The notes beneath the pieces were generated by a model that was given only the letters and a program-made list of their open reading frames with translations, was not told the DNA's origin and ran no database searches. Of a stretch of DNA of 64,000 nt, positions 1 through 64,000 are shown piece by piece; positions within the stretch are counted from its first letter, which is position 1, and every line of letters starts with the position of its first letter. A program made the position numbers and the translations under genes. The DNA lies in NCBI GenBank assembly GCA_021796415.1, contig JAJYJC010000002.1, positions 7,983 through 71,982 on the forward strand, in the 5' to 3' direction. The DNA is from a bacterium. GTDB lineage: Bacteria; Patescibacteriota; CPR2; UBA1875; JAJYID01.

Positions 1-637
1 CCGTCATTTGTCTTTTGCACTCCGGAACCAAAGGATCAACCCAATTTTCCAAATCCTTGTCGTAGTAATCGATCTTCCAGAAGACTTTCTCATCTTCCCA
101 CTTCAAACTCCCGGAGTCATGCTCTCCGAATGGATCATTGTCTTCATTGAAGTCATTGAACATCTTGATCCTGCCCAACAACCCTTCCAGGTTTCGAAGA
201 GTCCGAGCTCCTTGAGACAAGACAGTCCCTAAGCCCGACTCACGGAAACAATCATTTTTTGCCGCTATGCTCGCAGCCTGAAGATCCAATGTGTCTAACA
301 TCTGTTCCTCCTTTCCATTTAATTTAACTCTCCGGCGGTCGACCTCCGCCTTTGAAAGAGGAAAAAGAACAGCATGCCGGACAAGTCAAGGTGGAGCCCC
401 TTTATGGAACGACCTTGACTTGTTTGGTCTGTTCTTACACTTAAAAGAAAGGAGGAGGTCGTTGCACCCCGCCTCAACCCAGTTCGATTTAGTTATTTAG
501 ACGATAAAAGGAGACAGTATAAAAAAGTCTCTATGCCTCAAAAAAAGACAAAGAAAAGAGACGCCATTTCTGACGTCTCGTACCATAGAATGAAGCAATG
601 CTTCAAACCGTAGGTATTGGGTGCAAGGAACCGAGGA

Positions 638-1009
638 TCACACCGACTCTTGGATCACCAGCTCTCGTATGACATGGCCAACGAGCTTGATTGCTTCCTG
701 CTTGTTGCCGGTGAGTCGGAAATCCAATGATTCTCCGAGGTGTCCGAAACACAAGATGAGAGGCTCCTCGGGAATGATCTGGACAGTAAACCAGTTGCCA
801 TCTGTCCTTTCCAGCCGAACCTCGGTCACAATGTGTTCCGGTTCCTGCAGTCCCGCCTGCATCGCTTCCACTTGCCCGGGGTCGACCTTGAACTCCTGAT
901 TGAACAGGTTGTTCTGTGGGCACTCAAGCTGTATATAAGGCGATCCATCAGGATAAATCCCCATGAACAGATGTAAGGGGGCATTGATCATATCTGTTTT
1001 CAGTTCCAC
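638..1009 (-). CDS. hypothetical protein (123 aa), GTG start after strong SD aaggaggtg
   Basis: ORF with canonical RBS on the minus strand. No recognisable motifs. Confidence 0.45.
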   Translation of the reverse strand: MELKTDMINAPLHLFMGIYPDGSPYIQLECPQNNLFNQEFKVDPGQVEAMQAGLQEPEHIVTEVRLERTDGNWFTVQIIPEEPLILCFGHLGESLDFRLTGNKQEAIKLVGHVIRELVIQESV

Positions 1010-1048
1010 TGATTACACCTCCTTCACTTCTCAATAGTCGTGCGTTTG

Positions 1049-1441
1049 TTAAACGCCGTTTTGCACGGAACAGGCAAGAGGGGGGTTGCTGTGCAAACAC
1101 CAGCTAGCCACCTGAGCCACCATTGCATCGTCTTCCCCTGTGATTTTCAGGTTGCCCTCGCTTGTTATCTCGAGGTATGTGTGATTATGCCACATCTTGA
1201 GAGCACTTGTACCACTCCCGCTGTTAAAGGAGACGTGATGGCGCTCTATTTGATGTTCAACCCAAAGCTGGTTCTTTATTCCCTCCTTGGTCTCGATCGA
1301 GAAACCCATAGCTTGGAGGATCCTGAACATCAGGGCATAATCTTCCCATTTCCTGAAAGCCATCTCCAGGACAACCCCGTTGCCGTTTGCCCCAATTTCG
1401 AAATCGAAAAAGCCTTGTAGTACATTATCGATCTTCATCAT
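1049..1441 (-). CDS. hypothetical protein (130 aa)
   Basis: ORF in a co-directional block of small genes. No recognisable motifs. Confidence 0.45.
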   Translation of the reverse strand: MMKIDNVLQGFFDFEIGANGNGVVLEMAFRKWEDYALMFRILQAMGFSIETKEGIKNQLWVEHQIERHHVSFNSGSGTSALKMWHNHTYLEITSEGNLKITGEDDAMVAQVASWCLHSNPPLACSVQNGV

Positions 1442-1715
1442 TGGATAACACCTCCTTCGACTGTTGGCGATGTTTTATCGCTTCTTCGTATCTTTTCTGG
1501 AAGCCTGGCTGTTCCACGATGTGACCGGCTACCAACTGTAATGCCGCAAACATGAATGCCACTACGGCCAATATAGCCATTACGAGGCGCTCTGTGCTGT
1601 CGTTCCAGTTGGTGAAAACGTCGGCAACCAACAAAACACCGATAATGACAGTAAGCCATCCGGTCACCTTAAGAGGCGCGCCCTCTCCCGACAAATATGC
1701 GAAGTCTCTGTTCAT
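1425..1715 (-). CDS. small membrane protein (96 aa, 2 predicted TM helices)
   Basis: Hydrophobic stretches (LTVIIGVLLVADVF, AILAVVAFMFAALQLVAG). SD gaggaggtg about 7 nt upstream of the ATG. Confidence 0.5.
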   Translation of the reverse strand: MNRDFAYLSGEGAPLKVTGWLTVIIGVLLVADVFTNWNDSTERLVMAILAVVAFMFAALQLVAGHIVEQPGFQKRYEEAIKHRQQSKEVLSNDEDR

Positions 1716-1718
1716 CTG

Positions 1719-2027
1719 TCACACCTCCTCGAGGATTTTTCGTACATCGGCAGGGATAACTTCTTTACCGACATTCCTTTCGACATTGCATACGATCGTG
1801 TACACCTGTTCCCTGATTGCAGGCTGCATTGTATTTGCGAGCAGATCGATGTGCCCAGCGCGCTGCTGAACGTCAATGTCGCATACTTTCTGAGGCGACT
1901 TGGCGTCTATCTCGCAAATATCCCTGACTGTTTCCAGACCAACGGATATTTGAAGACCGGTGGGGTTGAAGAGAACCTTGTGCATCTCTTCAATCACTTC
2001 TTGGAATGGATTATTCGGATCACACAT
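1719..2027 (-). CDS. hypothetical protein (~102 aa)
   Basis: Internal ATG (MCDPNN...) preceded by gaggagg. The upstream part of the tracked ORF is the RBS itself. Confidence 0.45.
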   Translation of the reverse strand: MCDPNNPFQEVIEEMHKVLFNPTGLQISVGLETVRDICEIDAKSPQKVCDIDVQQRAGHIDLLANTMQPAIREQVYTIVCNVERNVGKEVIPADVRKILEEV

Positions 2028-2047
2028 TGTCAAACCTCCTCGCATTG

Positions 2048-2494
2048 CTATTGTGGTTGAGGATTTGTAATCTGTGGGCCTCTGAGAGCCTCACTAAACT
2101 GTTCGTCTGTTATGTAGCCTCTCTTGATCACGTGCTTCAGCCACAGATTGAGGAAGTTGTTAAGCTGGTACTTAGCCACCTCGTCAACTTCACCCGTCAC
2201 TGGATAGACATCTGTGTGTCTCTGATCTCCCTCCCCAGAATAGGTGAGCGCTTCCGCCAACTCCATAGTGGGATAAGCCCTGATCCGCATTTCCGGATCC
2301 GGTAGCCAGAGACGACCCTCCCGTGAATAGTGCCCCAATTTCATGGTAATGGATCCCTCCCCGTCTGATAGACGATAAAGATAGAGATCCATATAATTTG
2401 GGGCCCTGAGGGTCAAATTGCTTGCCAAGTTGTAGATGTTTCCGAAGATTCGGTTGAGCTTCTTGTAAATTCTTCGGTTGATTCTGGATGCCAT
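2048..2494 (-). CDS. hypothetical protein (~148 aa), start MASRINRR
   Basis: ATG preceded by aggaggtggaac. The upstream part of the tracked ORF overlaps the neighbouring gene. Confidence 0.45.
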   Translation of the reverse strand: MASRINRRIYKKLNRIFGNIYNLASNLTLRAPNYMDLYLYRLSDGEGSITMKLGHYSREGRLWLPDPEMRIRAYPTMELAEALTYSGEGDQRHTDVYPVTGEVDEVAKYQLNNFLNLWLKHVIKRGYITDEQFSEALRGPQITNPQPQ

Positions 2495-2504
2495 GTTCCA
2501 CCTC

Positions 2505-2861
2505 CTAAACTTCATCGGGTGGCACTGGCCAATTTTCGTAGCCACTGCCGACCATGACCAATGTGATCTGCGGGAAAGCGTCGAATCTCTTCCAGAGAGA
2601 TTCGAACGCATCCTCTAGTTTTCCTTCAAGGTAGACGAGATCTGTATACATTTCAACCCAAGTTCCTGATACCCCTTCGTACCATTCGAAGTTCTCATCC
2701 AGATAAATATCTCCTGGACAATCCTTTTCCGACCAAGCGATAACAGACTCGAGAAACTTTATCTGTTCCTCGCGAGTTAACATCTTGGAGAGTTTCGCCC
2801 TGATGTTGAGTCCATCCGGGTCGAATCTCTCGTCAAGCTTTATCTCGAATGAGTGCGGCAT
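2505..2861 (-). CDS. hypothetical acidic protein (118 aa)
   Basis: ATG preceded by aaaggagcagac. Confidence 0.45.
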   Translation of the reverse strand: MPHSFEIKLDERFDPDGLNIRAKLSKMLTREEQIKFLESVIAWSEKDCPGDIYLDENFEWYEGVSGTWVEMYTDLVYLEGKLEDAFESLWKRFDAFPQITLVMVGSGYENWPVPPDEV

Positions 2862-3024
2862 GTCTGCTCCTTTGATATTTTTTCCAGAGTAAAATTTGAT
2901 CAGAGACCTTAAGGCCTATAACCAAATAAAACCCTGGAAGTTTTCAAGGTTCAAGATTTCTAATCATAACATAAAACTTGTCCTATGTAAAGCCCGAAAA
3001 GCCGAATTTTCTATTGGAATTCCT

Positions 3025-3543
3025 TTATATCTCCAGAACAGCTGTTTCTTTGATATCAATACTGCCTTTAAAAAGAATATGAGGTATTTTATAAAAAAGC
3101 AGAGGTCTTTCGTTGGTTAAATACTTTTCTCTGTAATACTTTTTTGTTTCATATCTGAGCTCAGAATATTTGTCTAGTTCATTTGGATTAAATCTGATAA
3201 TTTCTTTAGGGTTTAATCCCGGACCATCCGTGAAGTATAAATAAAGTACCGTTTTATCCGGATTAAGCAGTTTGGGATCAATCTCGAGAAACTTACCATG
3301 AAATTCATGATTGATTTCCTTGAAAACCCTTTGAATTTCTTTCGGATGGACTGGTGAGAAATGGAGAACATCATTCCATTTGCAATTTAAGATTGGTATT
3401 ACTTCATCAAGTAAATGCTCTCTGCCTTGATATTTCGTGACTTTCTTTTCATAAATTTTGGGATAAATCTCTTTTAGTTCATTTAAGGGATAGAGAATAT
3501 CTCCCTCCATATCTTTTGGCAGTTGATGATATAGATAATTCAT
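3025..3543 (-). CDS. hypothetical protein (172 aa) in an AT-rich (~33% GC) islet
   Basis: ORF only. Its composition differs from the flanking DNA. Confidence 0.4.
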   Translation of the reverse strand: MNYLYHQLPKDMEGDILYPLNELKEIYPKIYEKKVTKYQGREHLLDEVIPILNCKWNDVLHFSPVHPKEIQRVFKEINHEFHGKFLEIDPKLLNPDKTVLYLYFTDGPGLNPKEIIRFNPNELDKYSELRYETKKYYREKYLTNERPLLFYKIPHILFKGSIDIKETAVLEI

Positions 3544-3552
3544 AGCAACTTC

Positions 3553-4470
3553 CTAGTGTAGACTATCTATCTTTTTAATATTTTCTTCCAAGTAGCTTTC
3601 ATTCAATTTATTTGTAACAAAATTATATATCGGCCAGGAAGTGAAGACTAAGGCCGATTTAAGAACCCTGACCTCTGATTGTGATAATCTTCGAACAGTT
3701 TGATAGGCACTGAGATAAGTCTGCATCTCGTTTGCTGTAAAGACAGCCTTATTTACAAGGCAGAAATGCTTAATCGCCATCGACAAATCGATTGCAAAGA
3801 TGTTTCTATCAGAGAAGTCAAAATCAATGATTTTCAACTCTTTACTTTTCGTATTATATAGAATGTTTACTTTGCCAATATCATTATGACAGATACCATT
3901 CGGCAATTTGTCAAAATTCTCCCTTATATACGACAATTCAGTCACACCTCTATTAAGCAGATTTTTAAGAAATTGAGTTTGTGATTTCTTTTCTATTTTT
4001 CTAAAGTTCATTTCGTAATCAATAAATGTCAGCTTATGTCTCTTTAGGCGATTGAACTTTATTTCACTGGCAACATTGTGTAGTTTAGCTTGCGTTTTTG
4101 CCACTTCTCTGAGAACAATGATATCCCATGTTTGCTTCTCATGATGTTCAAAGTAGGGAATAACATAGGTAAACCGTTTGTCGGTAATCTTTGTAATATA
4201 TTCACCTTGCTTGTTTTTCGTAAAAGGAATGACAGGGAGATTCCTTTCATAACAAATTTTGAGGTACTTTGCTGTTGAATTTAGTGAGTAAAAACTTCGA
4301 GAATAATAGGCGCTCAAAGCATAAGGATAAGGACTCTTGAAAATATATTGTCTGTTCTGGGCTTTAATTATCGCTAGAAAGTGATGATCGGTAGTTTCCC
4401 ATTTTTTAATAACCTGCCAAGTATCAAAATATTGCGACAAAGTTCTGTTAACTAGTTTATCGTTAATCAT
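3553..4470 (-). CDS. protein-kinase-fold phosphotransferase (APH/choline-kinase-like)
   Basis: Catalytic-loop motif CHNDIGKVNILYN (HxDxxxxN) and IIDFDFS (DFG-equivalent). Start at MINDKL preceded by ggagag, with ATGA overlap to the upstream gene. Confidence 0.55.
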   Translation of the reverse strand: MINDKLVNRTLSQYFDTWQVIKKWETTDHHFLAIIKAQNRQYIFKSPYPYALSAYYSRSFYSLNSTAKYLKICYERNLPVIPFTKNKQGEYITKITDKRFTYVIPYFEHHEKQTWDIIVLREVAKTQAKLHNVASEIKFNRLKRHKLTFIDYEMNFRKIEKKSQTQFLKNLLNRGVTELSYIRENFDKLPNGICHNDIGKVNILYNTKSKELKIIDFDFSDRNIFAIDLSMAIKHFCLVNKAVFTANEMQTYLSAYQTVRRLSQSEVRVLKSALVFTSWPIYNFVTNKLNESYLEENIKKIDSLH

Positions 4471-4856
4471 CTTTTTCTCTCCAGTTCTTTTATAGCTTCT
4501 TTGATCGAGGCAACTATTATACCTGCTTTCTGCACGAAATCTAAAGACCAATCCTGCCTTTGTTTATCCCAAATAATAATTAAATTTTTACAGGTTTCGC
4601 CAGGATGCTCTGTATTCAAGGCTAAAAAATATCCCACTTCTATCCAGGTTCCTTCACAAGGGGTAGTCCCTGGATTTGCTATAAGAATATCAGCTTCTGT
4701 AATTGCTTTTAGATCATCGGGGAAGAATGTATCGGGAGAAGCTTGATCTGAGTCAAATTCCCAGTCATGAAATTCAAAACCAGAAACTTTTTTAATTCTT
4801 TCTTTCCAATCGCCTGCATATTCACTTGAAAGTCCTGCTAAATAAACTTTTTTCAT
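4467..4856 (-). CDS. nucleoside 2-deoxyribosyltransferase-like protein
   Basis: N-terminal MKKVYLAG...W and ILIANPG...EVGYFLAL resemble the NDT/Rcl fold. TATAAT lies immediately upstream of the ATG, so the mRNA may be leaderless. Confidence 0.45.
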   Translation of the reverse strand: MKKVYLAGLSSEYAGDWKERIKKVSGFEFHDWEFDSDQASPDTFFPDDLKAITEADILIANPGTTPCEGTWIEVGYFLALNTEHPGETCKNLIIIWDKQRQDWSLDFVQKAGIIVASIKEAIKELERKR

Positions 4857-4925
4857 AGGGAAATTATAACACAAAAATGATAGATCATCGTATAAATAAT
4901 GCTTAATTTGCGGTATAATCTAGTT

Positions 4926-5456
4926 ATGGATAAAAAAATAGACATCATTTCAATAGCTGATGATGTGGCATCTTTGTCAGTAAGATCGATTTTGGAATTC
5001 TGGGGCATTAAGGTTAATATTCATTATGTTGCCAAATCACAGGACCTGGTCGATATTTTTAAGAAAGACAGTTTATCTCAAAATCTTCTTTTAATGTGTC
5101 ATGGAGTGGAAGAAGGAATTCATCTGCCTGAACTCGATCCCGCAGTAGTCAAAACTCAACCTTATGATAAGATATTAACTTCTGATAATCTTGGTGAATT
5201 TCTAAAACTAAACGGTCAAATAGCGGTAAGTACCGGGTGTAAAACCGGCACCAAAGCCTTTGCTGATACTTTTCTGAGTAAAGGAGCGAAAGAGTATATA
5301 GCGCCTGGCAGTTATCCCGAGGGAACAGCTAGTTTGTTCTTCACAGTTAATTTCTACTACTTTCTGCTAGTAAAGAAATTGCCGATCAAAGAAGCATATA
5401 CCAAGTCAAAGCTTATTGATAATGAGACAGAGATGTTTGAACTTTTTAGGAGATAA
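4926..5456 (+). CDS. hypothetical protein (~176 aa)
   Basis: ORF. TATAAT lies 7 nt upstream of the ATG, so the mRNA may be leaderless. Contains MCHG and STGCKTG (a possible His/Cys pair), but no confident family assignment. Confidence 0.4.
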   Translation: MDKKIDIISIADDVASLSVRSILEFWGIKVNIHYVAKSQDLVDIFKKDSLSQNLLLMCHGVEEGIHLPELDPAVVKTQPYDKILTSDNLGEFLKLNGQIAVSTGCKTGTKAFADTFLSKGAKEYIAPGSYPEGTASLFFTVNFYYFLLVKKLPIKEAYTKSKLIDNETEMFELFRR

Positions 5457-5671
5457 AAATAGCAGCAATAGGCACAAGCTCAAGGGTATTGTTTCAGTAT
5501 TCTAGAAAAAGCTTATTTCATTAATTTCCCAAACCAGTTTTAATCTGTGGCTTCATTGAAATCAAGCTCCGAATTTGTTATACTTATGTTCACTATAGAG
5601 TAGCGCAACTTGTACAATGCTGTACCAAAAGGGTATGGCTAAAATATTTTCCGACACAAGGAGGTGACAAC

Positions 5672-7669
5672 ATGAGTCCTGTGGCTACTGAGGAAAAGGA
5701 TTTAATAGCTGCTTTACACGGCGAAAAGCACCAAACGGCAAGAAATGAACTGGTTGAGAAATATCAACCGTTAGTTCGTTATATTGCCAATAAACATGCT
5801 GTAAATGCTGAATACCTTGATGAGCTTATTCAAATCGGATCCATAGGGCTCATAAAGGCAATTGATCGATTCGATCCGTCAAAAGGTGTAAAAATCTCTA
5901 CCTATGCTACCTACAGAATTAAAGGTGAGATCAAGGATTACTTTCGTAATTCTGAACATCGGCTCTTGAGACCTTCCAGACAACTACATGAACTAGCTGT
6001 CAAGCTAGAAAATGCAAGGCAGACTCTCACGAGCACTCACCACAAACCTACGATCACTGAACTGGCTGAGTTTGTCGGTGTCTCTACGAAAAAGGCAGAA
6101 ACTGCTCTTAGCTTGCAAGTAAGTGCGCTTTCTCTTGATGATATAGGTCAAGATGAAAGTAGTGGTCAGACACTAACGGATATTCTCGGCAAAGAAGATG
6201 GAGCATTCTCGCAGCTAGAGTACTCCATGACACTTGACTTTCTGAACTGCTCTGCGCTGAGCCAACGGGAGTTAAGGGTCTTGCATCTGAGGTTCTACGA
6301 AGACCAGTCCCCGACAGAAATAGCAAAGTTGTTAGGCTGCTCTCAGTCTAACATCACCCTGATTATTAAGAAGGCCTTCATCAAACTTCTTGGCAGCACA
6401 AATAGGTCACTTAACTCTGTTTTGCCAGCTTTTAGCTTGGCGAGCTCCGATTTGAGTTTGACTGAAAGTGAAAAAGCTCTAGCACAAGAGGCAGTAAACG
6501 CCTTGGATTATCTAGGCAACGAATCCAAGACTGATGTATTAGTGCAAGAGCTTCATGCCAGAAGAATATCACTGGAAGCCCTGTTATTTGCCCTGAGAGC
6601 TAAATATGTCAAGTTCATAAGCAATGGGGGTAATGGGACTTGGCGAGTTTTACAACCAACACTAACGCCCTCGAGCTTTCATAAGATGTTTGCGGATGAT
6701 CTGGCTTTTATGGACAGGTTACTGCTGACTCTCTTAAAGCATGGTAACGGAGGGATGGAAAGGAGAATTCTCAGAGAAACCCTTAGAAACCAGCCTGGAT
6801 CTCTACGGCTACCCGAGTATGTTGTATTTGCACAATTGCTCGGAGATACTGCTAGGCGTGGTTTTGTCGAAGTGCAGGGAAGTGCAAACTCTGATCTTGT
6901 AATTCCGCTAATCACTTTAAGTGATATCTTCGAGAAGTACAGGAAAAGAGCACTCAATCAGGAAAGGCAAGCACAGCAAAAACGGTTACTAAAACCAAGC
7001 ATCAATGATCCGCGGTTTGAACAGTTACTTGCTCAGCCACTTTCCAGTATAGCAAGGTTCATGACGGTGTTACTGCAGTTCGGCTCGAATGGAACAACTC
7101 GTCGGAACCTTCGCAAGATTCTCTCTCAGAAAAGCAACGGATCGAGCTTCGATATGAGAGATTTCACACGAACAGTGTATAAGGCTCAAGATAAGGATAA
7201 CTGTTTCGAGAAATCTCTGATTGAAGTTATACCGGCAAAGAATCAAGCAGAGGAGGTATTTCGGCCCCTAATCAGATTGGATGACCTTATTGAGAAGCTG
7301 CCTAAAACTAAGGCAAACCACAACCAGCACAAAGCAACCTGCGATAATAACCCTCTTTTCGATGAGCTGGCTCAAATGCCACTCAGCCGGCCTGAAAAGG
7401 TGTTGGTGGTCTTATGGCAATTCGGACCTGAGGGGACTGATCGCAAGACCTTGAGGGAGACAATAAAAAACGAGGTCTCTAATCTACAAGTTAGCAGCCA
7501 CCATTTCTCCTATGCTCTTTATATGGCTGTCCACAATAACAATCGGTGGGGACAACTTGTTGAGATAAGAGACGCCTTAACGCCAGATGAACAAGTCATC
7601 TATCCCCTCGTAACCCTCGAGAATTTGTGTGTAAAATATCAACTCCCAAAAGGAGGTGTCGGCGAATAA
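5672..7669 (+). CDS. sigma-70 family sigma factor (SigB/F-like regions 2, 3 and 4) with a ~410-aa C-terminal extension
   Basis: Region 2 (YLDELIQIGSIGLIKAIDRFDPSKG...TYATYRIKGEI). Region 4 HTH (LSQRELRVLHLRFYEDQSPTEIAKLLGCSQSNIT). SD aaggaggtg upstream. The C-terminal part has about four copies of a ~55-aa repeat (LLQFGSNGTTRRNLRKIL / VLWQFGPEGTDRKTLRETI / LLKHGNGGMERRILRETL). Confidence 0.75.
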   Translation: MSPVATEEKDLIAALHGEKHQTARNELVEKYQPLVRYIANKHAVNAEYLDELIQIGSIGLIKAIDRFDPSKGVKISTYATYRIKGEIKDYFRNSEHRLLRPSRQLHELAVKLENARQTLTSTHHKPTITELAEFVGVSTKKAETALSLQVSALSLDDIGQDESSGQTLTDILGKEDGAFSQLEYSMTLDFLNCSALSQRELRVLHLRFYEDQSPTEIAKLLGCSQSNITLIIKKAFIKLLGSTNRSLNSVLPAFSLASSDLSLTESEKALAQEAVNALDYLGNESKTDVLVQELHARRISLEALLFALRAKYVKFISNGGNGTWRVLQPTLTPSSFHKMFADDLAFMDRLLLTLLKHGNGGMERRILRETLRNQPGSLRLPEYVVFAQLLGDTARRGFVEVQGSANSDLVIPLITLSDIFEKYRKRALNQERQAQQKRLLKPSINDPRFEQLLAQPLSSIARFMTVLLQFGSNGTTRRNLRKILSQKSNGSSFDMRDFTRTVYKAQDKDNCFEKSLIEVIPAKNQAEEVFRPLIRLDDLIEKLPKTKANHNQHKATCDNNPLFDELAQMPLSRPEKVLVVLWQFGPEGTDRKTLRETIKNEVSNLQVSSHHFSYALYMAVHNNNRWGQLVEIRDALTPDEQVIYPLVTLENLCVKYQLPKGGVGE

Positions 7670-7734
7670 ACGGCCAGTAGTATTTCTAGCTGGCCGTTTT
7701 ACTTGCGCTTGAAGAAAACATGGTACTAAAGATA

Positions 7735-8421
7735 CTAGCTCTCCAAGCTTTCCCAAGGGGGAATTTTACATTCATCATCCTTCGATTCTGATCGTACATC
7801 TTTGATATTTGCCACTCTTTTTGGAAATGCTATGCCCGAGGACTCTTTGTATTTATTTCGATATTCAAAAGCTTCCTGCCCCACATTAATCTGAATTTTT
7901 TGAAGATCAGGATTGAAGATAACAACTTCAGCAATGGTGTCCGGACTTGATTGGAACTCCCTTAATGACCATACGGGGAAATAAATATCTTGCTCTCTCA
8001 AGTATTTGTTAATAGCTTGATAATCAACCCCATCCTCTGTAAGTAAGTGCACTAAGAGGATATAAGTGGCAGGGAAATTTTGTTGTAGTTTTGTTCTTAT
8101 CAACTGGTCTAATAATAATTCTGGCGAAGATCTGTAAGTAGTTAATTCTACTTGAGTTATATCCATAGTTCCCGAATTAGGCTGCATGAGTAGAATATCA
8201 GGTGGTTCATCAAGTGGTAAACGAATATATGTAGGTAAATTACGAAAATTACTCAATACAAATGCTATCACTGCAGCTATTCTTGCTTCTCGAGCTTTTT
8301 GATATCTGGGATTTTTTTCTAGCTTATCTTGACCTATCGAAACAGCAAGTTCATCCAAATGCATAAAAACATTTGTAGGTGAATGCCATCTTTTATTAAA
8401 CTGCGAATTTTTCATATACAA
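7735..8421 (-). CDS. hypothetical protein (228 aa), AT-rich islet
   Basis: ORF only. Confidence 0.4.
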   Translation of the reverse strand: MYMKNSQFNKRWHSPTNVFMHLDELAVSIGQDKLEKNPRYQKAREARIAAVIAFVLSNFRNLPTYIRLPLDEPPDILLMQPNSGTMDITQVELTTYRSSPELLLDQLIRTKLQQNFPATYILLVHLLTEDGVDYQAINKYLREQDIYFPVWSLREFQSSPDTIAEVVIFNPDLQKIQINVGQEAFEYRNKYKESSGIAFPKRVANIKDVRSESKDDECKIPPWESLES

Positions 8422-8423
8422 AA

Positions 8424-9365
8424 TTATGTTACGTTTTTATCAATTATATCTACAAGAGAGTTAAAACCCTGCATGCTATCACGAAAATAATCCATCAGTT
8501 TATCTGCCATTTGATCTCCATGACTGTTATTGTGATTCTTCTCATCTGTGGCTCTCACTAAAGATATATTCATAAGCTGTAGTCTAATATTTTCACGATT
8601 GACGGGTAACTGTTTCTCAAATTCTTTAGCGTATTTCTCTTGCCAGTCAGGATGTGACCAATTTAATGCCCATGGATAAGTCAAAAGGGCTTCTAAGGGT
8701 TGTTGAATACCGTCCCAATCAATCAATACTAATCTCCCTGTGCTCAGCCTTATAACATTCCTGGGATTAAAATCACAATTACTCATTATCACTTTTTGCC
8801 GTCCCTCACATTCTCGCCATAAGTTATCTGCCTCTTTTCTAATATTCGTTTCCTCTGATGATTTAATTAAGTTCATCTCCAAAGCTCCAGTAAATCTTTC
8901 CCAAAATCTGACTTCTTCGGCTTTTGCTTGATAAAGAAAAACATCATCTTTTTGTAAAAGATCTTCTACATTAACTTTTATCAGGTCTTTAACAATTTTA
9001 ACCATATCTTCCGCAAGCAGCATATCAGATGTATTAAAGTCGAATCTATTACCTCCATAATATGGCAAAAGTATATAGCTACCATTTGCTTCATTAGTGG
9101 AGTAAACGTGGTCTGCTTTTGGCAAGTTTAAAACAGTAAACTCCTCTTTAACTTGAGGTAAAATATCTCTATAACACCTAGGTTCAAAGGAACCAAAAGG
9201 AACATATTTTAAAAGATGGGTAATTTCTGAGTCATTTGCACAATTAAATTTAAATATCCGGTTACTTACATTGTCAGTAATTTCTTCAACAAATTCCAAA
9301 CCAAAATCTTTTTCAATTTGATTTGCAATTTGGACGAAATCTTTTGGTTTTTTGATGGTTTCCAT
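8424..9365 (-). CDS. kinase-fold phosphotransferase-like protein
   Basis: CDFNPRNVIRL and LIDWDGI resemble APH/CotS catalytic and DFG-like motifs. Confidence 0.45.
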   Translation of the reverse strand: METIKKPKDFVQIANQIEKDFGLEFVEEITDNVSNRIFKFNCANDSEITHLLKYVPFGSFEPRCYRDILPQVKEEFTVLNLPKADHVYSTNEANGSYILLPYYGGNRFDFNTSDMLLAEDMVKIVKDLIKVNVEDLLQKDDVFLYQAKAEEVRFWERFTGALEMNLIKSSEETNIRKEADNLWRECEGRQKVIMSNCDFNPRNVIRLSTGRLVLIDWDGIQQPLEALLTYPWALNWSHPDWQEKYAKEFEKQLPVNRENIRLQLMNISLVRATDEKNHNNSHGDQMADKLMDYFRDSMQGFNSLVDIIDKNVT

Positions 9366-9450
9366 GCTCTTGATTATATTGTTATGTATACAAACTGTAA
9401 AATCTTACAAAAACTAGCCTTTTAAAAGCTCTTATTATGCCTTTATCTGC

Positions 9451-9479
9451 TTGACATGTGTATATTAGTGAGGTATTAT
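9451..9479 (+). promoter_or_regulatory. sigma-70-like promoter (TTGACA, 17-nt spacer, TATTAT)
   Basis: Near-consensus -35 and -10 hexamers with optimal spacing, read directly from the sequence. Confidence 0.5.
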
Positions 9480-9486
9480 TAGTTCG

Positions 9487-9613
9487 AGGTATGCAATAAT
9501 AGCTTTCGAAGCGCTGAGATGTTCCCTCGGAGCATCCGAGACTAAAGTCTCAGAACACCACTTCGGGAGACGCTGCCTCCCAAAAAACTTAAGCCGTTGG
9601 CTTGGGTTTTTTA
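9487..9613 (+). ncRNA. candidate small RNA (~125 nt) between a consensus promoter and an intrinsic terminator
   Basis: No ORF. Internal hairpins ctgaga...tctcag and gggag...ctccc. Terminal hairpin aagccgttggctt followed by a T6 run. Confidence 0.3.
9588..9613. terminator. bidirectional intrinsic terminator
   Basis: Hairpin ttaagcc-gtt-ggcttgg flanked by A6 upstream and T6 downstream. Confidence 0.5.
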
Positions 9614-9614
9614 T

Positions 9615-10262
9615 TTAGCTAAATAGTTCCTTACCATCGCCAATTATATTATTTTTAAGGATCTTGAAATATATTTTCCCATGCTTCTTGTCCTCTAGAT
9701 AATGTGCTATACAACCCGTTATCCAGTCAGCTATTTGAATATTTGCACTGGTAGTAGAATCAACCATCTCTATTTGAATAAGAGTATTTTTCGACATCTT
9801 AGGTAAGAGCTGAGCCTGTAACAATGAATTGAACTGACTTCTTTTGATGCCTTTTAAATGTCTCTGGTCGCAAAATGCTCTAAACTCCTTGTCCGCTATT
9901 GGCAAATACATTTCCAGTGTATCTCCTATAATCTGCGTATAGAGTTCCCCGGCCTTGATTTTGCCTTTATGAATAAACTCTTCGGGAATATTTTTCCTTT
10001 TAAGATAAGAATACCTAATTCTTACATCCAAGTCAGCGATGTATTGGACGGTTTTGATCCTCAGTTCATCTTGAATATTTACGTCAGAAAACTTAACCTC
10101 AGGTTGATTTCTCATCTTGCGAGGAAACTTTTCTTTGTGCCATGACCTAAACCTTTTCTCCGTGCGCCTTGGGTCACCAACGGTAAACGAACCAACTACA
10201 AAATATTCACCATCTTTTGATTTGTTAAATTGTCCGCTCTCATCAATATAAATATATGGCAC
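9615..10262 (-). CDS. DUF3800-like protein
   Basis: N-terminus MPYIYIDESGQF matches the DUF3800 hallmark (IYIDESG). Confidence 0.5.
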   Translation of the reverse strand: MPYIYIDESGQFNKSKDGEYFVVGSFTVGDPRRTEKRFRSWHKEKFPRKMRNQPEVKFSDVNIQDELRIKTVQYIADLDVRIRYSYLKRKNIPEEFIHKGKIKAGELYTQIIGDTLEMYLPIADKEFRAFCDQRHLKGIKRSQFNSLLQAQLLPKMSKNTLIQIEMVDSTTSANIQIADWITGCIAHYLEDKKHGKIYFKILKNNIIGDGKELFS

Positions 10263-10387
10263 TTATCCTCCTTGTGTAGATTTATTGACTGAATAAATCT
10301 CTCTTAGAGCTTATATTTTACTCCTTTTGAGCTTCAAAATAAAGGTAAAAAGTGCTTAGCAACTTGGTTTTTGCATTCCAATTTAAA

Positions 10388-10480
10388 TCAAAATCAGCTA
10401 TAATAAGTACTCAAATTAGCCGGATGAGTTTGGGGGTAACCCTAAGCTTTCAAAGCTTGCAACCTTGAAAAGGAGAAGAG
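10388..10480 (+). promoter_or_regulatory. conserved promoter/leader module (copy 1): caaaatcagcTATAATaagtactcaaattagc ... tttgaaaaggaga
   Basis: The 33-nt block is nearly identical to the one at 14381-14414. TATAAT is at 10399-10404. Confidence 0.5.
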
Positions 10481-10481
10481 A

Positions 10482-10730
10482 ATGAAGGCTCGTGTGCGCT
10501 TTAATGCAAATAACTTAAAAAGGCCGCTAAGTCCTTTCGATTGGAAATGCCTTTTGTGGGGCACAACACTGTCGTTGACAAGCGTAGTTGTTATGTTCTT
10601 TGCAGCATTCTTTCAATTGCAGACAACTCATCCGACAATGGTCCAATGGATTACTCCGATGCCGGTTTTGATCGGTATAGGGTTAATGATTTTTGTCTCA
10701 TCAAAGACGCATTGGAAAGGGAGTGAGTGA
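10482..10730 (+). CDS. small membrane protein paralog 1 (82 aa)
   Basis: SD aaaaggagaag. Two hydrophobic helices. Confidence 0.55.
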   Translation: MKARVRFNANNLKRPLSPFDWKCLLWGTTLSLTSVVVMFFAAFFQLQTTHPTMVQWITPMPVLIGIGLMIFVSSKTHWKGSE

Positions 10731-10984
10731 AGATGGAAAGCAGTATTGCAGTTGTTGCAGGCCGCTTGCAAAAGAAGAGGCGAAAGATTGACCCGCTTTG
10801 GTATTTGGCGGTGGCTGTCTTCTGCAACTTCATCATCATTGGGTGTCTCGCTTATGGAATACCCATGGCTGATACAGCGATCGGGAAAGCTATCATCACC
10901 GCAAGCGTAACGCCTTGCCTTATCGCAGCGGTCTGTGTATGGCTTGGTGTAGGAGGATTAATCTCAGAAAAACGACGGAGGTGA
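10727..10984 (+). CDS. small membrane protein paralog 2 (85 aa)
   Basis: Repeated start context gggagtgagtgaagatgg. Two TM helices. Confidence 0.55.
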   Translation: MKMESSIAVVAGRLQKKRRKIDPLWYLAVAVFCNFIIIGCLAYGIPMADTAIGKAIITASVTPCLIAAVCVWLGVGGLISEKRRR

Positions 10985-10991
10985 ATGAAAG

Positions 10992-11261
10992 ATGGTGTCA
11001 AAGGAAGAGCTCAAAAAGATCAAAAAGAGCTGGCGCAAAGCCTCTTATGGCGGTTTTCTTGTTGCTATGGTCGCAGGGGCAATTCAATATTTCTCTGTGT
11101 TGCATCTCGTCCTGGCGGATGAGAGAACTCTCGGGGGTTTCATAATACTGATTCTCCTCGTGGTATCCGTTGCCTTTATACCTTTCAGTCTGCTTTATGG
11201 CATTGTATGTGCCCTTGTCTCAATATATCCCGAGAAGGCTTTCGGGGAAAACGGGAGGTAA
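10992..11261 (+). CDS. small membrane protein paralog 3 (89 aa)
   Basis: Start context ggaggtgaatgaaagatgg. Two TM helices. Confidence 0.55.
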   Translation: MVSKEELKKIKKSWRKASYGGFLVAMVAGAIQYFSVLHLVLADERTLGGFIILILLVVSVAFIPFSLLYGIVCALVSIYPEKAFGENGR

Positions 11262-11268
11262 ATGAAAG

Positions 11269-11514
11269 ATGGTAACAAGGGGTGAATCTTTTAAGGCTCG
11301 TTATGGCATGAAGTTCAGCACTGTATATTGGTTAATAGTCGTTTTTTGTCAGACGCTCGTTCTGGTAATCGCGGTAGCCTTGATGTCATTTGATGTCAGT
11401 CGGGTGAACTTGACTGCATTGACGGGTATCATTCTGGTGCTGGTTGTGCTATCGGTTTGCTTTGCTATCGGCGCGCTTTATGCCGCCAAGGATGAGCGAA
11501 AACCAATCGAATAA
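11269..11514 (+). CDS. small membrane protein paralog 4 (81 aa)
   Basis: Start context gggaggtaaatgaaagatgg. Two TM helices. Confidence 0.55.
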   Translation: MVTRGESFKARYGMKFSTVYWLIVVFCQTLVLVIAVALMSFDVSRVNLTALTGIILVLVVLSVCFAIGALYAAKDERKPIE

Positions 11515-11525
11515 GAAAGGGGTGA

Positions 11526-11714
11526 ATGACGATGGGACCAGTCAAGGTTCTTACAGGAGACCGTTTGCTTTTTCTTGCGGCTGCCTTTGCGGCATTTGCC
11601 GTATTTGCAGTTGTTGCCGATAAGGTCTACAGTTCTCTTATGTGGGGGATCTTTTCAGTGATAGGTCTGATCGGTGAGGCTTTTTGCGTACTTGTGCTTT
11701 ACAGGCGAAGATAG
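11526..11714 (+). CDS. small membrane protein paralog 5 (62 aa)
   Basis: Start context aaggggtgaatgacgatgg. Two TM helices. Confidence 0.5.
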   Translation: MTMGPVKVLTGDRLLFLAAAFAAFAVFAVVADKVYSSLMWGIFSVIGLIGEAFCVLVLYRRR

Positions 11715-11891
11715 CCTCAAACGTTCAGTATGGGAGAGGATGTGGATTTTATATCCGCATGCAGTACCTCTCCTTTTTTCTTTGATATCATAAGTCTGCT
11801 ATCTCGCAATTTCCATTGTACACTTAAAAAACTGGAAGTTGGTAATGTGAGCACGACTTCTGTATAATATATTTATAAATTAGGTTCTTTT

Positions 11892-12557
11892 ATGACAAAT
11901 GAAGTGACAAAAAATGAAACAAAAACAGACCCAAAGGGCCAATTGAGGGAATTGACCAATGAGGAAATCACTGCGATTGGAGAAGAGAGAGAAAGTTTCT
12001 ACAAATTATATAGTGACACTGTTCGAGAATATGGCGATTCAGCAATAAATCTATTGTTAAGATTAATTGACTTTGGTTATAAAATTGCTCAAATCTCCGG
12101 AGTAATTGCTGGATTTGGTTTCGTAGCAATCAGCCAAGTAAAAAATGTGTGGCTATTCCTTTCAGGGGAATCTCTGTTAATTTTTGTTATTATTTACGGC
12201 ATATTCAAAGTAAAAAACATATATGAGAATAATTTAGATAATGTCAATAAATCAATGACTAAAGCAACTGCTGCATTTGAAAATAAAAGTAAAATACACA
12301 TCGAGATGTATCAGGAGCTGGCAGACAACTACACCTCAGACGGTAAAACCTCTTTGCATGGCGCTTACTTTGGAACAAAAATAATTGAAGCCAATGATAA
12401 GCTTTTAAAAACCTTTGATACGAAAGAAATTGACCCCAAAAAAGATAACTTCCTCACGAATATGTTAATCATCCTACCAGTAGGCGCTACCCTGCTTATT
12501 CTTTCGTTCTTTATTAGCTGGAGCATGGTTATTAATTTAGTACATCTTTTCTTATAA
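11892..12557 (+). CDS. hypothetical membrane protein (221 aa)
   Basis: ORF with internal and C-terminal hydrophobic segments. Confidence 0.4.
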   Translation: MTNEVTKNETKTDPKGQLRELTNEEITAIGEERESFYKLYSDTVREYGDSAINLLLRLIDFGYKIAQISGVIAGFGFVAISQVKNVWLFLSGESLLIFVIIYGIFKVKNIYENNLDNVNKSMTKATAAFENKSKIHIEMYQELADNYTSDGKTSLHGAYFGTKIIEANDKLLKTFDTKEIDPKKDNFLTNMLIILPVGATLLILSFFISWSMVINLVHLFL

Positions 12558-12642
12558 AACTTTAAAAGATAATGAGGCAAACTATATCGCACCGCCCCAC
12601 TATCAATATCTAAAGACGCCAAAATTTGTTATAATTTCCCTT

Positions 12643-13095
12643 ATGAATACTTTAATAGTCCTTACCGCAAAATATCTATACCTAATCATTGTCTTGATTG
12701 CCATAATTGTTTTCTTGAAAGCAGATAAGCAGGATAAGGTTAGACTCATTAAACTGGCAGTTATAGCGGGTCCCTTAGCTTTAATCATGGTTTTTATATC
12801 CAGTCATCTTTTCTACGACACTAGACCTTTTGTAGTTCAAAACATCCAACCCTTGATTCCTCATTCCCCAGACAATGGTTTTCCATCAGATCATACTTTG
12901 ATTTCAATGCTGGTTGCTCTTAGTATCTATCGAGTTAAGAAGAATGCTGGTGTCTTGCTTGCTATTCTTGCACTAATAGTTGGCACTTCAAGAGTACTGG
13001 CACATATTCATTATCCGGTTGATATCTTAGGGAGTATTGTCATTGCAATGATTGCTGTGGGACTAGCTTCACTTCTTTTTAAAAAACGTAATTAA
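12643..13095 (+). CDS. PAP2-family phosphatase (undecaprenyl-/lipid-phosphate phosphatase-like)
   Basis: PAP2 motifs PSDHT (PSGH-like) and SRVLAHIHYPVD (SRxxxxxHxxxD). Confidence 0.65.
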   Translation: MNTLIVLTAKYLYLIIVLIAIIVFLKADKQDKVRLIKLAVIAGPLALIMVFISSHLFYDTRPFVVQNIQPLIPHSPDNGFPSDHTLISMLVALSIYRVKKNAGVLLAILALIVGTSRVLAHIHYPVDILGSIVIAMIAVGLASLLFKKRN

Positions 13096-13327
13096 AGATG
13101 TGTTCAAGTTCTGTCTCTGCCACCAAGGTTGATATCTTAGCTTAATATAGGTATAAAATTTATGTCGTAAAATAGACCCATTTTTATATTTGAACTTTTG
13201 TGCTTAAAGGTCCCTTTTCGAGGCTTTATTTGTTTTTTAAACTGATTGACTATAATTAGTTTAGTGTTAAATTGTTTATACGGCACTGACTGTTACCCAA
13301 GCAATAATTTGAAGGAGGTGCAGAAAC

Positions 13328-13708
13328 TTGAAACTCCAGGGTTCGGAAAATATTACCTATTTGGAAATTGTCAAGCTACTTGTGGGTCAGCATAAAGAAG
13401 TGATTTGTCAGATCACAGCCCCGCATATTATCCAAAGGATAATGGACCATCTTGAATATGAGGCTGAGGCTGCTCCTCTCCTCTTTGACCCCATCTCGCA
13501 TCGATATTTTCTCCGCTGGTTTGATGCCTACGACGAAAGCTCGGGTGCGGAAGTCCTCAGGGGTTTTATTAACTTTGGCGAGGGCTATCATTACATCCTC
13601 GATGAGGCCTTTTTCAATGTTCTTGAAGAAGCGCTGGAAGGTATTGAACCGGAAGAAATTAATCGACCTGTGGGACATTTTGTTTTCGACGATGGGTCAG
13701 AAATCTGA
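13328..13708 (+). CDS. hypothetical acidic protein (126 aa), TTG start after aaggaggtg
   Basis: ORF with RBS. Confidence 0.4.
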   Translation: MKLQGSENITYLEIVKLLVGQHKEVICQITAPHIIQRIMDHLEYEAEAAPLLFDPISHRYFLRWFDAYDESSGAEVLRGFINFGEGYHYILDEAFFNVLEEALEGIEPEEINRPVGHFVFDDGSEI

Positions 13709-13718
13709 AAGGACAGAA

Positions 13719-13919
13719 ATGAAATTATCCGAGGAACAGATTAAGCGGATTACTGCCAAGCCGCAAGGCACCTTCAGAAAGTCGAACATGGCAAAGGATG
13801 TCATCGACAGAATCCCTGCCGGGGCGATGGAGGAGATTCTCCTGAAGGAAGGTCGAGCCTGGGGCGAACTACGGAATAAACTCGTTTCTAATCCCTGCGG
13901 AGGGGAGGTCTACTCATGA
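13719..13919 (+). CDS. small hypothetical protein (~66 aa)
   Basis: ATG preceded by aaaggacagaa. Downstream part of tracked ORF 13452-13919. Confidence 0.35.
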   Translation: MKLSEEQIKRITAKPQGTFRKSNMAKDVIDRIPAGAMEEILLKEGRAWGELRNKLVSNPCGGEVYS

Positions 13920-14077
13920 CAAAACGGGAGAAAAGGACGATCGCTCGCCGGTGGAATCAAATGTATGCGAAGTTCCGGGATGGGCTCACTAAACAAGAAG
14001 AGGATGAATACAGGAGAGCTCTCTACGCGGAACGCAACCGCTCAACCCCGCCCATGACCCTCGGAGGACCTGGCTGA
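13916..14077 (+). CDS. small hypothetical protein (~53 aa) ending GGPG
   Basis: ATGA overlap with the upstream gene. RBS ggaggt. Confidence 0.3.
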   Translation: MTKREKRTIARRWNQMYAKFRDGLTKQEEDEYRRALYAERNRSTPPMTLGGPG

Positions 14078-14120
14078 ATTTGTTGGCCTCACTGAGTATC
14101 AGTGAAAGGAGGACTCGCAA

Positions 14121-14279
14121 TGAGCATGCAAACAGAAGGCAATGGAAAGCCGGTCTCTGTTCCTTCCGAACTGTTTGATCCGTCACCGGAACTCATCAGA
14201 CAACTCGATGAGTTGGCGGCCTGGAGGTTAAGGTCTGCAATTATGATGGCTGATCAAGTCTTCGGTCCCCCCGGATGAC
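14121..14279 (+). CDS. small hypothetical protein (~52 aa) ending GPPG
   Basis: RBS gaaaggagg. Below the ORF-track length cutoff. Confidence 0.3.
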
Positions 14280-14312
14280 CCTGTCAAAATCACTGATGTT
14301 GTCAGTGAATCA

Positions 14313-14347
14313 AAAGCCCCTGTACTACAGGGGCTTTTCTCTGTCTA
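14313..14347 (+). terminator. intrinsic terminator
   Basis: Hairpin aaagcccctgta-ctac-aggggcttt followed by a T-rich tract. Confidence 0.5.
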
Positions 14348-14380
14348 ACCGAAATCTTCTTTACGCCTCGTAAAAACGGG

Positions 14381-14483
14381 CAAAATCAGCTATAATAAGG
14401 TACTCAAATTAGCTAGATAAGGTTGGAGGATAGGACTCTAACCTTTTTGAAAAGCTCGAACTTTGAAAAGGAGATGTATTCTC
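14381..14483 (+). promoter_or_regulatory. conserved promoter/leader module (copy 2)
   Basis: caaaatcagcTATAATaaggtactcaaattagc plus tttgaaaaggaga, matching copy 1 at 10388. Confidence 0.5.
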
Positions 14484-14759
14484 ATGATCACTATTACTGA
14501 TAAGGATGGTGAGGTTTGCGCGAAGTTGGACGACCTGGGAGCGGTCTTGGTCTGGATGCAAAACAAAACCATAGCCCTCATTAACGAAGGGGCGAAAAGT
14601 TTTGAATTTGAGGCGCGAGATGCAAATAATCAGCCTCAGATTTCCGTTACTGGTTATCCCACTTTGGGAGAAAATGATACCCTCATGTTTCCTTCTGTGA
14701 GGTGGGATTTTCATTGGCTTGAAAACGCTCAAAGCGAATTCAGCAATGGAGGTGAGTAA
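14484..14759 (+). CDS. hypothetical protein (~91 aa)
   Basis: ATG preceded by aaaaggaga. Confidence 0.4.
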   Translation: MITITDKDGEVCAKLDDLGAVLVWMQNKTIALINEGAKSFEFEARDANNQPQISVTGYPTLGENDTLMFPSVRWDFHWLENAQSEFSNGGE

Positions 14760-14761
14760 AG

Positions 14762-15034
14762 ATGAATGCTGGACAGAAGACCGGAAAAAGGTATGCAAGG
14801 TTCAACACCTGGGTCCTTCCCGAGGAGTTAACTGTTTTACGCGATATCTCAGGGTTGGAACTTGTTGGTAGTCATCCAGATAACGACAACCCCGCTCGAA
14901 CCATTGCCTACTGCAGTATAGAATCTGGGAAGTTTGATGCTGCTCTCTCAAGGCTCAACCAACACTTTTGGGGAGTAAAGGAGGTATCAGAGAAGGAAGC
15001 GGGAAGTTACCGTAACAGTTTACTGAAACTCTAA
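14762..15034 (+). CDS. hypothetical protein (90 aa)
   Basis: ORF tightly coupled to the upstream gene. Two tandem terminator hairpins follow at 15064-15135. Confidence 0.4.
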   Translation: MNAGQKTGKRYARFNTWVLPEELTVLRDISGLELVGSHPDNDNPARTIAYCSIESGKFDAALSRLNQHFWGVKEVSEKEAGSYRNSLLKL

Positions 15035-15396
15035 TGTCATATATTCCGCTTGTAATTGGAGAAAGGCGGGGACAAGAAAAATGTCTTGTCCCCGCCACAG
15101 GGGACTTTTTGAAAAAAAGAGTCCTTTTTTCTTTGGGTAAAAAGTGCTCAGCAAAGATCGTTTCTGCGATACATCTCCGATTATTGTGTATACGATAGAT
15201 ATTCCTTGCGATTTTGTTTAGTTCGGCTTGATGAAGAGGCTGCCAAGAAATAATCTTGAGATTCGGTCCCATCTGCTCAAAGCTGGCAGGTAGTCCCGCA
15301 TTACCGGTTGCAGTAAACGTTAAAATATAGTATAATCTTTTTAGTGTATAGAGGGTCCACAAGAGTGTGGACTTATTTATTGAACATTGAAAAGAG

Positions 15397-16923
15397 GTGA
15401 GACTAATGGGTAGAAGGGGTAGGCAAAGGATATGGACTGAGGAAGTTGTCATCAACACGCTTAAATCTCTGAAAAAGAATGGCGAACCGGTTAACACGCA
15501 GTACCTGATTAACAACCACCGATCATTGCGTTCGGCTATGGTGAAGAGATTCGGTTCCTGGGAAAAAGCTGTTGTTGCAGCCGGGCTAGATCCCAAAAAG
15601 GAACGAGCTAAAAACCAACCTACTAAGAGCAATAATGCCCGGAAAGAAGCAGTGGTCAAGACTACGCCTCAGTCTAAACGGAAATCTTCCAGGAAATGGC
15701 GTGGTACTTACAAGCAATGGAGTAAGGATAAGATCATTGCCCAGTTGCATGAAATCAAGCTCAACGGAGAAGCCATCAGTTATAATTCATTGAGACAAAA
15801 TGGCTACAGTGGCCTTGCGGCTGCAGCTTGCCGTTACTTCGGTTCATGGGAAAAAGCAATCATAGCGTCTGGTTTTGATCCCGACCAAGAAAGCTTGGTT
15901 AAGAGATCTGGAAAGCCTTCTGAAAGTTGGGATAAAGACAAGGTCATTTCTAGATTCAAAGAGATCAAAGCCAAAGGCGGCAGTATCAACTATAAGGCCA
16001 TACAAGAAAATCATTATGGTCTTTGGAGTGCGGCTTGTTACTACTTTGGTTCCTGGGAAAAGGCGGTCACTGTTGCTGGCTTTAACCCCGATGAGGAGAA
16101 GCTGTTTCAGAAATTTGCGCTGAAGAGGAAGATAGGAAGACATCCCTTGGCCCCTTCAGAGGAATATGAGCGATCCTTAGTAAAGCAAGGCAAGCTCAAT
16201 GTTCTCTTTCCAGCCATGAGACAGCTTAGAGAACAATTAGGACGAGCTGCGACAGACGTCGAAATTGCACATTTCCTCAAAAAGTCGGTGGAGGAGATTG
16301 CTAATTGGCAATCAAGCAGAGAGAGGCTAATCCTCTCTTACCTGCCACTAGCAGAGAGCTATGCAAGGCATTTTTATGAGCATCAAGTCAAGGTAAGGCA
16401 TCTGACTTCTGACAATAAGTACAACAGAGAAGAATTCAGGGCTTTTGGCAGTCTATGGCTAGTTGAAGTTATGGAGGAATTCGATTGGGGCGACGAATTC
16501 GGTGGTTTTTCTGGCTATTTCAAGGTAGCATTTGAAAGGAGGATATATTACCGATATCTGATCAAGGAGATCGAAAATCCTATCATATCATTTGACTATG
16601 AAATAGAGTCTGGGCGAGATGGTAGCAGAATGATCCTCGCGGATATAATTGCTGACCCTCGGTCTCTACCAGAACCAGAATACGACCCAAAACAGTTATC
16701 CTTCATAAAAAGCGCCCTTAATCAACTGCCGGGAAGTCTCAAGCATGCACTTATGTGGGATCTTGGCATGGAATTTCATGACAAGACGCCCGCGGAGTTT
16801 GCAACTTTTCTGGGGGTTGCCATTGGAGACATAGACGAGCTCATCAAAACTGCTATTAGGAAGTTCTCAAGTATAGTTTTTCAACCCGGACTTCCTGACG
16901 GCGATCAGGCTTTAGCCTCATGA
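15397..16923 (+). CDS. sigma-70-like protein with three N-terminal ~55-aa repeats
   Basis: C-terminal HTH LKHALMWDLGMEFHDKTPAEFATFLGVAIGDIDELIKTAIRKF (region 4-like). Central segment LILSYLPLAESYARHF...FSGYFKVAFERRIYYRYL (region 2-like). The N-terminal repeats share W..EKVI...KEIK..G..I.Y..L..N...L..A...YFGSWEKA...AGF[DN]P. Confidence 0.5.
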   Translation: MRLMGRRGRQRIWTEEVVINTLKSLKKNGEPVNTQYLINNHRSLRSAMVKRFGSWEKAVVAAGLDPKKERAKNQPTKSNNARKEAVVKTTPQSKRKSSRKWRGTYKQWSKDKIIAQLHEIKLNGEAISYNSLRQNGYSGLAAAACRYFGSWEKAIIASGFDPDQESLVKRSGKPSESWDKDKVISRFKEIKAKGGSINYKAIQENHYGLWSAACYYFGSWEKAVTVAGFNPDEEKLFQKFALKRKIGRHPLAPSEEYERSLVKQGKLNVLFPAMRQLREQLGRAATDVEIAHFLKKSVEEIANWQSSRERLILSYLPLAESYARHFYEHQVKVRHLTSDNKYNREEFRAFGSLWLVEVMEEFDWGDEFGGFSGYFKVAFERRIYYRYLIKEIENPIISFDYEIESGRDGSRMILADIIADPRSLPEPEYDPKQLSFIKSALNQLPGSLKHALMWDLGMEFHDKTPAEFATFLGVAIGDIDELIKTAIRKFSSIVFQPGLPDGDQALAS

Positions 16924-17017
16924 ACTTTGAAACTTTCCCTATTGACTAGTGAAAGGAGTCGTATCGAACGAGTTAAATAGGAAGAAACGAATATATCTGT
17001 CAAAATCCGTTTTGACG

Positions 17018-17050
17018 GGGCTGACACTCAGCGACTCATTGGCCCCCAAC
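17018..17050 (+). terminator. intrinsic terminator-like hairpin
   Basis: 11-bp perfect stem ggcccccaacc...ggttgggggcc, then atttaaatt. Confidence 0.4.
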
Positions 17051-17224
17051 CTTAAAAAGGTTGGGGGCCATTTAAATTCCGTAAACCATTGGGGTTCAGA
17101 ACGGTACCATATGAAACAAGACAAAAAAACAAGACAAAAAAAGTTCTTGACTTGATAAACCTCTTATGTTAAAGTCTTGCCATTAAAATCAAATAGGAGG
17201 GGCAGGAGGGAAGAAAGGATCCCT

Positions 17225-17551
17225 ATGCGACGTTTTCATTCTCTCCTGACAGTTCTATCATTAACGCTTCTATCGGCTACACCGGCCTTTGCGGCCCCTG
17301 CCGATCTCTCTAAGGTACAAAGTTTTGCCCAGAGCATTATACAAGTGCTCGTAACACTGGCCGGCCTGCTTGCAGCCGGTTTTTTTGTTATGGGCGGTAT
17401 CGGCTACATCACAAGCTCAGGTAACCCAGAACATCTCGACAAGTCTAAAAGAACTATTATCTTTTCAGCTCTAGGACTGGCGGTTTCGATCGGCGCCTTT
17501 GTTATCTCAAATATAATAGCCGAACTCGCGACAACGGCATTCGGCAGATAG
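17225..17551 (+). CDS. T4SS pilin-like protein (signal peptide plus two TM helices; VirB2/TrbC-like topology)
   Basis: Signal peptide ending AFAAP. Motif GFFVMGGIGYITSSGNPEHLDKSKRTI is repeated in the N-terminus of the next gene. RBS aggaggg. Confidence 0.5.
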   Translation: MRRFHSLLTVLSLTLLSATPAFAAPADLSKVQSFAQSIIQVLVTLAGLLAAGFFVMGGIGYITSSGNPEHLDKSKRTIIFSALGLAVSIGAFVISNIIAELATTAFGR

Positions 17552-17560
17552 GAAAAAACG

Positions 17561-18835
17561 ATGAAGAAATTAATCCCTGCCATATTTACCGCGGCGATTA
17601 CTTCACTCATTCCAACCATAACTTTTGCCGCTTCCAACGCTGATGTTGAGGGTTTTGCCCGCGACACTTTGACAACTCTTACTGTCTTAGCATCCATTGC
17701 CGTTGTCTTTTTCCTGATCGGCGGAGGGTATCTATATATAACCTCCACGGGGAAACCAGAGGCGCTTGATAAGGCCAAAAGAACTATCAGAAAAGCTCTG
17801 ATCGGGCTCGTAATCGTTATCGGTGCCAGTGTCATTTCCTCGATCCTAAACGGAGCGCTCACTCCGTCAAGTTCCGGCGGTATCGGGACGGCTCTAAACT
17901 TAGCTCCCATTCAGCCGGCTGCCCAAAACGGATCGCTGGCCCAAATACTTCTTGACGCTATTTCCGGTTTCCTGCAAAACATTGTTCAGTCGGCGACAAA
18001 GCCGATTATAGACGGCATTACCTGGTTTCTTACAAACACTCCGGCCTTATCAACCAACTCAGTTGTTTTTAAGTTTTGGCTCTTAATGGTCGGCATTACC
18101 GATTCACTTTTCGCCGTTGTTATCGCGCTCCTCGGCCTCCATGTCATGAGCGCCTCGACCTTCGGCTTTGAAGAGCTCAGCGTCAAACAGCTCATGCCGA
18201 GAATCGGTCTTGCTTTCCTTGTCGCCAACACCTCAATATTTTTGATTGACTGGATCATCCTCCTTTGCCAAACCTTAATCCATGCAGTTCTTAACGCCAC
18301 CGGAGGTCTGGGCCAAGCTTGGATCCTAAACGCCTTTGACCCGGCCGCCCTTGTCAGCGGTTCAACGGCTCTCATTACTCTGATATTTATGATTATCTTT
18401 GTGGTCCTAGCCATAGTTCTGCTTCTTTTCTATATCAGCCGTTTAATGATCCTTGCCTTCGGCGCCGTTATCTCACCGCTGGTCTGCCTGCTCTGGCTTC
18501 TGCCTAAGGCGTCCAACTTCGCCGAAAACGCAGTCAGAATGTATTTTGTGACGCTCTTTTCCATTTTTATCCATGTCGTTATCATTCAACTGGCCTCGGC
18601 TTTTCTTACCATACCCGGCCAGCAGGGGACAAATCCGATCATCTCCGTTCTAATCGGTATCGCTCTTCTTTCTATACTACTTAAAAGCACGGCAACCACG
18701 ACTCAACTCGCCCTATCCGCACAGACAGCGGGAACGTTCAAGAAATACGGCGGCCAGCTACTAAATGTAATGAGCTCGTCTGCCAGCGGGACATCATCGT
18801 CCAGAGCGGCGGCTCAGAAAGCGAGTACAAAATGA
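17561..18835 (+). CDS. VirB6/TrbL-like polytopic membrane protein with an N-terminal pilin-like domain
   Basis: N-terminal ~100 aa paralogous to the 17225 gene (VFFLIGGGYLYITSTGKPEALDKAKRTI). At least six further TM helices follow. Confidence 0.5.
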   Translation: MKKLIPAIFTAAITSLIPTITFAASNADVEGFARDTLTTLTVLASIAVVFFLIGGGYLYITSTGKPEALDKAKRTIRKALIGLVIVIGASVISSILNGALTPSSSGGIGTALNLAPIQPAAQNGSLAQILLDAISGFLQNIVQSATKPIIDGITWFLTNTPALSTNSVVFKFWLLMVGITDSLFAVVIALLGLHVMSASTFGFEELSVKQLMPRIGLAFLVANTSIFLIDWIILLCQTLIHAVLNATGGLGQAWILNAFDPAALVSGSTALITLIFMIIFVVLAIVLLLFYISRLMILAFGAVISPLVCLLWLLPKASNFAENAVRMYFVTLFSIFIHVVIIQLASAFLTIPGQQGTNPIISVLIGIALLSILLKSTATTTQLALSAQTAGTFKKYGGQLLNVMSSSASGTSSSRAAAQKASTK

Positions 18836-19341
18836 AAACAAGCGTAGTGCCAGCTCAAATCACAACGATCGAGGACAAAATTGCCGGCAATATGACCTTC
18901 CCTCAGATCCTGCTCCTCGTCATTTCCCTGGTTCTCGGCACCATAATCTATGTTATCGTTCCCCCAAGCTCCCGCTTGAGCGTTATAAAAATCATTGCTA
19001 TCGTCGTTCAGTTTCTCATCCTCGGCCTCCTGGCTCTCCGCGTCAAAGGGCAGACTATGGCCGACCGGCTCATGATACTGCTTCGGTACGCCCTAAGACC
19101 CCGCCTTTATCTTTTTACCAAGAACGATCTCGCAACAAGAGACGTCGCCGTCCTCGAGAAAGCAAAAAAGACGGCAAAGGTAAATAATGATTTGACCAAG
19201 AAAAAGCAGGCAGTCCCGGAAAAACCCAAACTCGACCAGTCCATGCTGGACCGGTTCTTAACAGATCCGTCATTAAATATTCGTTTAGAGCTTACCAAGA
19301 AAGGAGGAATTGATGTTTCCCTTAAAACAGATAAAAGCTAA
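18832..19341 (+). CDS. VirB3/PrgI-like small membrane protein
   Basis: Single hydrophobic hairpin near the N-terminus. Position immediately upstream of VirB4. Confidence 0.4.
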   Translation: MKTSVVPAQITTIEDKIAGNMTFPQILLLVISLVLGTIIYVIVPPSSRLSVIKIIAIVVQFLILGLLALRVKGQTMADRLMILLRYALRPRLYLFTKNDLATRDVAVLEKAKKTAKVNNDLTKKKQAVPEKPKLDQSMLDRFLTDPSLNIRLELTKKGGIDVSLKTDKS

Positions 19342-19930
19342 AGGTTCGGCGAGATCCCAAATCGGCATCAGGGAAGTCAGGGATGATATTCTCATCTTGC
19401 CCGGCAACCGCTACCGCGCGGTTCTTGCCGCCTCTTCGGTCAACTTTGAGCTCCAAAGCGAAGCCGAACAAGACGCCCTCATCGACAACTTTCAGGCATT
19501 TCTAAACTCTCTGACCACTCCGATCCAAATTCTGATCCGCGTAAGAGCCCTGGATATCGAGCAGTATTTGGAGAATCTGACTTCGGAAAGGGCCAAGGAG
19601 GAGCAAAAGATTTATAGAGACCAGCTAAAACATTATTCAAACTTTATCCGCAAGCTCGTTTCGGGCAATAAGATACTCTCGCGCCGCTTCTACATTGTCA
19701 TCCCTTATGAGAACAAGGCGGCAAGCGACTTCAACATTGCCAAAGAACAGCTCACGCTGGAACAGGAAATTATCATTAAAGGACTGGAAAAACTGGGAAT
19801 GAAAGTAAGCCCGCTTAAAAGCCTGGAAATCCTTGACCTCTTCTACAGTTTCTATAACCCGGCGCTTGCCAAATCCCAACCGCTGTCTGAAGTAATAATA
19901 GGAAAAACAAATGAACTTAACATCATTTAA
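19310..19930 (+). CDS. VirB4-family ATPase, N-terminal domain (split ORF)
   Basis: Resembles the N-terminal region of Gram-positive VirB4/TraE-type ATPases (REVRDDILILPGNRYRAVLAASSVNFELQSEAEQ). Overlaps the next ORF by 20 nt in another frame. Confidence 0.5.
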   Translation: MMFPLKQIKAKGSARSQIGIREVRDDILILPGNRYRAVLAASSVNFELQSEAEQDALIDNFQAFLNSLTTPIQILIRVRALDIEQYLENLTSERAKEEQKIYRDQLKHYSNFIRKLVSGNKILSRRFYIVIPYENKAASDFNIAKEQLTLEQEIIIKGLEKLGMKVSPLKSLEILDLFYSFYNPALAKSQPLSEVIIGKTNELNII

Positions 19931-21695
19931 GCCAAAAAGGCTTCATCGCCCGAGCAGTAAAGAACGCGCGCGCCAGGAACAGGCTTTTGCCTTCCATGTC
20001 GGAGAACAGGATCAGCTCGACCTCATCACTTACGCAGGGCTGGAAGAGAGCGCAAACCACATTGAAATAGACGGCCAGTTTATGAAGACAATCTTTGTTT
20101 CCGGTTATCCCTACACTTCTTCAAGCGGATGGCTGAACCACCTTATTAACTTCAACCATAACGTCGATATCTCATATCACATTGAGCCGGTTGACGCCAC
20201 TATGGCTCTGCCTAAACTAAACCGCAAAATCACCGAGCTTACATCTACCAAAAGAGCGATGGAGCGAGACGGACGGATTATCGGGGCCGAGCTGCTCGAC
20301 CCTCTGGAATCGGCCATGGAGCTAAGAGACAGGATTCAAAGAGGACAGGAAAATCTCTTTCAAGTCTCTTTGTATATAACACTTTTTGCCGATTCTCTCG
20401 TAGAACTCGATAAGGTAACAAAGCTCTTGGAGACTGTTCTCGCCGCAAGGCTTTTCTATACTAAGCACGCGTCTTACAGGCAAATAGAGGGCCTCCAGTC
20501 GGTGCTGCCAAGGGGCGACAACCAGTTGGCCCAAAAAAGAAACTTAGACAGCTCGTCGGCCGCCATGACATTTCCCTTTATATCATCCGAGTATGTCCAT
20601 GATTCGGGGGTTCTATACGGCATAAACAGATCGAATAATTCTCTCGTGATTGTCGACCGCTTTAAACTCCCGAACGCGAACAGCATCCTTTTTGCCCAGT
20701 CAGGAGCCGGTAAGAGCTACACTGCCAAAGTAGAGATCTTAAGGCACCTGATGCAAGGGACAAAAGTAATTGTGATAGATCCCGAACGGGAATACCGCCA
20801 GCTGGCCGACTCGGTCAAGGGAACGTATATAAAGCTCTCTGTCCATTCAAAAGAAAAGATTAATCCCTTTGATCTCTCGGTTAATACATATAATGAAGCC
20901 GACGGCTTTGCAGACCACGTCCAGTCGCTGACCGAGATAATTTCTCTGATGGCCGAGGGGCTTTCAGCGGAAGAAAAGTCAGTCGTAGACCAGGCAATCA
21001 TCAAAACTTACAGGGAAGCCGGCTTTTCACGGAGAAAAACTAAAAAGAAGAACGACAAACCTTATCCAAAACTGCGTGACTTTGCCCGAATGCTTACAAC
21101 TCTAAAGCAAGACGGACTAAGGAGAAGGCTGGAAAAATATACCGACGGGTCACTATCTGAGGTGTTTAACTCCCAGACAAATATAGAGCTCGAGAATAGG
21201 CTGGTAGTCTTTGACACCAAAGACCTGCCGGAATCTCTCCGCCAGATCATGCACTTAATTATCGCCCAGTTCGTCCAAAATCAGGTCAAAAACAAAACCT
21301 GCAAGAGAACCCTTGTCATTGATGAGGCCTGGCTGATGCTTGAACATGAAGAGAGCGCCAGATTTATTGCCGGACTTGTCAGGCGGGCGAGAAAGTATTA
21401 TCTCGGAGTCAGTATTATTTCTCAGCAGGCCAATGACTTTCTCTCAAATAACTACGGACGGGCCATTGCTTCGCAAAGCGCCCTTAGAATCCTAATGAGG
21501 CAAGACACGACTACTATTAAAAATGTCGGTATCGAGTTTGGACTGAGCGAATATGAGCAGAAGTTTCTTTTGACCTGCGAGCGCGGCGAGGCTCTCATTA
21601 TCGCCGATCAGCACCATGTGGCGGTTAAGGTTACGGCTTCGGAAGAAGAGCATCCTTTAATTACTACCGATCCGGCCGAACTAAGAAAGGCTTGA
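19911..21695 (+). CDS. VirB4-family conjugative/T4SS ATPase, ATPase domain
   Basis: Walker A FAQSGAGKSYT. Walker B RTLVIDEAWLML. ISQQAND motif. Confidence 0.75.
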   Translation: MNLTSFKPKRLHRPSSKERARQEQAFAFHVGEQDQLDLITYAGLEESANHIEIDGQFMKTIFVSGYPYTSSSGWLNHLINFNHNVDISYHIEPVDATMALPKLNRKITELTSTKRAMERDGRIIGAELLDPLESAMELRDRIQRGQENLFQVSLYITLFADSLVELDKVTKLLETVLAARLFYTKHASYRQIEGLQSVLPRGDNQLAQKRNLDSSSAAMTFPFISSEYVHDSGVLYGINRSNNSLVIVDRFKLPNANSILFAQSGAGKSYTAKVEILRHLMQGTKVIVIDPEREYRQLADSVKGTYIKLSVHSKEKINPFDLSVNTYNEADGFADHVQSLTEIISLMAEGLSAEEKSVVDQAIIKTYREAGFSRRKTKKKNDKPYPKLRDFARMLTTLKQDGLRRRLEKYTDGSLSEVFNSQTNIELENRLVVFDTKDLPESLRQIMHLIIAQFVQNQVKNKTCKRTLVIDEAWLMLEHEESARFIAGLVRRARKYYLGVSIISQQANDFLSNNYGRAIASQSALRILMRQDTTTIKNVGIEFGLSEYEQKFLLTCERGEALIIADQHHVAVKVTASEEEHPLITTDPAELRKA

Positions 21696-21699
21696 AAAA

Positions 21700-22323
21700 A
21701 TGAACCCGGCCGCTATTAAGATAATCGCAAGCGCCTACTCAATGAAAAAGGAAATTAGGCTCGCGTTCATAACTCTCGTGGCTGTTTGCTTGATTCCGGT
21801 GGTTGCCGTTTTAATGATTACCCAAGTCGGGATTGACGCGGTTTCCGGAGCTCTTGCCAGCCAGAACCCTCAGACTCTTCAAGTTGATATTCACGATCCG
21901 AAGACCGGAGCGGTCATTGATCATATTGCAGGGCCGGCTATCTGGCCGGTTTCGGGCCCAGTGAGTCTGGAGTTTGGCCAGCCTTCTCCGTTTCAGCGGT
22001 TTCATACGGGAATTGATATAGCCGACCCGAACCACAGCGTCGGCACGCCGGTTGAAGCTTTTATGAAAGGCAAGGTTATTTATGCCGACAGCGATCCTTG
22101 GGGTTTCGGCCGTCATGTCATTATTGATCACGGCCACTTTGTCACCTCGCTATACGGCCACTTGAATACTATAAACGTTATTAAGGGGCAAGAAGTTGAC
22201 ATGGGAACAGTCATCGGTACCAGGGGCAATACCGGCTGGTCAACCGGTCCGCATCTCCATTTTCAGATCGAAGTTATGCATATCCCCGTGAACCCAAGGA
22301 TATTTTTGAGTGGGAATCCATAA
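21700..22323 (+). CDS. M23-family metallopeptidase (LytM-like) with an N-terminal TM anchor
   Basis: HTGIDIA...GHFVTSLYGHL...GPHLHFQIEV (HxxxD and HxH motifs of M23). Confidence 0.75.
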   Translation: MNPAAIKIIASAYSMKKEIRLAFITLVAVCLIPVVAVLMITQVGIDAVSGALASQNPQTLQVDIHDPKTGAVIDHIAGPAIWPVSGPVSLEFGQPSPFQRFHTGIDIADPNHSVGTPVEAFMKGKVIYADSDPWGFGRHVIIDHGHFVTSLYGHLNTINVIKGQEVDMGTVIGTRGNTGWSTGPHLHFQIEVMHIPVNPRIFLSGNP

Positions 22324-22384
22324 GTGTTAGAGCGATTTTTACGAAGTTTCTTAGGATTGTAATTTATACCCTTTTTAGATAAGC

Positions 22385-24496
22385 TTGAATCAAATGGAAA
22401 CAAGAGAAAGTCAACAATTTAACAATCAAACAGCTTTTCCAGAAAATCAGCACACTTACAACGATCTGAATTCTGGTGATATTGAAAACCAAGAAATTCA
22501 TTTTTCTGAGGAGCAAAAGACGGCAATCGAACAAAAAAGAAGAGTTCTTTCTTCTCTTGCCTACTTTATTGGTAAGGATTTTCAGATCCCTGTAGAGCTG
22601 AATGAACCGGGTATGGGTTGGCACTGGGATTTTAAGAAAAATGAAATCAAAGTCGATCCTAAAGATCTTATTGAAAAACCCATGGACTACTTAAGATTCG
22701 TTATTTCTCACGAGGGAGGACATCGCCGTATCTCTCGGACAGAATCGATTCCTCTCGAGACTTGGAAGCAGCCCGGTTTTTCTTTCATGATGAATGCGAT
22801 TGAAGATCCCAGAGATAACAACTTTGTGGCTGAAAACTACCCAAGATTTAGAAGTCAAATGGATGTGGCGTATAAAGACAGTATGGAACTTAAGCAAGAA
22901 TCTGCGCAGAAAGCAAGTGATGAGCTCGGTTATCAGCCTCGTTTTATGCAAGCTGGCTTTGAGTATATTAAGCAGTGGCACAAAGAACAAAAAGGTGAAA
23001 AATTTTCTGTAAGCGAAGATTTACCAAAAGAAGTTCGAGAGGTTGTTGAAAAGACTTTGAATGCGGCAAGCGACTCATGGTGGCGCTATCCGTCAAGAGA
23101 AGAAGCTGACTCAAGTGAAGAGACAATCAAAAAATATGCTGAGGCCTCTTATCGAATAAACCTAGAAAGAATTTGGCCTGAGTTTCAAAAACTTGTTGAG
23201 AAGGATATGGAAGATCAAAATATGCAAGAACTCCTAGGCCAGATGCAAACAAGTGAGGAAGAGGGTGGCTCGGGGTTACCTCAAGAACTCGAAGATAATC
23301 TATCGCCAGAAGAACAAAAGGTATTAGAAGAAGCAATCGAACAAGCCATGCAGAGTGGTGCTGAGGTACAGGAACAAACAGAAGCTGGCACACGAGGCAA
23401 ACCAATTGATTTAAGCTCTTTACCCGACGAGTTGAAACAAAAAATCCAAGATTATATTAATTCTTTGCCGGAAGATCAAAAGCGAGAACTTGCAGAAAAA
23501 GCAAGGGCGGCATTGTCTGATTTTGAAAAAGAACTAGATGAGGAATTGGGAGGGAAACTCTCAGATAGCCCGGAGAAAAAAGCCGAACGAGGCGAAGAAT
23601 CTGAGATACCGTTAGAAAGTAAGGCAACTACGACCGAACCAATTACCCCGGAAGAGTCCGATGAAGTGAGAAAATACAGAGAATTTATAGAACAAGAGCT
23701 ATCAAAAGACGCTAATGCCTATGAAAGACATCGCCGAGAGGTTTTACCCATTATTGACCAGCTTGAACAAGATTTAAGAGAAATTTTTGTTATGAGAAGA
23801 TCTGGCCAATGGGAAAGCGGATTTAGGTCAGGAAAAAGAATTGATATCAAAAGAAGAATACAAGAAAAAGCCAAGGGCGTATCTGCAATGGAGAGTAAGG
23901 CGTGGGAAAAGAGAGAATTGCCCCAAGAAAAGGATTATGCTGTCAGTCTGCTTGCTGATTTATCAGGATCAATGCGAGGAGAAAAGATAAAGGAAACTTT
24001 TAAGGCAGTCATTGTGTTATCTGAAGTGCTAAACAGATTATCAATCCAAACAGAGATTCTGGGCTTTAACAACAGGATTTATGATTATCAAAACTTTGGT
24101 GAGGACATATCAAACCAAAAACGAGAAAACATGGGCGGTATGCTTCAAGAAGTTGCGGGTAGCGGACACAGGTGGAACGATGACGGTTGGGCTGTTGAGC
24201 AGGCATCGGAGCGACTGGCAAAACAAAGAGCGAAAGAAAAGTTTCTTATTGTCCTTTCAGATGGCTTGCCGGAGGAATCTTCTGCCCATCCAAGAGCAAA
24301 GTATGAGCTTGGATCTGTGGTGCAAAAAATTATTGGCTCAACGGATCAAAAGTTAATTGGATTGGGCATCGGTCCAGATACAAATCATGTTGAAAATTAC
24401 TACCCAAATAGTATTTCCAATGTAAATGTAAAGGAAATGGCTGGAAAGCTGGCCGACCTCATCCGTGAAGCTATTGCTAATTTTGATAAATTTTAA
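22385..24496 (+). CDS. VWA-domain protein with an N-terminal HExxH metallopeptidase-like motif
   Basis: ISHEGGHRRI (HExxH). Acidic coiled-coil linker. C-terminal VWA domain with MIDAS DLSGSM and LIVLSDGLPEE. The architecture resembles DUF2201-type partners of MoxR-like ATPases. Confidence 0.65.
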   Translation: MNQMETRESQQFNNQTAFPENQHTYNDLNSGDIENQEIHFSEEQKTAIEQKRRVLSSLAYFIGKDFQIPVELNEPGMGWHWDFKKNEIKVDPKDLIEKPMDYLRFVISHEGGHRRISRTESIPLETWKQPGFSFMMNAIEDPRDNNFVAENYPRFRSQMDVAYKDSMELKQESAQKASDELGYQPRFMQAGFEYIKQWHKEQKGEKFSVSEDLPKEVREVVEKTLNAASDSWWRYPSREEADSSEETIKKYAEASYRINLERIWPEFQKLVEKDMEDQNMQELLGQMQTSEEEGGSGLPQELEDNLSPEEQKVLEEAIEQAMQSGAEVQEQTEAGTRGKPIDLSSLPDELKQKIQDYINSLPEDQKRELAEKARAALSDFEKELDEELGGKLSDSPEKKAERGEESEIPLESKATTTEPITPEESDEVRKYREFIEQELSKDANAYERHRREVLPIIDQLEQDLREIFVMRRSGQWESGFRSGKRIDIKRRIQEKAKGVSAMESKAWEKRELPQEKDYAVSLLADLSGSMRGEKIKETFKAVIVLSEVLNRLSIQTEILGFNNRIYDYQNFGEDISNQKRENMGGMLQEVAGSGHRWNDDGWAVEQASERLAKQRAKEKFLIVLSDGLPEESSAHPRAKYELGSVVQKIIGSTDQKLIGLGIGPDTNHVENYYPNSISNVNVKEMAGKLADLIREAIANFDKF

Positions 24497-24508
24497 TAAA
24501 ATTACGTT

Positions 24509-24934
24509 ATGATAAAGGAAAAATTTTCAACCTTTTTAGAATATTCTTTGTCTCAAAAAGAAGTTTCTCTAATCGTGGCCAAACATGAAAATGAGCTTTC
24601 TCATTTTGAGAGGTGGCTTGAAGACAAGGGGTTTAGAAGAGCTGCTCATGCTTTTGACTTGCTTGACAACCTTGAAGATCATAAGAAACTTTACGTGATT
24701 TTAAAAACAGAGAATGGCAAAGATTCCTATGATTTTGCGGCTCAGTTTCCAACGGGTCAGATTGAGCTTTTTGATAAAAAAACCATGAAAAAGATGCTAA
24801 AAAATATTGATTATAAAAACCGATCAATAGTCTTTTTAACCACAAAGCATCATCTCTTCGACCTTGAAAAGGAGGATTTTAATTTTCTCTCATCAGTTGG
24901 TATGGCTTTCAGAAATGGAGATGCCCATGTCTAG
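24509..24934 (+). CDS. hypothetical protein (141 aa)
   Basis: ORF between the VWA and ATPase genes. Confidence 0.4.
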   Translation: MIKEKFSTFLEYSLSQKEVSLIVAKHENELSHFERWLEDKGFRRAAHAFDLLDNLEDHKKLYVILKTENGKDSYDFAAQFPTGQIELFDKKTMKKMLKNIDYKNRSIVFLTTKHHLFDLEKEDFNFLSSVGMAFRNGDAHV

Positions 24935-27002
24935 TCCGGAATTTAGTTTACTTACCGATCCTGAGCAGGAAAAGCCTGTAGAGGATAAGCATCAGGAAGA
25001 AAAAAGCGAGACTCTCGCTCCGATTGCGGAGGATGAAACCTCGGTTTCATATCTAGGGGTAAGATTAGAAAAAGGGCATGTGCCAAGCCCCTTTATACCA
25101 GAGAGAGATAAATATACTGACTATATAAATGATCGATTTACCCTGGAGCTACAGCAGAAGATTGCCATCGGCTTTCAGTCGGGCGACCCTACTCTTATCG
25201 AAGGCGGGACTAGTATCGGTAAGACTACAGCAGCCAGAAAGATGTGTGCGGAACTTGGCTGGGAAGTTCATTATGCTAACTTGAATAAGGCCACGGATGT
25301 TGAAGATTTAATGGGCCGATATATTCCAAATCCTCATCGAACCAAACCTGATGATCCCGAGTTCGTTTTTGCCGATGGAAGAGTTACGGCCGGCCTAAGA
25401 CAGGAAGAAGGAAAAATAAAAGTTATCATCCTTGATGAATATAATGCGGCAGCGCCAAACATTGTAATCCGCCTGCATGAGGTACTAGATGCCCTTGAGC
25501 GTGATGGAGATGTTGTGCTATCGGAAGATGCCTCAGAAACCGTTCCTGTATCGAAAGATAAGACGAAATTAATTGCCCTCACTAATCCGCCCGGAAAAGG
25601 TTACTTTGGTCGTGAACCGCTAGATCCGGCTCAGTTAAGAAGATGGGTCTACCAGAAAGAAGCGAGCAATTTACCCGAAAATACTTTCTCTTTTTCAACC
25701 AAAAGTCTCTTTGGCTTGGTCTCGGAAAATGGCGATGTTATTCCCGAAGAAGTTTACCTAGAATCTCATGAAGACACTCTTTCTTCTCAGCAAATTGCTG
25801 AAATTCCCGGTATTAGCGAAGTGGAGGCAAAGTATGAAGAGTTTCATAGGGCAGCGAAAGAGCTTTTGAAAAATAGAACCATTGCTGCCGATCAACCGCA
25901 ACAGTTTACTTTTGATGATAGAATGGAGCCAAGACGGGTACGAGACTTTGTAATGAGGTTTTACAGCGGAGATATCAATGAAACTTTTCAGCAAGCTCTA
26001 AGATATTATTATTCGAATAAACTAGAGTCAGACGAAGACAGGCAGAAGATTGAAGAGCTAATCTCTCATGTAGGATACACTCCTCAGCCCGACTCAAGAA
26101 GGTTGGGTCTTGAGGATGAATCACGCCCAGAGGGAGTTGGCCTAAGAGATCAAGTCGAGATCGGCATAGAAGATATTTTGCAGGACCCGGCCATTCCGGA
26201 TTCAGTCAAAGAGGTTCTAAGAGTTGAGGGGGTAAAGTTTTCTGAGGCAAAGGAAATAATGAACCAAGATTTTATCGGTCCAGACGAGATTAAAAAAGCT
26301 TTTGGTTTAGAGGTGGATAGAGTACCAGATATTCCCTTTTCAAGAAGCGAACTGGAAAGAGCTAAGGAACTCGATCAAATGCTTATATATAGAACGGGTA
26401 CTGCTGCCCGAGGCGAGCCGATGACTATGGAAAAGATAAATGGCCTTCTTTCCGGCAAGACTAAAGATGGCGGAAAGATATTTTTTGATACTGATTGGTA
26501 TAAAGATGAGGCATTTTTTAAGTCTGAAGCAATCAAGGAAGGATGGTCTCTTGTGTCTAAGGAAGTTATATCTGAGTCGACCAGCAAGAACTATCTGGAG
26601 CAAACCGAGACAATGGTAGATTATCTTAGGAGTAAAGTTTTTGCAGGAGGCGATGTGCCAGAGGAATATCAGGAAGCAATTGGCCAATTTGAAAGCCAAA
26701 AAGATGAAATTTCAAAATTGATAGAAAGTAACTGGAAGAAAGCGGCTGAAAAACTAGAGGGTCTTTCCATTACTCACATGACCAGACAAAGACCGGTTGA
26801 AGCTATCTATGACTTAGTTGCTGTTTATGAGAATACTGATGACCATCTACTTTCTAACAGATATACTTGGACTTCCGCGCGTGACTCTGGCGGCAAGCTG
26901 GTCCGTGTGGGCTACTTCGATGCCAGGGGCGTGCGTGTCCACGGGGGCAGTCCCGACGATCGGTATGACAATCTGGGCGTTTCTTTCTCCCGCAGTCAGT
27001 GA
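24930..27002 (+). CDS. AAA_5/MoxR-like ATPase fused to a C-terminal DGR variable (target) domain
   Basis: Walker A GGTSIGKTTAARKM. Walker B VIILDEYN. Sensor 1 LIALTNPPG. Arginine motif LDPAQLRRW. The last 113 bp before the stop is VR1. The start is uncertain (24864-24930). Confidence 0.7.
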   Translation, partial: SSPEFSLLTDPEQEKPVEDKHQEEKSETLAPIAEDETSVSYLGVRLEKGHVPSPFIPERDKYTDYINDRFTLELQQKIAIGFQSGDPTLIEGGTSIGKTTAARKMCAELGWEVHYANLNKATDVEDLMGRYIPNPHRTKPDDPEFVFADGRVTAGLRQEEGKIKVIILDEYNAAAPNIVIRLHEVLDALERDGDVVLSEDASETVPVSKDKTKLIALTNPPGKGYFGREPLDPAQLRRWVYQKEASNLPENTFSFSTKSLFGLVSENGDVIPEEVYLESHEDTLSSQQIAEIPGISEVEAKYEEFHRAAKELLKNRTIAADQPQQFTFDDRMEPRRVRDFVMRFYSGDINETFQQALRYYYSNKLESDEDRQKIEELISHVGYTPQPDSRRLGLEDESRPEGVGLRDQVEIGIEDILQDPAIPDSVKEVLRVEGVKFSEAKEIMNQDFIGPDEIKKAFGLEVDRVPDIPFSRSELERAKELDQMLIYRTGTAARGEPMTMEKINGLLSGKTKDGGKIFFDTDWYKDEAFFKSEAIKEGWSLVSKEVISESTSKNYLEQTETMVDYLRSKVFAGGDVPEEYQEAIGQFESQKDEISKLIESNWKKAAEKLEGLSITHMTRQRPVEAIYDLVAVYENTDDHLLSNRYTWTSARDSGGKLVRVGYFDARGVRVHGGSPDDRYDNLGVSFSRSQ
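26878..26990 (+). repeat. DGR variable repeat VR1 (113 bp)
   Basis: Matches the TR at 29518-29630 with 13 substitutions, all at TR adenine positions. Confidence 0.85.
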
Positions 27003-27085
27003 TACTTTGAAAATTGATTTTTGAAACTTTGATACGCCGAAGGCGTCGGACACAAAATTTTAACAGAAGGTAATAAGGATAAAAA

Positions 27086-28066
27086 ATGAGCGAAATCGGA
27101 TCACCACAACCTGAAATACCGGAGGAAGCGGTAGAAAAAGAAGCTGAGGGTATTAGAATTGCCACAGAAATATCTGAGCTTAGGGCAAGTGCCCGTAATG
27201 AAGCTGATTATGAGAATATTTTGCAAAAAACTCGAGAGCTAAAGGAGCTTTTTGGGATAGTTGTAGAAGGTAAGCTTTCTGGCGAAGTTGCGGAACAGAT
27301 GAGTATGGCCAAAGAAATCATGGAGGAGGATTTTTTCGGTCCGGATGAGATTAAAAAAGCCCTTGGCATTGAAGTGACTGAAATGCCGGACATCCCATTC
27401 AAAAAAGAGGAACTAGAAAGAGCAAAGGAGCTAGAACAGATATTGATTTTGCGGACAGACAAAGCTTCCGATGGCAGTCCTCTAACAATGGAAAAGGTTC
27501 GCGACATGATGGGTAACGAAGACAAAGATGGCGGAAAAATCTTTTGGGAGAGCGCTGACTGGTATAAAGATGAAGCTTTTTATACCAAAGAGACTGCTAA
27601 AGTTGGTTGGGCGTTGGTCTCTAAAGAGGAAATTCCTGATGCAACCAATAAAAATTATTTAGAACAAACAGAAAGTCTTGTTACTTACCTCAAAAACCAA
27701 GTTTTTGCCGGAAAACCGATGCCAAAAGAATATCAGGATGCCGTAGGCGAATTTGAATCACAGAAGTCAACAATAGAGAGTTTGGTCGAAGATGACTGGA
27801 AAGCTGCAGCAGAGAAGTTATCCAAGCTTTCCATTACCAAGCTCACCCGCCAATCACCGGTTGAGGCCATTTATGATATAGTAGTGCATTATCAGAACAC
27901 GGATGAGAGATTGCTAGAAGAAATGTATACTTGGACTTCCGCGCGTGACTCTGGCGGCAGGCTGGTCCATGTGGGCGGCTTCGGTGCCGAGGGCGTGAAT
28001 GTCAACGGGAGCAGTCCCGACTCTCGGTATGACTTTCTGGGCGTTTCTTTCTCCCGCAGTCAGTGA
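27086..28066 (+). CDS. DGR target protein paralog (326 aa)
   Basis: About 65% identical to the C-terminal 270 aa of the 24930-27002 product. VR2 sits at its 3' end. Confidence 0.7.
   Translation: MSEIGSPQPEIPEEAVEKEAEGIRIATEISELRASARNEADYENILQKTRELKELFGIVVEGKLSGEVAEQMSMAKEIMEEDFFGPDEIKKALGIEVTEMPDIPFKKEELERAKELEQILILRTDKASDGSPLTMEKVRDMMGNEDKDGGKIFWESADWYKDEAFYTKETAKVGWALVSKEEIPDATNKNYLEQTESLVTYLKNQVFAGKPMPKEYQDAVGEFESQKSTIESLVEDDWKAAAEKLSKLSITKLTRQSPVEAIYDIVVHYQNTDERLLEEMYTWTSARDSGGRLVHVGGFGAEGVNVNGSSPDSRYDFLGVSFSRSQ
27942..28054 (+). repeat. DGR variable repeat VR2 (113 bp)
   Basis: Matches the TR with 14 substitutions, all at TR adenine positions. Confidence 0.85.
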
Positions 28067-28123
28067 TACTTTGAAAATTGATATTTGAAACTTTGATACG
28101 CCGAAGGCGTCGGACACAAATTT

Positions 28124-29194
28124 TTAACTATCGATGATTTTATCGATTTCTTTTTTAATCTCTGCTCCTCTGCAGTGACTTAAAATCCCTAAATATGATT
28201 GAACCATTTGCTTGAAAGATTGCTGGTCTTCTTCACTCCCGGAAAGCAAATACTTTTTTGCTCTAATCTTCCTCAGCATTCTTTTCTTGGTCTTTGTTCT
28301 AAGGATTATATGGTATGGAAAAACAACATAACCCAAAAAGTCAATTCCTTGGCTAAACTTTCTGAGAACAATTTTGTCCGAATGAAGTTGTAGGCGAAGT
28401 TCTTTTTTTAAGAAATGAGCTAATGTTGGTATCAGTTTTTCTAGATGTTTGACATCTGTGCTCAAGATCACAAAGTCGTCTGCATAACGGATGTAATATT
28501 TCTCCTTGAGATTTCTTTTGACAAATTGATCAAGGGCATTCAAATAGACATTAGAGAAAAGCTGGCTGGTGAGATTTCCCAAAGGTATACCTCGCCTTGG
28601 TTCATTCTTTAGCTGATTTGTATTGAAACTCTCTATAATCTCTTCTAGTAAAGCTATCAGGTCTTTTTCTTGAATCACCTTTTCAATTAGGTTTAAAAGT
28701 ATGTCGTGATCAACTGAATCAAAAAATTTCCTTATATCGCACTTCAAAACCCAGACAGTTCTTGTATTATTTTTAGATAGTTTCCACGCAAAATATCGAA
28801 GGCGGTGAACTGCCTTATGCGTCCCTTTTTCTTTTCGGCTGGAGTACGAGTCAAAAATAAATTTCTTTTCAAAAACAGCTTCAATGACGCGGAAAATAGC
28901 GTGATGTAAAACCCGATCAAGAACCAGAGCCTTATTGATGGTTCTAAGTTTTGGGTCAGTGACATAAAATGTTGTATAATCAGAATGTCGATAACAATTA
29001 TTTTTCAGCTCATTGTGAAGTTTGTAAATTTGATTTTCAGGATTTAGGGCAAATGCCTGAACATCTAGCTTGCTTTCTTTACCCTTTTTAAATTCTCTCC
29101 AGGCGGAGAAGAGATTTTCCAATGATATTATTTGATCAAACAAACTATGACAACCACTCCTGACAACAGATTTTCCGATATTTCGATTATTCAT
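28124..29194 (-). CDS. DGR-type reverse transcriptase
   Basis: RT motifs: DGR-characteristic GIPLGNLTSQLFSNVYLNALDQFV (LGNxxSQ in place of the group II intron QGxxxSP), YIRYADDFVIL (YADD), GIDFLGY. The start codon may be the downstream TTG (about 29140). Confidence 0.8.
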   Translation of the reverse strand: MNNRNIGKSVVRSGCHSLFDQIISLENLFSAWREFKKGKESKLDVQAFALNPENQIYKLHNELKNNCYRHSDYTTFYVTDPKLRTINKALVLDRVLHHAIFRVIEAVFEKKFIFDSYSSRKEKGTHKAVHRLRYFAWKLSKNNTRTVWVLKCDIRKFFDSVDHDILLNLIEKVIQEKDLIALLEEIIESFNTNQLKNEPRRGIPLGNLTSQLFSNVYLNALDQFVKRNLKEKYYIRYADDFVILSTDVKHLEKLIPTLAHFLKKELRLQLHSDKIVLRKFSQGIDFLGYVVFPYHIILRTKTKKRMLRKIRAKKYLLSGSEEDQQSFKQMVQSYLGILSHCRGAEIKKEIDKIIDS

Positions 29195-29512
29195 AAAACC
29201 TACAAGTTTTATCTTGCTTTATATTCCACAAATCAGTTTTTACCAAAGAGAGATCGATATACTCTTGGGGTGAAAGCCGAAAATATTAGTTTGGAGATTC
29301 TTGAAACGTTATATTTAGCCAATTCTAAAGCTGGCAATATCCGCCTAGAACTGCTAGAAAAAGCCGATGTGAAGTTAAAAGTTCTCCAAGCAGTCATACG
29401 CCTTTGCCACGATACAAAAGCGCTTGATCAAAACAAATATCTTGCTTTGCAGTCTGCATTGCAAGAAATAGGGAAAATGCTTGGAGGTTGGATAAAAACT
29501 ACAAAAAGTTAG
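29132..29512 (+). CDS. Avd-like four-helix-bundle accessory protein
   Basis: Similar to the Avd / 23S-rRNA-intervening-sequence four-helix-bundle family (…LPKRDRYTLGVKAENISLEILETL…, C-terminal EIGKMLGGWIK). Lies between the RT and TR on the opposite strand. The start may be the internal Met at 29147. Confidence 0.55.
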   Translation: MIKQTMTTTPDNRFSDISIIHKTYKFYLALYSTNQFLPKRDRYTLGVKAENISLEILETLYLANSKAGNIRLELLEKADVKLKVLQAVIRLCHDTKALDQNKYLALQSALQEIGKMLGGWIKTTKS

Positions 29513-29517
29513 ACTTC

Positions 29518-29630
29518 GGAGAAAGAAACGCCCAGATTGTCATTCCGATTGTCGGGACTGTTCCTGTTGACATTCACGCCCTTGGCATCGAAGTTGCCCA
29601 CATTGACCAGCTTGCCGTCAGAGTCACGCG
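29518..29630 (-). repeat. DGR template repeat (TR, 113 bp, sense on the minus strand)
   Basis: The reverse complement aligns base for base with VR1 and VR2. Every mismatch is at a TR adenine (17 of 27 adenines vary across the two VRs). Variable codons are mostly AAY. Confidence 0.85.
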
Positions 29631-30073
29631 TTTCTTTACACTTTTCCATCTAAGCAAGGGTAATGTGATGAGGATTCTCAAAAAATTGTTTCAAAACATT
29701 ACCTGTTTGAAAATGCGGTGACCAATCACGCCAGAAAAGTGTAAGCAGTCTATACTATCTTTGCGAGATATATCCGTAAACATATCTTCATTGCTTAAAC
29801 ATTTTATCACAATTTGGCTTTTATAAACAGAAAGCTACCAAAAGATAACTTTTTTGTATACTTGTCTTCTGATTTCATAAGGGTAAAATGGGCATATGAA
29901 AAAGGCAGAATTTTTAAAAGAATTTGATAAATATTCCGAGAAGTTTCTTGATGCTATACCAAGACAAGCACTAGGGTATAGCCAATGGCTGATGATGGCC
30001 GATGATTTCAGAATGTTCGTGGAGACCGGTAAACTGCCAAATCAGCTTAATGAAGAAAATACCAAATAATACT

Positions 30074-30445
30074 CTACTTATGGCCTTCAGTTAATATTTT
30101 TAGCTCATTTGTAATTTTAATCAACTCAAGTGTGATATGGGTGATGAGACCTTTCTCTGTCTCGATATAAGCCATTTCGAGGGAGATTTTCTTACCATCT
30201 TTCTTAAAATATTTTTGGACCATTTTTGCATGTTTCTTATCAATTTTTCCGCCTTCTTCAATGTCCTGATAAATTTCTTCCCATATTTTCAGGGCTTTAC
30301 TCAGGGTAATAAATCTCGAGGCGTCTTCATATGTGAACGCACGGTGAAATCTCTCTGAAAGCTTCTCTATGGCGACTTCAACCTCAAGCTTCGTAGGCTC
30401 CGGGAGATCAGAGTAGTCCATTGATAGTAAATGATCATTATTCAT
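30074..30445 (-). CDS. hypothetical protein (123 aa)
   Basis: ORF immediately downstream of the PLD-family gene. Confidence 0.4.
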   Translation of the reverse strand: MNNDHLLSMDYSDLPEPTKLEVEVAIEKLSERFHRAFTYEDASRFITLSKALKIWEEIYQDIEEGGKIDKKHAKMVQKYFKKDGKKISLEMAYIETEKGLITHITLELIKITNELKILTEGHK

Positions 30446-30451
30446 GATTAA

Positions 30452-31045
30452 TTATCCTAAAATAATGCTTATTATATTAAATACAGCTACGATACTTTTA
30501 ACCAATATTACCATAACTTGGCGCATAACCGCGAATAATCCGGAAAACATGCCCTTTAAAATAAACTCTAATATAGACGCTCTAGTGCCGGCCATTAGTT
30601 TTAAATTGCCGTCTAAATCCAGGTGCGATATAATCTGAGCAGTCAACGCCTCATCTTCTGTTCTTGTCATTAACTCTCTGCTTGATCTTTGGGAGAGAAT
30701 ATTCATACTTCCTGTCCAAAGAATCTTTTTGTCAATCACGGCTACTTTTTCATGTATAGAACCTTCGAGAAAAACCACTTTCGCCCCTAAATTCTCATAG
30801 ATTTGGGCAGCGGCTCTAGCTTCTTCTTGAACATATTCTTCATGTTCTCCAATAGGTCGGGTAAATATAAAAAGTTTAATGTTTTTAATCCTCAGTCTAA
30901 CAAAGGTCTTCCTGAAGAAATCAGCCCGATGCTTCGTAATAAAAGGACTATAAATAATAACCTCTTTCTCGGCTTTCAGTATATCTTTTGTAAAAGCCGG
31001 GTAAAAAGTGCGTTCGTTATAGATTGTTGTTGTTTGGTTTATCAA
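30452..31045 (-). CDS. PLD-family (HKD) nuclease-like protein with a C-terminal hydrophobic tail
   Basis: Single HKD motif HEKVAVIDKKILWTGSMN (HxKxxxxDxxxxxxGSxN), as in Nuc-type endonucleases. Confidence 0.6.
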   Translation of the reverse strand: MINQTTTIYNERTFYPAFTKDILKAEKEVIIYSPFITKHRADFFRKTFVRLRIKNIKLFIFTRPIGEHEEYVQEEARAAAQIYENLGAKVVFLEGSIHEKVAVIDKKILWTGSMNILSQRSSRELMTRTEDEALTAQIISHLDLDGNLKLMAGTRASILEFILKGMFSGLFAVMRQVMVILVKSIVAVFNIISIILG

Positions 31046-31108
31046 TTTTTCTCCTTTGGTTTGTTTTTATATAGAAATTATCACTATAGTTTGTTAAAAT
31101 ACGTTTAT

Positions 31109-31315
31109 ATGAAGAATAAAGAAGCCGTAAAAATCGGGAAAGAGCTTAGGAAGGCTCGCGAGGCGACCGGTCTAACTCAAGCCGAAGTGGCCGGAAAAGC
31201 GGGAATTACCACGAATTATTACGCTATGGTCGAGCGCGGGGAAAAGAATATTACTTACAAGAAGATGCAGCGTATTTTAAAGGTGCTCAACGTAAAATCA
31301 CTGGACAACGGCTAA
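31109..31315 (+). CDS. XRE-family HTH transcriptional regulator (69 aa)
   Basis: LRKAREATGLTQAEVAGKAGITTNYYAMVERGEKNITYKKMQRILKVL is a typical Cro/C1 HTH. The upstream part of the tracked ORF lacks coding character. Confidence 0.6.
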   Translation: MKNKEAVKIGKELRKAREATGLTQAEVAGKAGITTNYYAMVERGEKNITYKKMQRILKVLNVKSLDNG

Positions 31316-31521
31316 ATCCCGTCCAGTTTCATTATCTTGTTCTTCGTAAATAACCTTTAGGAAAGGCTCCCACTCAAGAGCAATCTCAATGAGGTGTTCC
31401 AAGTTCTGTGAGTACGCTCCACCAGCAAGAATCCATCTAAGCGGATGGGTTTTTGTTTTTATGGATATTGTCAGTGTTAAGCGTGTGGATTAAGATATAG
31501 AAAATAAAAAGGAGAATTGTT

Positions 31522-31986
31522 ATGGCATACAAAGTTGATTTTAACAATGTATCTACGGCTGGGCTTGAGTCTTCGCCGGTTGCCGAGGCGCTTGCGGGCT
31601 TGAGGGCAAACGAAGCACGTTATTTCAAGAATAAGTATAATTATGATTTTACCGTTGTGCCGGCTAGTGAAAGCCAGGACGTGATAGATTACGTAAACCG
31701 TATTTTGAAAGAGGAGCGCAATATTGAGTTTGCAACCAAACCCCTGGAGACGTCGCAAACTCAGGTAGAAAATATCAAGTGGACTCATGTATTTTACGAA
31801 GATGGTCTTGGGGTAAATGTCTTGTACACTATTAACGACCCGAAGAAGCGGGCGGTCGGCTTCAAACTTTCTGAAGGCATGGAAGTGCCAAAGGAGCTGG
31901 AGGGAAAGTTCAAATTTGCTAGGCAGAGATCCAAACTGGCCGGAACCATCCGCGGCTCGTTCTTTGTCATTAAGGGAGAATATTAA
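31522..31986 (+). CDS. hypothetical protein (154 aa)
   Basis: ORF with plausible composition and an RBS-like aaaaggagaa. Preferred over the overlapping minus-strand ORF. Confidence 0.45.
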   Translation: MAYKVDFNNVSTAGLESSPVAEALAGLRANEARYFKNKYNYDFTVVPASESQDVIDYVNRILKEERNIEFATKPLETSQTQVENIKWTHVFYEDGLGVNVLYTINDPKKRAVGFKLSEGMEVPKELEGKFKFARQRSKLAGTIRGSFFVIKGEY

Positions 31987-32304
31987 ATAATGGAATCTCT
32001 TTCTTCCTGTCTTGCCGTCTTTGATATGAAGCGCCACGGCCGCGAGTAGGAAAATCGACAGAATTTGGAGAAATAATCTGCCAAACTCCGCAATAATTGT
32101 TTTGGGTGTGATATTTATTATTTTGACTGTCATTGGCGCGCTTCTTCCATTTGTGCCTGGATTTATATTCCTTATTATTGGTATAATGCTTCTTGGTGAA
32201 GAGTTCTGCCTAAGCCGATGGATTATGGAAAAATCGCCGCAGAAATTGAGAAAAAAATCGAAAAAATGCCTTTCGTAATATGTGATGGCAATGGAAAACA
32301 ATAA

Positions 32305-32877
32305 ATGATCACCCCTGAATTATTAGATTATATAAAGCAACAGTTCATAACGGGTGTTTCTGAGAGAAATGTCAGGAATACACTTTTCGAAAACTCTTGG
32401 ATGAAAGAGGATGTTGACGAAGCCATCAGTTATGTCAAAAAAATAACCGCCTCAAAAAGCAGTAAAAAGAAAAAATTATTAATACTTTCAGGAACTTTTT
32501 TTGTAATTTTCATCGCTTTCATTTTACTATGCATATTTTTTGCATTAAGCCAAACTAAGGTTACTGAAACGAAAAATGAAACAGGTTTTGCTGTTCAGAG
32601 GTCTGACGACGGACAAAGAATAGCCGATCTATTAAAAATTCAAAAAGAATTAGAAGACTATTATGCAAAAAATAATAAATATCCTGGTTCTCTGAACGAG
32701 TTAAGTGATGTTCCGAAAAATCCCTCCGGGGGGAATTATGCATATAATCCGATTGGGAATCCTTCAACCTCTTACACTTTAAATGCCCAGATAGAAGGCA
32801 CCGCAGATAGTCAGATTAGTATCAAGGGCGGATTTCTAACCCTGAAAAACCAACAGGGGAAAAATCAATGCTTGTAA
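32305..32877 (+). CDS. membrane-anchored protein with a type II secretion/type IV pseudopilin-like (GspG-like) globular domain
   Basis: RIADLLKIQKELEDYYAKNNKYPGSLNEL...PKNPSGGNYAYNP resembles the GspG/pilin C-domain. TM helix at residues ~60-85. No prepilin cleavage motif. Confidence 0.45.
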   Translation: MITPELLDYIKQQFITGVSERNVRNTLFENSWMKEDVDEAISYVKKITASKSSKKKKLLILSGTFFVIFIAFILLCIFFALSQTKVTETKNETGFAVQRSDDGQRIADLLKIQKELEDYYAKNNKYPGSLNELSDVPKNPSGGNYAYNPIGNPSTSYTLNAQIEGTADSQISIKGGFLTLKNQQGKNQCL

Positions 32878-33281
32878 CAACTCACACCGTCATAGCTGCG
32901 ACGGTTGCTATAAAAACCGGCAATCCTTACTTATACTTTCCGTTTGCTGCCGCCGATCATTTCGCCTTTGACACCATGCCTCACTTTGGCGGGGATTGGG
33001 TAAACAAAAATCTTAAACTGGTCACGGCTCTGGATGCCATCGTCGGCATCTCAATTTTTCTGGCCATTGCTTTTTTTACCCATTCAAAATTTTCTGTTTT
33101 AATTCTTTTTGCGGTTTGCCTACTTGCCGGCTGGCCGGATCTCATCTGGCTGACAAAGCGAAAACACTTTCCGAAGTTTAAAAAATGGCATGCCGGAATA
33201 CAAAAGTTTGAGACTTCTCCGGGGATTATTCTTGAGATTGCAGTAGTTTTGTTTTGTTTGTTGTTGATTTTTGTTTTCTAA
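32868..33281 (+). CDS. membrane protein (137 aa, ~4 TM helices)
   Basis: Hydrophobic ORF. Confidence 0.4.
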   Translation: MLVTTHTVIAATVAIKTGNPYLYFPFAAADHFAFDTMPHFGGDWVNKNLKLVTALDAIVGISIFLAIAFFTHSKFSVLILFAVCLLAGWPDLIWLTKRKHFPKFKKWHAGIQKFETSPGIILEIAVVLFCLLLIFVF

Positions 33282-33316
33282 ACCTTTATAATAATTGTCC
33301 AAAAAGAGGAGTGACT

Positions 33317-33742
33317 ATGCTTGAAGAATTTGATAAAGGCGTTTTTCTGGTTAATCTGCTTGGAATTATTTATGACCCAAAGAGTAGGAAAATTTTAATT
33401 GGGCGAAGAGAAAACGATCTTCACTTCAGGGGGCTTTCTTGGGTATTTCCGGGTGGAAGGCCGGGCTACGATAAAGATTTGGAACAACATTTAGAAAACG
33501 AAATAGAGGAAAAGACTGGGCTTGAAGTTAGAGTTAAAAATGTTGTTTTCGCAAAAACCTATCCGGAAAAGAGAGAATTTCTTTCTGTTTACTACTATTG
33601 CGAATATGGAGTGATTAGTGGCGAGGAGAAACCGGGAGGTGGGTTGGTCGAACTGAAATGGGTTAAGCCAAGCGAGGTTAAAAATTATTTCACAACTTCT
33701 TTGCACCCTAAACTTTTGAAATATCTTAAAAGTCTATATTAG
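33317..33742 (+). CDS. NUDIX hydrolase
   Basis: Nudix box GGRPGYDKDLEQHLENEIEEKTGLEV. Strong SD aagaggag upstream of ATG 33317. Confidence 0.65.
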   Translation: MLEEFDKGVFLVNLLGIIYDPKSRKILIGRRENDLHFRGLSWVFPGGRPGYDKDLEQHLENEIEEKTGLEVRVKNVVFAKTYPEKREFLSVYYYCEYGVISGEEKPGGGLVELKWVKPSEVKNYFTTSLHPKLLKYLKSLY

Positions 33743-34992
33743 GCAGCCTCTTCTTCGTCTTTCGCCTCCTTAACTCTTGTCAATCTGTCTGGCGCACTTT
33801 CAAGTTGCCAAACCTGCATAGAAAGTCTCTTCGCAAGAGAGTTGAAAAGTTTGGGATTATTAGATTCTTTTACCTTTTTAATAATATGATCCAAGTCTTT
33901 TTCTATTAATTCATCTCCAATGGCTTCCACCCAACCATCATCTCTCTTGTTTTTCGGTTTGGCTGCCTCGGTCTGAAAAATCTTATCCACGACTTGCTTA
34001 TCATTTTTCATTTGTTCAGCAAGTCTAAGAACATCAGGTTCCAGCTCAATTGCTTTTTTGAGGATGTCTTCATCAATCGGTCTATCTTTGGGCCAGTTAG
34101 CGATTATGGTATAGGCTTCATCGGGCCACTCGTCTAACATAGAAGAAACAAACTCGGGGTCCGATCTCAGTTCGGCACTTGCTTCCTTGAAGGGCGTTAG
34201 CGGCAATAAATGTGGATGAGCGGTTTTTCTGCAAGCTTCCTTTATGAAGTCTCTGTCCGATCTTAGTCCCTCGCTTGCTCTTTCGGTAATACCCCTGATA
34301 TAACCGCCAGCGCCACGAGCGCCTCTATAATATTCTTGAGTGTGTTCCATAAAGTTTAGTATAAATTGTTTGTCTCCTTTGAGATCATCTGATGCGAATT
34401 CAAACAAGTCCTTTGCTCTCATTCCTTGCATTCTATCAATAGCCTTGCCGAAGAATCCTTCATTGGATCGTAAGGGGTTTTCGTATATTTTTTCCTTATC
34501 TAATCCGCCCCTGGCATAGGTTTCCACAACATGTGGCGTTAAAAGCTCAGTCATTCTCCCCCTAGCCCCTGCTCCTATTGTTGGGTTTTTCTCCAGAGCG
34601 CTTAGGACAAAATTTTCGTTTGTGAGAGACACAGATGATGCAAACTCTAGCACTCTTTCCACTCCGTTAGGGCCGGGGTCTTCTAGGCGCTCCATATCTA
34701 TACCTAGGCTCATGTTATCAAGCTCTGCTTGTGCTTGCAGAAGTTCCTGAGGAGATGCCTCTTCTTCCCCGGTACGTGCGTATTGTTTGTGTAAAATGGC
34801 TGCTATCTCTGCTAATTTTTGGTAATTGCTAGCTTCTTTAGTTATAAAACCGCCTTCTGCATCTGCGTATTTTCCTTGTTGATCTTCTGGTAGATCGGCT
34901 ACAGTTTTATATTCTTCTGCGCTCGGATCAAATCCGCATTCCCTGTTTTCTGCTCCAAACATAATATTCCCCTCATTATTGTTATGCATCAA
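33739..34992 (-). CDS. repeat protein with DUF4116-like repeats
   Basis: Tandem LRSDRDFIKEA.../ELRSDPEFVSSM... repeats (L[RK]xDxxF...A pattern). Confidence 0.45.
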   Translation of the reverse strand: MMHNNNEGNIMFGAENRECGFDPSAEEYKTVADLPEDQQGKYADAEGGFITKEASNYQKLAEIAAILHKQYARTGEEEASPQELLQAQAELDNMSLGIDMERLEDPGPNGVERVLEFASSVSLTNENFVLSALEKNPTIGAGARGRMTELLTPHVVETYARGGLDKEKIYENPLRSNEGFFGKAIDRMQGMRAKDLFEFASDDLKGDKQFILNFMEHTQEYYRGARGAGGYIRGITERASEGLRSDRDFIKEACRKTAHPHLLPLTPFKEASAELRSDPEFVSSMLDEWPDEAYTIIANWPKDRPIDEDILKKAIELEPDVLRLAEQMKNDKQVVDKIFQTEAAKPKNKRDDGWVEAIGDELIEKDLDHIIKKVKESNNPKLFNSLAKRLSMQVWQLESAPDRLTRVKEAKDEEEAA

Positions 34993-36417
34993 TAATAAAA
35001 TTATATATAGTTCTAGTAAAGGATTTTTTATATAAAAAAGACAATAAAAAGCTTGATTTATTTTTTTAAGTTTGCTAAACTTTATAAAGCTAATAAAAAC
35101 AGGTCATTTATGACAAACGAAACGACAACTAAATACAGAGTGGACGGAAGCGGCTGTTAGCCAAAAAATTAAGTTGCTTTAAGGAAGTCCGCTAAAGGCG
35201 GATTTTTAAATTGTTTTGGCAAATTGGCGTGAAAAGATTTCAAATCGATTCAGCCGAAACAATTCGCGCCTCGCGCGAAAGTATACAGTATCCCGTATTC
35301 AGTATTGAGGTTTTATACCGAATGCACAATACTCGATACCCAATACTGTCAAGCGAGCATTGCGAGTTAAGATCGGACTTTGACAACTGAATACAGATAC
35401 ATGCTAATCCTTAAGGATTCAAGGTCGGATGTTAAATTTTTAATTTTGCATTTTGAATTTTGAATTACAGTATGTATCTTAGGGTAAACGAAATATTACA
35501 ATTTCAAATCCAGTTGATGATTACTGGTTAAGTTCGTGTCTCACTTTCGTTCGACAACGAACAGTATGCGGTATTCTGTATTCAGTATTGAGGAATTAAT
35601 CCCAATACACAATACTCGATACGCAATACTGATTATTCGCGAGCGGTAGCGAGATACGAATAAATCATCATTAAGTCAAGAAAGAGCATATGGTGGATGC
35701 CTTGGGATTTCAGGCCGATGAAGGACGTAGTAAGCTGCGATAAGCTTCGGGGAAGTGCTAAACAACTTTTGATCCGGAGATTTCCGAATGGAGCAATCCG
35801 GCTCGGGTTATGCCGAGTCACACTTAGCTGAATACATAGGCTATTTGAGGGCACGCGGAGAACTGAAACATCTTAGTACCCGCAGGAAAAGATATCAACC
35901 GATATTCCGTCAGTAGTGGCGAGCGAAAGCGGAAAAGCCAAAACTTTTTTAATGTTAAAGCTTATGGGCGTTGTTAAAAAAGTGTTGTGAGGTAGATACA
36001 CTCCTTTTTGGAGGTTAGATTTGGGACACTGGCTTGTGCTTTGCACAAGGAAATTCAAAGTACTAAATCCGAAATCCGAAACAAAACTTCAAATTCAAAA
36101 TACTAAACTAGAAACGTGTTTAGAACATTTGAATTTAGATATTAGATATTGTTTCGTGCTTCGAGATTAGAATTTAGGATTTTCTCGCGTAAAGCGCGAG
36201 TTTAGCTCCAAAACTAATACCAGGATCCATAAATCTTGGGTAAGGTAAGAAAACGAGAGTTTTAATGGAATATTCTGGAAAGAATAACCATAGAGGGTGA
36301 TAGTCCCGTACGTAAAAAAACTTTTGTCCTTATGTATTTATTCTCTAGTACTACGGAGCCCGTGAAACTCTGTAGGAATCTGGGTGGACCACCATCCAAG
36401 GCTAAATACCTGAAATC

Positions 36418-36462
<45 letters not shown>

Positions 36463-38288
36463 TGTTAGGGGAGTGAAATAGAATCTGAAACCGTATGCTT
36501 ACAGACGGTCGGAGCCGATACTTTGTATCGGGAATGTCTAATTTCCAATTAGCAATTTCCAGTCAATGAATAAATGTCTAATTTCCAATTTTGGAATTTA
36601 AAGCATTAGGATTTGATTGGACATTAGAAATTGGTCATTGGTAATTCTGATACAGAGTGTCGGTGACGGCGTGCCTTTTGTAGAATGAGCCAACGAGTTA
36701 CCCCGCACTTTTTGTCTAAGCCGTTCCGCGGTGGAGGCGAAGGGAAACCGAGTGTTAATAGCGCGATTTTAAAAGTGCTGGGTAGACCCGAAACCGGGTG
36801 ACCTATCCATGGGCAGGCTGAAGCGGCGTTAAACCGTCGTGGAGGGCCGAACCCACTTACGTTGCAATGTGAGGGGATGACCTGTGGATAGCGGAGAAAT
36901 TCCAATCGAACCCGGAAATAGCTGGTTCTCTCCGAAATAGCTTTAGGGCTAGCGTCATAAATTCGCTTTTGGAGGTAGAGCACTGACTGGGCTAGGGGGC
37001 ATATAGCTTACCAAACCCAAATAAACTCCGAATTCCGAAAGTTTTATTATGGCAGTCAGAACGTGGGGGCTAAGCTCCACGCTCGAAAGGGAAACAGCCC
37101 AGATCGCCATCTAAGGTCCCTAAGTCTATGCTAAGTGGAAAAGGATGTGAGATCGCATAAACAACCAGGAGGTTGGCTTAGAAGCAGCCATGCCTTTAAA
37201 GAGTGCGTAACAGCTCACTGGTCTAATGCGATTTTGCGCCGAAGATATAACGGGGCTAAGCATAGCACCGAAGATGCGAGTTCGCCGTAGGCGAACACAG
37301 AGTAACTAAAGAACCAAGGAACGGAAGAACAAAAAGACAAATTCATTTGTTTTAAGTTTTTCAGTTCTTATGTTCATCTGTTATTTTGTGCTCGTCTATG
37401 GCGAGCGGTAGGAGAGCGTTCCATACTGCAGTGAAGCTGAACTGGAAAGTTTGGTGGAGTGTATGGAAGTGAGAATGTTGGCATGAGTAACCAAAATCCC
37501 TGTGAAAAACAGGGACACCGTAAACCCAAGGTTTCCTGGGCAACGATAATCGTCCCAGGGTTAGTCGGTCCTAAGCCGAGGCCGAAAGGCGTAGGCGATG
37601 GACAACAGGTTGATATTCCTGTACTGCTTATTTTGTTCCCACAAGTGACGCAGGATGGTAGCCGGAGCATTTTATGGCTATAGGTGTCTAAGTGTCTAGG
37701 TGCTTCGCTTTTGTTTCGCAAGTGAAAAGTTAAAAATGCAAAGTGAAAAGTTGTCGTATTCTTCGGATGATTTATAATCGTCGCGAAGCGACTCATAAAC
37801 TTTCAACTTTTAAATTTGAACTTTAAATTATTTGCGACGCGTAAGCGGAGCATTGAAGCACGAATGAAATCTCCGTAAAACGAGAAATTCCGGTAAGCCA
37901 AACTGACTAGAAAAGCTTGTGATTAATAGAGATAAGCAACCGTACCGAAAACCAACACAGGTGGGTGGGTAGAGAATACCAAGGTGCTCGGGAGAACCCT
38001 CGTTAAGGAACTCGGCAAAACAGCGGGCGTAACTTCGGGATAAGCCCTGCCTGGGTGTGCCGCTTTGTTCCTGAGAACGAAATGCATAAAAACAAAAAGT
38101 TGAGAAAAGAAGTGAAGACAAGAAACTCGGGAGCATAGCGGCACATCTAGGCCGCAGCGAATGAGTCCAGGCGACTGTTTATCAAAAACACAGGTCTCTG
38201 CTAAATCGTAAGATGAAGTATAGGGGCTGACGCCTGCCCAGTGCTGGAAGGTTAAGTGGATGGGTGCAAGCTCTGAAATGAAGCCCCA

Positions 38289-38344
<56 letters not shown>

Positions 38345-39143
38345 GAAAATCGGAACTGCCCGAAACGCGCGGTGACGCGCGGCAAGCAAACTGGCTAATA
38401 ACGGTGAAACCCTACTATCATTAATGTTATAATGATGTACGAGGGCAATACCGTGGCAACTGGTCGTTAAGCGACAGTATACAGTATTCTGTATCCAGTA
38501 TTGGGGGTTTTAAATCCTCAATACACAATACCCTATACTCAATACTATCGCGAGATGCGATTGGAGCCGTAACGACTGAACCGAAAGGTGAGGCTCTGCG
38601 AAAAACAGGGCAATACGCCAGCTCTCGCTAAAAGAAAGGCGACTATGGATTAGAATATTGAACTTCATAATTCTAAAAAAGATCCTAAGGTTGTTGGCGA
38701 GATGAAGATATAGTCTGATCAATACGGTAACGTATTGCGAACATATGAAGTTCCGACCCGCACGAATGGCGGAACGGTCTGGACACTGTCTCAACGAGGG
38801 ACCCGGTGAAATTGCAATAGCGGTAAAGATGCCGTTTACCCGCGACAAGACGGAAAGACCCCGTGGAGCTTTACTACAGCTTGGCATTGGATTAGGGTCT
38901 TGCATGTGTAGGATAGGTGGGAGACTTTGAAGCCGGAACGCTAGTTTCGATGGAGTCGCTGGTGAAATACCACCCTTGTAAGGTTTTGATTCTAACCCGG
39001 ACCGAAAATTGGAAACAATTTTCTTCCAAGATTTAAAAGTTGTCAGAGAAGCTGCTACAATTAATTTTCCAAAATAGCTTTAGCAACTTTTAAACTACTG
39101 GAGCAGATTGCTTTCAGTTTCCGGTTCGGAGACAGTGTCTGGT

Positions 39144-39176
<33 letters not shown>

Positions 39177-39396
39177 GGTAACGGAGGCGTTCAAAGGTGG
39201 GCTAGGTCTGGATGGAAATCAGACTGATAGTGCAAACGCATAAGCCCGCTTGACTGCAAGGCCTACAAGCCGCGCAGAGACGAAAGTCGGAGTTAGTGAT
39301 CTTTTGAGTGCACGTGGGTGCCTCATTGCTTAACGGACAAAAGCTACCCCGGGGATAACAGGCTTATAGGATCCAAGAGTCCACATCGACGATCCT

Positions 39397-39433
<37 letters not shown>

Positions 39434-39467
39434 GTGAAGCAGCTCCCAAGGGTTTGGCTGTTCGCCA

Positions 39468-39523
<56 letters not shown>

Positions 39524-39570
39524 TGTCGTGGGCGTTGAAACTTGAGGAGATCTGTCCCTAGTAAGAAATT

Positions 39571-40333
39571 GCTACTTTACGGAGAAATCCGTAATGACAA
39601 ATCGGCTAATAACGGTGGAGCCTTCATAAATATATCTGGCAGCGGAGAAACAGCTGGCCTCGGTCAGCTAGCTGTGATATATTCTTGAGGACCAGTTAAG
39701 TTTTTAAGGTAATACCGTGGGAAGTCGTCTTGAAACTAATGTAGCTTATATCGCAGGTTTTTTGGATGGTGATGGGAGCCTGATGCTTCAGATTAAAAGG
39801 AGGAGCGACAACGGTCGCCCGAGATTTATGGCAACAATCTGTTTCTATCAGGATACTCGCCATGACAAATCCTTGCTTTGGATAAAAGATATTCTGGATA
39901 TCGGTTATATATCAAAAAGAAATGATGGTATGACCGAGCTTAGAATTAATGGGTTTAAGCAAATAGAGAGAATACTCAAAATTCTTTTACCCCATATCCG
40001 ATTCAAGGAAGTGCAGGCAAGTACACTCTTAAAAGCAGTAACATTGCTTCAGAAAGAGAAACTTGCTGCGAATGATTATAAAAAACTTGTTGATTATATG
40101 CTGACAATTCAAAATGAAAACTATCAGGCAAAGAAAAAAAGAACTAAAAATGAGTTGTTAAAGGTTTTAGGATTGACCCCGTAACGACTTATCTCATACG
40201 TGAGATAGACTTGCATAACACTGGAAAGCTTTAAAAAGCAGGTTTATGCGGGTAATACGCCGACCCCTCCTCCCGAGTTATCGGGAAAGGGTGAAGATAT
40301 AGTCTATGCTCCTAGAAATAGGGGAAGTACATG
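39571..40333 (+). mobile_element. intron-like insertion in 23S domain V/VI encoding a LAGLIDADG homing endonuclease (likely group I intron)
   Basis: The insertion interrupts the conserved sequence between CTAGTA and CGAGAGGACCGG, and an ORF is embedded in it. Confidence 0.6.
39717..40184 (+). CDS. LAGLIDADG homing endonuclease (single-motif, 155 aa)
   Basis: Motif YIAGFLDGDGS near the N-terminus. Located inside the 23S insertion. Confidence 0.8.
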   Translation: MGSRLETNVAYIAGFLDGDGSLMLQIKRRSDNGRPRFMATICFYQDTRHDKSLLWIKDILDIGYISKRNDGMTELRINGFKQIERILKILLPHIRFKEVQASTLLKAVTLLQKEKLAANDYKKLVDYMLTIQNENYQAKKKRTKNELLKVLGLTP

Positions 40334-40900
40334 ACGAGAGGACCGGGATGGACCGACCTATGGTGTGCCAGTTGTTCTGCCAAGAGCATCGCTGGGTAGC
40401 TATGTCGGGAATGGATAAGCGCTGAAAGCATATAAGCGCGAAGCCAACTTCAAGATTAGGTTTCATTATAGACCCCTTATAGACTATGAGGTTGATAGGC
40501 TCTAGGTGTAAGTGCAGTAATGCACTCAGCTGAGGAGTACTAATAGGTCAATGACTTAATGATTTTGTATTTCACTAGCGTTCAAACAAAATCAGTATAC
40601 TGTATTCAGTATCCAGTATTGTGGTTTCAAACCCTCAATACACAATACTCTATACTCAATACTGTTGTAACGAGCGGTAGCGAGATACAACTTGGCCAGT
40701 AATCAGTGATTGGATCCCAGCACATATCTTGTGCCCGCTTCGCGGATTGAAGTAGCACAAGATATGTGCTGGGTTGAATTGTAAATTTCGTTTTGTATTA
40801 GACAGACAGAATAATTATTTGAAAACTGTGTGTTGGTGGCTTTTGCGGAAGGGTTACACCCGTTCCCTTCTGCCTCACCCCGCACTTTTGAGTTTAAGAT

Positions 40901-41017
<117 letters not shown>

Positions 41018-41417
41018 TCTTACACTCAAAAATCTAAAAGTACGGGGCAGAACACGGAAGTTTCGGCCAGGGGCCGATCAGCCTATGGCTGAAAGCCAAA
41101 AGCCTCATCGCCGATGATACTTGGGAAACCTGCCCTGCCGAAGCTTTCTTGTCCTTCCGAAGTTTTAACGAAGGAGGAAGCGCAGGCGGGTCATGCCCTG
41201 GGAAAAGCTTGTCCTGTCATAGCTTTAGCGAAGACGGATAGGTCGCCGCCGGTACACCTGCTTGCCGGCAAGGCAGGTTGCCTAATACGCAAAAAGGCAC
41301 ATTAATTCGTTAGTGTGCCTTTTTGTATTGAAATAAAATAATAGAAAAGGTGAAGGCGCGGAGTAGGATAACTCCGCGCCATTGCAGGCACCTTGGTTGG
41401 CTAGCCGGTAGTGTCGG

Positions 41418-42443
41418 TTAAGATGGGATTTCGATGACCTCTGTCCTCGAGGTTAATCGCCGTGTCCTCTTTCCGCTGTTGATGTGGTTAACCAGCAGGG
41501 TGTAGAGGAGTTCTCGTGCTTTCCCTGTCGCTGAAGACAGGTTGACCACGCTGGGATCGGAGATCGGGAAGCTCTGGATCTTTCGGATCAGTTGAGCTTC
41601 GACGAAGAGCCGATTCTCCCTCCAGAAGTCAGTGTGGTTGGAGAATATGGTCGCGAGAACCAGCAGGAAGCCGGAGCGCAGATATATCGCCCCTTCCTTG
41701 TAGGCCACGCGCTGTATTCCCCAGCACTGATCGACAGTTTGGAAGAAAGTTTTCATGTTGTCGCGGAAAACATTCTTTCCGATTCGCACTACGATCTTGT
41801 CAACCCCGGGGGCCAGCTCCTTGATCCGGCTCGACTTTCCGGGGCCAATGTGGCTGTGGAGTGCGCCAGCGACTTTCAGCAGTGTTACTGCTGAGATGAG
41901 CTCGTGCCTCTTCTGGCGCTGCTCCCAGTTGATGCGATCATACATTGCAAAGGCCTTGTCGTCGCAAAGCCGATAGAGGAGGTTGATCGCATCGATCTCG
42001 TGGCGCATATTGCGGAGCAGGATGTTGGAGGAGAGCTTGGTCATATCGGCGTTTAAGATCTTGAACCGATTACGCTCCCACTCTTCATCCGTACTGAAGT
42101 GTACGGTTGCACCGATCCTCGGTACGCTTCCATCCTGCAACATCATGTTTGCTGCTGTGACGCGCTGGAGTCCATCGATGATGAAGACGGGATCCTTAAG
42201 ATAGAAGTTGCCACCCCTATCCAGGAATCTTTCACCTCTCATTCCTAGGTCGATATCGGGGACGGATCCAGTTTTGAACGCTTCCATCAGTCCATTGATT
42301 GTGGACAGAGGAAGTACCTCGCGCTGGTAATCAGCGACCTGCAGAAACCGCAAAGAATCTGGGTGGATCCTGCCACGCAGAATTACTTCCTTCTCTGGGG
42401 TTTCGTCAAGGGCCGCATGACTCATTTTGATGCTCTCGGTCAT
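41418..42443 (-). CDS. DGQHR/ParB-like nuclease domain protein (DndB/DUF262-like), GC-rich (~56%)
   Basis: Motif FIIDGLQRVTAA (DGQ[HQ]R-type). Composition unlike the surrounding DNA. Confidence 0.45.
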   Translation of the reverse strand: MTESIKMSHAALDETPEKEVILRGRIHPDSLRFLQVADYQREVLPLSTINGLMEAFKTGSVPDIDLGMRGERFLDRGGNFYLKDPVFIIDGLQRVTAANMMLQDGSVPRIGATVHFSTDEEWERNRFKILNADMTKLSSNILLRNMRHEIDAINLLYRLCDDKAFAMYDRINWEQRQKRHELISAVTLLKVAGALHSHIGPGKSSRIKELAPGVDKIVVRIGKNVFRDNMKTFFQTVDQCWGIQRVAYKEGAIYLRSGFLLVLATIFSNHTDFWRENRLFVEAQLIRKIQSFPISDPSVVNLSSATGKARELLYTLLVNHINSGKRTRRLTSRTEVIEIPS

Positions 42444-42716
42444 TTCGGAGCACTCTCCTTATCATGTGGCTGTTAGTATTTCCAAAGTGCCTGCAAGTGG
42501 GATTATACCACTTTTATAGATTTTTAGCAATATTTTTCTTATGCTTTATATTTTAATTCCAAGCGTTTTCTCAGCCTTGGCCGTTATTATTCTAAAAAAG
42601 CTACAAAATTCTTCGCTTAAATTCTTGATTTTAACCAATGTTTATACGCTTCACATACAATAATATTGGTCCAGATAAAGCGAGGGTTTTATAAAAAAGA
42701 AGGGAGATGATATATT

Positions 42717-42914
42717 ATGGCAGGCACAAAAAAGGGCGGCATTCAAGCCGCAAAAACCAACAAAGCCAGATACGGCAGAGACTTCTATGAGAAAATTGGC
42801 CGCATCGGAGGCAGGCGCGGAACTACCGGCGGGTTTGCAGCAAACCCGGAACTAGCGAAAGAAGCCGGCAGAAAAGGCGGCAAGGCAAGCGCAGCAAAAA
42901 GAAAGAAGCAATAA
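42717..42914 (+). CDS. KGG-repeat general stress protein (YciG-like)
   Basis: GG...RKGG repeats (GRIGGRRGTTGG, GRKGGKASAAKRKK). Confidence 0.55.
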   Translation: MAGTKKGGIQAAKTNKARYGRDFYEKIGRIGGRRGTTGGFAANPELAKEAGRKGGKASAAKRKKQ

Positions 42915-43115
42915 AAAAATATCCGGCAGACAAGAGGTATCTTGGGCCGGATATTTTATGGAGCAGGTAAATGGGTAAAACCATAAGGTACGGAGAAAGG
43001 AAAAAGATCGATAAACAAACAAAAAAATCTCGGAAATCCATTTCTCCCAGAACTTTTTACAATAAGTTAGACGGTAAAAATTTAAAGATACAAAAACTAT
43101 CCCAAAAACGCAGAA

Positions 43116-43679
43116 CTACCTATAAGTGAGAAAGCTGCCGATGGAAGAAACAAAGAACAAGAAGCAGGAGACAGCTGACTTCGACTTTGGCGATTTTACA
43201 AATTCCTGAGTTTTGCCGGAAGTGCTTTTTATTGCTGAAATGATTTTTTTCTTTACTTGTCTGTCCTTGCGGTCATTGACCTCCCAGTAGCAGTCGCAGA
43301 CAAAGCAGCCGAAAACATTGTCGCTTCGCTGAAGTGAGTACGCGCCGCAGGTCGGACAGCTCGCCCTCTTGGTTACCCAGTTGTCATAGCTTAGCAAACA
43401 TTCCTTTATGTGATCTTCGTCGATCTCGATACCATTTTCCTGGGCCAGACTTCTTGTCTCATCCCAGGCTTCCTGCTCCAAATCCAAAAGTTCTACATCG
43501 TATTTATATGTGAAGTGGCCCAGCTTCATATGAGCTATCTCATGCAGCAGTGCCAATCGCCCGTCCTTGTTTTTCAGCTCTTCCGGCACATATGTTATTG
43601 TTTGCGTTCTGGCATTAAACGAAAAAACCCTGCCTGGCTGGCAGTTGTGCTTATCCAAGAGTTTCTGAAGTTTTCTCAT
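43116..43679 (-). CDS. putative Zn-metallopeptidase (ImmA/IrrE-like HExxH) with a C-terminal zinc-ribbon
   Basis: LLHEIAHMKLGH (HExxH). CPTCG...CFVCDC cysteine pairs. Confidence 0.45.
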   Translation of the reverse strand: MRKLQKLLDKHNCQPGRVFSFNARTQTITYVPEELKNKDGRLALLHEIAHMKLGHFTYKYDVELLDLEQEAWDETRSLAQENGIEIDEDHIKECLLSYDNWVTKRASCPTCGAYSLQRSDNVFGCFVCDCYWEVNDRKDRQVKKKIISAIKSTSGKTQEFVKSPKSKSAVSCFLFFVSSIGSFLTYR

Positions 43680-43753
43680 GAATCTTATTTTATATCCCGA
43701 CTTATCCCCATATCAAGCATAAGGGAAAATAAAAATTATGATAAAATCTTATT

Positions 43754-44446
43754 ATGAATTATCGTTATACATATTTACTCATGGGGCTGCTTTTTCTTCT
43801 GATATGGCTGTGTCTATTTATTTGGAGAAGAGATACTAGAAAGGAGATGTTCGCAATGTCCTTAATCTTTGGGTTTATCGGTCCTTTTTCCGACGTTCTT
43901 TATACCAGAGACTGGTGGCACCCCTTGACAGTCACAAATACCAAAATTGGCCCAGAGGCTATAATTGTTGGGTTTGCTATTGGCGGTATAGCTTCTGTAA
44001 TATATGAAGATATTTTCAAGAAAAAAATAAGGACCCGAAGGGTTTCGCGATCCAGGAAAAGGCGAGATGACCTTAATTTTTCCATTGTCTTAATTATTTC
44101 TGGCGGTACATTGTTGGGAGCCTTTTTCTTCCTCGGGCTGGGCAGTCTTTTGTCAACAGTTCTCGCTTTTGGAATTCCCGCCGTAATCATTTGGATTCGA
44201 AGACATGATTTGATACTAGACTCACTAGCCTCCGGGATTTTTCTGCTGGCGGTTGCATGCTTCGTATATTCGGTACTTCAGATTTTAACTCCGGGGTGGA
44301 TCCAGGCTTTTTGGACTTTCAGGTATGTGCCTGATATAACGATATTAAGCCTGCCTATAAATGATGTTCTTTGGTACTTCTTGGCGGGACTCTTCATAGG
44401 TCCGCTTTATGAATATTGGAAAGAAGGGAAGCTGGTAAAGGCTTAA
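43754..44446 (+). CDS. polytopic membrane protein (230 aa)
   Basis: Six or more hydrophobic segments. Confidence 0.45.
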   Translation: MNYRYTYLLMGLLFLLIWLCLFIWRRDTRKEMFAMSLIFGFIGPFSDVLYTRDWWHPLTVTNTKIGPEAIIVGFAIGGIASVIYEDIFKKKIRTRRVSRSRKRRDDLNFSIVLIISGGTLLGAFFFLGLGSLLSTVLAFGIPAVIIWIRRHDLILDSLASGIFLLAVACFVYSVLQILTPGWIQAFWTFRYVPDITILSLPINDVLWYFLAGLFIGPLYEYWKEGKLVKA

Positions 44447-44448
44447 GT

Positions 44449-44865
44449 ATGAAGAATAAAGAAAAAACGGTAGTAATTGGGTTCGTGAGAAATAATCTTG
44501 GGGATTTGCTGGTTTGCCAAAGATATGAACCGGAACTTCCGGAAGTGCATCTGAAGTGGGATTTACCCGGCGGGACAAATGAAGACGGCGAATCTCTGGA
44601 AGAAACTTTATTGCGTGAAATTTCGGAAGAGACAGGCTTGAATGTGCTTATTTGCGGTCAAGTAGGTGACCCGGTTGAAAAGATTTGGAGCTATCCAGAC
44701 CATGATCAGCACACTTGCATATATTGTTTTGAATGTGAATTTATAGATGGAGAAATCGACTCCAGCGACCAAAAGATAAACGACATCAAGTGGGTTTCGG
44801 GGAAAAATCTAAATAGTTATAACTTCCTGGAAACAACAAATATTTTTATAAACAGACTAAGATAA
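44449..44865 (+). CDS. NUDIX hydrolase
   Basis: Nudix box GGTNEDGESLEETLLREISEETGLNV. Confidence 0.65.
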   Translation: MKNKEKTVVIGFVRNNLGDLLVCQRYEPELPEVHLKWDLPGGTNEDGESLEETLLREISEETGLNVLICGQVGDPVEKIWSYPDHDQHTCIYCFECEFIDGEIDSSDQKINDIKWVSGKNLNSYNFLETTNIFINRLR

Positions 44866-45029
44866 ATCCTTTTGCCTAAAGGATAATTTTGTTGTATAAT
44901 GGTTGGGCTGGAGGGAACGATCATGCTCGTTGCTGAGAGTTCCTTTTCATTTTCCCTCTGAGCTTATTTCCTTTTTGATCACCCACACTAGGGGTGTATT
45001 TCTGTTGTTTCTCAATCAAGGAGGCTGTT

Positions 45030-45407
45030 ATGAACAAGAAGTTGTTGTGGCTAGCTATAATCGCGTTGTCGGTGATGGTAATGGGTCCGTTCGTGACCCA
45101 TGCTCTCGCCGGCGGCGGCCCCGGACCTGGCGGTGCCGGACCGGATGGATGTTTCGCCTACCTCGTCAACTGGACGGATACGGGCTACGGCTCGACTGTT
45201 CAGCTGTATCCTGGTGATTCGATCCAGTTCGACGTCTGGGCAAACTGCCCGGTCACGATATCGAACACCTGGGATGACGAGAGCGCGGCGGTGACGCAGT
45301 ACGACATTGCCACCGGTGGTCAGCCTATCAATATGTCTGATCTGCCCGTTACGTTCACGGTACCGCCGGGCACAGCCTCGGGCGACTACTACATCAAAGC
45401 AAACTAG
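45030..45407 (+). CDS. secreted hypothetical protein, GC-rich (~60%)
   Basis: SD aaggagg. Signal peptide MNKKLLWLAIIALSVMVMGPFVTHALA. Confidence 0.5.
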   Translation: MNKKLLWLAIIALSVMVMGPFVTHALAGGGPGPGGAGPDGCFAYLVNWTDTGYGSTVQLYPGDSIQFDVWANCPVTISNTWDDESAAVTQYDIATGGQPINMSDLPVTFTVPPGTASGDYYIKAN

Positions 45408-45614
45408 GTCTAATGCTACTTTTTGTGTGGCTATTATGTGCACTTTTAACTGCTATAAAAGCATAAACGACACATTTTTTATCTTAAAAGTTAAAAATAT
45501 AACCTTTTATGGCTTTAGAAGGGAATTAAATACCGATTTCAGCCACCCAAAATCAAGCATTAAGCCGCAAACTACGATGTAGACCCGAGCCAGACGTACT
45601 CCTACATCCATGCG

Positions 45615-46007
45615 ATGATCGGAGATCTGCCGGCCTACCCCATATCTCTCTCCCTGTCAACCGGGGGAGCGGAGTGGGCCAGTTACGCCGATTATCAGGC
45701 CCGCAATCTATCCGTCTCCCTTCGAGTGACGAACACGGGAGAGAACGACGCCTACGGTATAAAGTTCGTTGCAGCAACGGCGACCAATGGCGTTCAGCCG
45801 GTGTCGTGCGCGCTGGCAGGAAGCAGCCTTGGCTGCTTCGGTAGTTACGTTGTGTCCTACTTGCCACCGGGGGCGGCCTCGGACATTTTGTGGGCGCAAT
45901 TCACTGTGCCATCGGGGGTAGCTTTCTTTAGGACGACAGTCTACGCCCAGGCGCAGGACTATCATAACAAGACGCACTACTTTCCGGGACCTCCGCCCGG
46001 CACGTAG
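45615..46007 (+). CDS. hypothetical protein, GC-rich
   Basis: ORF only. No RBS. A GC-rich terminator hairpin follows at 46034-46070. Confidence 0.3.
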   Translation: MIGDLPAYPISLSLSTGGAEWASYADYQARNLSVSLRVTNTGENDAYGIKFVAATATNGVQPVSCALAGSSLGCFGSYVVSYLPPGAASDILWAQFTVPSGVAFFRTTVYAQAQDYHNKTHYFPGPPPGT

Positions 46008-46119
46008 ACGGCCACAAAGGAAATAAGCGAATCGGGGCGGCCCAGACGGGCCGCCCCTTCACATTTATAAAATAAATTTAAAACCGGCACATATTTTAGC
46101 GGTAGCAAAATTATGCTTC

Positions 46120-46599
46120 TTAAGCTTCTCCTGCTTTCATCTTCGCAAGCAGTTCGATGAGACGTTCGTTGCCTTCACGTACGCCCTTCTCCATACCCGA
46201 CTCTATCATCCCGTCCCGGTCTTCTTTGGAGGCATATTTCGACAAACTCCAGACGCGCGTCTTGTCACCCATTTCTTCAAAGTTTACTGTCTGGGTTGAT
46301 ACGTGTCCCGGCATGCCCTCCCACTCAAAAGTCCAGGTCATTTTCTCCGGTTTTTTAATCTCTAGAAACTCGCCGTGAAATCCGTACTCATTGTCTCCGG
46401 AATCCTTCTGCACAAATCTCCATGCGCCGCCCTGCGTAAAGCCCAGCTTATCGATGTCGGTGGTGTAGCCCTTCGGTCCCCACCACTCAGGGATTAGCTT
46501 TGGGTCGGTGTAAGCCCGCCACACCAGCTCTCTTGGCGCATCAAAAACCGAGTCTATCATAATCTCCGTGTCAGAAGGGGTTGTAATTTTGGTTTCCAT
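46120..46599 (-). CDS. SRPBCC-superfamily protein (Activator of Hsp90 ATPase homolog 1-like)
   Basis: Fold-typical sequence ELVWRAYTDPKLIPEWWGPKG...TWTFEWEG. Confidence 0.55.
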   Translation of the reverse strand: METKITTPSDTEIMIDSVFDAPRELVWRAYTDPKLIPEWWGPKGYTTDIDKLGFTQGGAWRFVQKDSGDNEYGFHGEFLEIKKPEKMTWTFEWEGMPGHVSTQTVNFEEMGDKTRVWSLSKYASKEDRDGMIESGMEKGVREGNERLIELLAKMKAGEA

Positions 46600-46702
46600 A
46601 AGCCCCCTTTCTTAATTAACTATTTTAAGCATTGTATAAAAGCCGTCGAGGCATTACATTGTTACTTAATGAAAAAATATAACGACACAGAAAGTTATCT
46701 GG

Positions 46703-47032
46703 ATGAAGACGGCGGAAAATCGGGAACTGCTTGAGAAAATCAGAGAAATAATTCGCGAAGCGGCGCCAGAGGCGGAGGAGAAATTTTCCTACGGCATGCC
46801 GGGTTATTATTTTATGGGAAGTCCGCTAGTTTTCTATGCCGCTTTCAAAGATCACTGTAGTTTCTTTGGCGCAAGCGGAACGGTGCTCGAGAGTTTCAAG
46901 GACGAGCTAAAAGATTTCAAAACCGCAAAAGGCACGATTCATTTCACAAAAGACCACAAAATCCCCAAGGATTTAATCGAAAGAATAGTCCAAGCGAAAA
47001 TGCAAGAAGTGGAGAAGAAAAAGGTAAAATAA
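46703..47032 (+). CDS. DUF1801 (YdhG-like) domain protein
   Basis: KFSYGMPGYYFMGSPLVFYAAFKDHCSFF pattern. Confidence 0.45.
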   Translation: MKTAENRELLEKIREIIREAAPEAEEKFSYGMPGYYFMGSPLVFYAAFKDHCSFFGASGTVLESFKDELKDFKTAKGTIHFTKDHKIPKDLIERIVQAKMQEVEKKKVK

Positions 47033-47147
47033 AAAGCTTGGCCACAGAAAAAAGCCTTTAAATTGGAACTCTTTTGGACTATAATTAAGTTTCAATAAAA
47101 ACAAAAAAGACCTGTGTCCTGGTCGACTATTTGAAGTTAGGAAACGA

Positions 47148-47879
47148 ATGATAAAATTTGATCCAACTAAGAAAGCAATATTTGAACCAACTGATCTTAA
47201 CTTACCGACCACAAAAGCCATTATGGTTTTTGATGATGAGATATGGGAAGATTTTATTGTTAAAGACAAAAAAATTGTCATTTTTCCAGTCAAGAATACT
47301 CGCGGACGGGTTTTTGATGCTTTTCGTATGTATAAATATAACGGCGAAGATATTTTACTAGTATACCCAGATACGGGAGCGTCAGCCTCGGCTATTGAAA
47401 TGGAGCTTTTGATCGCCAGTGGCGTTAACAAAATTGTTGCGTTTGGAACGTGTGGCGCATTAGACAAAAATATTGCAAAAAATACCATCATTATACCAAC
47501 AGCTGCCGTTAGGGAAGAAGGCACAAGTTATCATTACTTGCCGCCAAGCGATGAGGTTTCTCAAAGCGAGAAATCTCTCAAAACCATGAATCGTATTCTT
47601 GATAGGGAAGGTTTTAAGATATTAAATGGCAAAATATGGACAACGGATGCTGTCTATCGGGAGACACTGGGCAAATTCCAAACAATGAAACAGAATGGTT
47701 GTGTGGCTGTTGACATGGAATTATCCGCGCTTCTAGCTGTTGCTGAGTTTCGTGGTACTAGCTTTGCTGAATTTTTGATCACCGATGACAATATCGATGG
47801 GAAACCTGAGCGCGAAAATGTCCGAGACTGCGCAAAAATATTTGACGCTGCATTACAAGTTGTGACAGCCCTATATTAA
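47148..47879 (+). CDS. nucleoside phosphorylase (PNP/UDP family 1)
   Basis: GTCGAL, VAVDMELSAL and AEF..TSFAE motifs of phosphorylase family 1. Confidence 0.6.
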   Translation: MIKFDPTKKAIFEPTDLNLPTTKAIMVFDDEIWEDFIVKDKKIVIFPVKNTRGRVFDAFRMYKYNGEDILLVYPDTGASASAIEMELLIASGVNKIVAFGTCGALDKNIAKNTIIIPTAAVREEGTSYHYLPPSDEVSQSEKSLKTMNRILDREGFKILNGKIWTTDAVYRETLGKFQTMKQNGCVAVDMELSALLAVAEFRGTSFAEFLITDDNIDGKPERENVRDCAKIFDAALQVVTALY

Positions 47880-48015
47880 TTAGTACCAGAGTATAATGTT
47901 CGAGTATTCGACATAAAACGGTTTAATTTATACCTTCTTCCTCATCAAACTCACCTCCGGGTAGATTTCTAGTGTTCTTAACTTACGGAAAATCTCAACG
48001 ATTACAACTCTAATC

Positions 48016-48041
48016 GTTACACTAATACATATTAGTGTAAC
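48016..48041. repeat. perfect 26-bp palindrome GTTACACTAATACATATTAGTGTAAC (copy A)
   Basis: Identical to copy B at 48475-48500. The two flank the TrpR-like gene. Confidence 0.8.
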
Positions 48042-48092
48042 GATGATCGCGGTGCTTTGGTTCTCTTGTAAATATACCTAGAGATAGGGTTG

Positions 48093-48443
48093 CTAACCAA
48101 TTACCCGCACGCCTTTGTATCTTATCGTTCTTCCTTTGGCTGGCGTCTTCGATCTTTTTGGTTTGGGTAGGCCGGAACTTTTTTGAAACCCAAAACCGCA
48201 CTTAGTGGCCAACCGATTTAAGGTTGTCGGACTCATACCCGTTTTCAAGCGAATGTCGGCGTATGACTTGCCTTCATCTATCATAATAAGTGCTTGATAT
48301 CGTCTCCCGATATCATTAATTTCCCTGGGCGTCAAAACACGGTCGAAAATTTTCCTCACCTCGTTTATGTTTTGACAATCCACAAGCAAGGCCATGACAT
48401 CCAGCACTTCTTTGTCGTGCCAAACCAATCGTTTGCTACTCAT
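48093..48443 (-). CDS. TrpR-like HTH protein (YerC/YecD family)
   Basis: DRVLTPREINDIGRRYQALIMIDEGKSYADIRLKTGMSPTTLNRLATK matches the TrpR-related YerC pattern. Confidence 0.55.
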   Translation of the reverse strand: MSSKRLVWHDKEVLDVMALLVDCQNINEVRKIFDRVLTPREINDIGRRYQALIMIDEGKSYADIRLKTGMSPTTLNRLATKCGFGFQKSSGLPKPKRSKTPAKGRTIRYKGVRVIG

Positions 48444-48474
48444 TTTCCCTCCACAATTAAAATAACTATCTACT

Positions 48475-48500
48475 GTTACACTAATACATATTAGTGTAAC
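48475..48500. promoter_or_regulatory. 26-bp palindrome (copy B), likely operator in the promoter region of the TrpR-like gene
   Basis: Lies 32 bp upstream of the start codon at 48443. Confidence 0.5.
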
Positions 48501-48648
48501 GAAACAAGTATACAGATTTTTCCCGAGCCCTTTAGATTATTAGATGGTGGGAATGGTTTTAATTGTCGACCTTTTTCCTCATCAAACTCATTTCAAAATG
48601 TGGGGTTTTTTGTGATATTATTAATTCATTAATGAACGGGGAATTAGC

Positions 48649-49167
48649 ATGGATGTTAATGAAGCGATAAGTAGAAGAAAAAGCATTAGGAAATGGCAGG
48701 ACAAGGAAGTAGCAGGTGAGATAATTACTGAGCTTTTGGATGCCGCACGCAGGGCGCCGTCGGCGAAGAATGTCCAGTCGCACAGATATTTCGTTGTGAA
48801 GGGGAAAACTAAAGACAAACTAGTTGCGGCAGGAGCTTTCAAGCAGCCATTTTTGAAAGATGCGCCGGCTATCATAGTTTGCATAGCCGATCCGACGCAG
48901 TATCCGCAAAGCGTGGATGTCGATGAAACTCCCGAGCACTACGCCTATATAGACCTGTCGATCGCCGCTTCATTTCTGGTGTTGCGGGCGACCGAGCTTG
49001 GCCTCGGCACAGTATTTGTCGCATGGATATATCGGGATAAGATAAGGGAAGCGCTGGATATTCCCGAAAACTACATTATTCCGTTTGTCTTGCCAATCGG
49101 TTATCCGGATGAGGACCCGCCGGCAAAACCAAGAAAAAGTCTAGAGGAGATAGTTATTCAATCATGA
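48649..49167 (+). CDS. nitroreductase-family protein
   Basis: RRKSIRKW... and SAKNVQSHRYFVV motifs typical of NAD(P)H nitroreductases. Confidence 0.65.
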   Translation: MDVNEAISRRKSIRKWQDKEVAGEIITELLDAARRAPSAKNVQSHRYFVVKGKTKDKLVAAGAFKQPFLKDAPAIIVCIADPTQYPQSVDVDETPEHYAYIDLSIAASFLVLRATELGLGTVFVAWIYRDKIREALDIPENYIIPFVLPIGYPDEDPPAKPRKSLEEIVIQS

Positions 49168-49769
49168 ATAAAGATAAAAAAATTGCTATCGATATCGCCC
49201 TGATTCCTCCTAGTGATGTCATCGAACTGTTCATTAGGATAAATCAAGAGGCCGGGGAAAAAGTCTGGGGGCCGCTTGGCAAAGACGATTATATCCCACA
49301 TATATCTTTGGCGATGGGGTGTATCAAGGAAGATGATTTGACCGCGGTCAAAGAAATTGTCGAGAAGGTGGCGGCAAGTTTTAGTCCCATTGACATTGTG
49401 CTCGACAAGCTTTATTTTGCCCAAAAGCCGGGTGACGATAGGAATTATGCTATTGGCGCAAAGAGATCTTCGCTGCTTCAAGAACTCCACGAAAATATAA
49501 TGAACAAACTCCGAGATTATCTGACATATGACTGCACAAAAGAAATGATATTTAGAGAATCGGGCCAGGAAGTGACGGAGCCAAACTACATCAATAAGTT
49601 CCTCCTGGAGCATAGCTTCGAAAACTACGAAGCTCACATTACTACGCGGGCGAAAGTTGGGGTGGGAGAAAAAGATTTGCCGATTGAGTTTATTGCCAGC
49701 CGAATTGCTATCTGTCACATTGGTACCATGACTACCTGCCGGAGAGTGTTATGGGAGAAAAATTTATGA
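49164..49769 (+). CDS. 2H phosphoesterase (LigT/2'-5' RNA ligase-like)
   Basis: Two HxT/Sx motifs (PHISLA and AHITTRA). Confidence 0.55.
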   Translation: MNKDKKIAIDIALIPPSDVIELFIRINQEAGEKVWGPLGKDDYIPHISLAMGCIKEDDLTAVKEIVEKVAASFSPIDIVLDKLYFAQKPGDDRNYAIGAKRSSLLQELHENIMNKLRDYLTYDCTKEMIFRESGQEVTEPNYINKFLLEHSFENYEAHITTRAKVGVGEKDLPIEFIASRIAICHIGTMTTCRRVLWEKNL

Positions 49770-50158
49770 ACGAGCTAACCCTACATCATTGCTCGAAAAG
49801 AATAGCTCCCGGGAGCTTGGATTTCGTAATGGATTTGTTCGGGCAGCTGGGATGCAAAGAGTCGTATCGGGAAGACGGCGCGGCTTGGGCGATGGTCGAG
49901 CAAGACGACAGGTTTATCATCCAGCTGATAGAAACAGACCAAAAGCCGGAAGCAACAGAGAAGAAAAGCAACTCTCATATAGCCTTCCTTTCAGACGACC
50001 CAAAAGCTGACATTGATGAAATTGGTGAGTGGGTTGAAGACAGGGGGTTTGCATTTATCGATGGCCAATGGTCTGGGAGAGAGCGATACTTTGATTGCCC
50101 TGAGGTATTTGTCGACTTTGTAGTTGAGATAATGGACAGAAGCGTCATTGAAAATTGA
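49766..50158 (+). CDS. glyoxalase/VOC-family-like protein
   Basis: ATGA overlap with the upstream gene. Weak VOC-like pattern (SHIAFLSDDP). Confidence 0.35.
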   Translation: MNELTLHHCSKRIAPGSLDFVMDLFGQLGCKESYREDGAAWAMVEQDDRFIIQLIETDQKPEATEKKSNSHIAFLSDDPKADIDEIGEWVEDRGFAFIDGQWSGRERYFDCPEVFVDFVVEIMDRSVIEN

Positions 50159-50208
50159 TGTAAACTCGACCTTAATCTTTTCTTGAGTTAAAAAATCTGC
50201 TAAAGTTA

Positions 50209-50841
50209 TTGAGCCAATTAATGGAGAGGAGCATGGATAGCAGGGAGAAGAAAATAGCCGACTTTCTTTTTGAAATCGGGACGATGCGAAAGTTGCCGAG
50301 AATGCATCAGCAAATGATACTGACGCAGGATTTATCCGACAATATTGCAACCCATTCTTATCGTGTGGCGATAATTGCTTGGTTCTTGGCTAAAATGGAA
50401 AAGGCGGATCCATACAAGGCTGTTGTGATGGCGCTCTTTCATGATACTAAAGAGATAAGAAGCGGCGACCATAACTATGTCCATAAAAAATATGTAAAAA
50501 TATACGAGGATGAGATAGCGGAAGAGCAGCTTGGCAATCTGCCATTTGATGATATATTCGAACTGAATAAGGAATACGAGGTCAGGGGGAGCAAGGAAGC
50601 CGTCGTGGCGAAGGACGCTGACATGCTTGATCAAATCCTATTGCTAAAAGAATATGTCCATCAAGGAAATGAGGAAGCAAATATCTGGCTTGGCGGAAAA
50701 GGCAGGAAGGGTGCGGTAGGCAAGGAGAATATCCAATACAAAAGGTTGAAAACCGATTCGGCGAAAAAGCTTGGGAAAGAGATTCTGGACGGCAACGTTT
50801 CCGAGTGGTGGGAAAATCTCTGGACCGCAAAAAACAGATGA
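50209..50841 (+). CDS. HD-domain phosphohydrolase (YfbR-like)
   Basis: HSYRVA...LFHDTKEIRSGD (H...HD...D). Confidence 0.65.
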   Translation: MSQLMERSMDSREKKIADFLFEIGTMRKLPRMHQQMILTQDLSDNIATHSYRVAIIAWFLAKMEKADPYKAVVMALFHDTKEIRSGDHNYVHKKYVKIYEDEIAEEQLGNLPFDDIFELNKEYEVRGSKEAVVAKDADMLDQILLLKEYVHQGNEEANIWLGGKGRKGAVGKENIQYKRLKTDSAKKLGKEILDGNVSEWWENLWTAKNR

Positions 50842-51053
50842 TAGTTTATTGTAAAAAAGCATAAAGATAATTGGGGTATTTTGTTTTTTAATTTGGTTAA
50901 ATGAATTTGTGGTGACACAAGCTTAGCATGGTTAACGTGTCATTCTCGCGGAGGCGGGAATCTATATTAATAAAGAGCCGGGTTCCCGCCTCCGCGGGAA
51001 TGACAAAGAGAGCGGATGACAGAGAAAGAATAACAAAGGAAGGAGTTTATGTG

Positions 51054-51557
51054 ATGGCTGAGGAATCACAAACAGAAAGAGATATGAAGTTTGCGCTTGC
51101 GGGGGAGTCCCAAGCCAGGCGAAAATACAAGGCGTTTGGCGAAAAGGCCAAGGAGGAAGGCTACACTCAAGTCGCCAAGCTTTTTAAAGCGGCGGAAATG
51201 GGCGAAACTATCCACTCGGGATATTTTTTAAACAAACTCGGTCAGGTCAAGAAAACCAAGGAAAACTTGCAGGCGGCAGTCGATGGAGAAACATACGAGG
51301 CGAATAAGGTTTATCCGGCTATGATGGATGACGCGGAGGCAGAGGGCAGAGAAGATGTGAAGACTTATGTGGGATTTGTCCGTGATGTCGAGGCATTGCA
51401 TGCCAGGCTTTTCAAAGAAGCGCTGGATAATCTGGGCAAGAACAAGGAAGTTGACTACTATATCTGCGGAGGCTGCGGGGCGGTGACCGAGGGCAAGCCG
51501 GACAAATGTCCTGTTTGCGGCGCGCCGGGCGCGAAGTTTGTGAAGGTGGAGATTTAG
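51054..51557 (+). CDS. rubrerythrin
   Basis: Ferritin-like E...ExxH pairs plus a C-terminal rubredoxin-like CGGCG...CPVCG. SD aaggaaggag. Confidence 0.75.
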   Translation: MAEESQTERDMKFALAGESQARRKYKAFGEKAKEEGYTQVAKLFKAAEMGETIHSGYFLNKLGQVKKTKENLQAAVDGETYEANKVYPAMMDDAEAEGREDVKTYVGFVRDVEALHARLFKEALDNLGKNKEVDYYICGGCGAVTEGKPDKCPVCGAPGAKFVKVEI

Positions 51558-51783
51558 TTTTTAAGGTGCCGGAACTTTAATCTGCTATAAAGATCTTATG
51601 GCCGCACCGATGTCATTCCGGACTATTCCTTTAAAGTGTAGTCAGTTGACCTGCCTGCCGGCGAGGCAGGTCCGGAATCCAGGTATTTTTATAGATTCTA
51701 AAGTTAAATTTAGAATGACAAGAGAGAGATCCTTCGACTTCGCTCAGGATGACGCGGGGCGGCAAAAAAACACTTGACAAGGT

Positions 51784-51812
51784 AGCGTAAGTGTGATACT
51801 ATGTTGCATCAC
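51784..51812 (+). promoter_or_regulatory. consensus sigma-70 promoter (TTGACA, 17-nt spacer, TACTAT)
   Basis: Read directly from the sequence. About 270 nt of non-coding leader precede the next ORF. Confidence 0.5.
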
Positions 51813-52081
51813 GGTAGAAAAAGACAGTTTTGGTTGAGATTAGACACACATTGAAAACTTGATTGTAACCGGAGCAACTGGGGATGCGCCACATATCCTT
51901 TGGAAGGGACGCGTACCGCGTCGAAGCGGGATGTATCATTAACTTGATCCCAAAGCTTTTCTGGAGGAAGATGACCTTCTTTGGTTGCTCTTTTAGTAAA
52001 TATAAACAGTTTATTTATTGTTGGAGCTGCTAGAATTGATCTACAATTCTGACGATTCTAACAATTAAAGCAGGATTTAAG

Positions 52082-52657
52082 ATGAATGAAATAAATTGGA
52101 AAATGCTCGTGGTGCCGGTAGTGATTCTTTTTGTGTTTATCGGCGGCATCATCGGTATAGTAAATTGGCAAAAATCTCAGCAGTCAAATAGCGCCATCTC
52201 GGTCAATATTCCCGAGGGGGCTGTTCAGACTACTGAAAAGCAAACTATCGTGAGCGGCAATGTTCCGGCCGGCAGTAAAGTTACCGTAAATGGCCAAGAA
52301 GCAAAGGTTGGTGATGACGGTGCATATAGCGCAACCGTTAACCTCAAGGAAGGCGAAAACAAGATTGAAATCAAATCCGTAAAGGATGGCAAAACAAGCA
52401 CCGTAACAAGGACTATTAAACTTGTTGCGGCATCTGCCGGAACGAGCGCACCTCCCACAACCACACCGCCTACAACCGTTGCGCCTCAGAGCGGTGCCGT
52501 TTCAACCCCCGCTGCGCCAGCTCCGCAAGCTTCTAACTTAAGCACATCAGGACCAGAGGACATGATCCTGCCGGTTGCCGGATTTGCGGGAATAGTTATC
52601 GTGGCAGGCTATTACCTAAAAAGCAAAAAGAAACTCGGCAAGTCACTTCGAAAATAA
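52082..52657 (+). CDS. surface protein with an N-terminal signal anchor and a C-terminal sortase-like sorting signal
   Basis: Thr/Pro-rich linker, then LPVAG, a hydrophobic stretch and a KSKKKLGKSLRK tail. Confidence 0.45.
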   Translation: MNEINWKMLVVPVVILFVFIGGIIGIVNWQKSQQSNSAISVNIPEGAVQTTEKQTIVSGNVPAGSKVTVNGQEAKVGDDGAYSATVNLKEGENKIEIKSVKDGKTSTVTRTIKLVAASAGTSAPPTTTPPTTVAPQSGAVSTPAAPAPQASNLSTSGPEDMILPVAGFAGIVIVAGYYLKSKKKLGKSLRK

Positions 52658-52689
52658 ACTTTAAATTAATTTCATAGAAATAACGGCTC

Positions 52690-52763
52690 ACGGGCCGTTA
52701 TTTCTATTTTGCTCACTACTCTAATACAGTTTAGAGTAGTGGTTTTTTGTCTTGTTATTCAAA
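52690..52763 (+). terminator. tandem intrinsic terminators
   Basis: aaataacggc-tcacgg-gccgttattt, then cactactctaa-tacagtt-tagagtagtg plus a T6 run. Confidence 0.55.
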
Positions 52764-52860
52764 ATTAAATAATCGCAATAAAGAGTTGCAAAAAAAAACG
52801 ATTATTTATAATTATGTTTATAGGAGAGTAATATCTTATAAGCATAAAAAAGGAGTAATT

Positions 52861-53409
52861 ATGGCAGAGCAAGAACGCCCGCATTGCGATGAGTATATTG
52901 AGGAAATTGAAAATTCAAGAAGAGATGTATCGAAAGGAGATAATGAAGAGCATGATAGAGCTCGGGCAATGGCCGAAGCAGAGGATCCTTATCAGGAAGG
53001 AATGATAATCGCCAAAAAACTAGGAGTGAATTACAGTGAAATGATAGGTGGTATAGGGAGTGGCAATTTAAAAAAGCAAGCAGATAAAGCGGCAGAGTTG
53101 GCGGCGGAAAAATATGATCGTGAAAGCAATGAAACTACGAAAGAGCAAGATGCTTACCAGCGGCTGGCGGATCAGATGATACTCCATGCATTGAAGAATG
53201 GAGTATGCGGTGTAAAGGAAACTACAAAAATCAATGTCGGCGGGGATCAAAGAATGATAAATTTTTCAAAACTTGAAGAGATATTAAATGACAGGCTATA
53301 TGAACAGACTGATGAGGAAGTAGAGCAAAAAGTGCCAGGTTTCGGCCTCATTAAAGAAGGAGACTATCTAGGGGTGGAGTACGATAAACCCATAGAAAAA
53401 TCAGAGTAA
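52861..53409 (+). CDS. hypothetical acidic protein (~183 aa)
   Basis: ATG preceded by aaaaggagtaatt. Confidence 0.45.
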   Translation: MAEQERPHCDEYIEEIENSRRDVSKGDNEEHDRARAMAEAEDPYQEGMIIAKKLGVNYSEMIGGIGSGNLKKQADKAAELAAEKYDRESNETTKEQDAYQRLADQMILHALKNGVCGVKETTKINVGGDQRMINFSKLEEILNDRLYEQTDEEVEQKVPGFGLIKEGDYLGVEYDKPIEKSE

Positions 53410-53556
53410 TGTTCTTTAAGAAAATAGCTCTTCCGAGTCGTTATTTTGCGTAATCCGTTACTATTATAATACAGTTTAGGGTAGTGGTTTTGTTACACTA
53501 ACATAGTATTAGTATAATGGCAGATGAAAAATTTTGATAAATTCTAAAAGGCTTCT

Positions 53557-53757
53557 TTATTTAGATTCTTTTCTCTTCGAAAATATGAAGATATAGATGA
53601 TCTCAAGGATTGCCAAGGTGTTAACGATTAACAAGATTACAAACCAAGCCTGATCGTTGTTACGAGCTGATTTCCATAGCGCGACGCCTTTCCAGGGAAT
53701 CGTCCATATGGCTAGCAGTGCAATAATCCACAAGTTGTGCTGTACAAACTCTCTCAT
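53557..53757 (-). CDS. small membrane protein (66 aa)
   Basis: Two hydrophobic helices. Confidence 0.4.
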   Translation of the reverse strand: MREFVQHNLWIIALLAIWTIPWKGVALWKSARNNDQAWFVILLIVNTLAILEIIYIFIFSKRKESK

Positions 53758-54210
53758 TTTTTTCTCCTTTTTTATAGTCCTTATTATAGCATAACTATCG
53801 ATTTAGCCATTATTTTATTTAGTAACCCTTCACACCTGTCATCCCGAGTCCGTTCGACAAGCTCAGGGTAAACCTCGCGATAGCAGAGCCGAGAGATCTT
53901 TAACTCAGAATGACCAATAACCAATAAAACCTCGAATTTGAAAATTGATAAATTGGAACATTCATTGAAAATTGAAAATTGTGAATTAAAAATTAAGTCA
54001 AGGGATTCTCCGCTCGTCCCCGGCATAGCCGGGTCGGTCGAAATGGCAGAAATATTTTTAAGGTAATCATGTTTACCCTTTACACAAAGGTGATTTTTTG
54101 GTATCATTTATTGGTGATTGGGTTAATAGGTAAATTGGTGGATGGTAAAATTCACAACTAACTAACTAACCAACTAACCTATTTACCGATTTATCAACTA
54201 ACCAATACTT

Positions 54211-55428
54211 ATGGCAAAAGCAAAAGAAATGACAATGGAGGACCTTCTATCCTCATACGGAGACATTAGCGTTCCTCAAGACGGGGATGTAATAGAAGGC
54301 AAGATTATAAATATCACCAAAAACGGCGTGTGGCTTGACCTTGGCACATACGGCACCGGACTTGTTGTCGGGCCGGAAGTTTATGACTTGGAAGGCGAGG
54401 CTAAGGTTGGCGATACCATGAATGCGTCGGTTATCGCACAAGAGACGGACGAAGGTTATGTCCTCCTGTCTCTTCGAAAGGCAACCCGCGAAAAGGTCTG
54501 GGAGAAGCTGACGCGCATGATGAATGAAGGCGAGGTATTTAAAGTAAAGCCATTTGACGCAAACAAGGGCGGATTGCTCATCGAATATGAAACGGTCAGA
54601 GGATTTCTGCCTGTTTCCCAGCTTTCAACGGAACACTATCCGCGAGTGGCTGATAAAGATGAGATTTTGATACGGCTCAACGACCTTATCGGCAAGGCGC
54701 TCGATGTGGTCGTGCTCGATACGGATAAAGGCGAGGGCAAACTGATATTCTCGGAGAAGGCGGCGAACAAGGATAAAACCGAGGAGCTCTTGTCTAAGTT
54801 TAAAATCAATGACAAGGTAAAGGGCAAGGTCACCGGCGTAGTAGATTTTGGCATATTCTTGAATGTCCAAGGAGTTGAGGGATTGGTTCATATCTCTGAA
54901 ATTTCATGGGACAGAGTGGAAAATCCATCGGATTTTGTCAAAATCGGCGATGAGATAGAGGTTCAAATCATAGGGATTGAAGATGAAAAGATTTCTCTTT
55001 CCATGAAGAGATTGCAAGATGACCCGTGGCTTAAAAAGGTCAAAGATTTGAAAGTTGGAGAAAAAGTTAAGGGCGAAGTTTCAAGAATTACGCCATTTGG
55101 CGCCTTTGTAAAGCTTCCGCAGGGTATAGAAGCATTGGTGCACATATCTGAGCTTTCTGAAAAGCACATTGCCTCCCCTGATGAAGTTGTCCAAGAAGGA
55201 AAAGGCTATGATTTCAAGATAATTTCGCTTGATAACGAAAATCACAAGTTGGCGCTAAGTTTGAAGAATGTGAAGGCAGCGTCCAAAAAGGAAACCGAAA
55301 AAGCACCGAAAGACGCAAAGAAAGACGCCGCAAAAGCGCCGAAAACCACGCCGAACGCGGCTAAGGCAGCGTCAAACGCTGCTGGGGCAAAAAAAGCAGC
55401 ATCTAGCGATGCCAAGGCTGAAAAATAG
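54211..55428 (+). CDS. rpsA: 30S ribosomal protein S1
   Basis: Four S1 domains (e.g. VKGKVTGVVDFGIFLNVQGVEGLVHISEIS, VKGEVSRITPFGAFVKLPQGIEALVHISELS). Confidence 0.85.
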   Translation: MAKAKEMTMEDLLSSYGDISVPQDGDVIEGKIINITKNGVWLDLGTYGTGLVVGPEVYDLEGEAKVGDTMNASVIAQETDEGYVLLSLRKATREKVWEKLTRMMNEGEVFKVKPFDANKGGLLIEYETVRGFLPVSQLSTEHYPRVADKDEILIRLNDLIGKALDVVVLDTDKGEGKLIFSEKAANKDKTEELLSKFKINDKVKGKVTGVVDFGIFLNVQGVEGLVHISEISWDRVENPSDFVKIGDEIEVQIIGIEDEKISLSMKRLQDDPWLKKVKDLKVGEKVKGEVSRITPFGAFVKLPQGIEALVHISELSEKHIASPDEVVQEGKGYDFKIISLDNENHKLALSLKNVKAASKKETEKAPKDAKKDAAKAPKTTPNAAKAASNAAGAKKAASSDAKAEK

Positions 55429-55469
55429 TAAGATGATGTAGACTTCTTGTTAAAAAATTTTGATTTTCA

Positions 55470-55500
55470 AGAAATCTCCGTCTAAGCGTGAGATTTTTTG
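55470..55500 (+). terminator. intrinsic terminator after rpsA
   Basis: aaatctc-cgtctaagcgt-gagattt followed by a T-run. Confidence 0.5.
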
Positions 55501-55623
55501 ATACCCCTCATTCGTCATTCTGGCTTGACCAGAATCCGTATATAGGGGATTAAGATTCTGGACCCTCCCAAGGCGGACAAGCAAGCCAGAATGACACAAA
55601 AAGTAAATTAATTTCAACGAACA

Positions 55624-57396
55624 ATGACAGAAAAAACAGAGAAAAAACAAATACCAGAGGTAGTCACAGTAGGTGGATTTGCTGATGCGCTGGGCGTTCC
55701 TGTGGCGAAAGTCGTTGCCGAACTTATGAAAAATGGCGTGATGGCGACCATAAATGAGTACATTGATTTCGAAACCGCTGCTATTATCGCCGAGTATATG
55801 GGTTTTGAGGTTGAAAGGGCAACAGAAGAACAGAAAAACAGAAAAACAGAAAAACAAACAAAATCGCCTGAGGACTCGGCTAATCTTGTTTCGCGACCGC
55901 CCATCGTGGCTGTTTTAGGCCACGTCGATCATGGTAAGACATCGCTTCTTGATGCCATTCGCGAAACAAATGTTGTGGGCGGCGAGTCGGGCGGCATAAC
56001 CCAGCATATTGGCGCTTACCAGGTTGAGAAGGATGGCCGGAAAATTACATTTTTGGATACCCCGGGACACGCCGCGTTTGAAAAAATGAGAGAGCACGGC
56101 GCGCAGTTTACGGATATCTCTCTGATATTAATCGCGGCAGATGATGGCGTCAAACCTCAGACGGTGGAAGCCATAAATCACTCTAAAAAAGCAGAAACGC
56201 CGATGATTGTTGTGGTTACGAAAATTGACAAGCCAGACTCGGATATAAACAGGATAAAGCAACAAATGGCAGAGCTTGGCCTGACTCCGGAGGATTGGGG
56301 CGGCGACATCCCGGTGGCAGAAGTGTCGGCAAAAACACGGCAGGGGTTGGATGACCTTTTGGACTTGATCCTTGTGATGTCTGATATTAAAGAATTTAAA
56401 GCCGATCCCAAGATGCCCGCTTCCGGTATAGTTATCGAAACTCACATCGATTACGGAAAAGGTCCGGTTGCCACCATTTTAATAAAAAACGGCACACTTC
56501 ATGTCGGTGACTTTGTCGCTGTGGGAGAAACTTATGGCAAGATAAGGAGCATGGAGAGCTATAACAAAAAAAGAATTAAAGAGGCAGAGCCTTCAGCGCC
56601 GGTAAAAATATCCGGCTTAAGAGGCGTACCCAAGGTATCCGATCTGCTCCAAGTATTTAGTGACGAGAAGGAAGCAAGGGCCGAGGTAGAAAATATTAAG
56701 AAAAGAAAGACTATCAGCAGCCTTTCAAAAGTAAAGAAAATAGGAGTAGAGGAGCTATCTGCCTCGATGAGAGACAGCGAGAAAAAAGAACTTAGCATAG
56801 TTTTGAAGGCTGATGTTCGCGGATCTCTGGATGCAATTAAAGAGGCCTTCAACAAAATTTCAAATGACGAGGTATCTGTAAAGGTGGTCTCCGGCAAAGT
56901 CGGCGCCGTCAATGAAAGCGACATTGCAATGGCGAAGTCATCGGACAACATAATCATCGGATTTAACGTGTCTGTTTCCTCAAATATCGATCAGCTGGCA
57001 AAGAAGGAAAAGGTTAAAATCTATTCATACAAAGTGATATATGAACTTTTGGATGATGTAAAAGAGCTTCTTTCCGACCTGTTGCCGCCGGAAATGAAGG
57101 AACTGACACTCGGCAAGCTGAAAGTATTGGCAATTTTTAAATCGAAAAAAGGGCAAATGATCGTCGGAGGAGAGGTTAGGGAAGGCAAAATCGAAAAAAA
57201 CACTGAGGCGAAAGTGATTAGGGGCAAAGAAGAAATCGGCAGAGCGAACATCACTCTGGTAAAGAGAGAGAAAGAGGAAGTTCGCGAAGTCCAGGTTGGA
57301 AGCCAGTGTGGCATAAGCCTTGACAAAGAATTGCCGGTTGAGGAAGGGGACACAGTTGAATCCTTCAGAACCGAACGGGTGAAAAGGACCCTCTAA
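55624..57396 (+). CDS. infB: translation initiation factor IF-2
   Basis: G domain VAVLGHVDHGKTSLLDAIR...DTPGHAAF...NKID, and C-terminal domains. Confidence 0.9.
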   Translation: MTEKTEKKQIPEVVTVGGFADALGVPVAKVVAELMKNGVMATINEYIDFETAAIIAEYMGFEVERATEEQKNRKTEKQTKSPEDSANLVSRPPIVAVLGHVDHGKTSLLDAIRETNVVGGESGGITQHIGAYQVEKDGRKITFLDTPGHAAFEKMREHGAQFTDISLILIAADDGVKPQTVEAINHSKKAETPMIVVVTKIDKPDSDINRIKQQMAELGLTPEDWGGDIPVAEVSAKTRQGLDDLLDLILVMSDIKEFKADPKMPASGIVIETHIDYGKGPVATILIKNGTLHVGDFVAVGETYGKIRSMESYNKKRIKEAEPSAPVKISGLRGVPKVSDLLQVFSDEKEARAEVENIKKRKTISSLSKVKKIGVEELSASMRDSEKKELSIVLKADVRGSLDAIKEAFNKISNDEVSVKVVSGKVGAVNESDIAMAKSSDNIIIGFNVSVSSNIDQLAKKEKVKIYSYKVIYELLDDVKELLSDLLPPEMKELTLGKLKVLAIFKSKKGQMIVGGEVREGKIEKNTEAKVIRGKEEIGRANITLVKREKEEVREVQVGSQCGISLDKELPVEEGDTVESFRTERVKRTL

Positions 57397-57473
57397 ATTA
57401 CAAATTTCAAATTCAAAATAACAAATAAAATTCCAAATGTATTAATTACAATAATTTGATATTGGATGCTCAA

Positions 57474-57794
57474 ATGGCAGACAGAATAAGAAAAGTAAAT
57501 GAATTCCTACGGCATGAAATAGCAGAATGCTTAAAAGCGCAGGATTTTGACGGGCTCGTAACGGTGAAAGCGATCGAGACCGGCCGAGACATGAAATCGG
57601 CGTGTGTGTGGATAAGTGTTTTGGGCAATGAAGAAGAAGTTTTGGATGAAATCGAGAGCAATAAGAAACAGATACAAAGATTTATAAACACAAAGATGCA
57701 GACAAAAAATGTCCCCCGCCTTTCGTTTAAAATTGACCGTTCGGGAGAGCACGCCCAAAGAATCGAGGAACTCATAAGAAATGAAGAGAGTTAA
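57474..57794 (+). CDS. rbfA: ribosome-binding factor A
   Basis: MADRIRKVNEFLRHEIAECL N-terminus typical of RbfA. Located downstream of infB. Confidence 0.75.
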   Translation: MADRIRKVNEFLRHEIAECLKAQDFDGLVTVKAIETGRDMKSACVWISVLGNEEEVLDEIESNKKQIQRFINTKMQTKNVPRLSFKIDRSGEHAQRIEELIRNEES

Positions 57795-58758
57795 TTCCAG
57801 CGAAATTGCCGAGCAGCTGAAAAGAGCGCAAAAAGTCGCTATTTTCGGCCACGTCTCACCGGATACGGATTGTTATGGCAGCGCCATAGGGCTAAAAATG
57901 GGCCTTGAGAGCGAAGACAAAGAAGCTTACGTCTACCTGCCTGAGGAGATGCCCTACAATCTGGTATTCCTAAATAACTATGGTTCGTTTCAGGAAGAAA
58001 AAGCTGCAAAGGACGCGGATCTGGCAGTGGTCCTCGATTGTTCGAGTGTGAGCCGAGCGCATTCCGCCGACATGCTTAAATACTATAAAAATACCGGCGT
58101 AAGGGTAGTTTTGATAGATCATCATCTGCCGGGCGATTTATTAACTTTTGCCGATATGGGCTGGCAGGATGAGAAGATAAGTTCGGTGAGCGAGATGATT
58201 CTTGCGGTACTAAAGGAAATGCGGGTCAATATCCAGAAAGGCATTGCTACCTATCTGCTTGCCGGGATAGAGGGCGACACTTCCAGTTTTCAGAACCAAA
58301 ACACGACTCAATCTTCATTTGAGGCAGCCGCATATTTAATGTCAAAAGGGGCGAGATTTGGGTCGATTATCAGTAATACTATTAATTCAAAAAGAAACCT
58401 AAATCTCATCAAACTTTACGGACTGGCTCTTGAAAGGGTTATTTACAACAAGAAGTATAAGACGGCGACTACATACATAACGCTTGAGGATTTGAAAAAA
58501 TACGAGCTGGACGAGGACGGGTCATACAGCGAGATGATTAACTACTTGAATACAGTTAACGGTATCAAGATGATTGTTCTTATAACGGAAAAATCAGACA
58601 ATGAACTGAAGGTCAGCCTGCGGACAAGGGATGATGGTGTGAATGTGCAAGTCTTGGCTAAGGCTCTTGGCGGTGGCGGGCATGCGAAGGCCAGCGGTTT
58701 TTCCCTAAAGGGCCGGATTGCCAATGAGAATGGAAAAATAAAAATTTGTTGCCTTTAA
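57781..58758 (+). CDS. DHH-family phosphoesterase (NrnA-like oligoribonuclease/pAp phosphatase)
   Basis: DHH motifs VAIFGHVSPDTD, DHH and GGGGHAKASG (DHHA1). Confidence 0.75.
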   Translation: MKRVNSSEIAEQLKRAQKVAIFGHVSPDTDCYGSAIGLKMGLESEDKEAYVYLPEEMPYNLVFLNNYGSFQEEKAAKDADLAVVLDCSSVSRAHSADMLKYYKNTGVRVVLIDHHLPGDLLTFADMGWQDEKISSVSEMILAVLKEMRVNIQKGIATYLLAGIEGDTSSFQNQNTTQSSFEAAAYLMSKGARFGSIISNTINSKRNLNLIKLYGLALERVIYNKKYKTATTYITLEDLKKYELDEDGSYSEMINYLNTVNGIKMIVLITEKSDNELKVSLRTRDDGVNVQVLAKALGGGGHAKASGFSLKGRIANENGKIKICCL

Positions 58759-58801
58759 AATTATATTTATGCTAATATGTAAGTTGTACAAGAGGTAAGA
58801 A

Positions 58802-59185
58802 ATGGACGAAAGTAAAAAAACAAAAATTTTAATCATTGAAGACGATAGATTTATCGCCAAGATGTATCAGACAAAATTGAGCCTGGAAGGTTATGATGTT
58901 GATGTTGCTGAAAATGGCCAGATAGGGGTTGAGAAAATAAAAAGCTTCCAGCCCGACCTGGTTCTTTTAGATATTATTATGCCTGAAATGGACGGATTTG
59001 GCGTTTTGGAAGTCATACGGGATGATGCGGCCATAAACTCTACGCCTGTGATTATAATGAGCAACCTTGCCCAAGAAGACCACCTAAAGAGAGCAAAAGC
59101 TCTTGGCGCCAAAGACTATATAGTCAAGAGCCAATATACACCGCTGGATGTGGTAAAAAAGATACAGGAGGTCTTGGCGCGCTAG
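58802..59185 (+). CDS. stand-alone response-regulator receiver domain (CheY-like)
   Basis: ILIIEDD...DLVLLDIIMPEMDG...TPVIIMS...K. Confidence 0.75.
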   Translation: MDESKKTKILIIEDDRFIAKMYQTKLSLEGYDVDVAENGQIGVEKIKSFQPDLVLLDIIMPEMDGFGVLEVIRDDAAINSTPVIIMSNLAQEDHLKRAKALGAKDYIVKSQYTPLDVVKKIQEVLAR

Positions 59186-59246
59186 CTAGGCCATGTATTT
59201 GAACGCTTTCAGCGAATAGGACCCCTCAAAAATATATGCTGGATTT

Positions 59247-60191
59247 TCAAACCAATATGTTTCCGATAATTGAATTATTGCCGATAATGAAATCGCTTGT
59301 AACGAGCGGTTTTTTTCCTTCAAGCTGAACTTTTTTGAGGACAAGTACGCCGTTTCCGGTTTGCACACCGTATTCTTTATTTCCGAGGTCCACGAATGTG
59401 CCGGGTTTCTCGTCCGACTTCTCATTTGTGGCATTGGCCTCAATAACCTTCAACAATTTTTTATTCCAATAAGTATAAGTTCCCGGCCAGGGCGTGTATG
59501 CCCTGACTTTTCTTTCGATATTTTCAGCGGATTCGCTCCAGTCAATTGCACCATCTGTTTTTTGGATCATTTTTGTGAATGTGGCTTGCGAGTGATCCTG
59601 CCTTTGGGGAGTAATCGTGCCGGTGGTGTAGCTTTTGATAACATCGATTATTTTCTTTGCAGCTAGGCTTGAGAGTCCACTGCCAAGGCTCGCGGTAGTT
59701 TCTCTGCCGTCTAAATTGATTGCAAATTGCGAAACCACATCTCCCGCGTCCACTTCGGCTGCCATTTTTTGAATGGTGATACCGGCCTTTTTGTCGCCAG
59801 CAAGTATGGTGGCTTGGACGGGACATGACCCGCGATGTAGGGGGAGAAGAGAAAAGTGAACGTTTAGAAATCCGTATTTTGGCATGTCTAGAGTAACTTG
59901 TGTAATTATTATCCCAAGAGACGCGACAATAACGATATCGGGCTTGATTCTTGCGACTATTTCCTCCATTTCCAGCTTGTTTTTAGGTTCAAAGATGGGA
60001 ACATTATTTTTTTGAGCCATTTGCTTAATGGGTGAGATTGTGACTTTTCCGCCGCGTCCTTTTGGCTTGTCCCTCTTGGTGAGTAATGTTAAGTCGCTGT
60101 AGTTCTCGGTTAAGGCTTTAAAGATCGGCAAGGCGAAAGACCCGCCGCCGGCAAAGGCTACTTTAAGAGAATCTTGGGTTTTTGTCTTCAA
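59247..60191 (-). CDS. fmt: methionyl-tRNA formyltransferase
   Basis: HFSLLPLHRGSCPVQATILAGDKKAGITIQKMAAEVDAGDV plus a C-terminal domain. Downstream of def. Confidence 0.8.
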   Translation of the reverse strand: MKTKTQDSLKVAFAGGGSFALPIFKALTENYSDLTLLTKRDKPKGRGGKVTISPIKQMAQKNNVPIFEPKNKLEMEEIVARIKPDIVIVASLGIIITQVTLDMPKYGFLNVHFSLLPLHRGSCPVQATILAGDKKAGITIQKMAAEVDAGDVVSQFAINLDGRETTASLGSGLSSLAAKKIIDVIKSYTTGTITPQRQDHSQATFTKMIQKTDGAIDWSESAENIERKVRAYTPWPGTYTYWNKKLLKVIEANATNEKSDEKPGTFVDLGNKEYGVQTGNGVLVLKKVQLEGKKPLVTSDFIIGNNSIIGNILV

Positions 60192-60699
60192 TTTCTACCT
60201 TTCTGAGCTTATTTTTGTCAGTCAATCTATCTACAAAAAGTATTCCATCTAAGTGATCTACCTCATGCTGTATGATCCTTGCTAATAAACCCGAAGCATT
60301 TTTTTTCACTTCTTTTCCATTGATGTCCATGGCCTTAAATCTAACCTTTTTCGATCTCTCAACAGGACCATAATATCCGATATAACTCATACATCCTTCC
60401 TCGTCTATTTCCTTTTCCTTGGAAAATTTGGTTATAACCGGATTAATGTATGCGGCAAGGGGAATTGCCTTTTGGATTACCTTTCCTTCAGAATCTCTCT
60501 GCTCATTGACCCCGATCACTATCATTCTTACATTTTCGCCGATTTGGGGCGCCGCCAAAGCCAATCCAAGTTTATTCTCGGTCAATGTAAAAAGCATCCG
60601 TTCTGCCAGATTTAGGGTCTCTTCGTCCAAAACGGTTATTTCTTTGGATTCTTTTCTAAGAATCGGGTTTGGTATAGTCAAAATTTTATATGGTTTCAT
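60163..60699 (-). CDS. def: peptide deformylase
   Basis: GLAAPQIG, EGCMS and QHEVDHLDG motifs. Confidence 0.9.
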   Translation of the reverse strand: MKPYKILTIPNPILRKESKEITVLDEETLNLAERMLFTLTENKLGLALAAPQIGENVRMIVIGVNEQRDSEGKVIQKAIPLAAYINPVITKFSKEKEIDEEGCMSYIGYYGPVERSKKVRFKAMDINGKEVKKNASGLLARIIQHEVDHLDGILFVDRLTDKNKLRKVEIEDKNPRFS

Positions 60700-62663
60700 T
60701 AGGTTACGCCCATGGGGTTAATGTCTATTTTCCAGTCTTTTGGAATATATTGTACCACTTTTTCTACAATATCAGCAAGATTTTTGTCCGGCGATATTTT
60801 CAATAAAATCTGCCAACGATATAAATTGTTTATTTTTGGTAAGAAAGCAGGGGACGGACCGACCAAAATGATTCCTTTATTATCCTCTATAATTTTCTGG
60901 GTAATAATTTTGCTCAAAGACTTTGACTCGGACTCTGCGCGCGCATTATCTTTGTGCGCATAGGAAAGGTGTATCAAGCGAGAAAACGGCGGGTAGAAAA
61001 GCTCCTTTCTCCGTGGTATTTCATACTCGAAGAAGGCAGGATAATCGTGCCTGGAAGCCATTTTGAGCACCGGATTTTCGGGGTCGTAAGTTTGCAGAAT
61101 TATCTTGCCTCTGTTTGCGCCCCTGCCGGTCCTTCCCGACACTTGCGTTACCAAACTAAAGGCATGTTCGGAGGCGCGAAAATCAGGGAGATTTAGTATA
61201 TTGTCGGCGCTGATTATCCCGACCAGATCGACATCCGGGAGATCCCATCCTTTTGCTATCATTTGGGTGCCGACCAAAATGTCAAAATCTTTATTTTTAA
61301 ACTCCTCATAGATATTTTTGTGATCGCGCCTCACAGAATCGGCATCCATTCTCTTCACTCTTGCTTCCGGGAATAGCTCCTTTATTTCCTTTTCAATCTT
61401 TTGGGTTCCTTTGCCGAAGTATTTTATGGCGTGCGATGAACATTTTGGGCAGACTGTCGGGACGGTGGTTTTGTATTCGCAATGATGGCAAAACAAGCCA
61501 TTTTGCCCTCTTGTGTCATGATAGACCAAAGGAATATCGCAGTTTGGGCAGTTTACCACATACCCGCAATCGCGGCAGGAGACAAAGGTAGAAAAGCCTC
61601 GGCGGTTCATGAAAAGAACGGCCTGCCTTTTGTTCTCAAGCACCTTTTTTATCTCGGCTTGAAGCTTCCTCGAAAGAACAGACCTATTGCCGTAGTGAAA
61701 TTCTTCGGACATGTTGACGATTTCTGTCTCCGGCATTTTGTCCTGGACGTATCTCTCATCCAAGATATGGAGCTGGCATTTGTTGTTTTTTGCGCAAAAA
61801 AATGTTTCAACAGATGGTGTGGCGCTGCCCAAAATCAAAATGCTTTTCGTGAGCTTGGAAAATTCTTCGGCGACTTCACGGGTTAAATATCTTGGGTTTT
61901 TGTCCTGCTTGTAGCTTGTCTCATGTTCCTCGTCTATCACAATTAGCCCCAAATTATTAAACGGTAGAAAGAGAGCGCTTCTGGAACCGATAACTATGTT
62001 TTTCTGCCCTTCCAGTATGCTTTTCCAGACACCCGCCCTCTCCGTTTCTTTTAAATAGCTATGGTAAAGGGCAACTTGGCCCGGGAATCTCTCTTCAAAT
62101 CTGGTGACGGTTTGGGGTGTCAGGGCAACCTCGGGCACCAATATGACAGCTTGCTTTCCGGATGATGCAACTTCTTCCAAAACATCAAGATATACTTCGG
62201 TTTTGCCGGACCCGGTTACTCCGAAAATGAGATGCGGCTTATCCCGATTTTCCAGAATAGACTTAGCGATTTTTGCCTGATTTTTTGTGAGTTCAGGCCT
62301 TTTGCGTATCTGCCGATGGAGCTTCTGGGGGCTAGTCGCCCTTCTTTTTTTTAGCGCGCCTGTCGGCAGCAGGGTTTTTGCAATCTCGGAAACGGGTGAA
62401 GCGCAGCGGTCGCGCATCCACGGCACAATCTGCACCAAATGCCAAGGAAGCGGCGTATCCTCCAAAATGCCGGTAATCTCCCTAGTGTGAAACGGAGGTT
62501 TTTTCGTAAAATTCAAAACTATTCCTACGGCTTTTTTGCTTCTGAACGGCAAAGACACGATGTGGCCGACCCTAATCTGATTTTCAAGTGAATCAGACAC
62601 ATGATAAGTAAAAAAATCCTGCTTCCCGCCGCCGCTAGCAACCGCGCAAACAACATATTTCAT
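60699..62663 (-). CDS. priA: primosomal protein N' (PriA helicase)
   Basis: Walker A GVTGSGKTEVY. DEEH box. Zn-binding CRDCGYVVNCPNCD...CHHCEY...CPKC. Confidence 0.9.
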   Translation of the reverse strand: MKYVVCAVASGGGKQDFFTYHVSDSLENQIRVGHIVSLPFRSKKAVGIVLNFTKKPPFHTREITGILEDTPLPWHLVQIVPWMRDRCASPVSEIAKTLLPTGALKKRRATSPQKLHRQIRKRPELTKNQAKIAKSILENRDKPHLIFGVTGSGKTEVYLDVLEEVASSGKQAVILVPEVALTPQTVTRFEERFPGQVALYHSYLKETERAGVWKSILEGQKNIVIGSRSALFLPFNNLGLIVIDEEHETSYKQDKNPRYLTREVAEEFSKLTKSILILGSATPSVETFFCAKNNKCQLHILDERYVQDKMPETEIVNMSEEFHYGNRSVLSRKLQAEIKKVLENKRQAVLFMNRRGFSTFVSCRDCGYVVNCPNCDIPLVYHDTRGQNGLFCHHCEYKTTVPTVCPKCSSHAIKYFGKGTQKIEKEIKELFPEARVKRMDADSVRRDHKNIYEEFKNKDFDILVGTQMIAKGWDLPDVDLVGIISADNILNLPDFRASEHAFSLVTQVSGRTGRGANRGKIILQTYDPENPVLKMASRHDYPAFFEYEIPRRKELFYPPFSRLIHLSYAHKDNARAESESKSLSKIITQKIIEDNKGIILVGPSPAFLPKINNLYRWQILLKISPDKNLADIVEKVVQYIPKDWKIDINPMGVT

Positions 62664-62823
62664 ACGATTATTATAGGTTATTGCAAGATAAACATAAATA
62701 GCTTTAGCTTGTTTACATTTATGCTTAAAAGTGCTAAAATTGACCTAGATTGTGGGGAATAAGAGTAAGAGGCAAGCCTCTTATTTCCTTTTCTGCAAAG
62801 CACGTATCAATTGGGAGGATGGA

Positions 62824-63363
62824 ATGCCAGAAGAATGTTTGAAGTCCGGCCTTACTCATCACAAAGTTTTGGGTGAGGAGGTCGGAGCGTCATTCCGGGT
62901 GAACGTCAAGGTCGAAGGGGTACCATTGGCGAGCAAATCGCGGCTCATGGTCTGCTCAGGTTTTGGTCCGGGATATTACCTGTTCCACGGAGTAGGTATC
63001 TTCCTGGACAGAAGGGGCCTGTTCTTCGACTACCGAGAATACGGGCGGCATGAACTCTCGTGTCTGTGGCGCGAGGCAAGTGGCGATGGCGGTAAGACTC
63101 ATCATGGTCTCGAGCTGATCGAAGGCGGGTTCAAGAATGGTCGCCCTCGTTTCACCATGGACGACGGGATGGTGCGCGGGGCGCTCGAAGCGGAGAACAG
63201 GGACGACACAATCGTCCTGGTCTTCGACTTCATCGATGGTGCGCGGCGGCACGTTTTAATCGAAGGAACTGACAAGATTCTTCTCGGAAAGGCAATGGGC
63301 ATAGCAGATAAAGCCTACAATGCCTTCTCGTTTGAGGAAGCGGAAGCAAAGGAGCTCGCATGA
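62824..63363 (+). CDS. hypothetical protein (~179 aa), GC-rich (~58%)
   Basis: ATG preceded by gggagg. Composition unlike the flanking core genes. Confidence 0.45.
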   Translation: MPEECLKSGLTHHKVLGEEVGASFRVNVKVEGVPLASKSRLMVCSGFGPGYYLFHGVGIFLDRRGLFFDYREYGRHELSCLWREASGDGGKTHHGLELIEGGFKNGRPRFTMDDGMVRGALEAENRDDTIVLVFDFIDGARRHVLIEGTDKILLGKAMGIADKAYNAFSFEEAEAKELA

Positions 63364-63494
63364 GGAACTCATTAGTCTCTATTGCTGGCAAGGTTCTGTG
63401 GGGCATCTTTGCTGTCTTAATCCTCGTTGGGGCTGGTGCCGTGTTTTTTATTCTGCTTCATGCCCCTGCCGGCAGTCATCCGTACGGTCCATAG
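63360..63494 (+). CDS. small membrane protein (~44 aa), translationally coupled
   Basis: ATGA overlap with the upstream stop. Single TM helix. Confidence 0.25.
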   Translation: MRNSLVSIAGKVLWGIFAVLILVGAGAVFFILLHAPAGSHPYGP

Positions 63495-63796
63495 GACACC
63501 TCTTCACAGATTCCAAAGCTTCCCCGTTTGGCAAGGCGGGGAAGACGCCACCCGTGGCAGGGCGGGTTCCCTCGTTGAGGGAGCCCGCCCAAAAAAGTTT
63601 TCAAAGTTTCCCAATCGGCGCATTGGGAAAGAAACATTCAATCTCCCCTAGTCGCGCCAGGGCGGTCCCTTTCTTCGGGGCCGCCCAATTTCGTTAGAGG
63701 GCTACTCTATTACAATAAATTTATGATATAATGTACTTACGTTTTAAAAACTGCAGGAGAGGTTTAGAGTTTTTTTACGCGCAACTTAGGAGGTAA

Positions 63797-64000
63797 TGTG
63801 CCGGTATCTCTGATCGACATAGAAATGCCTTGTTCCACAGTTATTATGGTGAATTCCAGGGCTTTGGATCGGGAAAAAATCGACATTCTTGAACTGAACC
63901 TGAAAATCGCCGTTAAACGCCTGCCCGTTAGGGAATTTACGAGGCATGGCCAATGGATATGTATTGAGCTTTCTGAGCCAGACAGGAGCTTTTCTCTCAA
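63797..64000 (+). CDS. hypothetical protein, 5' part (runs off the window), GTG start after taggaggt
   Basis: Open frame to the window end with a strong SD. The competing minus-strand ORF 63764-64000 cannot be excluded. Confidence 0.3.

Follow-up and report, generated by a model that had tools for sequence, protein, structure and literature searches.

A putative alternative sigma factor with an N-terminal HEAR repeat array in a Patescibacteria bacterium

The ECF (group 4) sigma factors are built on a core in which a short linker joins sigma domain 2 to sigma domain 4 and region 3 is lacking, and they are encoded in small transcription units of their own. Some of them carry an extra domain fused to this core, C-terminally in ECF41 and ECF42 and N-terminally in BldN (ECF121) and SigC (ECF36). 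N-terminal extensions of ECF sigma factors are uncommon and generally short (PMC7826278). The group 3 sigma factors (FliA/sigma-28, SigF/SigB) have a region-3-type helix-turn-helix, located between domains 2 and 4. For the HEAR repeat (HNH_repeat, Pfam PF18780), a literature search returned one listing in a repeat-modelling paper, with no function paper and no solved structure found.

Here we analyzed a gene in a 64-kb stretch of DNA (hereafter, the window) from a Patescibacteria (Saccharibacteria-related) bacterium, whose product, P0001, combines features of these systems. Like the ECF factors, P0001 has a sigma-2 / linker / sigma-4 core without an intervening region 3, an extra domain on this core, and a small transcription unit of its own. 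It differs from them in an N-terminal extension of ~300 aa made of HEAR repeats and a region-3-like helix-turn-helix, in the scores of its family against the TIGR02937 sigma model (18.5-36.3 bits versus a cut-off of 42.9 bits), and in having no recognisable anti-sigma neighbour or autoregulatory promoter. The group 3 factors are its best sequence-level relatives with solved structures and share the region-3-type helix-turn-helix, but in P0001 this unit comes ahead of domain 2 and not between it and domain 4, and the protein scores far below every sigma family cut-off. To our knowledge, no described sigma factor has a region-3-like unit ahead of domain 2. Unlike the HNH homing endonucleases, P0001 lacks an HNH or other nuclease catalytic domain.

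The open reading frame at 15397-16923 reported in an earlier note on this DNA is present and intact; it and all features of the gene described below are on the + strand. Its listed start codon, GTG 15397, falls within a ribosome-binding site (GAGGTG, 15394-15399), and the likely start is ATG 15406, 6 nt 3' of that site, as in the public gene call (site and start codon together, 15394-15408). The resulting CDS of the HEAR-sigma fusion (15406-16923) encodes 505 aa. A candidate sigma-70-type promoter at 15308-15336, identified by consensus match (TTGCAG at 15308-15313, a 17-nt spacer, and TATAAT at 15331-15336), is placed 3' of the terminator-like hairpins (15088-15127) of the upstream operon. 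The 5'-UTR contains a stem-loop of 9 pairs followed by ATTTATT (15353-15374), which was flagged as terminator-like, and an analogous leader hairpin is found at the locus of the family member P0121. Downstream of the gene, hairpin prediction gave an intrinsic-terminator-like hairpin of 14 pairs, 9 of them G-C (17040-17070), closing the unit. Judged by these sequence signals, the gene is monocistronic, with its own promoter and its own terminator, and its promoter looks housekeeping-type. The identical protein is encoded on 5 contigs, and the 3 loci listed are from 3 different samples.

Three N-terminal FGSWEKA repeats had been noticed previously, and they are found at ORF residues 52, 148 and 217. 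Their suspected HEAR identity was confirmed by a profile search against Pfam, in which PF18780 matched in three stretches with E = 6.5e-13 and 49.2 bits (gathering cut-off, 26 bits). The FGSWEKA motif itself is retained in all three units, though the longer core FGSWEKA(I/V)xxAG(F/L)(D/N)P is not invariant as had been claimed, since unit 2 reads A-S-G and not x-A-G. Likewise, the three units stand but they are not strictly tandem, with start-to-start distances of 96 and 69 aa. Repeat 1 (aa 6-66, 15421-15603), defined by PF18780 and a unit HMM, has a net charge of +6 by charge count. It is followed by a K/R-rich linker of 34 aa (aa 67-100, 15604-15705) with a net charge of +11 by the same count, and P0002, the third family member, has a shorter linker at the matching position. 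Repeat 2 (aa 101-162, 15706-15891) was recognised by PF18780, Smith-Waterman alignment and the unit HMM, and repeat 3 (aa 170-231, 15913-16098) by these three and by the AlphaFold model; both have a net charge of 0. AlphaFold modelled units 2-3 (pLDDT 93.3) with four helices plus a short fifth in each.

The units are ~61 aa long, with pairwise identities of 38%, 39% and 51%. Their Smith-Waterman scores against each other are 120-179, versus 21-24 ± 4 for shuffles (z = 24-35), and a chance repeat is ruled out by z values of at least 24. A recent DNA duplication is ruled out as well, by a DNA identity of 47-61% and by synonymous differences. Within FGSWEKA the codons of units 1/2/3 include TTC/TTC/TTT, TCC/TCA/TCC, AAA/AAA/AAG and GCT/GCA/GCG; because they differ at synonymous sites, it is the amino acid sequence of the core that is preserved, and a recent duplication of the DNA does not account for its identity. 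Selection is thus visible on the repeats. A homing endonuclease was also rejected, as scans with Pfam, NCBIfam and PHROGs detected no nuclease family in P0001.

The C-terminal 270 aa of P0001 are sigma-70-like but highly divergent, and the likeness is detectable only by profile and fold methods. A sigma-like C-terminal half with regions 2 and 4 had been proposed from the sequence, and searches against PDB, hhalign and Foldseek all support it; a classification as sigma70_r2/r4 was not obtained, with neither Pfam model called. Specifically, Sigma70_r2 (PF04542) had no match in P0001 even at E ≤ 10 and none in P0002 and P0121, and the region 4 models PF04545 and PF08281 had no match in any of the three proteins. 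The best NCBIfam match of each of the three, obtained independently, is a sigma model, as is every match listed, all weak (for P0002, SigK with 31.4 bits). Against TIGR02937, P0001 scored 18.5 bits, while P0121, aligned across positions 3-162 of the 165 in the model, scored 36.3 bits; all members are below the cut-off given above. A profile of the three members searched against PDB sequences matched FliA (1rp3, 2.8e-7), SigF (5e-5), SigB (6e-5) and RpoS (9e-5), and all of its significant natural matches are sigma factors. The only stronger PDB match is 8vd6, named 'CAP REPEAT', whose repeated helix-turn-helix-like unit aligns in five short stretches. When aligned by hhalign to the canonical sigma factor encoded at 5672-7669 of the window, the module is collinear with regions 2.1 to 4.2 (E = 9.8e-5, probability 58%). 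Foldseek with the AlphaFold model (pLDDT 70.5) returned sigma factors as nearly all of the top 50 matches with a probability of ~1.0; the global TM-scores of the model to sigma structures are low (0.2-0.4). The searches assigned neither the C-terminal half to a non-sigma helix-turn-helix family nor the repeats to an unrelated domain. No paralogue of P0001 was detected in the window by phmmer, and the sigma factor at 5672-7669 is related to it at the profile level only.

From its N-terminus, the module comprises a region-3-like helix-turn-helix, domain 2, a linker and domain 4. The sigma layout reported earlier was correct for regions 2 and 4 and had overlooked the region-3-like helix-turn-helix ahead of region 2. 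This segment (16153-16323), similar to regions 3.0/3.1, was recognised by profiles and by Pfam Sigma70_r3, which matched residues 267-309, N-terminal to region 2, with 29.6 bits versus a cut-off of 25.3, and which also matched P0002 (21.5 bits) and P0121 (22.7 bits). A profile of the segment alone matched region 3 of FliA, SigA, RpoS, SigB and SigF and also the corresponding region of the canonical sigma factor in the window, and the segment is modelled with a pLDDT of 88-98. The domain 2-like part (regions 2.1-2.4, 16306-16563) was delineated by hhalign, profile and fold, and FliA region 2.1 and SigF region 2.2 align to it in the PDB profile search. Its FDW...G.F..Y block, corresponding to regions 2.2-2.3, is kept in all three family members. 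In our reading of the alignment, the family does not conserve the region 2.2 residues that, going by the E. coli motif, touch the beta-prime clamp helices in sigma-70. A low-confidence linker of ~40 aa (16564-16686, pLDDT < 50) separates domains 2 and 4 and has no region 3, and hhalign skips the canonical region 3. The domain 4-like part (16687-16881), found by profile, model and hhalign, has four helices including a helix-turn-helix, and aligns to FliA 161-237, SigF 163-238 and RpoS 231-322.

The suspicion that a repeat-sigma fusion would be unusual agrees with its rarity: among 1.84 billion representative proteins, searched exhaustively, the module occurs in no more than three clusters. These clusters carry 1, 3 and 6 HEAR repeats on the same conserved C-terminal module. 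Word-index searches with the trimmed C-terminal module or its profile found nothing or P0121 alone, and the search of metagenome contigs found the P0121 locus only. The module was absent from the GTDB species genomes, including close relatives of the host, and from the viral contig collection and annotated phages. No one-to-one orthology of repeat units was found between the family members, with identities of 29-60% in all directions, and the aligned upstream regions of the three genes showed no convincing conservation except GAACATTGAAAA, common to two of them. A HEAR-sigma fusion has not been described before for sigma factors, and the function that we infer for it is set out below.

The gene of P0001 lies directly upstream of a chromosomal type IV secretion-like operon, and its neighbours encode orphan small proteins, among which no anti-sigma signature was recognisable. 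No integrase, relaxase or tRNA was found near the gene. The P0121/P0122 copy sits among the core genes ftsA, ftsZ and nrdDG, on contigs that each end ~380 bp downstream of the gene, and the contig of P0002 is 3.4 kb in length. A distinct target promoter or shared motif was not found in the intergenic regions; the promoters visible there all look housekeeping-type, the one of the secretion operon among them. One promoter-leader occurs twice in the window (10390-10481 and 14382-14483), with no tie to the gene of P0001.

To place the repeats in a wider context, we profiled 600 HEAR units from 121 proteins. P0001 resembles these HEAR/HNH_repeat proteins in its ~62-aa period and in the W...FGSW..A..AG core. 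Around 100 of the 121 retrieved consist of nothing but an array of 3-10 units, whereas P0001, which has no nuclease, carries a sigma module. The mean net charge of the units is +3.5 and 84.5% of them are positive. Where HEAR has partner domains, these bind or process DNA (XRE helix-turn-helix, Ros/MucR, recombinase and TFIIB), and a weak match links HEAR to the NUMOD-like DNA-binding module of I-HmuI (29.5 bits versus a cut-off of 27). Given the basic charge across the family, these partners and the I-HmuI match, HEAR is probably a nucleic-acid binder, as far as sequence can tell. Clp_N, a protein-binding helical repeat, also had weak matches in several HEAR proteins (22-26.6 bits versus a cut-off of 20.7), which are short and include no stretch passing alone. 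A structural analogue of HEAR was not found among PDB sequences, and the Foldseek search of the HEAR pair model against PDB was not significant (best E = 0.84); the viral library returned uncharacterised phage proteins only. HEAR arrays are found on plasmids of the Bacillus cereus group, Brevibacillus and haloarchaea, and also in uncharacterised phage proteins.

The explanation that we favor, with moderate confidence, is that P0001 is an alternative sigma factor of the sigma-70 family to which the basic repeat array contributes regulation or the binding of nucleic acids. The C-terminal 270 residues would form a two-domain ECF-like core (domain 2, a flexible linker and domain 4) that binds core RNA polymerase and reads the -10 and -35 promoter elements, with the region-3-like helix-turn-helix presumably joined to the front of domain 2 by one long helix. 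The three HEAR repeats and the K/R-rich linker may contact nucleic acid beside the promoter, which would add specificity or affinity; a less likely role of the array would be to keep the factor inactive or to dock a partner. The gene is predicted to be transcribed alone, from the housekeeping-type promoter to its own terminator, and the adjoining type IV secretion-like operon is a possible target.

The array of a true sigma factor could also be a regulatory or protein-docking head and not a DNA reader, acting as an on-board inhibitor, a pro-sequence or a binding platform. Models for such a head are sigma-70 region 1.1, the N-terminal pro-region of BldN and the extension of M. tuberculosis SigC, and N-terminal sigma extensions are known to work by inhibition or proteolytic control (PMC7826278). 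On-board control would make sense given that no recognisable anti-sigma gene lies beside that of P0001, and both the electrical neutrality of units 2 and 3 and the Clp_N-repeat matches point in this direction. We nevertheless consider such a head rather unlikely, because the array taken as a whole and its linker have a strongly basic character (+6 and +11), in contrast to region 1.1, which is an acidic DNA mimic, the partner domains of HEAR bind DNA family-wide, and no Clp_N stretch passes on its own.

The curated sigma models below threshold, the poor conservation of the core-binding residues of region 2.2 in our reading of the alignment, and the non-canonical domain order would fit a sigma-derived DNA-binding regulator that has lost the ability to bind RNA polymerase. 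It would repress or activate, for example, the secretion operon, which lies directly downstream and has a housekeeping-type promoter, via the sigma-4-like and region-3-like helix-turn-helices together with HEAR. This seems improbable to us, as all three members keep the complete domain 2 scaffold, which would be superfluous in a simple DNA-binding protein, and the fold matches cover whole sigma factors and not isolated helix-turn-helix domains. It is very improbable that the gene is a remnant or accessory of a mobile element, either a degenerate homing-endonuclease-type gene minus its nuclease or an element-encoded factor without a host role. HEAR arrays do occur on plasmids and in phage proteins, the gene is missing from the GTDB species representatives including the host's close relatives, and all contigs with the P0122 homologue break ~380 bp downstream. 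Against this, three diverged lineages all retain an intact open reading frame, selection is visible on the repeats, no nuclease domain was found, relatives are absent from the viral contig collection and annotated phages, integrase, relaxase and tRNA are all missing nearby, and the P0121/P0122 copy sits among ftsA, ftsZ and nrdDG.

Patescibacteria have tiny genomes with few regulators, and their reliance on host bacteria has been linked to a type IV secretion-like apparatus as its probable basis. If P0001 is indeed an alternative sigma factor, its built-in HEAR array would represent a new route to extra promoter specificity for RNA polymerase, and HEAR, a widespread and uncharacterised repeat, would for the first time be tied to a function other than that of nucleases. 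The unusual placement of the region-3-like unit bears on the architecture and evolution of sigma factors.

A HEAR array also heads a basal transcription initiation factor in P0042, the one case found, encoded on a contig of 7.4 kb, in which six HEAR repeats are N-terminal to a TFIIB/TFB-type factor. Unlike in P0001, this factor is of the archaeal or eukaryotic type, and its sequence is unrelated to that of the P0001 C-terminal module. The fusion suggests a broader theme. Speculatively, and we think it doubtful, HEAR arrays might be portable nucleic-acid-reading heads that were added to initiation factors in different lineages (sigma in Patescibacteria, TFIIB/TFB-type in P0042), with the repeat number (1, 3 or 6) extending promoter recognition and the permuted 3-2-4 order setting a region-3-type reader opposite its normal side of domain 2. 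The identity of the P0042 factor was indicated by matches to the TFIIB zinc ribbon with 45.7 bits and to the NCBIfam model of transcription initiation factor IIB with 66.7 bits.

An open reading frame is present at 15397-16923(+), with the GTG at 15397 falling within GAGGTG (15394-15399) and an ATG 6 nt further on, at 15406. The public gene call uses the same ATG 15406 start, giving a 505-aa product (P0001). The exact P0001 sequence was found on five contigs, with three locations shown (one in NCBI assembly GCA_027334665.1, the others in two independent sequencing runs); as it recurs identically across the assembly and the runs, it is not an assembly artefact. The gene is preceded by hairpins that close an operon of small orphan ORFs (15088-15127), a sigma-70-type promoter (TTGCAG, 17 nt, TATAAT; 15308-15336) and a leader hairpin (15353-15374), and a strong terminator-like hairpin follows the stop codon (17040-17070). 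The gene is therefore monocistronic.

P0001 contains FGSWEKA three times, in repeat units of ~61 aa with pairwise identities of 38-51% and local alignment scores 24-35 standard deviations over shuffled controls. The DNA identity among the units is just 47-61%, and the codons of the identical FGSWEKA core vary at synonymous positions, indicating that selection on the protein holds the motif. The earlier note described three tandem repeats and likened them to the homing-endonuclease-associated repeat. The three copies and the family were confirmed (Pfam PF18780 HNH_repeat, "homing endonuclease associated repeat", hereafter HEAR; E = 6.5e-13, three stretches), whereas a 34-aa linker (net charge +11) and a short 7-aa one lie between the units, which are thus not strictly tandem.

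The C-terminal half had been read as carrying sequence like sigma regions 2 and 4. A Pfam scan of P0001 reported neither Sigma70_r2 nor Sigma70_r4, and Sigma70_r3 was narrowly above threshold (residues 267-309, 29.6 bits vs. a cut-off of 25.3); TIGR02937 scored 18.5 bits vs. a cut-off of 42.9. P0001 is thus below the curated sigma-70 family thresholds, and the support for its membership comes from profile and fold comparisons, by which both regions were recovered. When a profile built from all three known members of the family was run against the PDB sequences in full, every significant natural match was a sigma factor (FliA 2.8e-7, SigF 5e-5, S. aureus SigB 6e-5, RpoS 9e-5, SigA 3.5e-4); the sole stronger match was 8vd6 'CAP REPEAT', which carries a repeated helix-turn-helix (HTH)-like unit. 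In hhalign against the canonical sigma factor of the same window (5672-7669), columns 68-255 were collinear with its regions 2.1 to 4.2, skipping its region 3 (E = 9.8e-5, probability 58%). An AlphaFold model of the C-terminal module, the last ~270 aa, was built from the 3-sequence alignment (mean pLDDT 70.5), and nearly all of its top 50 PDB fold matches were sigma factors (probability about 1.0); the global TM-scores were low, which a flexible protein of several domains would be expected to give. Independently, the other two family members, P0121 and P0002, had significant NCBIfam matches to sigma models only (P0121 to TIGR02937, 36.3 bits, nearly the whole model covered; P0002 to SigK, 31.4 bits). 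The deeper profile and fold comparisons agree on a sigma-like C-terminal half.

The order of the domains was unexpected. In this family, the match to region 3.0/3.1 precedes region 2.1 instead of following region 2.4, and Sigma70_r3 was matched at the same place before region 2 in all three members. Used alone, the profile of this 72-residue piece matched region 3 of FliA, Thermus SigA, Bacillus SigA, RpoS, SigB, SigF and the window's own sigma factor (5672-7669); the individual E-values were marginal (0.003 to 0.8), with the location being region 3 every time. In the model, the final helix of the region-3-like unit is continuous with the region 2.1 helix (module helix 59-94, pLDDT 92-98), and just a ~40-residue low-confidence linker joins domain 2 to domain 4, as in ECF sigmas. 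From the position of the region 3 matches and this linker, the full order is therefore three HEAR units, region-3-like HTH, sigma domain 2, linker, sigma domain 4.

The family is rare: when 1.84 billion representative proteins were searched exhaustively with HMMER for the C-terminal module, three clusters were obtained (P0001, P0002 and P0121). All have HEAR units N-terminal to the module, three in P0001, six in P0002 (699 aa, 44% identical to the query) and one in P0121 (349 aa, 32% identical), with no one-to-one orthology of units among them. Searches of GTDB species-representative genomes, viral contigs and annotated phages gave no relatives, and no plasmid match spanned the module. The P0121/P0122 homologue, from Crystal Geyser "bacterium CG..." MAGs, is encoded there behind ftsA, ftsZ, nrdR, nrdD, nrdG and yggT. 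All contigs examined that bear this one-repeat member (>20, L009-L012 with P0122 included, from many samples and assemblers) stop at the same point ~380 bp past the gene, suggesting a repeat or strain-variable region.

No paper on HEAR function and, by sequence search, no solved HEAR structure was found. AlphaFold modelled two units confidently from an alignment of 60 repeat pairs (pLDDT 93.3), each unit having four helices plus a short fifth; the model had no significant PDB fold neighbor (best E = 0.84) and, in a viral structure library, matched uncharacterized phage proteins only. About 100 of the 121 HEAR proteins retrieved are bare arrays of 3-10 units, and some are plasmid-borne (Bacillus cereus group, Brevibacillus, haloarchaea). 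The mean net charge over their 600 units was +3.5 (84.5% positive), the partner domains, few in number, have links to DNA (XRE HTH, Ros/MucR, recombinase, TFIIB), and one array was barely above the cut-off for the I-HmuI NUMOD-like DNA-binding module; together, these features point indirectly to nucleic-acid binding. Counting against it, units 2 and 3 of P0001 are neutral, and several arrays have weak Clp_N-type matches. The array of P0001 might then be a regulatory or docking head, which we consider unlikely. A HEAR head on an initiation factor also occurs in P0042 (777 aa; L029, 4892-7225, on a 7.4-kb contig and adjoining an RNase III gene), which has six HEAR repeats, a TFIIB zinc ribbon, a TFIIB core and a C-terminal sigma-region-4-like HTH, the same arrangement as in P0001 on another type of transcription machinery.

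The repeat-sigma fusion proposed in the earlier note thus holds, both as observation and as interpretation, given the PF18780 match and the sigma matches by profile and fold. P0001 is probably an alternative sigma factor whose two-domain core resembles that of ECF sigmas and is accompanied by a displaced region-3-like HTH; the basic HEAR array would add nucleic-acid contacts. That P0001 has turned into a polymerase-independent regulator seems improbable, more so than that its array is a regulatory or docking head. According to published surveys, few ECF sigmas have an N-terminal extension, and these extensions are short (PMC7826278), whereas that of P0001 has 300 residues and bears repeats; it is therefore new as a variant, not as a type of system.

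The window is chromosomal, with genes for IF-2, ribosomal protein S1, PriA and a DHH phosphoesterase. Its IF-2 is 97-78% identical to those of groundwater MAGs, 62% to that of a Candidatus Saccharibacteria MAG and about 50% to those of other Patescibacteria. Directly downstream of the P0001 gene is a type IV secretion-like operon (17147-27002, +) with a housekeeping-type promoter (TTGACT, 17 nt, TAAAGT; 17147-17175), encoding TrbC/VirB2 pilin, VirB6-like, PrgI-like, TraC-like, VirB4 and M23 peptidase proteins and ending with VWA and AAA_5 (MoxR-like) genes. Neither a relaxase nor a coupling protein was seen near it. This agrees with the account of Patescibacteria type IV systems in a 2025 preprint (10.1101/2025.01.22.634366), where no sigma factor is mentioned.

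A diversity-generating retroelement spans 24927-29630. Its reverse transcriptase gene (RVT_1; 28124-29194, -) has the template repeat upstream on the same strand (29518-29630), and the variable repeats lie at the 3' ends of the gene for the 691-aa AAA_5 protein closing the secretion-associated cluster (26878-26990, +) and of a 326-aa ORF (27086-28066; repeat at 27942-28054, +). The template base is A in each of the ~20 columns that hold a mismatch.

The canonical sigma factor (5672-7669, +) has a complete Pfam region 2, 3 and 4 set in residues 27-239 and matches the PHROG 'RNA polymerase sigma factor' family (1.4e-47); its ~425-aa C-terminal extension had no family match. An Rfam DUF3800-V RNA (RF02964; 9485-9580, +; 71.5 bits vs. 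a gathering score of 37.4), with a consensus promoter at 9451-9479, converges on a DUF3800 gene (9615-10262, -). On a Brevibacillus plasmid, too, a DUF3800 gene adjoins the gene of a regulator with HEAR units, probably by coincidence. A ~90-nt promoter-plus-leader, AAAATCAGCTATAATAAG..TACTCAAATTAGC...TTGAAAAGGAGA, occurs in two copies (10390-10481 and 14382-14483), with an unconserved -35 region and a leader stem that differs between them; each precedes an operon of small orphan ORFs, and the first products of the two operons are unrelated.

Follow-up and report, generated by a model that had tools for sequence, protein, structure and literature searches.

The six genes at 17225-22323 of the window, the 64,000-nucleotide stretch of contig JAJYJC010000002.1 that was analysed, form a genuine type IV secretion (T4SS) operon of an ultra-small CPR/Patescibacteria bacterium. 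The operon is probably the mating-pair-formation operon of an integrative conjugative element (ICE) in a Berkelbacteria-like CPR bacterium. As part of the same reading, and with the same confidence, this ICE is an insertion of about 42 kb directly after the 3' end of tRNA-Ala, within the spacer of a 16S-tRNA-Ile-tRNA-Ala-23S-5S operon.

A six-gene type IV secretion operon

The six genes are tightly packed on the + strand as one operon, with overlaps or gaps of no more than 10 nt. At the 5' limit of the operon, a terminator-like hairpin with a 14-bp stem (17040-17070, + strand) closes an upstream sigma/HNH-repeat gene, and a promoter-like site (TTGACT-17-TAAAGT, extended TG; 17147-17175, + strand) lies approximately 50 nt 5' of the pilin ATG. 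Nucleotide homology between the window and the nearest relative of the cassette, locus L082, whose fusion protein (see below) is 88% identical, begins at 17137. The order of the six genes was identical in 80/80 related CPR loci examined, with the full set seen in 62 of these and the other loci cut by contig ends. All core ORFs, in the operon and among the left-flank genes, are intact and without internal stops, and strong purifying selection acts on all six T4SS genes (dN/dS 0.05-0.18 at dS 0.4-1.3, window versus L082). A preliminary description of this DNA had listed pilin, VirB6-like, VirB3-like, VirB4 and M23 peptidase genes, all of which are present on the + strand at the coordinates given below, and its identification of a monoderm, CPR-type T4SS is borne out by Pfam/NCBIfam profile matches and by PDB matches.

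The first gene (17225-17551, + strand) encodes a VirB2-like pilin, 108 aa long from its ATG, with two TM helices and a signal peptide (ending ..PAFA, followed by AP). This protein matches TrbC/VirB2 PF04956 (6.4e-9, 36.4 bits against a cutoff of 27.9) and scores 26.5 bits for T4SS_pilin PF18895, where the cutoff is 26.6. The second gene (17561-18835, + strand) encodes a 424-aa fusion of a pilin domain with a VirB6/TrbL-like protein, made up of a signal peptide, a pilin hairpin (approximately residues 27-99), a poorly conserved linker (approximately residues 100-125) and a polytopic C-terminal domain, with at least five TM segments beyond the hairpin. The earlier proposal that a paralogue of the pilin is fused here to a VirB6-like protein was upheld by BLASTP, in which fusion residues 15-96 aligned to the free pilin at 43% identity with no gaps (E 6e-16), and by a match of the fusion to T4SS_pilin above cutoff (PF18895; 29.2 bits). 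The motif GG..YITS.G.PE.LDK.KRTI is common to both proteins as had been described, but the wording GG.GYITS needs correction, the fusion reading GGYLYITS.

Assignment of the fusion to the VirB6 family holds at the level of the family and not of the single protein, as a Pfam scan of its own sequence gave no TrbL match at E<=0.1, whereas 28 of 41 fusion homologues (63-88% identical to it) match TrbL_4 PF19597, and distant relatives of the C-terminal domain match both TrbL_4 and TrbL/VirB6 PF04610. An AlphaFold model of the fusion (pLDDT 79.7) found its best PDB matches by Foldseek in the TrwI/VirB6 stalk chains of R388 (prob 0.99-1.0), these matches being weak in terms of E-value (0.01-0.12) and target-normalised TM-score (0.38-0.46). 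It is from the profiles of the homologues and the PDB matches of the model that we identify this protein as the VirB6/TrbL-like polytopic component of the system. Pilin::VirB6 is a genuine fusion that is both conserved and specific to its clade; no description of it was found in the literature searched.

The start of the third gene (18832-19341, + strand) overlaps the stop of the fusion gene, and its 169-aa product is a PrgI/VirB3-like protein with two TM helices, matching PF12666 PrgI (33.8 bits, cutoff 27) and encoded close to virB4. The fourth gene (19313-19930, + strand) encodes a TrsD-like protein, 205 aa long and homologous to the VirB4 N-terminal domain, with matches to NF041427 TrsD and to VirB4 models in their N-terminal part. 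It is followed by a 594-aa VirB4 ATPase of the CD1110/MPF-FATA type (19911-21695, + strand) with Walker A AQSGAGKS and Walker B LVIDE. Membership of the VirB4 family is confirmed by NF045971, the conju_CD1110 family (355.2 bits, cutoff 325), and by PDB 4AG5 VirB4 (5.9e-42). What had been described as a single VirB4 gene is, however, two ORFs, the separate TrsD-like gene having been overlooked in an inventory whose identities otherwise stand. A frameshift as the cause of this split was ruled out, because the two parts are separate ORFs in 72/72 related loci.

The last gene of the conserved cassette (21700-22323, + strand) encodes a membrane-anchored M23 metallopeptidase of 207 aa, with an N-terminal TM anchor, a match to PF01551 (5.5e-28) and intact HTGID (HxxxD) and HLH (HxH) metal-binding motifs. 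Its inclusion in the operon as a cell-wall peptidase, as first suggested, agrees with its conserved final position in 62/62 complete loci. No VirB1-type hydrolase domain (lytic transglycosylase/CHAP) is encoded in the operon, and the M23 peptidase is a functional analogue of such a hydrolase, not a homologue. No Pfam match to a VirB8-like (PrgL/TraM-type) component was obtained in any ORF scanned; VirB8-like proteins of monoderms are usually recognisable by structure only (PMC12102498).

Transfer genes, integrase and probable cargo in a split rRNA operon

Neither a T4CP nor a relaxase was found within the window, among ORFs of at least 150 aa or by tblastn/HMM, in agreement with the preliminary description. 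This is an edge effect, because both genes lie just past the left edge of the window, in flanking sequence that we read from identical sequence of the metagenome-assembled contig (100% identity over a 13,543-nt overlap). The genes for relaxase, T4CP, integrase, tRNA-Ala, tRNA-Ile and 16S rRNA occupy window-equivalent positions -71 to -9051. The predicted relaxase of the element is a 296-aa protein with Replic_Relax (PF13814), a family equivalent to the MOBC superfamily of relaxases (PMC5357655), and its gene stops 71 nt short of the first base of the window. The type IV coupling protein is an 873-aa VirD4-type protein with matches, some weak or faint, to DUF8128, DUF87, TrwB_AAD_bind and TraG-D_C, a Walker A motif (GQTGSGKS) and hydrophobic (TM-like) segments starting at about residue 20. 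A large serine recombinase of 508 aa (Resolvase and Zn_ribbon_recom matches) forms the integrase at one end of the element, the 3' end of its gene overlapping tRNA-Ala(tgc). The left edge of the window truncates a DUF3768 gene, of which the 3' part remains (1-301, - strand); in related elements, DUF3768 is conserved next to the T4CP/relaxase genes.

The tRNA-Ile and 16S rRNA genes lie beyond tRNA-Ala, further to the left, and the 23S rRNA gene (35669-39549, + strand) and 5S rRNA (position 40901) lie within the window. Since 16S-tRNA-Ile-tRNA-Ala is left of the window and 23S/5S is at 35.7-41 kb, an insertion of about 42 kb interrupts the rRNA operon. This insertion has its left end at the 3' end of tRNA-Ala and its right-hand limit at the 23S rRNA gene, and it holds the integrase, relaxase, coupling protein and T4SS. 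The view of this locus as a minimal DNA-uptake or contact-dependent apparatus is thus contradicted, because relaxase, coupling protein and integrase sit on the same contig and in the same insertion; a search of the neighbouring contig sequence had been put forward as the check that could refute it, and relaxase and T4CP were found leftward. A search for an att-type direct repeat of the tRNA end was negative, and the right end of the insertion is not marked by a repeat. Serine recombinases require only a few shared bases, so the missing repeat is weak evidence.

Approximately 17 kb of accessory genes separate the relaxase, T4CP and recombinase from the T4SS operon. The region 3' of the operon (22385-29630) is probably cargo of the same island and is no part of the T4SS. 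It encodes a vWA protein (22385-24496), a 141-aa ORF, a MoxR-like AAA_5 ATPase with a DGR variable C-terminus (24864-27002), a second DGR target (27086-28066), a DGR reverse transcriptase (28124-29194, - strand) and bAvd (29132-29512), and includes the DGR template repeat (29518-29630, - strand). Further on lies a PLD-family (PLDc_2) protein (30452-31045, - strand), and 26 related loci have a homologue of it a few kb 3' of their T4SS module.

Related loci and alternative readings

In the closest related genomes, orthologues of the relaxase, T4CP and recombinase directly adjoin the six-gene module, and the genes flanking the relatives' T4SS are 52-56% (T4CP), 44-47% (relaxase), 62-67% (recombinase) and 51-58% (DUF3768) identical to the left-flank genes here. 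Of the closest loci, 21 extend at least 4 kb upstream of the module, and a T4CP was seen beside it in 19 of these and also in five loci with shorter flanks; relaxase orthologues were present in 26 related loci. The T4CP homologues carry PF10412, PF02534 and PF12696; some of them, annotated as 'replication-relaxation family protein', also contain PF13814 as a fused domain. The recombinase stands beside a tRNA or tmRNA gene in 16/16 informative relatives (Ala, Pro, Arg, Glu, tmRNA), abutting it in most and within about 530 nt in the remainder. R-M systems and a CopA-type ATPase are among the neighbours in relatives. In an NJ tree of VirB4, built from the related loci only, the window nests within a clade whose loci have T4CP and recombinase. 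No T4CP, relaxase or recombinase was found within 10 kb of the L082 cassette, the flanks of which are unrelated. Most loci of the more distant (Microgenomatia-like) group are also without them in the sequence available, which reaches at most 10 kb on the upstream side and about 6.5 kb on the downstream side.

A domesticated, relaxase-independent T4SS, kept for epibiosis (protein export, uptake of host molecules or pilus adhesion), a role suggested for the Patescibacteria as a whole, and located in an island only by its history, would fit the L082 cassette, which has no T4CP, relaxase or integrase within 10 kb and yet is under the strong constraint described above, and would also fit the absence of an adjacent T4CP from most distant-group loci, the essential S. 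epibionticum T4SS without recognisable relaxase or T4CP (PMC10633639) and the absence of relaxase from most Patescibacteria virB4 clusters (PMC12102498). We consider this reading unlikely for the operon studied here, as intact relaxase, T4CP and integrase genes are on the same contig and in the same insertion, their orthologues immediately adjoin the T4SS module in the closest clade, and in that clade the integrase is adjacent to several different tRNA/tmRNA targets, which points to repeated integration events. The gene set of the relaxase-less class of Patescibacteria T4SS (VirB2-like pilin, VirB6, VirB3, TrsD and VirB4) is present here in full, but assignment to that class was rejected, both relaxase and T4CP being in the same insertion.

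Loss of mobility is a further alternative, in which a formerly conjugative island has been rearranged and the T4SS operon is a remnant. The core modules are 17 kb apart here, compared with compact elements of roughly 13-15 kb in relatives, att repeats were not found and most relatives have their modules in another order; even so, such decay appears quite improbable given that all core ORFs are intact, that purifying selection on all six T4SS genes is strong and that five other loci (L020, L021, L024, L028 and L031) have the order seen here (recombinase, T4CP, relaxase, DUF3768, then T4SS). DNA import has been hypothesised by Quinonero-Coronel et al. 2025 (PMC12102498), and the VirB4 protein does give weak matches to CedB (41 bits) and CedD (33 bits), but these are far below cutoff (700 and 600 bits, respectively), in contrast to the match above cutoff to the CD1110 conjugative family, and with relaxase and coupling protein in the element, an uptake system of the ComB or Ced type is highly improbable.

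Some observations count against the ICE reading itself. About 17 kb lie between the T4SS operon and the genes for DNA processing and integration, which do not adjoin it, the 42 kb may combine more than one island, and the contig was assembled from a metagenome. No VirB8-like component or att repeat was recognised, and L082 (within 10 kb) and most loci of the distant group (within the sequence available) are without T4CP, relaxase and recombinase.

Predicted mechanism and comparison with known systems

Under the ICE reading, each biochemical step of conjugation can be predicted by homology, starting from the observed gene content, order, conservation, purifying selection and insertion position. 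The serine recombinase would excise (and integrate) the element, the relaxase would nick oriT and remain attached to the single strand, and the coupling protein would pass the relaxase-DNA complex to the channel. Assembly and transfer would be powered by VirB4, acting with the TrsD-like protein as its detached N-terminal domain, and PrgI/VirB3 may tether VirB4 to the membrane. The pilin::VirB6 protein is a candidate for the membrane platform, on which the free VirB2-like pilin would polymerise into an extracellular filament or conduit, and the membrane-anchored M23 peptidase would open the peptidoglycan locally in place of VirB1-type hydrolases. The R388 VirB6 is pentameric and conjugative pili are five-start helices, so, speculatively, the fused domains could supply the first pilin layer, nucleating or anchoring the filament.

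Among T4SSs of the Patescibacteria, only that of Southlakia epibionticum (SEML1_0006-0019) has been studied by experiment, and the bacterium cannot grow as an epibiont without it (Wang et al. 2023, PMC10633639); as this system has no recognisable relaxase or T4CP, the module here may also, or instead, serve host interaction. Patescibacteria-clade systems (PMC12102498, PMC10633639) resemble the operon in having VirB2-like pilin(s), VirB6, PrgI/VirB3, a separate TrsD-like protein and VirB4, a peptidase directly 3' of virB4, a monoderm host and a chromosomal location. In contrast to the published systems, for which the absence of such genes is stressed, a MOBC relaxase, a T4CP and a tRNA-adjacent serine recombinase are in the same insertion here, and one free pilin plus one VirB6-fused pilin domain is found in place of a pilin array. 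Because any protein covering >50% of PF18895 was counted as VirB2 in PMC12102498, the fusion may have been scored there as a pilin.

Like the Firmicutes MPF-FATA systems (C. difficile CTn2/CD1110), the operon has a VirB4 above the CD1110-family cutoff, a PrgI-type VirB3 and no outer-membrane components, and the TrsD-like protein precedes VirB4 as in pGO1, among the TrsC-TrsD-TrsE proteins of staphylococcal pGO1/pSK41. Firmicutes MPF-FATA systems are without VirB2-type pilins and have lytic-transglycosylase/CHAP hydrolases (PMC12857230), unlike the operon here with its VirB2-type pilin and M23 peptidase, in which a VirB8-like protein was not recognised. Towards Mycoplasma ICEs, the Mbov_0395 pilin-like model (NCBIfam) matches the pilin (2.3e-8) and the fused pilin domain (4.1e-6), and PrgI, the TrsD-like protein and VirB4 are collinear with the Mbov_0397 ATPase model (894 residues; 4-96, 110-283 and 293-892), with all of these matches below curated cutoffs. 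These three parts are separate genes here and one protein in mycoplasmas, whose ICEs are without a VirB1-like component according to a review. The best structural matches of the fusion are in the R388 TrwI/VirB6-TrwJ/VirB5 stalk (PDB 7O3V, 8RTD, 8RT9), a VirB5 homologue not being recognised here; R388 VirB6 and the fusion are both polytopic and helical, but only the fusion carries a pilin domain.

A six-gene T4SS operon and its pilin::VirB6 fusion

Six plus-strand genes, overlapping or separated by gaps of no more than 10 nt, were found at window positions 17225-22323, with a strong terminator-like hairpin (17040-17070) ending the preceding gene and a promoter-like site (17147-17175) upstream of the first gene of the operon. 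The first gene encodes a VirB2-like pilin (TrbC/VirB2 PF04956 match, 6.4e-9) and the second a 424-aa protein (17561-18835), the N-terminus of which is paralogous to the pilin (43% identical across 82 residues, E 6e-16) and also matches T4SS_pilin. These are followed by PrgI/VirB3, a TrsD-like protein, a VirB4 that scored above the curated CD1110-family cutoff and matched PDB 4AG5 at 5.9e-42, and a membrane-anchored M23 peptidase whose metal-binding motifs are intact. All close homologues were from Berkelbacteria or "Patescibacteria group" MAGs, and the window, whose sequence matches GCA_027334665.1 contig DAHWUJ010000001.1, represents a CPR/Patescibacteria chromosome. A position of the cluster near the replication origin was rejected, with DnaA-box matches no commoner than chance and neither dnaA nor dnaN in the window.

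The VirB4 ATPase of the preliminary description is present, but not as a single gene, since the 205-aa ORF upstream is a separate TrsD-like gene, aligning with the N-terminal part of VirB4 models and with TrsD of pGO1-type systems. A frameshifted or pseudogenised VirB4 was ruled out, as the two parts are separate ORFs in 72/72 related loci and an AGGA motif lies 5' of the VirB4 ATG; the same split is the rule in Patescibacteria (PMC12102498).

The VirB6 label of the second gene was unsupported by the protein's own Pfam scan but holds at family level: TrbL_4 was matched by 28 of 41 fusion homologues, and a profile of the C-terminal domain recovered 552 clusters, the distant ones matching TrbL_4 and TrbL/VirB6 PF04610. 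AlphaFold modelling of the fusion from a shallow 41-sequence alignment was unusable (pLDDT 52.6), and a more diverse 61-sequence alignment gave a model (pLDDT 79.7) whose best PDB matches, with weak E-values, were R388 TrwI/VirB6 stalk chains; the fusion alignment, used as a profile, gave no match among PDB sequences. The predicted topology is consistent, with a signal peptide, a hairpin with a basic loop and an extracellular linker preceding the polytopic domain.

The fusion of pilin and VirB6 is a genuine and old architecture, matched by more than 1,100 database proteins, of which the best 120 are 400-433 aa long, 64-95% identical and nearly all bear PF18895. In every related locus a free pilin gene is kept immediately 5' of the fusion. 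The pilin N-domain was detectable in 53 of the best 150 representatives of the C-terminal domain and absent from more distant TrbL-type relatives, so the fusion is clade-specific. It is not mentioned in searchable T4SS papers; as PMC12102498 takes any protein with >50% PF18895 coverage as VirB2, such fusions may have been classed among its pilins.

Probable integrative-element partners and a split rRNA operon

Scanning species-representative genomes with the fusion-protein alignment returned 80 loci, labelled Berkelbacteria, Woyke-, Davies-, Levy- and Woesebacteria among others, some of these binning labels being plainly wrong. The order pilin, fusion, PrgI, TrsD, VirB4, M23 was invariant, with all six genes in 62 loci and the others cut by contig ends. 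Some genomes carry two diverged modules (locus pairs L041/L043, both on JBBDPM010000004.1, L002/L022, L030/L033 and L047/L056), and on one Woykebacteria contig the VirB4 proteins of the two copies share 90% identity, the fusions 80% and the PrgI proteins 66%.

Recurrent partners emerged when neighbouring ORFs were clustered. A VirD4-type coupling protein (T4CP) occurs in 30 loci, together with a Replic_Relax domain that is either fused to it or encoded next to it; a large serine recombinase and a PLD-family protein each occur in 26 loci and DUF3768 in 17, and cargo-like restriction-modification systems and a CopA-type ATPase also recur. Replic_Relax (PF13814) corresponds to the MOBC relaxase superfamily (PMC5357655). 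Within the group closest to the window, the T4CP was present in 19 of the 21 loci for which 4 kb or more of upstream sequence was available, and a neighbour-joining tree of VirB4 placed the window inside the clade whose loci carry T4CP and recombinase. In 16/16 informative loci the recombinase lies beside a tRNA-Ala, -Pro, -Arg, -Glu or tmRNA gene, directly against it in most cases and no more than about 530 nt away in the others, a classical hallmark of site-specific integration.

In the window itself, no remnant of a T4CP, relaxase or recombinase was found by tblastn at E<=0.01, and profile HMM searches for them at E<=1e-5 returned a DUF3768 fragment only. Base 1 falls inside this DUF3768 gene, and the contig sequence to the left was therefore examined, having been retrieved via genes near the window start (13,543-nt overlap, 100% identical). 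Reading leftwards from base 1, with negative window-equivalent positions, this sequence encodes a 296-aa MOBC/Replic_Relax relaxase (-961 to -71, plus strand), an 873-aa T4CP (-3597 to -976, plus), a 234-aa ORF adjoining it that had no PDB sequence match (-4497 to -3793, plus), a 64-aa ORF (-4903 to -4709, minus) and a 508-aa serine recombinase (-6429 to -4903, minus), the 3' end of which is overlapped by tRNA-Ala(tgc) (-6493 to -6417, plus). Beyond it lie tRNA-Ile(gat) (-6860 to -6784, plus) and 16S rRNA (-9051 to -7148, plus). That the decisive genes begin 71 nt past the window edge is a caution for window-based scans.

As 23S and 5S rRNA are found on the same strand at window positions 35669 and 40901, an insertion of about 42 kb has divided a 16S-Ile-Ala-23S-5S operon. 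This insertion begins with the integrase at the tRNA-Ala 3' end and contains no obvious housekeeping gene; clear examples (S1, IF-2, Fmt, PriA) do not reappear until about 54 kb, well beyond 5S on its right. No att-type repeat of the tRNA-Ala end longer than 12 nt was found, leaving the right end without one, and the 42 kb may be composite. The rRNA blocks (16S to tRNA-Ala, -9051 to -6417, or 17430-20061 of the left-flank contig, L087; 23S-5S, window 35669-41017) both contain insertions: the 16S match covers 1,904 nt where its model has 1,533 nt, and the 23S match 3,881 nt where its model has 2,925 nt. A LAGLIDADG homing-endonuclease ORF (39717-40184) follows the 23S match, which ends at 39549, and precedes 5S.

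The left-flank genes are orthologous to those flanking the module in relatives (T4CP 52-56%, relaxase 44-47%, recombinase 62-67%, DUF3768 51-58% identical), and the order recombinase, T4CP, relaxase, DUF3768, T4SS recurs in five of these loci (L020, L021, L024, L028, L031). The present locus differs in that some 17 kb of accessory genes separate DUF3768 from the pilin gene.

Probable cargo and other genes of the island

A textbook diversity-generating retroelement (DGR) occupies 24864-29630, with a reverse transcriptase (28124-29194, minus strand), bAvd (29132-29512) and a template repeat (29630 to 29518, minus). Its variable regions lie at the C-termini of a MoxR-like AAA_5 ATPase (26878-26990) and a 326-aa paralogue (27942-28054), and differ from the template at template adenines in 13/13 and 14/14 cases; neither target has a signal peptide or TM segment. 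The ATPase forms a module (22385-27002) with a 141-aa ORF and a 703-aa vWA protein bearing HEGGH near its N-terminus, and this module also lies beside members of this T4SS/ICE family in three or more other genomes (L014, L016, L070), in varying position and orientation. Reverse-transcriptase genes are found no more than 10 kb from the T4SS in L012, L015, L028, L030 and L070, with a DGR-type template/variable repeat pair in all of these except L012. The vWA-MoxR/DGR genes look like recurrent cargo resembling the DGR-linked vWA-MoxR conflict systems of PMC7159879. Their being T4SS parts was ruled out by this likeness to a known vWA-MoxR kind with DGR-diversified domains and by their varying placement in relatives.

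Five tandem small ORFs (62-89 aa; 10482-11714), each encoding two hydrophobic helices, had no family match and, lacking any to pilins, were rejected as a pilin array; a similar run (649-2407) lies 5' of the cassette in L082, its nearest relative. The island also encodes a DUF3800 protein (9615-10262, minus) beside a DUF3800-V RNA motif (71.5 bits; region 9485-10262), with a DUF3800-IX RNA in L031, and two atypical sigma-70-like proteins (5672-7669 and 15397-16923). One (665 aa) has regions 2-4 and a long C-terminal extension, the other (508 aa) HNH_repeat units followed by a sigma region 3-like segment, and neither is conserved beside the T4SS in relatives. A type IV minor pilin domain resembling ComP_DUS (3.5e-8; 32305-32877) is encoded between PLD/HTH genes and 23S.

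Probable conjugation, alternative roles and known systems

The preliminary description had noted the absence of a T4CP and relaxase, which is true of the window, and had proposed a minimal, non-conjugative apparatus for DNA uptake or contact-dependent action; this is unsupported, given the relaxase, T4CP and serine recombinase just to the left on the contig. The cluster is probably the mating-pore module of an integrative conjugative element (ICE). It would perform standard conjugation adapted to the monoderm CPR envelope, each biochemical step being proposed by homology, with two unusual parts: a VirB2-like pilin paired with a platform made of the pilin::VirB6 fusion, and, replacing the VirB1-type hydrolase, an M23 peptidase.

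The cassette may have a second, non-conjugative role. In L082 its flanks are unrelated, and T4CP, relaxase and integrase are all missing within 10 kb of it; the nucleotide homology that L082 shares with the window spans precisely 17137 to 22323, where the M23 gene stops. For all six genes dN/dS was 0.05-0.18 at dS 0.4-1.3, so selection maintains the cassette there too, and a non-conjugative T4SS role has been shown genetically in Southlakia epibionticum (PMC10633639). SIR2_2, DUF87 (HerA-like) and PDDEXK genes (5867-9525 of L082) lie directly 5' of its pilin gene, and ahead of them come an EcoRI-type methylase and a GmrSD/HNH gene, which makes this a defence-island context.

A further reading, which we hold only tentatively and consider rather unlikely as a whole, is that the cassette gives the monoderm CPR cell a pilus of VirB2 type, nucleated by the pilin domains covalently joined to an oligomeric VirB6 platform, and that the Patescibacteria T4SS, which is widespread and has proved essential in one case, was ancestrally the mating pore of compact tRNA-integrating ICEs (integrase, MOBC relaxase, T4CP, DUF3768 and the six T4SS genes), relaxase-less lineages being domesticated descendants. 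If true, CPR bacteria conjugate, with each other or into hosts.

The fusion, the consistent ICE context of the clade and the insertion into an rRNA operon are absent from the accessible literature, all within known kinds. They offer concrete candidates for asking whether conjugation occurs in CPR bacteria, whether VirB2-type pili can be made by a monoderm T4SS and how VirB2 and VirB6, here joined in a natural fusion, cooperate, and an example of a mobile element unlinking an rRNA operon. The component list matches that of published Patescibacteria T4SS, the curated cutoff places the VirB4 in the Firmicutes CD1110/MPF-FATA family, and PrgI, TrsD and VirB4 map collinearly on the single ATPase model of the mycoplasma ICE. 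Patescibacteria T4SS have been described as largely relaxase-less and probably repurposed (PMC12102498, PMC12857230); in contrast, a sizeable clade lies in compact elements with a full ICE complement of tRNA/tmRNA-adjacent serine integrase, MOBC relaxase, VirD4-type coupling protein and T4SS.

Follow-up and report, generated by a model that had tools for sequence, protein, structure and literature searches.

The locus described here raises the question of what a DGR-diversified receptor domain does when it is fused to an ATPase. DGRs abound in CPR bacteria. The window (the whole 64,000-nucleotide stretch of contig JAJYJC010000002.1 that was analyzed) comes from a member of the Patescibacteriota, and an earlier note, made from its sequence alone, had described an AAA_5/MoxR-like ATPase ending in a diversified module, a VWA partner gene, and a second target carrying the module alone. 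We began with the DGR, whose parts are as follows.

26878..26990, plus strand: VR1, with 13 mismatches to the TR, each at a TR adenine and at codon position 1 or 2
27034..27046, plus strand: GC-rich hairpin (ACGCC-GAA-GGCGT) 3' of VR1
27942..28054, plus strand: VR2, with 14 mismatches to the TR, each at a TR adenine
28098..28110, plus strand: identical copy of the GC-rich hairpin 3' of VR2
28124..29194, minus strand: DGR reverse transcriptase (RT) (Pfam RVT_1, 2.9e-25; PADLOC RT, 1e-52; motifs LGNLTSQ and YADD)
29147..29512, plus strand: Avd, between the RT and the TR and on the opposite strand (Pfam bAvd, 1e-18; NCBIfam DivGenRetAVD, 84.9 bits, cutoff 80)
29518..29630, minus strand: TR, 113 nt, with 27 adenines and 17 recodable codons

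The DGR at this locus is complete, with an RT, Avd, a TR, and two VRs, and it has the CPR-type layout TR/inverted avd/RT. VR1 and VR2 each showed 88% complementarity to the TR, and all 27 mismatches (13 in VR1 and 14 in VR2) fell at TR adenines, at codon position 1 or 2 throughout; this pattern is not a product of chance. The 17 recodable codons correspond to a theoretical repertoire of ~5e15 protein variants. Both VRs share a tail of ~75 nt that includes the hairpin and is missing 3' of the TR, so that an IMH-like end and a hairpin follow each VR at the C terminus of a C-type-lectin-fold domain. The avd gene lay on the strand opposite to the RT in 35 of 35 related loci. The cassette probably represents the B3 architecture of Wu et al. 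(2018), which those authors found in 90% of CPR DGRs.

The two targets and the genes that precede them on the plus strand are listed below, together with motifs that were checked by translation.

22394..24496, plus strand: 700-aa partner protein with a zincin-like domain, an acidic linker, and a VWA domain (ORF also called from 22385)
22709-22723, plus strand: HEGGH (HExxH) motif, with EDPR 27 residues downstream
23957-23971, plus strand: MIDAS motif DLSGS of the VWA domain
24509..24934, plus strand: 141-aa protein; the stop of its gene and the ATPase start (ATG at 24927) share an overlap of 8 nt, ATGTCTAG
24927..27002, plus strand: Target 1, an AAA_5 ATPase followed by a helical lid, a linker, and, at the C terminus, a CLec/FGE-fold module that ends in VR1
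25203-25229, plus strand: Walker A (GGTSIGKTT)
25428-25445, plus strand: Walker B (ILDEYN)
25569-25586, plus strand: sensor-1 (LIALTN)
25635-25646, plus strand: LRRW
27086..28066, plus strand: Target 2, a stand-alone CLec/FGE-fold module of 326 aa

The ORFs of the VWA gene and of both targets were found where the earlier note had placed them, except that the called start of the ATPase is 24927 and not 24930. The note had put the VWA gene immediately upstream of the ATPase; the gene is indeed upstream, but the 141-aa ORF, which the note had missed, intervenes.

What kind of module carries the variable residues? Structure prediction indicates that the C-terminal module of Target 1, which does end in VR1 as had been claimed, is a CLec/FGE fold; the assignment comes from structure, as the module had no match to the Pfam models FGE-sulfatase and DUF1566. 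Target 2 is a module-only paralog, as proposed: it duplicates residues 379-691 of Target 1 at 55% identity and carries a long helical insert at aa 191-272. Among 118 homologs, codons with TR adenines had entropies of 1.8 to 3.6 bits, compared with 0 to 1.5 bits for the interleaved scaffold residues, and the two classes of position alternated along two beta-strands. Taken with the fold homology, this pattern suggests that the VR side chains are exposed.

The ATPase assignment was upheld. Target 1 matched Pfam AAA_5 (6.1e-12; 46.2 bits, cutoff 22), and its nearest solved relatives in a PDB profile search were midasin (2.5e-29) and NorQ (9e-4). The Walker A, Walker B, sensor-1, and arginine residues were invariant across 26 homologs. 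Full-length homologs of Target 1 numbered at least 447, nearly all of them from CPR bacteria. Across loci, the ATPase core was joined to at least four unrelated VR tails, each accompanied by an A-biased TR; a Pfam search with the alternative C termini found at ten other loci gave nothing useful. The window's own proteins formed singleton clusters in the protein collection. In near-identical homologs from Magasanikbacteria, the tail differed at 21 of 45 positions, compared with 52 of 641 elsewhere in the protein, while in another homolog cluster, which had no RT nearby, the VR was almost frozen.

The 700-aa partner consists of a zincin-like region (~aa 45-285), an acidic low-complexity linker (~aa 285-440), and a CobT/midasin-type VWA domain. 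Pfam supported the VWA assignment (CobT_C, 5.2e-17; VWA, 4.4e-6, 27.5 bits, cutoff 23.8), and the closest structures in a PDB profile search were CobT (5e-16), the MIDAS domain of midasin (3e-8), and NorD (2e-3). The MIDAS motifs DLSGS and SDG were invariant among VWA homologs. The N-terminal HEGGH motif reported earlier is genuine: H109, E110, and H113, together with E140/D141 as the downstream acidic third ligand, were invariant in 56 homologs, and the HExxH...E residues were likewise invariant in a second set of 68. The model of this N-terminal domain had a pLDDT of 69, with minimal zincins among its best, though weak, fold matches. No Pfam model for DUF2201_N (a domain the earlier note had suggested searching for), SprT, or other peptidases matched the HExxH domain, even at E values up to 10. 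A phage origin of the zincin domain was considered and rejected, since phage CobT-like proteins align to residues 312-694 only.

In a set of representative proteins, the 141-aa protein had 196 matches at E up to 0.001, and nearly all of the 150 matches listed were stand-alone proteins of ~130 to 145 aa, with a few shorter fragments. The family conserves a YDFxxQYPTGQ motif; no relative was found in PDB, in Pfam (E up to 10), or in PHROG.

Comparison of synteny across CPR loci, as the earlier note had proposed, showed that these genes travel together. The order VWA gene, small gene, ATPase was kept in 59 of 65 informative loci, the 141-aa gene lay directly 5' of the ATPase in 73 of 77, and the RT was downstream of the ATPase in 34 of 51; no fourth neighbor gene was conserved among the 77 related loci. 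Since the trio is kept in some lineages without a nearby RT and with a near-frozen VR, ongoing diversification is not essential to it. Large serine recombinases occurred in 10 of the 77 loci, in variable positions. T4SS-like genes (pilin-like, PrgI, VirB4-like, and M23) lie directly upstream of the cluster in the window, as had been reported, but the adjacency is not conserved: a VirB4-like gene was found in 0 of 77 related loci and an M23 gene in 1 of 77, and a link to the T4SS was rejected on grounds of synteny. No signal peptide or transmembrane segment was detected in the proteins (maximum 19-residue hydropathy, ≤1.2); judged by their sequences, the members of the three-gene unit and the targets look cytoplasmic.

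From its domains, synteny, and variability, we infer the following function for the ATPase-lectin unit. In our most likely working model, to which we would give about an even chance, the locus encodes a MoxR-VWA-type, ATP-driven protein-remodeling machine with a client-recognition site that can be programmed via the DGR. The DGR would recode the tips of the two paralogous CLec/FGE-fold domains, one at the C terminus of the ATPase and one free-standing, at 17 codons, and the ATPase belongs to a conserved three-gene unit with the 141-aa protein and the zincin-like/VWA protein. The variable lectin face would capture a fast-changing intracellular ligand, for which a protein of phage or other foreign origin is plausible; an AAA+ ring, with its VWA partner, would then exert mechanical action on the captured ligand, and the HExxH domain would be the probable catalytic output, by cleavage. 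The free module, Target 2, may be a competing or auxiliary adaptor. The oligomeric state, the contacts between partners, the kind of ligand, its proteolysis, and any role in defense or conflict are all presumptive parts of this model. Doré et al. (2024) independently proposed the ATPase as a signal transducer, which speaks for the model; against it count the lack of a PADLOC defense-system match, the chaperone function of the characterized MoxR-VWA pairs, and the trios that persist with a near-frozen VR and no RT nearby. We offer more tentatively, as a possibility that we consider rather less probable than the model itself, the generalization that the three-gene core is a CPR-wide, DGR-programmable AAA+ machine of the capture-and-cleave or sense-and-cleave kind, acting inside the cell in a manner resembling adaptive immunity. 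If this were true, a hypervariable receptor would be borne by the motor itself in bacteria reported to be poor in known defense systems. The zincin-like/VWA and small partners, the lectin fold, and the cytoplasmic look of the proteins shift the question from a surface adhesin to a possible programmable, ATP-driven recognition and remodeling complex. With an operon of ~5.7 kb and a DGR of 1.5 kb, the system is compact enough to be rebuilt in another host.

The same domains could instead form an NLR-like switch, in which ligand binding by the lectin alters the state of the ATPase and the ligand itself is not remodeled, the zincin-VWA protein acting as a suicide or abortive-infection effector. 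A logic of sensor, transducer, and effector has been proposed for DGR-linked MoxR/vWA ternary systems (Kaur et al., 2020; Doré et al., 2024), in which MoxR, vWA, and peptidase effectors are linked to DGR-diversified CLec sensors; the same three functional domain classes are present at the window locus. The NTPase is not of the STAND type, however: AAA_5 (MoxR/midasin class) was its sole match, neither NACHT nor NB-ARC matched, and the resemblance to NLR/STAND sensors drawn in the earlier note is an analogy only. Moreover, Pfam searches turned up neither a VMAP domain nor any TIR, caspase, or trypsin-type effector or adaptor, PADLOC matched none of the VWA, small, and lectin proteins to a defense system, and it is the motor rather than the vWA protein that carries the lectin. 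We regard a sensor switch as unlikely.

To our knowledge, the MoxR-VWA pairs that have been characterized are maturation chaperones and not immune systems. The unit might be a housekeeping maturation chaperone of the CobST, NorQD, or CbbQO kind, with the lectin serving only to tether the ATPase to an endogenous, fast-evolving client, such as a surface or pilus component, during assembly. The nearest relatives (CobT, NorD, NorQ, and midasin) are chaperone or chelatase components, and the trio persists where no RT is nearby. Yet ~5e15 theoretical variants and four swapped VR tails are hard to square with a single endogenous client, and no CobN-like or other client gene was conserved in the neighborhoods of the related loci. 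Identity with the cobaltochelatase CobS/CobT was rejected, the equivalog cutoffs being missed widely (18 bits against 558.55 for CobS and 31.8 against 759.05 for CobT). A maturation role of this kind seems to us a poor prospect. Finally, that the targets form an exported adhesin or receptor with which an episymbiont attaches to host or prey, possibly delivered via the adjacent T4SS-like apparatus, would agree with the genes directly upstream in the window and with the attachment role usually assumed for DGR targets in the CPR literature, but we consider it very improbable, given the missing signal peptides and transmembrane segments (which also argue against a host/prey receptor at the cell surface), the fusion of the lectin to an ATP-dependent motor, and the absence of the VirB4-like gene and rarity of the M23 gene at related loci.

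How does the locus compare with known systems? The VR module shows no detectable sequence similarity to TvpA, Mtd, TaqVP, FGE/EgtB, or Lcl (DUF1566) and differs from them in its long helical insert, its apparently cytoplasmic context, and its fusion to a motor. CobS-CobT, NorQ-NorD, CbbQ-CbbO, and midasin resemble the locus in combining an AAA_5 motor with a VWA partner that has an acidic linker and a MIDAS motif, and they are the best matches among solved structures; they have neither a hypervariable lectin nor an HExxH domain. The DGR-linked VMAP/MoxR-vWA ternary conflict systems, described in cyanobacteria and gammaproteobacteria (Kaur et al., 2020, eLife; Doré et al., 2024, PNAS), likewise bring together in one locus an ATPase of the MoxR class, a vWA protein, and a CLec/FGS domain diversified by a DGR. 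Some of their loci, too, have a short target that consists of CLec only beside a long one. In those systems, however, the lectin is on the vWA protein or alone and the ATPase is separate, whereas here the lectin is on the ATPase or alone and the vWA protein has none. They also include a VMAP protein, which bears peptidase, TIR, or adaptor domains, whereas the third gene here has no VMAP signature (the 141-aa protein and its neighbors had no match at E up to 10 to such VMAP models as the Pfam copy used contains). Their vWA protein differs as well; the one here carries a zincin-like domain, and the RT is of the CPR lineage.

The closest precedent lies within the CPR bacteria. An AAA ATPase-lectin fusion is the commonest CPR DGR target according to Paul et al. 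(2017), as relayed by Doré et al. (2024), and Wu et al. (2018; PMC5758913) described a Midasin-type AAA domain in CPR DGR targets ("UVR4/Midasin") and left the VR module unclassified. The ATPase-lectin-DGR arrangement is therefore already known and not new. In the accessible literature, which does not extend to Paul et al. (2017) itself, we found no mention of the conserved zincin-VWA and 141-aa partners; these partner genes may be previously undescribed, as may the modular exchange of at least four receptor tails. The locus is a member of this class of CPR AAA-ATPase targets, alike in host group, AAA_5/midasin-like N terminus, C-terminal VR, and TR/inverted avd/RT layout and with no essential difference; what the present analysis adds to the class is the evidence for the fold of the VR module, the zincin-VWA and 141-aa partners, and the at least four tails.

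ORF calling identified four co-directional genes in the window, encoding proteins of 700, 141, 691 and 326 aa, with the reverse transcriptase (RT), the accessory protein gene (avd) and the template repeat (TR) of a diversity-generating retroelement (DGR) all downstream of them:

22394-24496, plus strand: 700-aa VWA protein
24509-24934, plus strand: 141-aa protein
24927-27002, plus strand: target 1, 691 aa, ATPase-lectin fusion ending in variable repeat VR1; its start overlaps the stop of the 141-aa gene by 8 nt
27086-28066, plus strand: target 2, 326 aa, lectin-only module ending in VR2
29194..28124, minus strand: RT
29147-29512, plus strand: Avd gene
29630..29518, minus strand: TR, 113 nt

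The locus is real and well formed, and it is typical of the main class of DGR targets in CPR bacteria. The earlier note had described it accurately except that it overlooked the small 141-aa gene, and every motif quoted there is present in the window. The DGR is complete and canonical and has two targets. The genes for the 691-aa and 326-aa proteins each end in a stretch of ~113 nt with 88% complementarity to TR, and the differences between VR and TR (13 + 14) all fall at TR adenines and all at codon positions 1 or 2. TR carries 27 adenines spread over 17 recodable codons, with ~5e15 peptides possible. An identical ~75-nt tail, with a GC hairpin that is absent from TR, comes after each VR. The RT and Avd genes are divergent, so that TR sits upstream of RT with the antisense avd gene in between; the two 5′ coding ends overlap by ~48 nt (29147-29194) if RT starts at the ATG at 29194, and the N-terminus read from this ATG is conserved in two related loci (L002 and L033).

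Full-length homologs number at least 447 for the ATPase and 613 for the VWA protein, nearly all from Patescibacteria. Synteny was examined in 77 loci taken from species-representative genomes. The order VWA gene, small gene, ATPase gene was found in 59 of the 65 loci with enough upstream sequence, RT lay ≤6 kb downstream in 34/51, and Avd lay between TR and RT, on the opposite strand to RT, in all 35 of 35; no further conserved neighbor gene was found across the 77 loci. Because RT and target point the same way in 34/35 related loci, with L039 alone sharing the state seen here, the cassette in the window is an inverted variant, the entire TR-Avd-RT block (28124-29630) being inverted relative to the targets. 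The link to a type IV secretion system (T4SS) drawn previously is unsupported as stated: a VirB4-like T4SS gene adjoins the locus in the window but is missing from 77/77 loci. Two Doudnabacteria loci, L024 (7057-12181) and L063 (6806-11985), have two tandem small gene/ATPase-lectin pairs behind a single VWA gene, and in five others (L009, L014, L046, L070 and L075) a lectin-only target separates the VWA gene from the small gene. Large serine recombinases (Resolvase, Recombinase, Zn_ribbon_recom) occur <10 kb from the system, at varying positions, in 10/77 loci (L003, at 14629-16251, and nine others).

At least four different C-terminal tails, which share no or only marginal similarity with one another, are found on the same ATPase core. 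Each alternative tail pairs with a TR, and the mismatches are almost all at adenines (e.g., 15/15, 21/21, 10/11 and 20/21). Near-identical Magasanikbacteria proteins differ at 21/45 tail positions versus 52/641 elsewhere. One lineage (L008, L012 and L013; protein cluster P0092) has kept the trio of VWA, small gene and ATPase-lectin with an almost frozen tail, and RT was not found in the downstream flank of L008 or L013 (~8-10 kb) or of L012 (~1.2 kb only). Since one VR sequence recurs on 44 contigs of this lineage, we suggest that its specificity was frozen once the DGR had been lost or had moved elsewhere.

The VR module matched the folds of the Bd2740 tip domain (score, 8.9), TvpA (8.7; 156 residues aligned), FGE paralog, EgtB and SenA (8.2-8.6), the Lcl C-terminal domain (7.9), Mtd (7.2) and TaqVP (6.1). 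Among 118 homologs, TR-adenine codon positions had an entropy of 1.8-3.6 bits versus 0-1.5 bits for the Gly, Val, Phe and Pro scaffold positions interleaved with them, and the two kinds alternate along two terminal beta-strands, as would be expected for one exposed face.

The AAA_5 and VWA assignments made previously both held in profile searches. Target 1 matched Pfam AAA_5 at 46.2 bits versus a cutoff of 22. Against solved structures, a profile of 26 homologs, with Walker A, Walker B, sensor-1 and RR motif invariant throughout, matched the midasin AAA modules (2.5e-29) and NorQ (9e-4). The 700-aa protein matched Pfam CobT_C and VWA, and its profile matched CobT (5e-16), the midasin MIDAS domain (3e-8) and also NorD. 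The CobS and CobT equivalog cut-offs were missed by far, and cobaltochelatase identity was therefore rejected. The best-conserved part of the locus is the N-terminal 240 residues of the 700-aa protein, in which H109-E-x-x-H113 and E140-D-P-R are invariant in 56 homologs. This domain matched no Pfam family, and its AF2 model was of moderate quality (pLDDT 69) with weak fold matches; since minimal zincins (HtpX, projannalysin, selecase, Wss1 and DUF885) recur among these, it appears, with moderate confidence, to be zincin-like. The 141-aa protein had 196 matches among representative proteins, almost all of those listed being stand-alone proteins of ~135 aa; sequence and PDB profile searches detected no relatives outside the system.

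Characterized AAA_5/MoxR-VWA pairs (CobST, NorQD, CbbQO and midasin) remodel a bound client protein by means of the MIDAS domain and the ring (PMC9976466 and PMC13036017). On the simplest reading, the CPR machine would have gained a second, hypervariable client-binding site, located on the motor itself, with the invariant HExxH domain as its likely catalytic output. That the locus is instead an NLR-like sensor switch seems unlikely; the NLR analogy of the earlier note is unsupported as stated, the NTPase being an AAA_5 protein with midasin and NorQ as solved relatives. A housekeeping chaperone is less probable still. An exported adhesin, the least compatible of the three with the data, is very improbable: hydropathy analysis found no hydrophobic segment in any of the four proteins, which, together with the ATP-dependent motor, points to action in the cytoplasm.

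Elsewhere in the window, the 23S rRNA gene (35669-39549) is 3,881 nt long versus 2,925 nt for the Rfam model and thus holds ~950 nt of insertions, in which no intron family was found at the Rfam gathering threshold. A DUF3800-V RNA motif (9485-9580; 71.5 bits) adjoins a minus-strand ORF (9615-10262), and the ORF at 15397-16923 has both an HNH_repeat domain, of the homing-endonuclease-associated kind, and sigma-70 region 3. Just past the DGR, a PLD-like nuclease (30452-31045, minus strand) matched MkoC and DrmC weakly in PADLOC; L002, L020 and L023 have homologs close to the locus.

The core of the finding is already known from the reports of Doré et al., Wu et al. 2018, Kaur et al. 2020 and Roux et al. 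Its novelty had been overrated, as ATPase-lectin DGR targets are already published for CPR. Wu et al. 2018 (PMC5758913) reported a Midasin AAA motif in CPR “UVR4” targets, leaving the VR fold unclassified, and a single cassette architecture, B3, in 90% of CPR DGRs. According to Roux et al., recognizable domains are usually absent from CPR targets. ATPase-bearing targets are the commonest kind in CPR (Paul 2017, as cited by Doré et al. 2024, who suggest the ATPase as a signal transducer). Three elements did not turn up in the accessible literature, outside which Paul 2017 falls: the conserved partners (zincin-like/VWA and 141-aa), evidence on the fold of the VR module, and the multiple swapped tails. 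The function of the locus is worth testing. In the DGR-linked MoxR/vWA/VMAP ternary systems (Kaur et al. 2020; Doré et al. 2024), the vWA protein carries the fused lectin, whereas in the window the fusion is to the ATPase.

Follow-up and report, generated by a model that had tools for sequence, protein, structure and literature searches.

The present evidence makes it highly probable that the locus described here is a chromosomal diversity-generating retroelement (DGR) of a CPR/Patescibacteria lineage, built on the core order TR-(avd)-RT and working in the manner proposed below. An earlier note on the same DNA had claimed that the DGR is complete, comprising one TR and two VRs together with a reverse transcriptase (RT) of the DGR type and an Avd, and this claim is supported by the repeats, by the matches of the RT and of Avd, and by the relatives of the locus. 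The element is an ordinary one for the class of CPR DGRs, elements that are known to be frequent in these ultra-small bacteria; the part that is absent from Rfam is a structured RNA that precedes the template. Positions refer to the window, the whole 64-kb stretch of DNA that was analysed.

Template and variable repeats

In pairwise alignment, the reverse complement of 29518-29630 (the TR, 113 nt, sense on the minus strand) matches without gaps two plus-strand segments of the same length, at 26878-26990 (VR1) and 27942-28054 (VR2). VR1 differs from the TR at 13 positions (A>G 8, A>C 3, A>T 2) and VR2 at 14 (A>G 8, A>T 4, A>C 2); 27 of the 27 mismatches fall on TR adenines, and the non-A positions are unchanged in each VR (86/86). 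The alignment thus reproduces exactly the mismatch numbers given in the earlier note, and tabulation by TR base bears out the confinement of the differences to adenines. With random placement, the chance of every mismatch falling on an A is 5e-10 for 13 positions and 7e-11 for 14. The TR contains 27 adenines in total, 20 of which vary in at least one VR. The two VRs share a codon register, in which the TR adenines occupy codon positions 1 (12 cases) and 2 (15 cases) but never position 3, and the codons actually varying are, as claimed, mostly AAY (8/13). The final 19 nt of the homology are free of A and the same in the TR and both VRs, beyond which the TR (GAAGTCTAAC...) and the VRs (CGCAGTCAGTGA...) part, with a 1-nt offset possible; an IMH at the VR end and a differing IMH* at the TR end may lie here. 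Each VR is followed, after 9 nt (about 10 had been claimed), by a TGA stop codon, at 27000-27002 and 28064-28066, respectively. The coding DNA just upstream of the VRs is 61.5% identical between the paralogs, versus 100% at the non-A positions of the VRs, implying repeated overwriting from one template. No third VR-like site is present in the 64-kb window.

Reverse transcriptase, Avd, and their relatives

The RT gene (28124-29194, minus strand) is an ORF of 356 aa, publicly called as 339 aa with a start near 29143, and its product carries the motifs LGNLTSQ and YADD and matches Pfam RVT_1 at 2.9e-25. Among proteins of solved structure, the RT is closest to 8ub7_A (E 3e-41), which its depositor named only 'Reverse transcriptase'; this protein has 328 aa and carries YMDD and IGSLTSQ, and because of its length and motifs we take it to be probably the bRT of the Bordetella phage BPP-1. 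Group II and retron RTs match far more weakly (~1e-21), and the RT reaches none of the curated cut-offs for group II (163 versus 300 bits), retron and DRT proteins, these similarity scores upholding the DGR-type assignment made earlier. The avd gene (29147-29512, plus strand, 121 aa) lies antisense between the TR and the RT gene, and its product matches Pfam bAvd at 1e-18 and passes the cut-off of NF033474, DivGenRetAVD (84.9 versus 80 bits), which confirms the Avd-like gene that had been recognized between the VRs and the TR. Both ORFs are intact. Their starts are divergent and abut or overlap, thus leaving no intergenic promoter space, a point that counts against our preferred explanation. 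The core order is therefore TR (29630>29518, minus strand), avd (plus strand), RT (29194>28124, minus strand), with the cassette pointing towards the targets, inverted relative to them; neither this orientation nor the antisense placement of avd had been remarked on in the earlier note.

For comparison, we kept the 80 closest relatives of the RT (their loci carry L0xx labels), which are RT genes of MAGs that nearly all bear a Patescibacteria title; their identity to the RT of the window is 46-58%. In 63 of the 80, a TR/VR pair, recognized by at least 80% of the mismatches being at template A, adjoins the RT gene, and about 60 of these 63 are arranged as VR-TR-(avd)-RT; avd is antisense between the TR and the RT gene in nearly all relatives. 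The closest relative, L087, also has an inverted cassette and two VRs, with mismatches at A in 18/18 and 20/21 cases. Inversion, seen in the window, in L087, and in a similar case, L064, is a trait of a few per cent of the relatives. The first survey of CPR DGRs is reportedly that of Paul et al., from 2017. Architecture B3, TR-(avd)-RT, is found in 90% of CPR DGRs (Wu et al., 2018, PMC5758913), which correspond to DGR clade 2 of Roux et al. (2021, PMC8144416), and the CPR RT clade is placed apart from clade 5 of Dore et al. (2024, PMC10907252).

Target genes and their operon

Target gene 1 (24927-27002, plus strand) encodes 691 aa as called, a product recorded in NCBI/ENA (the ORF opens at 24864), and combines an N-terminal AAA_5 (MoxR/midasin-type) ATPase (residues 111-260, Pfam AAA_5 6.4e-12) with a variable C-terminal domain predicted to be C-type-lectin-like (CLec). 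Target gene 2 (27086-28066, plus strand, 326 aa) is a paralog that is devoid of the ATPase, with a predicted CLec/FGE-like fold; the C-terminal 313 aa of target 1 are 55% identical to it, in agreement with the paralogy of the VR-bearing genes proposed earlier. The predicted fold is nearest to Treponema TvpA, a C-type-lectin DGR target, at a sequence identity of only 14%, with Foldseek E-values that are not significant and with an N-terminal helical region of ~100 aa that has no counterpart in this closest comparison. Pfam FGE-sulfatase does not match the targets. As is expected of a DGR, each VR stands at the 3' end of the target ORF and, according to the predicted models, would encode the variable face of a C-type-lectin fold.

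The operon begins with a vWA/CobT-like gene (22385-24496, plus strand), a 703-aa ORF with an HEGGH motif (Pfam CobT_C 5.2e-17, VWA 4.4e-6), which is present at the equivalent position in L083, L087, L088, L089, L090, and the P0014 contig, and whose product is 66% identical to the L083 ortholog. It is followed by a small, conserved gene (24509-24934, plus strand, 141 aa) that has no Pfam or NCBIfam match; a gene of 134-141 aa occupies the equivalent position in all the syntenic loci, the L083 copy being 36% identical. The order vWA - small gene - AAA_5::CLec - CLec - DGR is seen in at least seven contigs. Both targets stand downstream of the vWA/CobT-like gene in this conserved operon. The targets would likely serve for binding or sensing, as a diversified module to which the ATPase-vWA pair is coupled.

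Targets joining an AAA/midasin-type ATPase to a variable domain constitute category g1/UVR4 of Wu et al. (PMC5758913), and AAA-ATPase::CLec is the commonest CPR target architecture according to Dore et al. (2024, PMC10907252, citing Paul 2017). These published targets, along with the RT relatives and the B3 core, place the locus within a known kind of DGR. It shares with the CPR B3 elements the RT identity of 46-58%, the antisense avd between TR and RT, the ATPase-fused target, and the chromosomal location, but it departs from them in the inverted cassette, in lacking a stem-loop after the TR, and in a leader that would represent a divergent subfamily. A different parallel is offered by the VMAP ternary MoxR-vWA conflict systems, whose operons likewise combine a vWA protein with an AAA+ ATPase of the MoxR family and a CLec diversified by a DGR; in the window, however, the CLec is fused to the ATPase and not to the vWA protein. 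The MoxR-vWA 'VMAP ternary' DGR systems are systems of multicellular bacteria, according to Dore et al. (2024, PMC10907252; Kaur et al., 2020, cited there). With Pfam and NCBIfam, neither the 141-aa gene nor its neighbours could be recognized as a VMAP, a peptidase, a TIR or another effector. We do not file the locus as a member of the VMAP ternary systems, while AAA_5 and vWA/CobT_C are both present.

A predicted leader structure and a putative duplex closing the template

Immediately 5' of the TR, at 29629-29751 on the minus strand, the sequence is predicted to fold into a structured leader, a three-helix junction with a closing stem (P1) and two hairpins (P2 and P3). In the window its conserved strands are CAnACAGG and AGAUGG and its minimum free energy is -27.1 kcal/mol (z -1.74); its three helices recur in L087, L083, L084, and L086, and compensatory changes affect 11 of 25 pairs across these loci and the window. 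For the clade at large, we define here a CPR DGR TR-leader motif, an unpublished family whose model, R1, was built from 36 seed loci. Its conserved strands are UUGGU, AUACA, and AGAUGG, its junction ends at the TR start, 96% of its cells are paired, and its covariation is 0.83, versus 0.31 in shuffles. R1 matches 52 of the 84 loci searched, once each and beside the TR wherever this was mapped, and matches nothing elsewhere in 859 kb. In the window, R1 gives a weak full-length match at 29625-29764 (14.4 bits, E 0.0055 in 551 nt) with the filters off and none with the default filters, which we count against our preferred explanation. As judged by sequence covariation, the clade shares a three-helix RNA leader 5' of the TR, of which the window probably carries a divergent form. 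The leader has no match in Rfam 15, and no description of such a three-helix leader was found in the accessible literature. One study of DGR RNA viewed only the 40 nt upstream of the TR (Handa et al., bioRxiv 10.1101/2023.10.23.563531), and the leader thus lies outside its view.

About 170 nt upstream of the TR, an extended -10-like box, TGATAAAAT (29801-29809, minus strand), is a candidate promoter for the TR transcript; L083 has TGGTAAAAT in its place, within an 89-nt non-coding block of 74% identity. A sigma-70 promoter scan made no call for the TR transcript, another point against our preferred explanation.

The ends of the TR may be brought together by a second RNA element, in which a 3' arm, GCGUUUCUUU (29522-29531, minus strand), pairs with AAAGAAACGC (29628-29637) at the leader/TR junction. 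In the window this TR-closing duplex is a perfect complement of 10 bp; L083 and L084 carry AGGAAACG / CGTTTCCT, the compensatory change being a synonymous TCT>TCC change. The duplex occurs only in the window-type subfamily, where it measures 9-12 bp. A stem-loop after the TR is found in 52 of 66 relatives (79%), with a median of ~9 bp, ~10 nt past the TR. Handa et al. (bioRxiv 10.1101/2023.10.23.563531) predict such an element, as a binding site for Avd, in 207 of 278 Avd-type DGRs. No such stem-loop is detected in L087, L083 or the window, in the last of these even at relaxed settings, and its absence from the window too counts against our preferred explanation. The duplex of the window subfamily resembles the cPRT-Stop duplex predicted by Handa et al. 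in bridging the TR ends, but its 3' arm is inside the TR and not downstream of it.

Flanks of the variable repeats

The 3' flank of VR1 (26991-27063, plus strand) consists of an imperfect IMH-like continuation, the stop codon, a T-rich array, and a hairpin at 27034-27046. The flank of VR2 (28055-28128, plus strand) is a copy of it, with array and hairpin (28098-28110), and abuts the RT stop codon. The ~73 nt after VR1 and VR2 differ at two positions and are part of a 203-nt repeat (26862-27064 and 27926-28128). The earlier note had likened the hairpin in these flanks, ACGCC-GAA-GGCGT, to the homing element of BPP-1. The shared flank and the hairpin are real, but the likeness did not hold up: BPP-1-type elements have a GC stem of 7-10 bp and a 4-nt GRNA loop and lie 4-34 bp from the VR (PMC3240598), whereas this hairpin has a 5-bp stem and a 3-nt GAA loop, lies 43 nt past the VR, and folds at -4.7 kcal/mol, with 21 of 200 shuffles folding equally well. 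Its first pair is A-T in the window and C-G in L083 VR1, and post-VR hairpins are inconsistent in the relatives. Since repeats of this type follow the VR in only 34% of DGRs (Wu et al., PMC5758913), a BPP-1-type hairpin is no universal criterion.

The array is the more consistent feature. In the VR1 flank it comprises 7-8-nt T-rich units, TTTGAnnn, at ~26999-27033, and self-similarity at lags 7/8 is significant in the flanks of both VR1 (p=0.03) and VR2 (p=0.011). Across the clade, such arrays follow VRs behind unrelated target families: the frequency of CTTNG per 70 nt is 2.18 after VRs, versus 0.36 after TRs and 0.31 in the background, the distances between its copies peaking at 7 and 8 nt, and significant lag-7/8 periodicity is present in 36 of 67 VR flanks, versus 1 of 66 TR flanks and 39 of 474 flanks downstream of other long ORFs.

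Alternative explanations

The flanks may simply be a terminator or a 3' UTR shared by duplication, carrying no homing signal, a reading that we hold to be a serious contender while leaning against it. The hairpin in the window is weak and, in the multi-target relatives listed, strong terminator-like hairpins and T runs come after the last target gene (e.g., L083 VR2 and L084 VR3), while inner genes are followed by none. However, what the flanks have in common is the array rather than the hairpin, and neither the enrichment and spacing of CTTNG after VRs nor the scarcity of the periodicity after TRs and other ORFs, nor its recurrence behind unrelated targets, fits this reading; the window flanks are also nearly identical next to genes that are ~62% identical, and no terminator was called there.

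As to the element as a whole, it may be a fossil in which both VRs were diversified in the past and which has since ceased to work, for example by losing the post-TR stem-loop. We consider this unlikely, even though no TR-proximal hairpin was found at relaxed settings, versus 79% of the relatives, and even though the protein clusters have one member each and no VR variants appeared in two metagenome scans, two results that also weigh against our preferred explanation. A dead element would accumulate non-A substitutions, and there are none in 2 x 86 positions, alongside paralogs of 61.5% identity; the RT, avd, and both targets are intact. L087 and L083 also have no hairpin and their VRs are still A-specific, so the absence of the hairpin is a trait of the sub-lineage, which carries the TR-closing duplex instead. 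Ordinary gene conversion within a paralog family, with the third copy a mere gene fragment and no retroelement involved, has almost no chance of being the explanation. The targets are indeed tandem paralogs, and the 203-nt block that they share reaches beyond the TR homology on both sides, suggesting that some DNA-level conversion between the two is likely. Such conversion cannot, however, put 27 of 27 differences on the adenines of one copy or confine those adenines to codon positions 1 and 2, and the third copy adjoins a DGR-type RT and Avd, with the same geometry in ~60 related loci.

Proposed mechanism and implications

The reading as a DGR that works leans, for its steps, on the analogy with BPP-1 (mtd-avd-TR-brt), with which the locus shares adenine-specific TR-to-VR differences, a VR at the 3' end of a gene for a (here predicted) CLec fold, an Avd, an RT with I/LGxxxSQ and YxDD, and a GC-containing constant segment at the 3' end of the homology. 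It differs from BPP-1 in gene order and strands, in having an antisense avd where BPP-1 has a 140-nt spacer downstream of the TR, in its ~120-nt leader of predicted structure upstream of the TR, in its two targets, and in being cellular and not phage-borne. By this analogy, a minus-strand transcript would start ~170 nt upstream of the TR and carry the three-helix leader and then the 113-nt TR; the RT, with Avd, would copy the TR to cDNA, misincorporating opposite template adenines; and, in either paralogous target, the cDNA would take the place of the 113 homologous nt at the 3' end. Up to 17 codons could thereby be randomised, which would give each gene a repertoire of ~10^15-16 protein variants in a putative C-type-lectin/FGE-like ligand-binding domain. 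The repeat geometry with its A-only differences, the identities of the genes, the predicted fold, the placement in the clade, and the conservation of the operon and of the RNA structure are results of the analysis; within this scheme we infer the transcription start, the priming, the homing, the present-day activity, and the role of the targets.

We suggest, tentatively and as a possibility short of our favored expectation, that the B3 DGRs of CPR build the reverse-transcription complex on an RNA layout other than that of BPP-1. The leader and the TR-closing duplex could jointly do the work of the downstream spacer, the antisense avd lying where that spacer would be, and, in place of a GC cruciform, the 7-8-nt T-rich array that begins at the stop codon may be what marks the targets. 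If this different layout is indeed used, the window would represent a naturally occurring variant able to function with no post-TR stem-loop.

A Complete Retroelement of the CPR Class

The locus is a true and complete diversity-generating retroelement (DGR), of the B3 class of the CPR and with AAA-CLec targets, and the same reading in the earlier note stands on the A-only pattern of the repeats, the DGR-type RT and Avd, a hairpin analogy apart. The reverse complement of 29518-29630, the template repeat (TR), forms gapless 113-nt alignments with the two variable repeats, VR1 (26878-26990, +) and VR2 (27942-28054, +), containing 13 and 14 mismatches, respectively. All 27 of these fall on TR adenines, and all 86 non-A positions of the TR are unchanged in both VRs. 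As A makes up 27 of the 113 nt, the random chance of all mismatches falling on A is 5e-10 for 13 and 7e-11 for 14. The mismatches, tabulated anew from the gapless alignment, bear out the coordinates and counts of the earlier note, and its RT motifs (LGNLTSQ, YADD) and its common 3' flank of the VRs are likewise correct. A third VR within the window was considered and rejected, as no further TR/VR-like copy is found in the 64 kb. VR1 and VR2 are read in the identical codon register, in which the TR adenines occupy codon position 1 (12 of 27) or 2 (15) and no other, so disposed that 17 codons are variable, allowing approximately 10^15.7 protein variants per gene (about 10^15-16), with stop codons reachable by A mutagenesis only from two AAG codons. 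That neither VR shows a non-A change, amid paralogs at about 62% identity, argues for overwriting of the VRs that would be recent on the scale of the divergence of these paralogs.

As to the RT (28124-29194, -; an RVT_1 protein), the best match among solved structures, at E 3e-41, is 8ub7_A, a reverse transcriptase of 328 aa carrying the IGSLTSQ and YMDD motifs, while group II intron and retron RTs reach only about 1e-21. Judging from its length, its motifs and the YMDD box, we take 8ub7 to be the Bordetella phage bRT, a point on which the depositor's name is silent; a literature text search for '8UB7' gave no match. In NCBIfam, the protein scores under every curated cut-off (163 versus 300 bits for group II, and likewise for the retron and DRT models). 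Assignment as a retron, group II intron or DRT RT was rejected, given the far better match to 8ub7_A and these missed cut-offs. The avd gene (29147-29512, +) matches NF033474 (DGR-Avd) with 84.9 bits versus the 80-bit cut-off, as well as Pfam bAvd; Avd has no match among PDB sequences at E<=0.01. The starts of RT and avd (29143-29194) are divergent and about 3 nt apart in public gene calls, with the longest ORFs overlapping by 48-63 nt, and each promoter must therefore lie within the other gene. Target 1 (24927-27002, +) carries an N-terminal AAA_5 domain. No Pfam domain is recognized in target 2 (27086-28066, +), which shares 55% identity with the last 313 aa of target 1.

With each species represented by one genome, a scan identified 556 relatives of the RT, and the best 80 of these, 46-58% identical to the window RT, are titled almost exclusively as Patescibacteria MAGs, with a few under other bin labels. 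By self-comparison, with a TR/VR pair defined as one having 80% or more of its mismatches at A, 63 of the best 80 possess such a pair, and about 60 of the 63 follow the order VR(+), TR(+), avd(-), RT(+). An antisense avd between TR and RT is odd at first sight but already known: the B3 architecture, TR-(avd)-RT, accounts for 90% of CPR DGRs and is almost absent elsewhere, and midasin/AAA motifs in the targets of CPR DGRs have been described as well (Wu et al., 2018; PMC5758913). The window also contains 23S and 5S rRNA genes, and the DGR is therefore chromosomal; a phage origin was rejected, as the neighbors are a T4SS-like cluster, the rRNA genes and syntenic chromosomal genes.

Several other features of the region can be recorded. 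The 23S rRNA match (35669-39549) extends over 3881 nt versus the 2925-nt model, implying insertions of about 950 nt, and a LAGLIDADG motif (AGFLDGDGS) is encoded by an ORF (39717-40184) located after the 23S end and before the 5S gene (40901-41017); neither 16S rRNA nor tRNA is found in the 64-kb window. The type IV secretion-like cluster (17561-22323), encoding a T4SS pilin, PrgI, a VirB4/TraG-type ATPase and an M23 peptidase, is directly upstream of the DGR operon. Further upstream are a 508-aa ORF (15397-16923, +) combining the homing-endonuclease-associated HNH_repeat with sigma-70 region 3, and a DUF3800-V RNA (Rfam RF02964; 9485-9580, +; 71.5 bits, well over the gathering score).

A Conserved Target Operon and an Inverted Cassette

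Target 2 has 241 homologs, almost all without annotation. An operon composed of vWA/CobT_C, a small gene (about 136-141 aa), AAA_5::CLec, CLec alone and the DGR cassette is present in at least seven contigs (the window, the related contigs L083, L087, L088, L089 and L090, and the P0014 contig), in two of which the downstream PLDc_2 and HTH genes are also syntenic. The operon up to the lone CLec gene thus represents a stable, vertically kept target module of one CPR lineage (with about 85 related loci). The clearest ortholog, L083 (66% identity for vWA, 62% for target 1, 60% for RT, and 66% for Avd), possesses the cassette in its customary orientation. The window instead shows it inverted as a whole, from the RT stop (28124) to 29815 or beyond. 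L087, the nearest relative as judged by target 2 (61%), shares the inversion and possesses two VRs with 18 of 18 and 20 of 21 mismatches at A; the inversion is thus an inherited one, with which the A-only signature is compatible.

Variations of this plan are also seen. In each of the loci L084 and L086, a transglutaminase-like gene precedes a set of three VRs, all of which are A-specific. In L088 (6185-8187) and L089 (6195-7688), a GIY-YIG ORF separates target 2 from TR, and the gene call for the RT is split into two ORFs, of 224 and 146 aa; despite this split, the VRs are nearly purely A-specific (17/17 and 23/24 in the former, 20/20 and 21/21 in the latter). A large serine recombinase (Resolvase, Recombinase and Zn_ribbon_recom) adjoins the cluster of DGR and targets in L083 (12348-13706), L084 (9878-11188) and L086 (112-1419), in L083 beside a LOOT RNA (12057-12182); none was seen near the DGR of the window.

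Public data were also searched for variants of the VRs. An exact-sequence cluster look-up returned clusters of a single member each, and metagenome scans, one with the VR end plus flank as a pattern and one with the TR adenines as N, gave no match. The only Logan contig recovered (L001, from SRR13170411; 1856 nt) encompasses just RT, avd and TR. An independent assembly, it runs on for 33 nt after the RT stop codon and terminates at the edge of the VR2-flank repeat, where a break in the assembly graph would be expected from a VR region that is repeated or heterogeneous.

Sequences Following the Variable Repeats

The two target genes are 61.5% identical over the 200 nt before their common block and, from 26859 to 27063 (target 1 coordinates), nearly identical except at TR-adenine positions. 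As the VR flank is absent from the TR, homing cannot explain its conservation, which must come from selection or from DNA-level conversion between the two target genes. The earlier note likened a GAA-loop hairpin in this flank (27034-27046) to the homing element of phage BPP-1, for which the rules are a stem of 7-10 bp with a GRNA tetraloop, placed 4-34 bp from the VR (PMC3240598). This likeness is not supported: with a 5-bp stem, a 3-nt loop and a position 43 nt past the VR, the hairpin is outside these rules, and 21 of 200 shuffles fold equally well (-4.7 kcal/mol). In the copy after VR1 of the ortholog L083, a single compensatory change from A-T to C-G keeps the stem. Hairpins of 5-6 bp or more occur in about half of the VR flanks of the relatives; their distance varies, few are followed by a T run, and among the multi-target relatives listed the inner targets often lack one, the strong hairpins being found after the last gene and resembling terminators.

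VR flanks across the clade have as their general feature short T-rich units, arrayed one after another from the stop codon onward. In the window, with arrays at 26999-27033 and 28063-28097, the sequence reads GTGATAC TTTGAAAA TTGATTTT TGAAAC TTTGATAC, and degenerate 7-8-nt units (TTTGA, CTTNG) also occur in the flanks of the related loci L002-L090, in the form of CTTTG, CTTAG or CTTGG in other target families. CTTNG is found 2.18 times per 70 nt after VRs, versus 0.36 after TRs and 0.31 in the background, with spacing peaks at 7 and 8 nt, and self-similarity at lags 7/8 is significant in 36 of 67 VR flanks versus 1 of 66 TR flanks and 39 of 474 flanks of other long ORFs (p=0.03 and 0.011 for the two flanks of the window). 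The array is thus specific to VR flanks, as compared to both TR flanks and other gene ends. It may have a terminator or UTR role; a promoter/terminator scan called nothing convincing after the VRs. We infer that, as a cis element on the target side, the T-rich array is a better candidate than the hairpin.

RNA on Both Sides of the Template Repeat

Downstream of TR, 52 of 66 relatives (79%) possess a hairpin (median 9 bp) starting about 10 nt past TR; the TR strand shows a T run behind it in 37 of the 52. This hairpin fits the 'Avd-binding stem-loop' predicted in 207 of 278 Avd-type DGRs, those of CPR included (Handa et al., bioRxiv 10.1101/2023.10.23.563531). No post-TR stem-loop with a U run is found in the window (29440-29517, -), in L087 or in L083, and the VRs of all three are A-specific despite this; in the window, 5 nt separate the stop codon of avd from TR. 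Both a flip of the cassette and a loss of the stem-loop are thus possible without loss of the A-only signature. The window possesses a 10-bp duplex formed by AAAGAAACGC at the leader/TR junction (29628-29637, -) and the complementary GCGUUUCUUU at the 3' end of TR (29522-29531). In L083 and L084, both sides are changed together, to AGGAAACG with CGUUUCCU, with a synonymous codon change. No such TR-closing duplex was found in the main clade (flat p-values), and it is seen in the window-type subfamily only. A pairing of AGAUGG with the post-TR sequence is recurrent by eye only.

Upstream of TR, most of the clade possesses a conserved leader of about 118 nt, directly 5' of TR (L011-L081; for example, L044:5403-5519). 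The alignment of 36 loci describes a three-helix junction of 22 pairs, 20 with compensatory changes, with 96.4% of cells paired versus 70.4% in shuffles and a covariation score of 0.83 versus 0.31 when shuffled (no higher than 0.23 with partners slid by 1-3 columns). As G-U pairs are frequent, the structure is specific to the TR-sense strand. R1, the covariance model built from these loci, has one match per locus in 52 of the 84 loci searched (16 of the 52 outside the seed), just 5' of TR wherever TR is mapped, with no other match in 859 kb. No Rfam 15 match was obtained for ten leader loci or the window, and the leader is found neither in Rfam nor in the literature surveyed, a survey that stopped short of Paul et al. 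(2017). The window leader (29629-29751, -; MFE -27.1 kcal/mol, z -1.74) is a divergent subfamily version, scoring 14.4 bits against R1 with filters off and giving no match with default filters; the window-type subfamily (window, L087, L083, L084, L086) maintains the same three helices, with compensatory changes in 11 of 25 pairs. A conserved TGATAAAAT box (29809-29801) may be the promoter of the window leader; the promoter scan called nothing convincing for the TR transcript. In the BPP-1 RNP, RNA flanking TR on both sides positions the template-primer duplex (bioRxiv 10.1101/2023.10.23.563531), and by analogy the leader and the TR-closing duplex may, speculatively, be organizers of priming.

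Implications

Overall, the locus is one more well-formed case of a class abundant in CPR genomes, and its worth is comparative. The less ordinary results come from the comparison: an inversion that is inherited, a sub-lineage that has lost the post-TR stem-loop, the repeat array in the VR flanks and the strongly covarying leader RNA. We claim priority for none of these, as Paul et al. (2017) is outside the comparison. No experimental system for these organisms was found in the literature surveyed. The leader RNA and the VR-flank array are two conserved non-coding features of the clade, possible cis elements of priming and homing, and, if functional, they would provide handles for reconstituting a CPR DGR.
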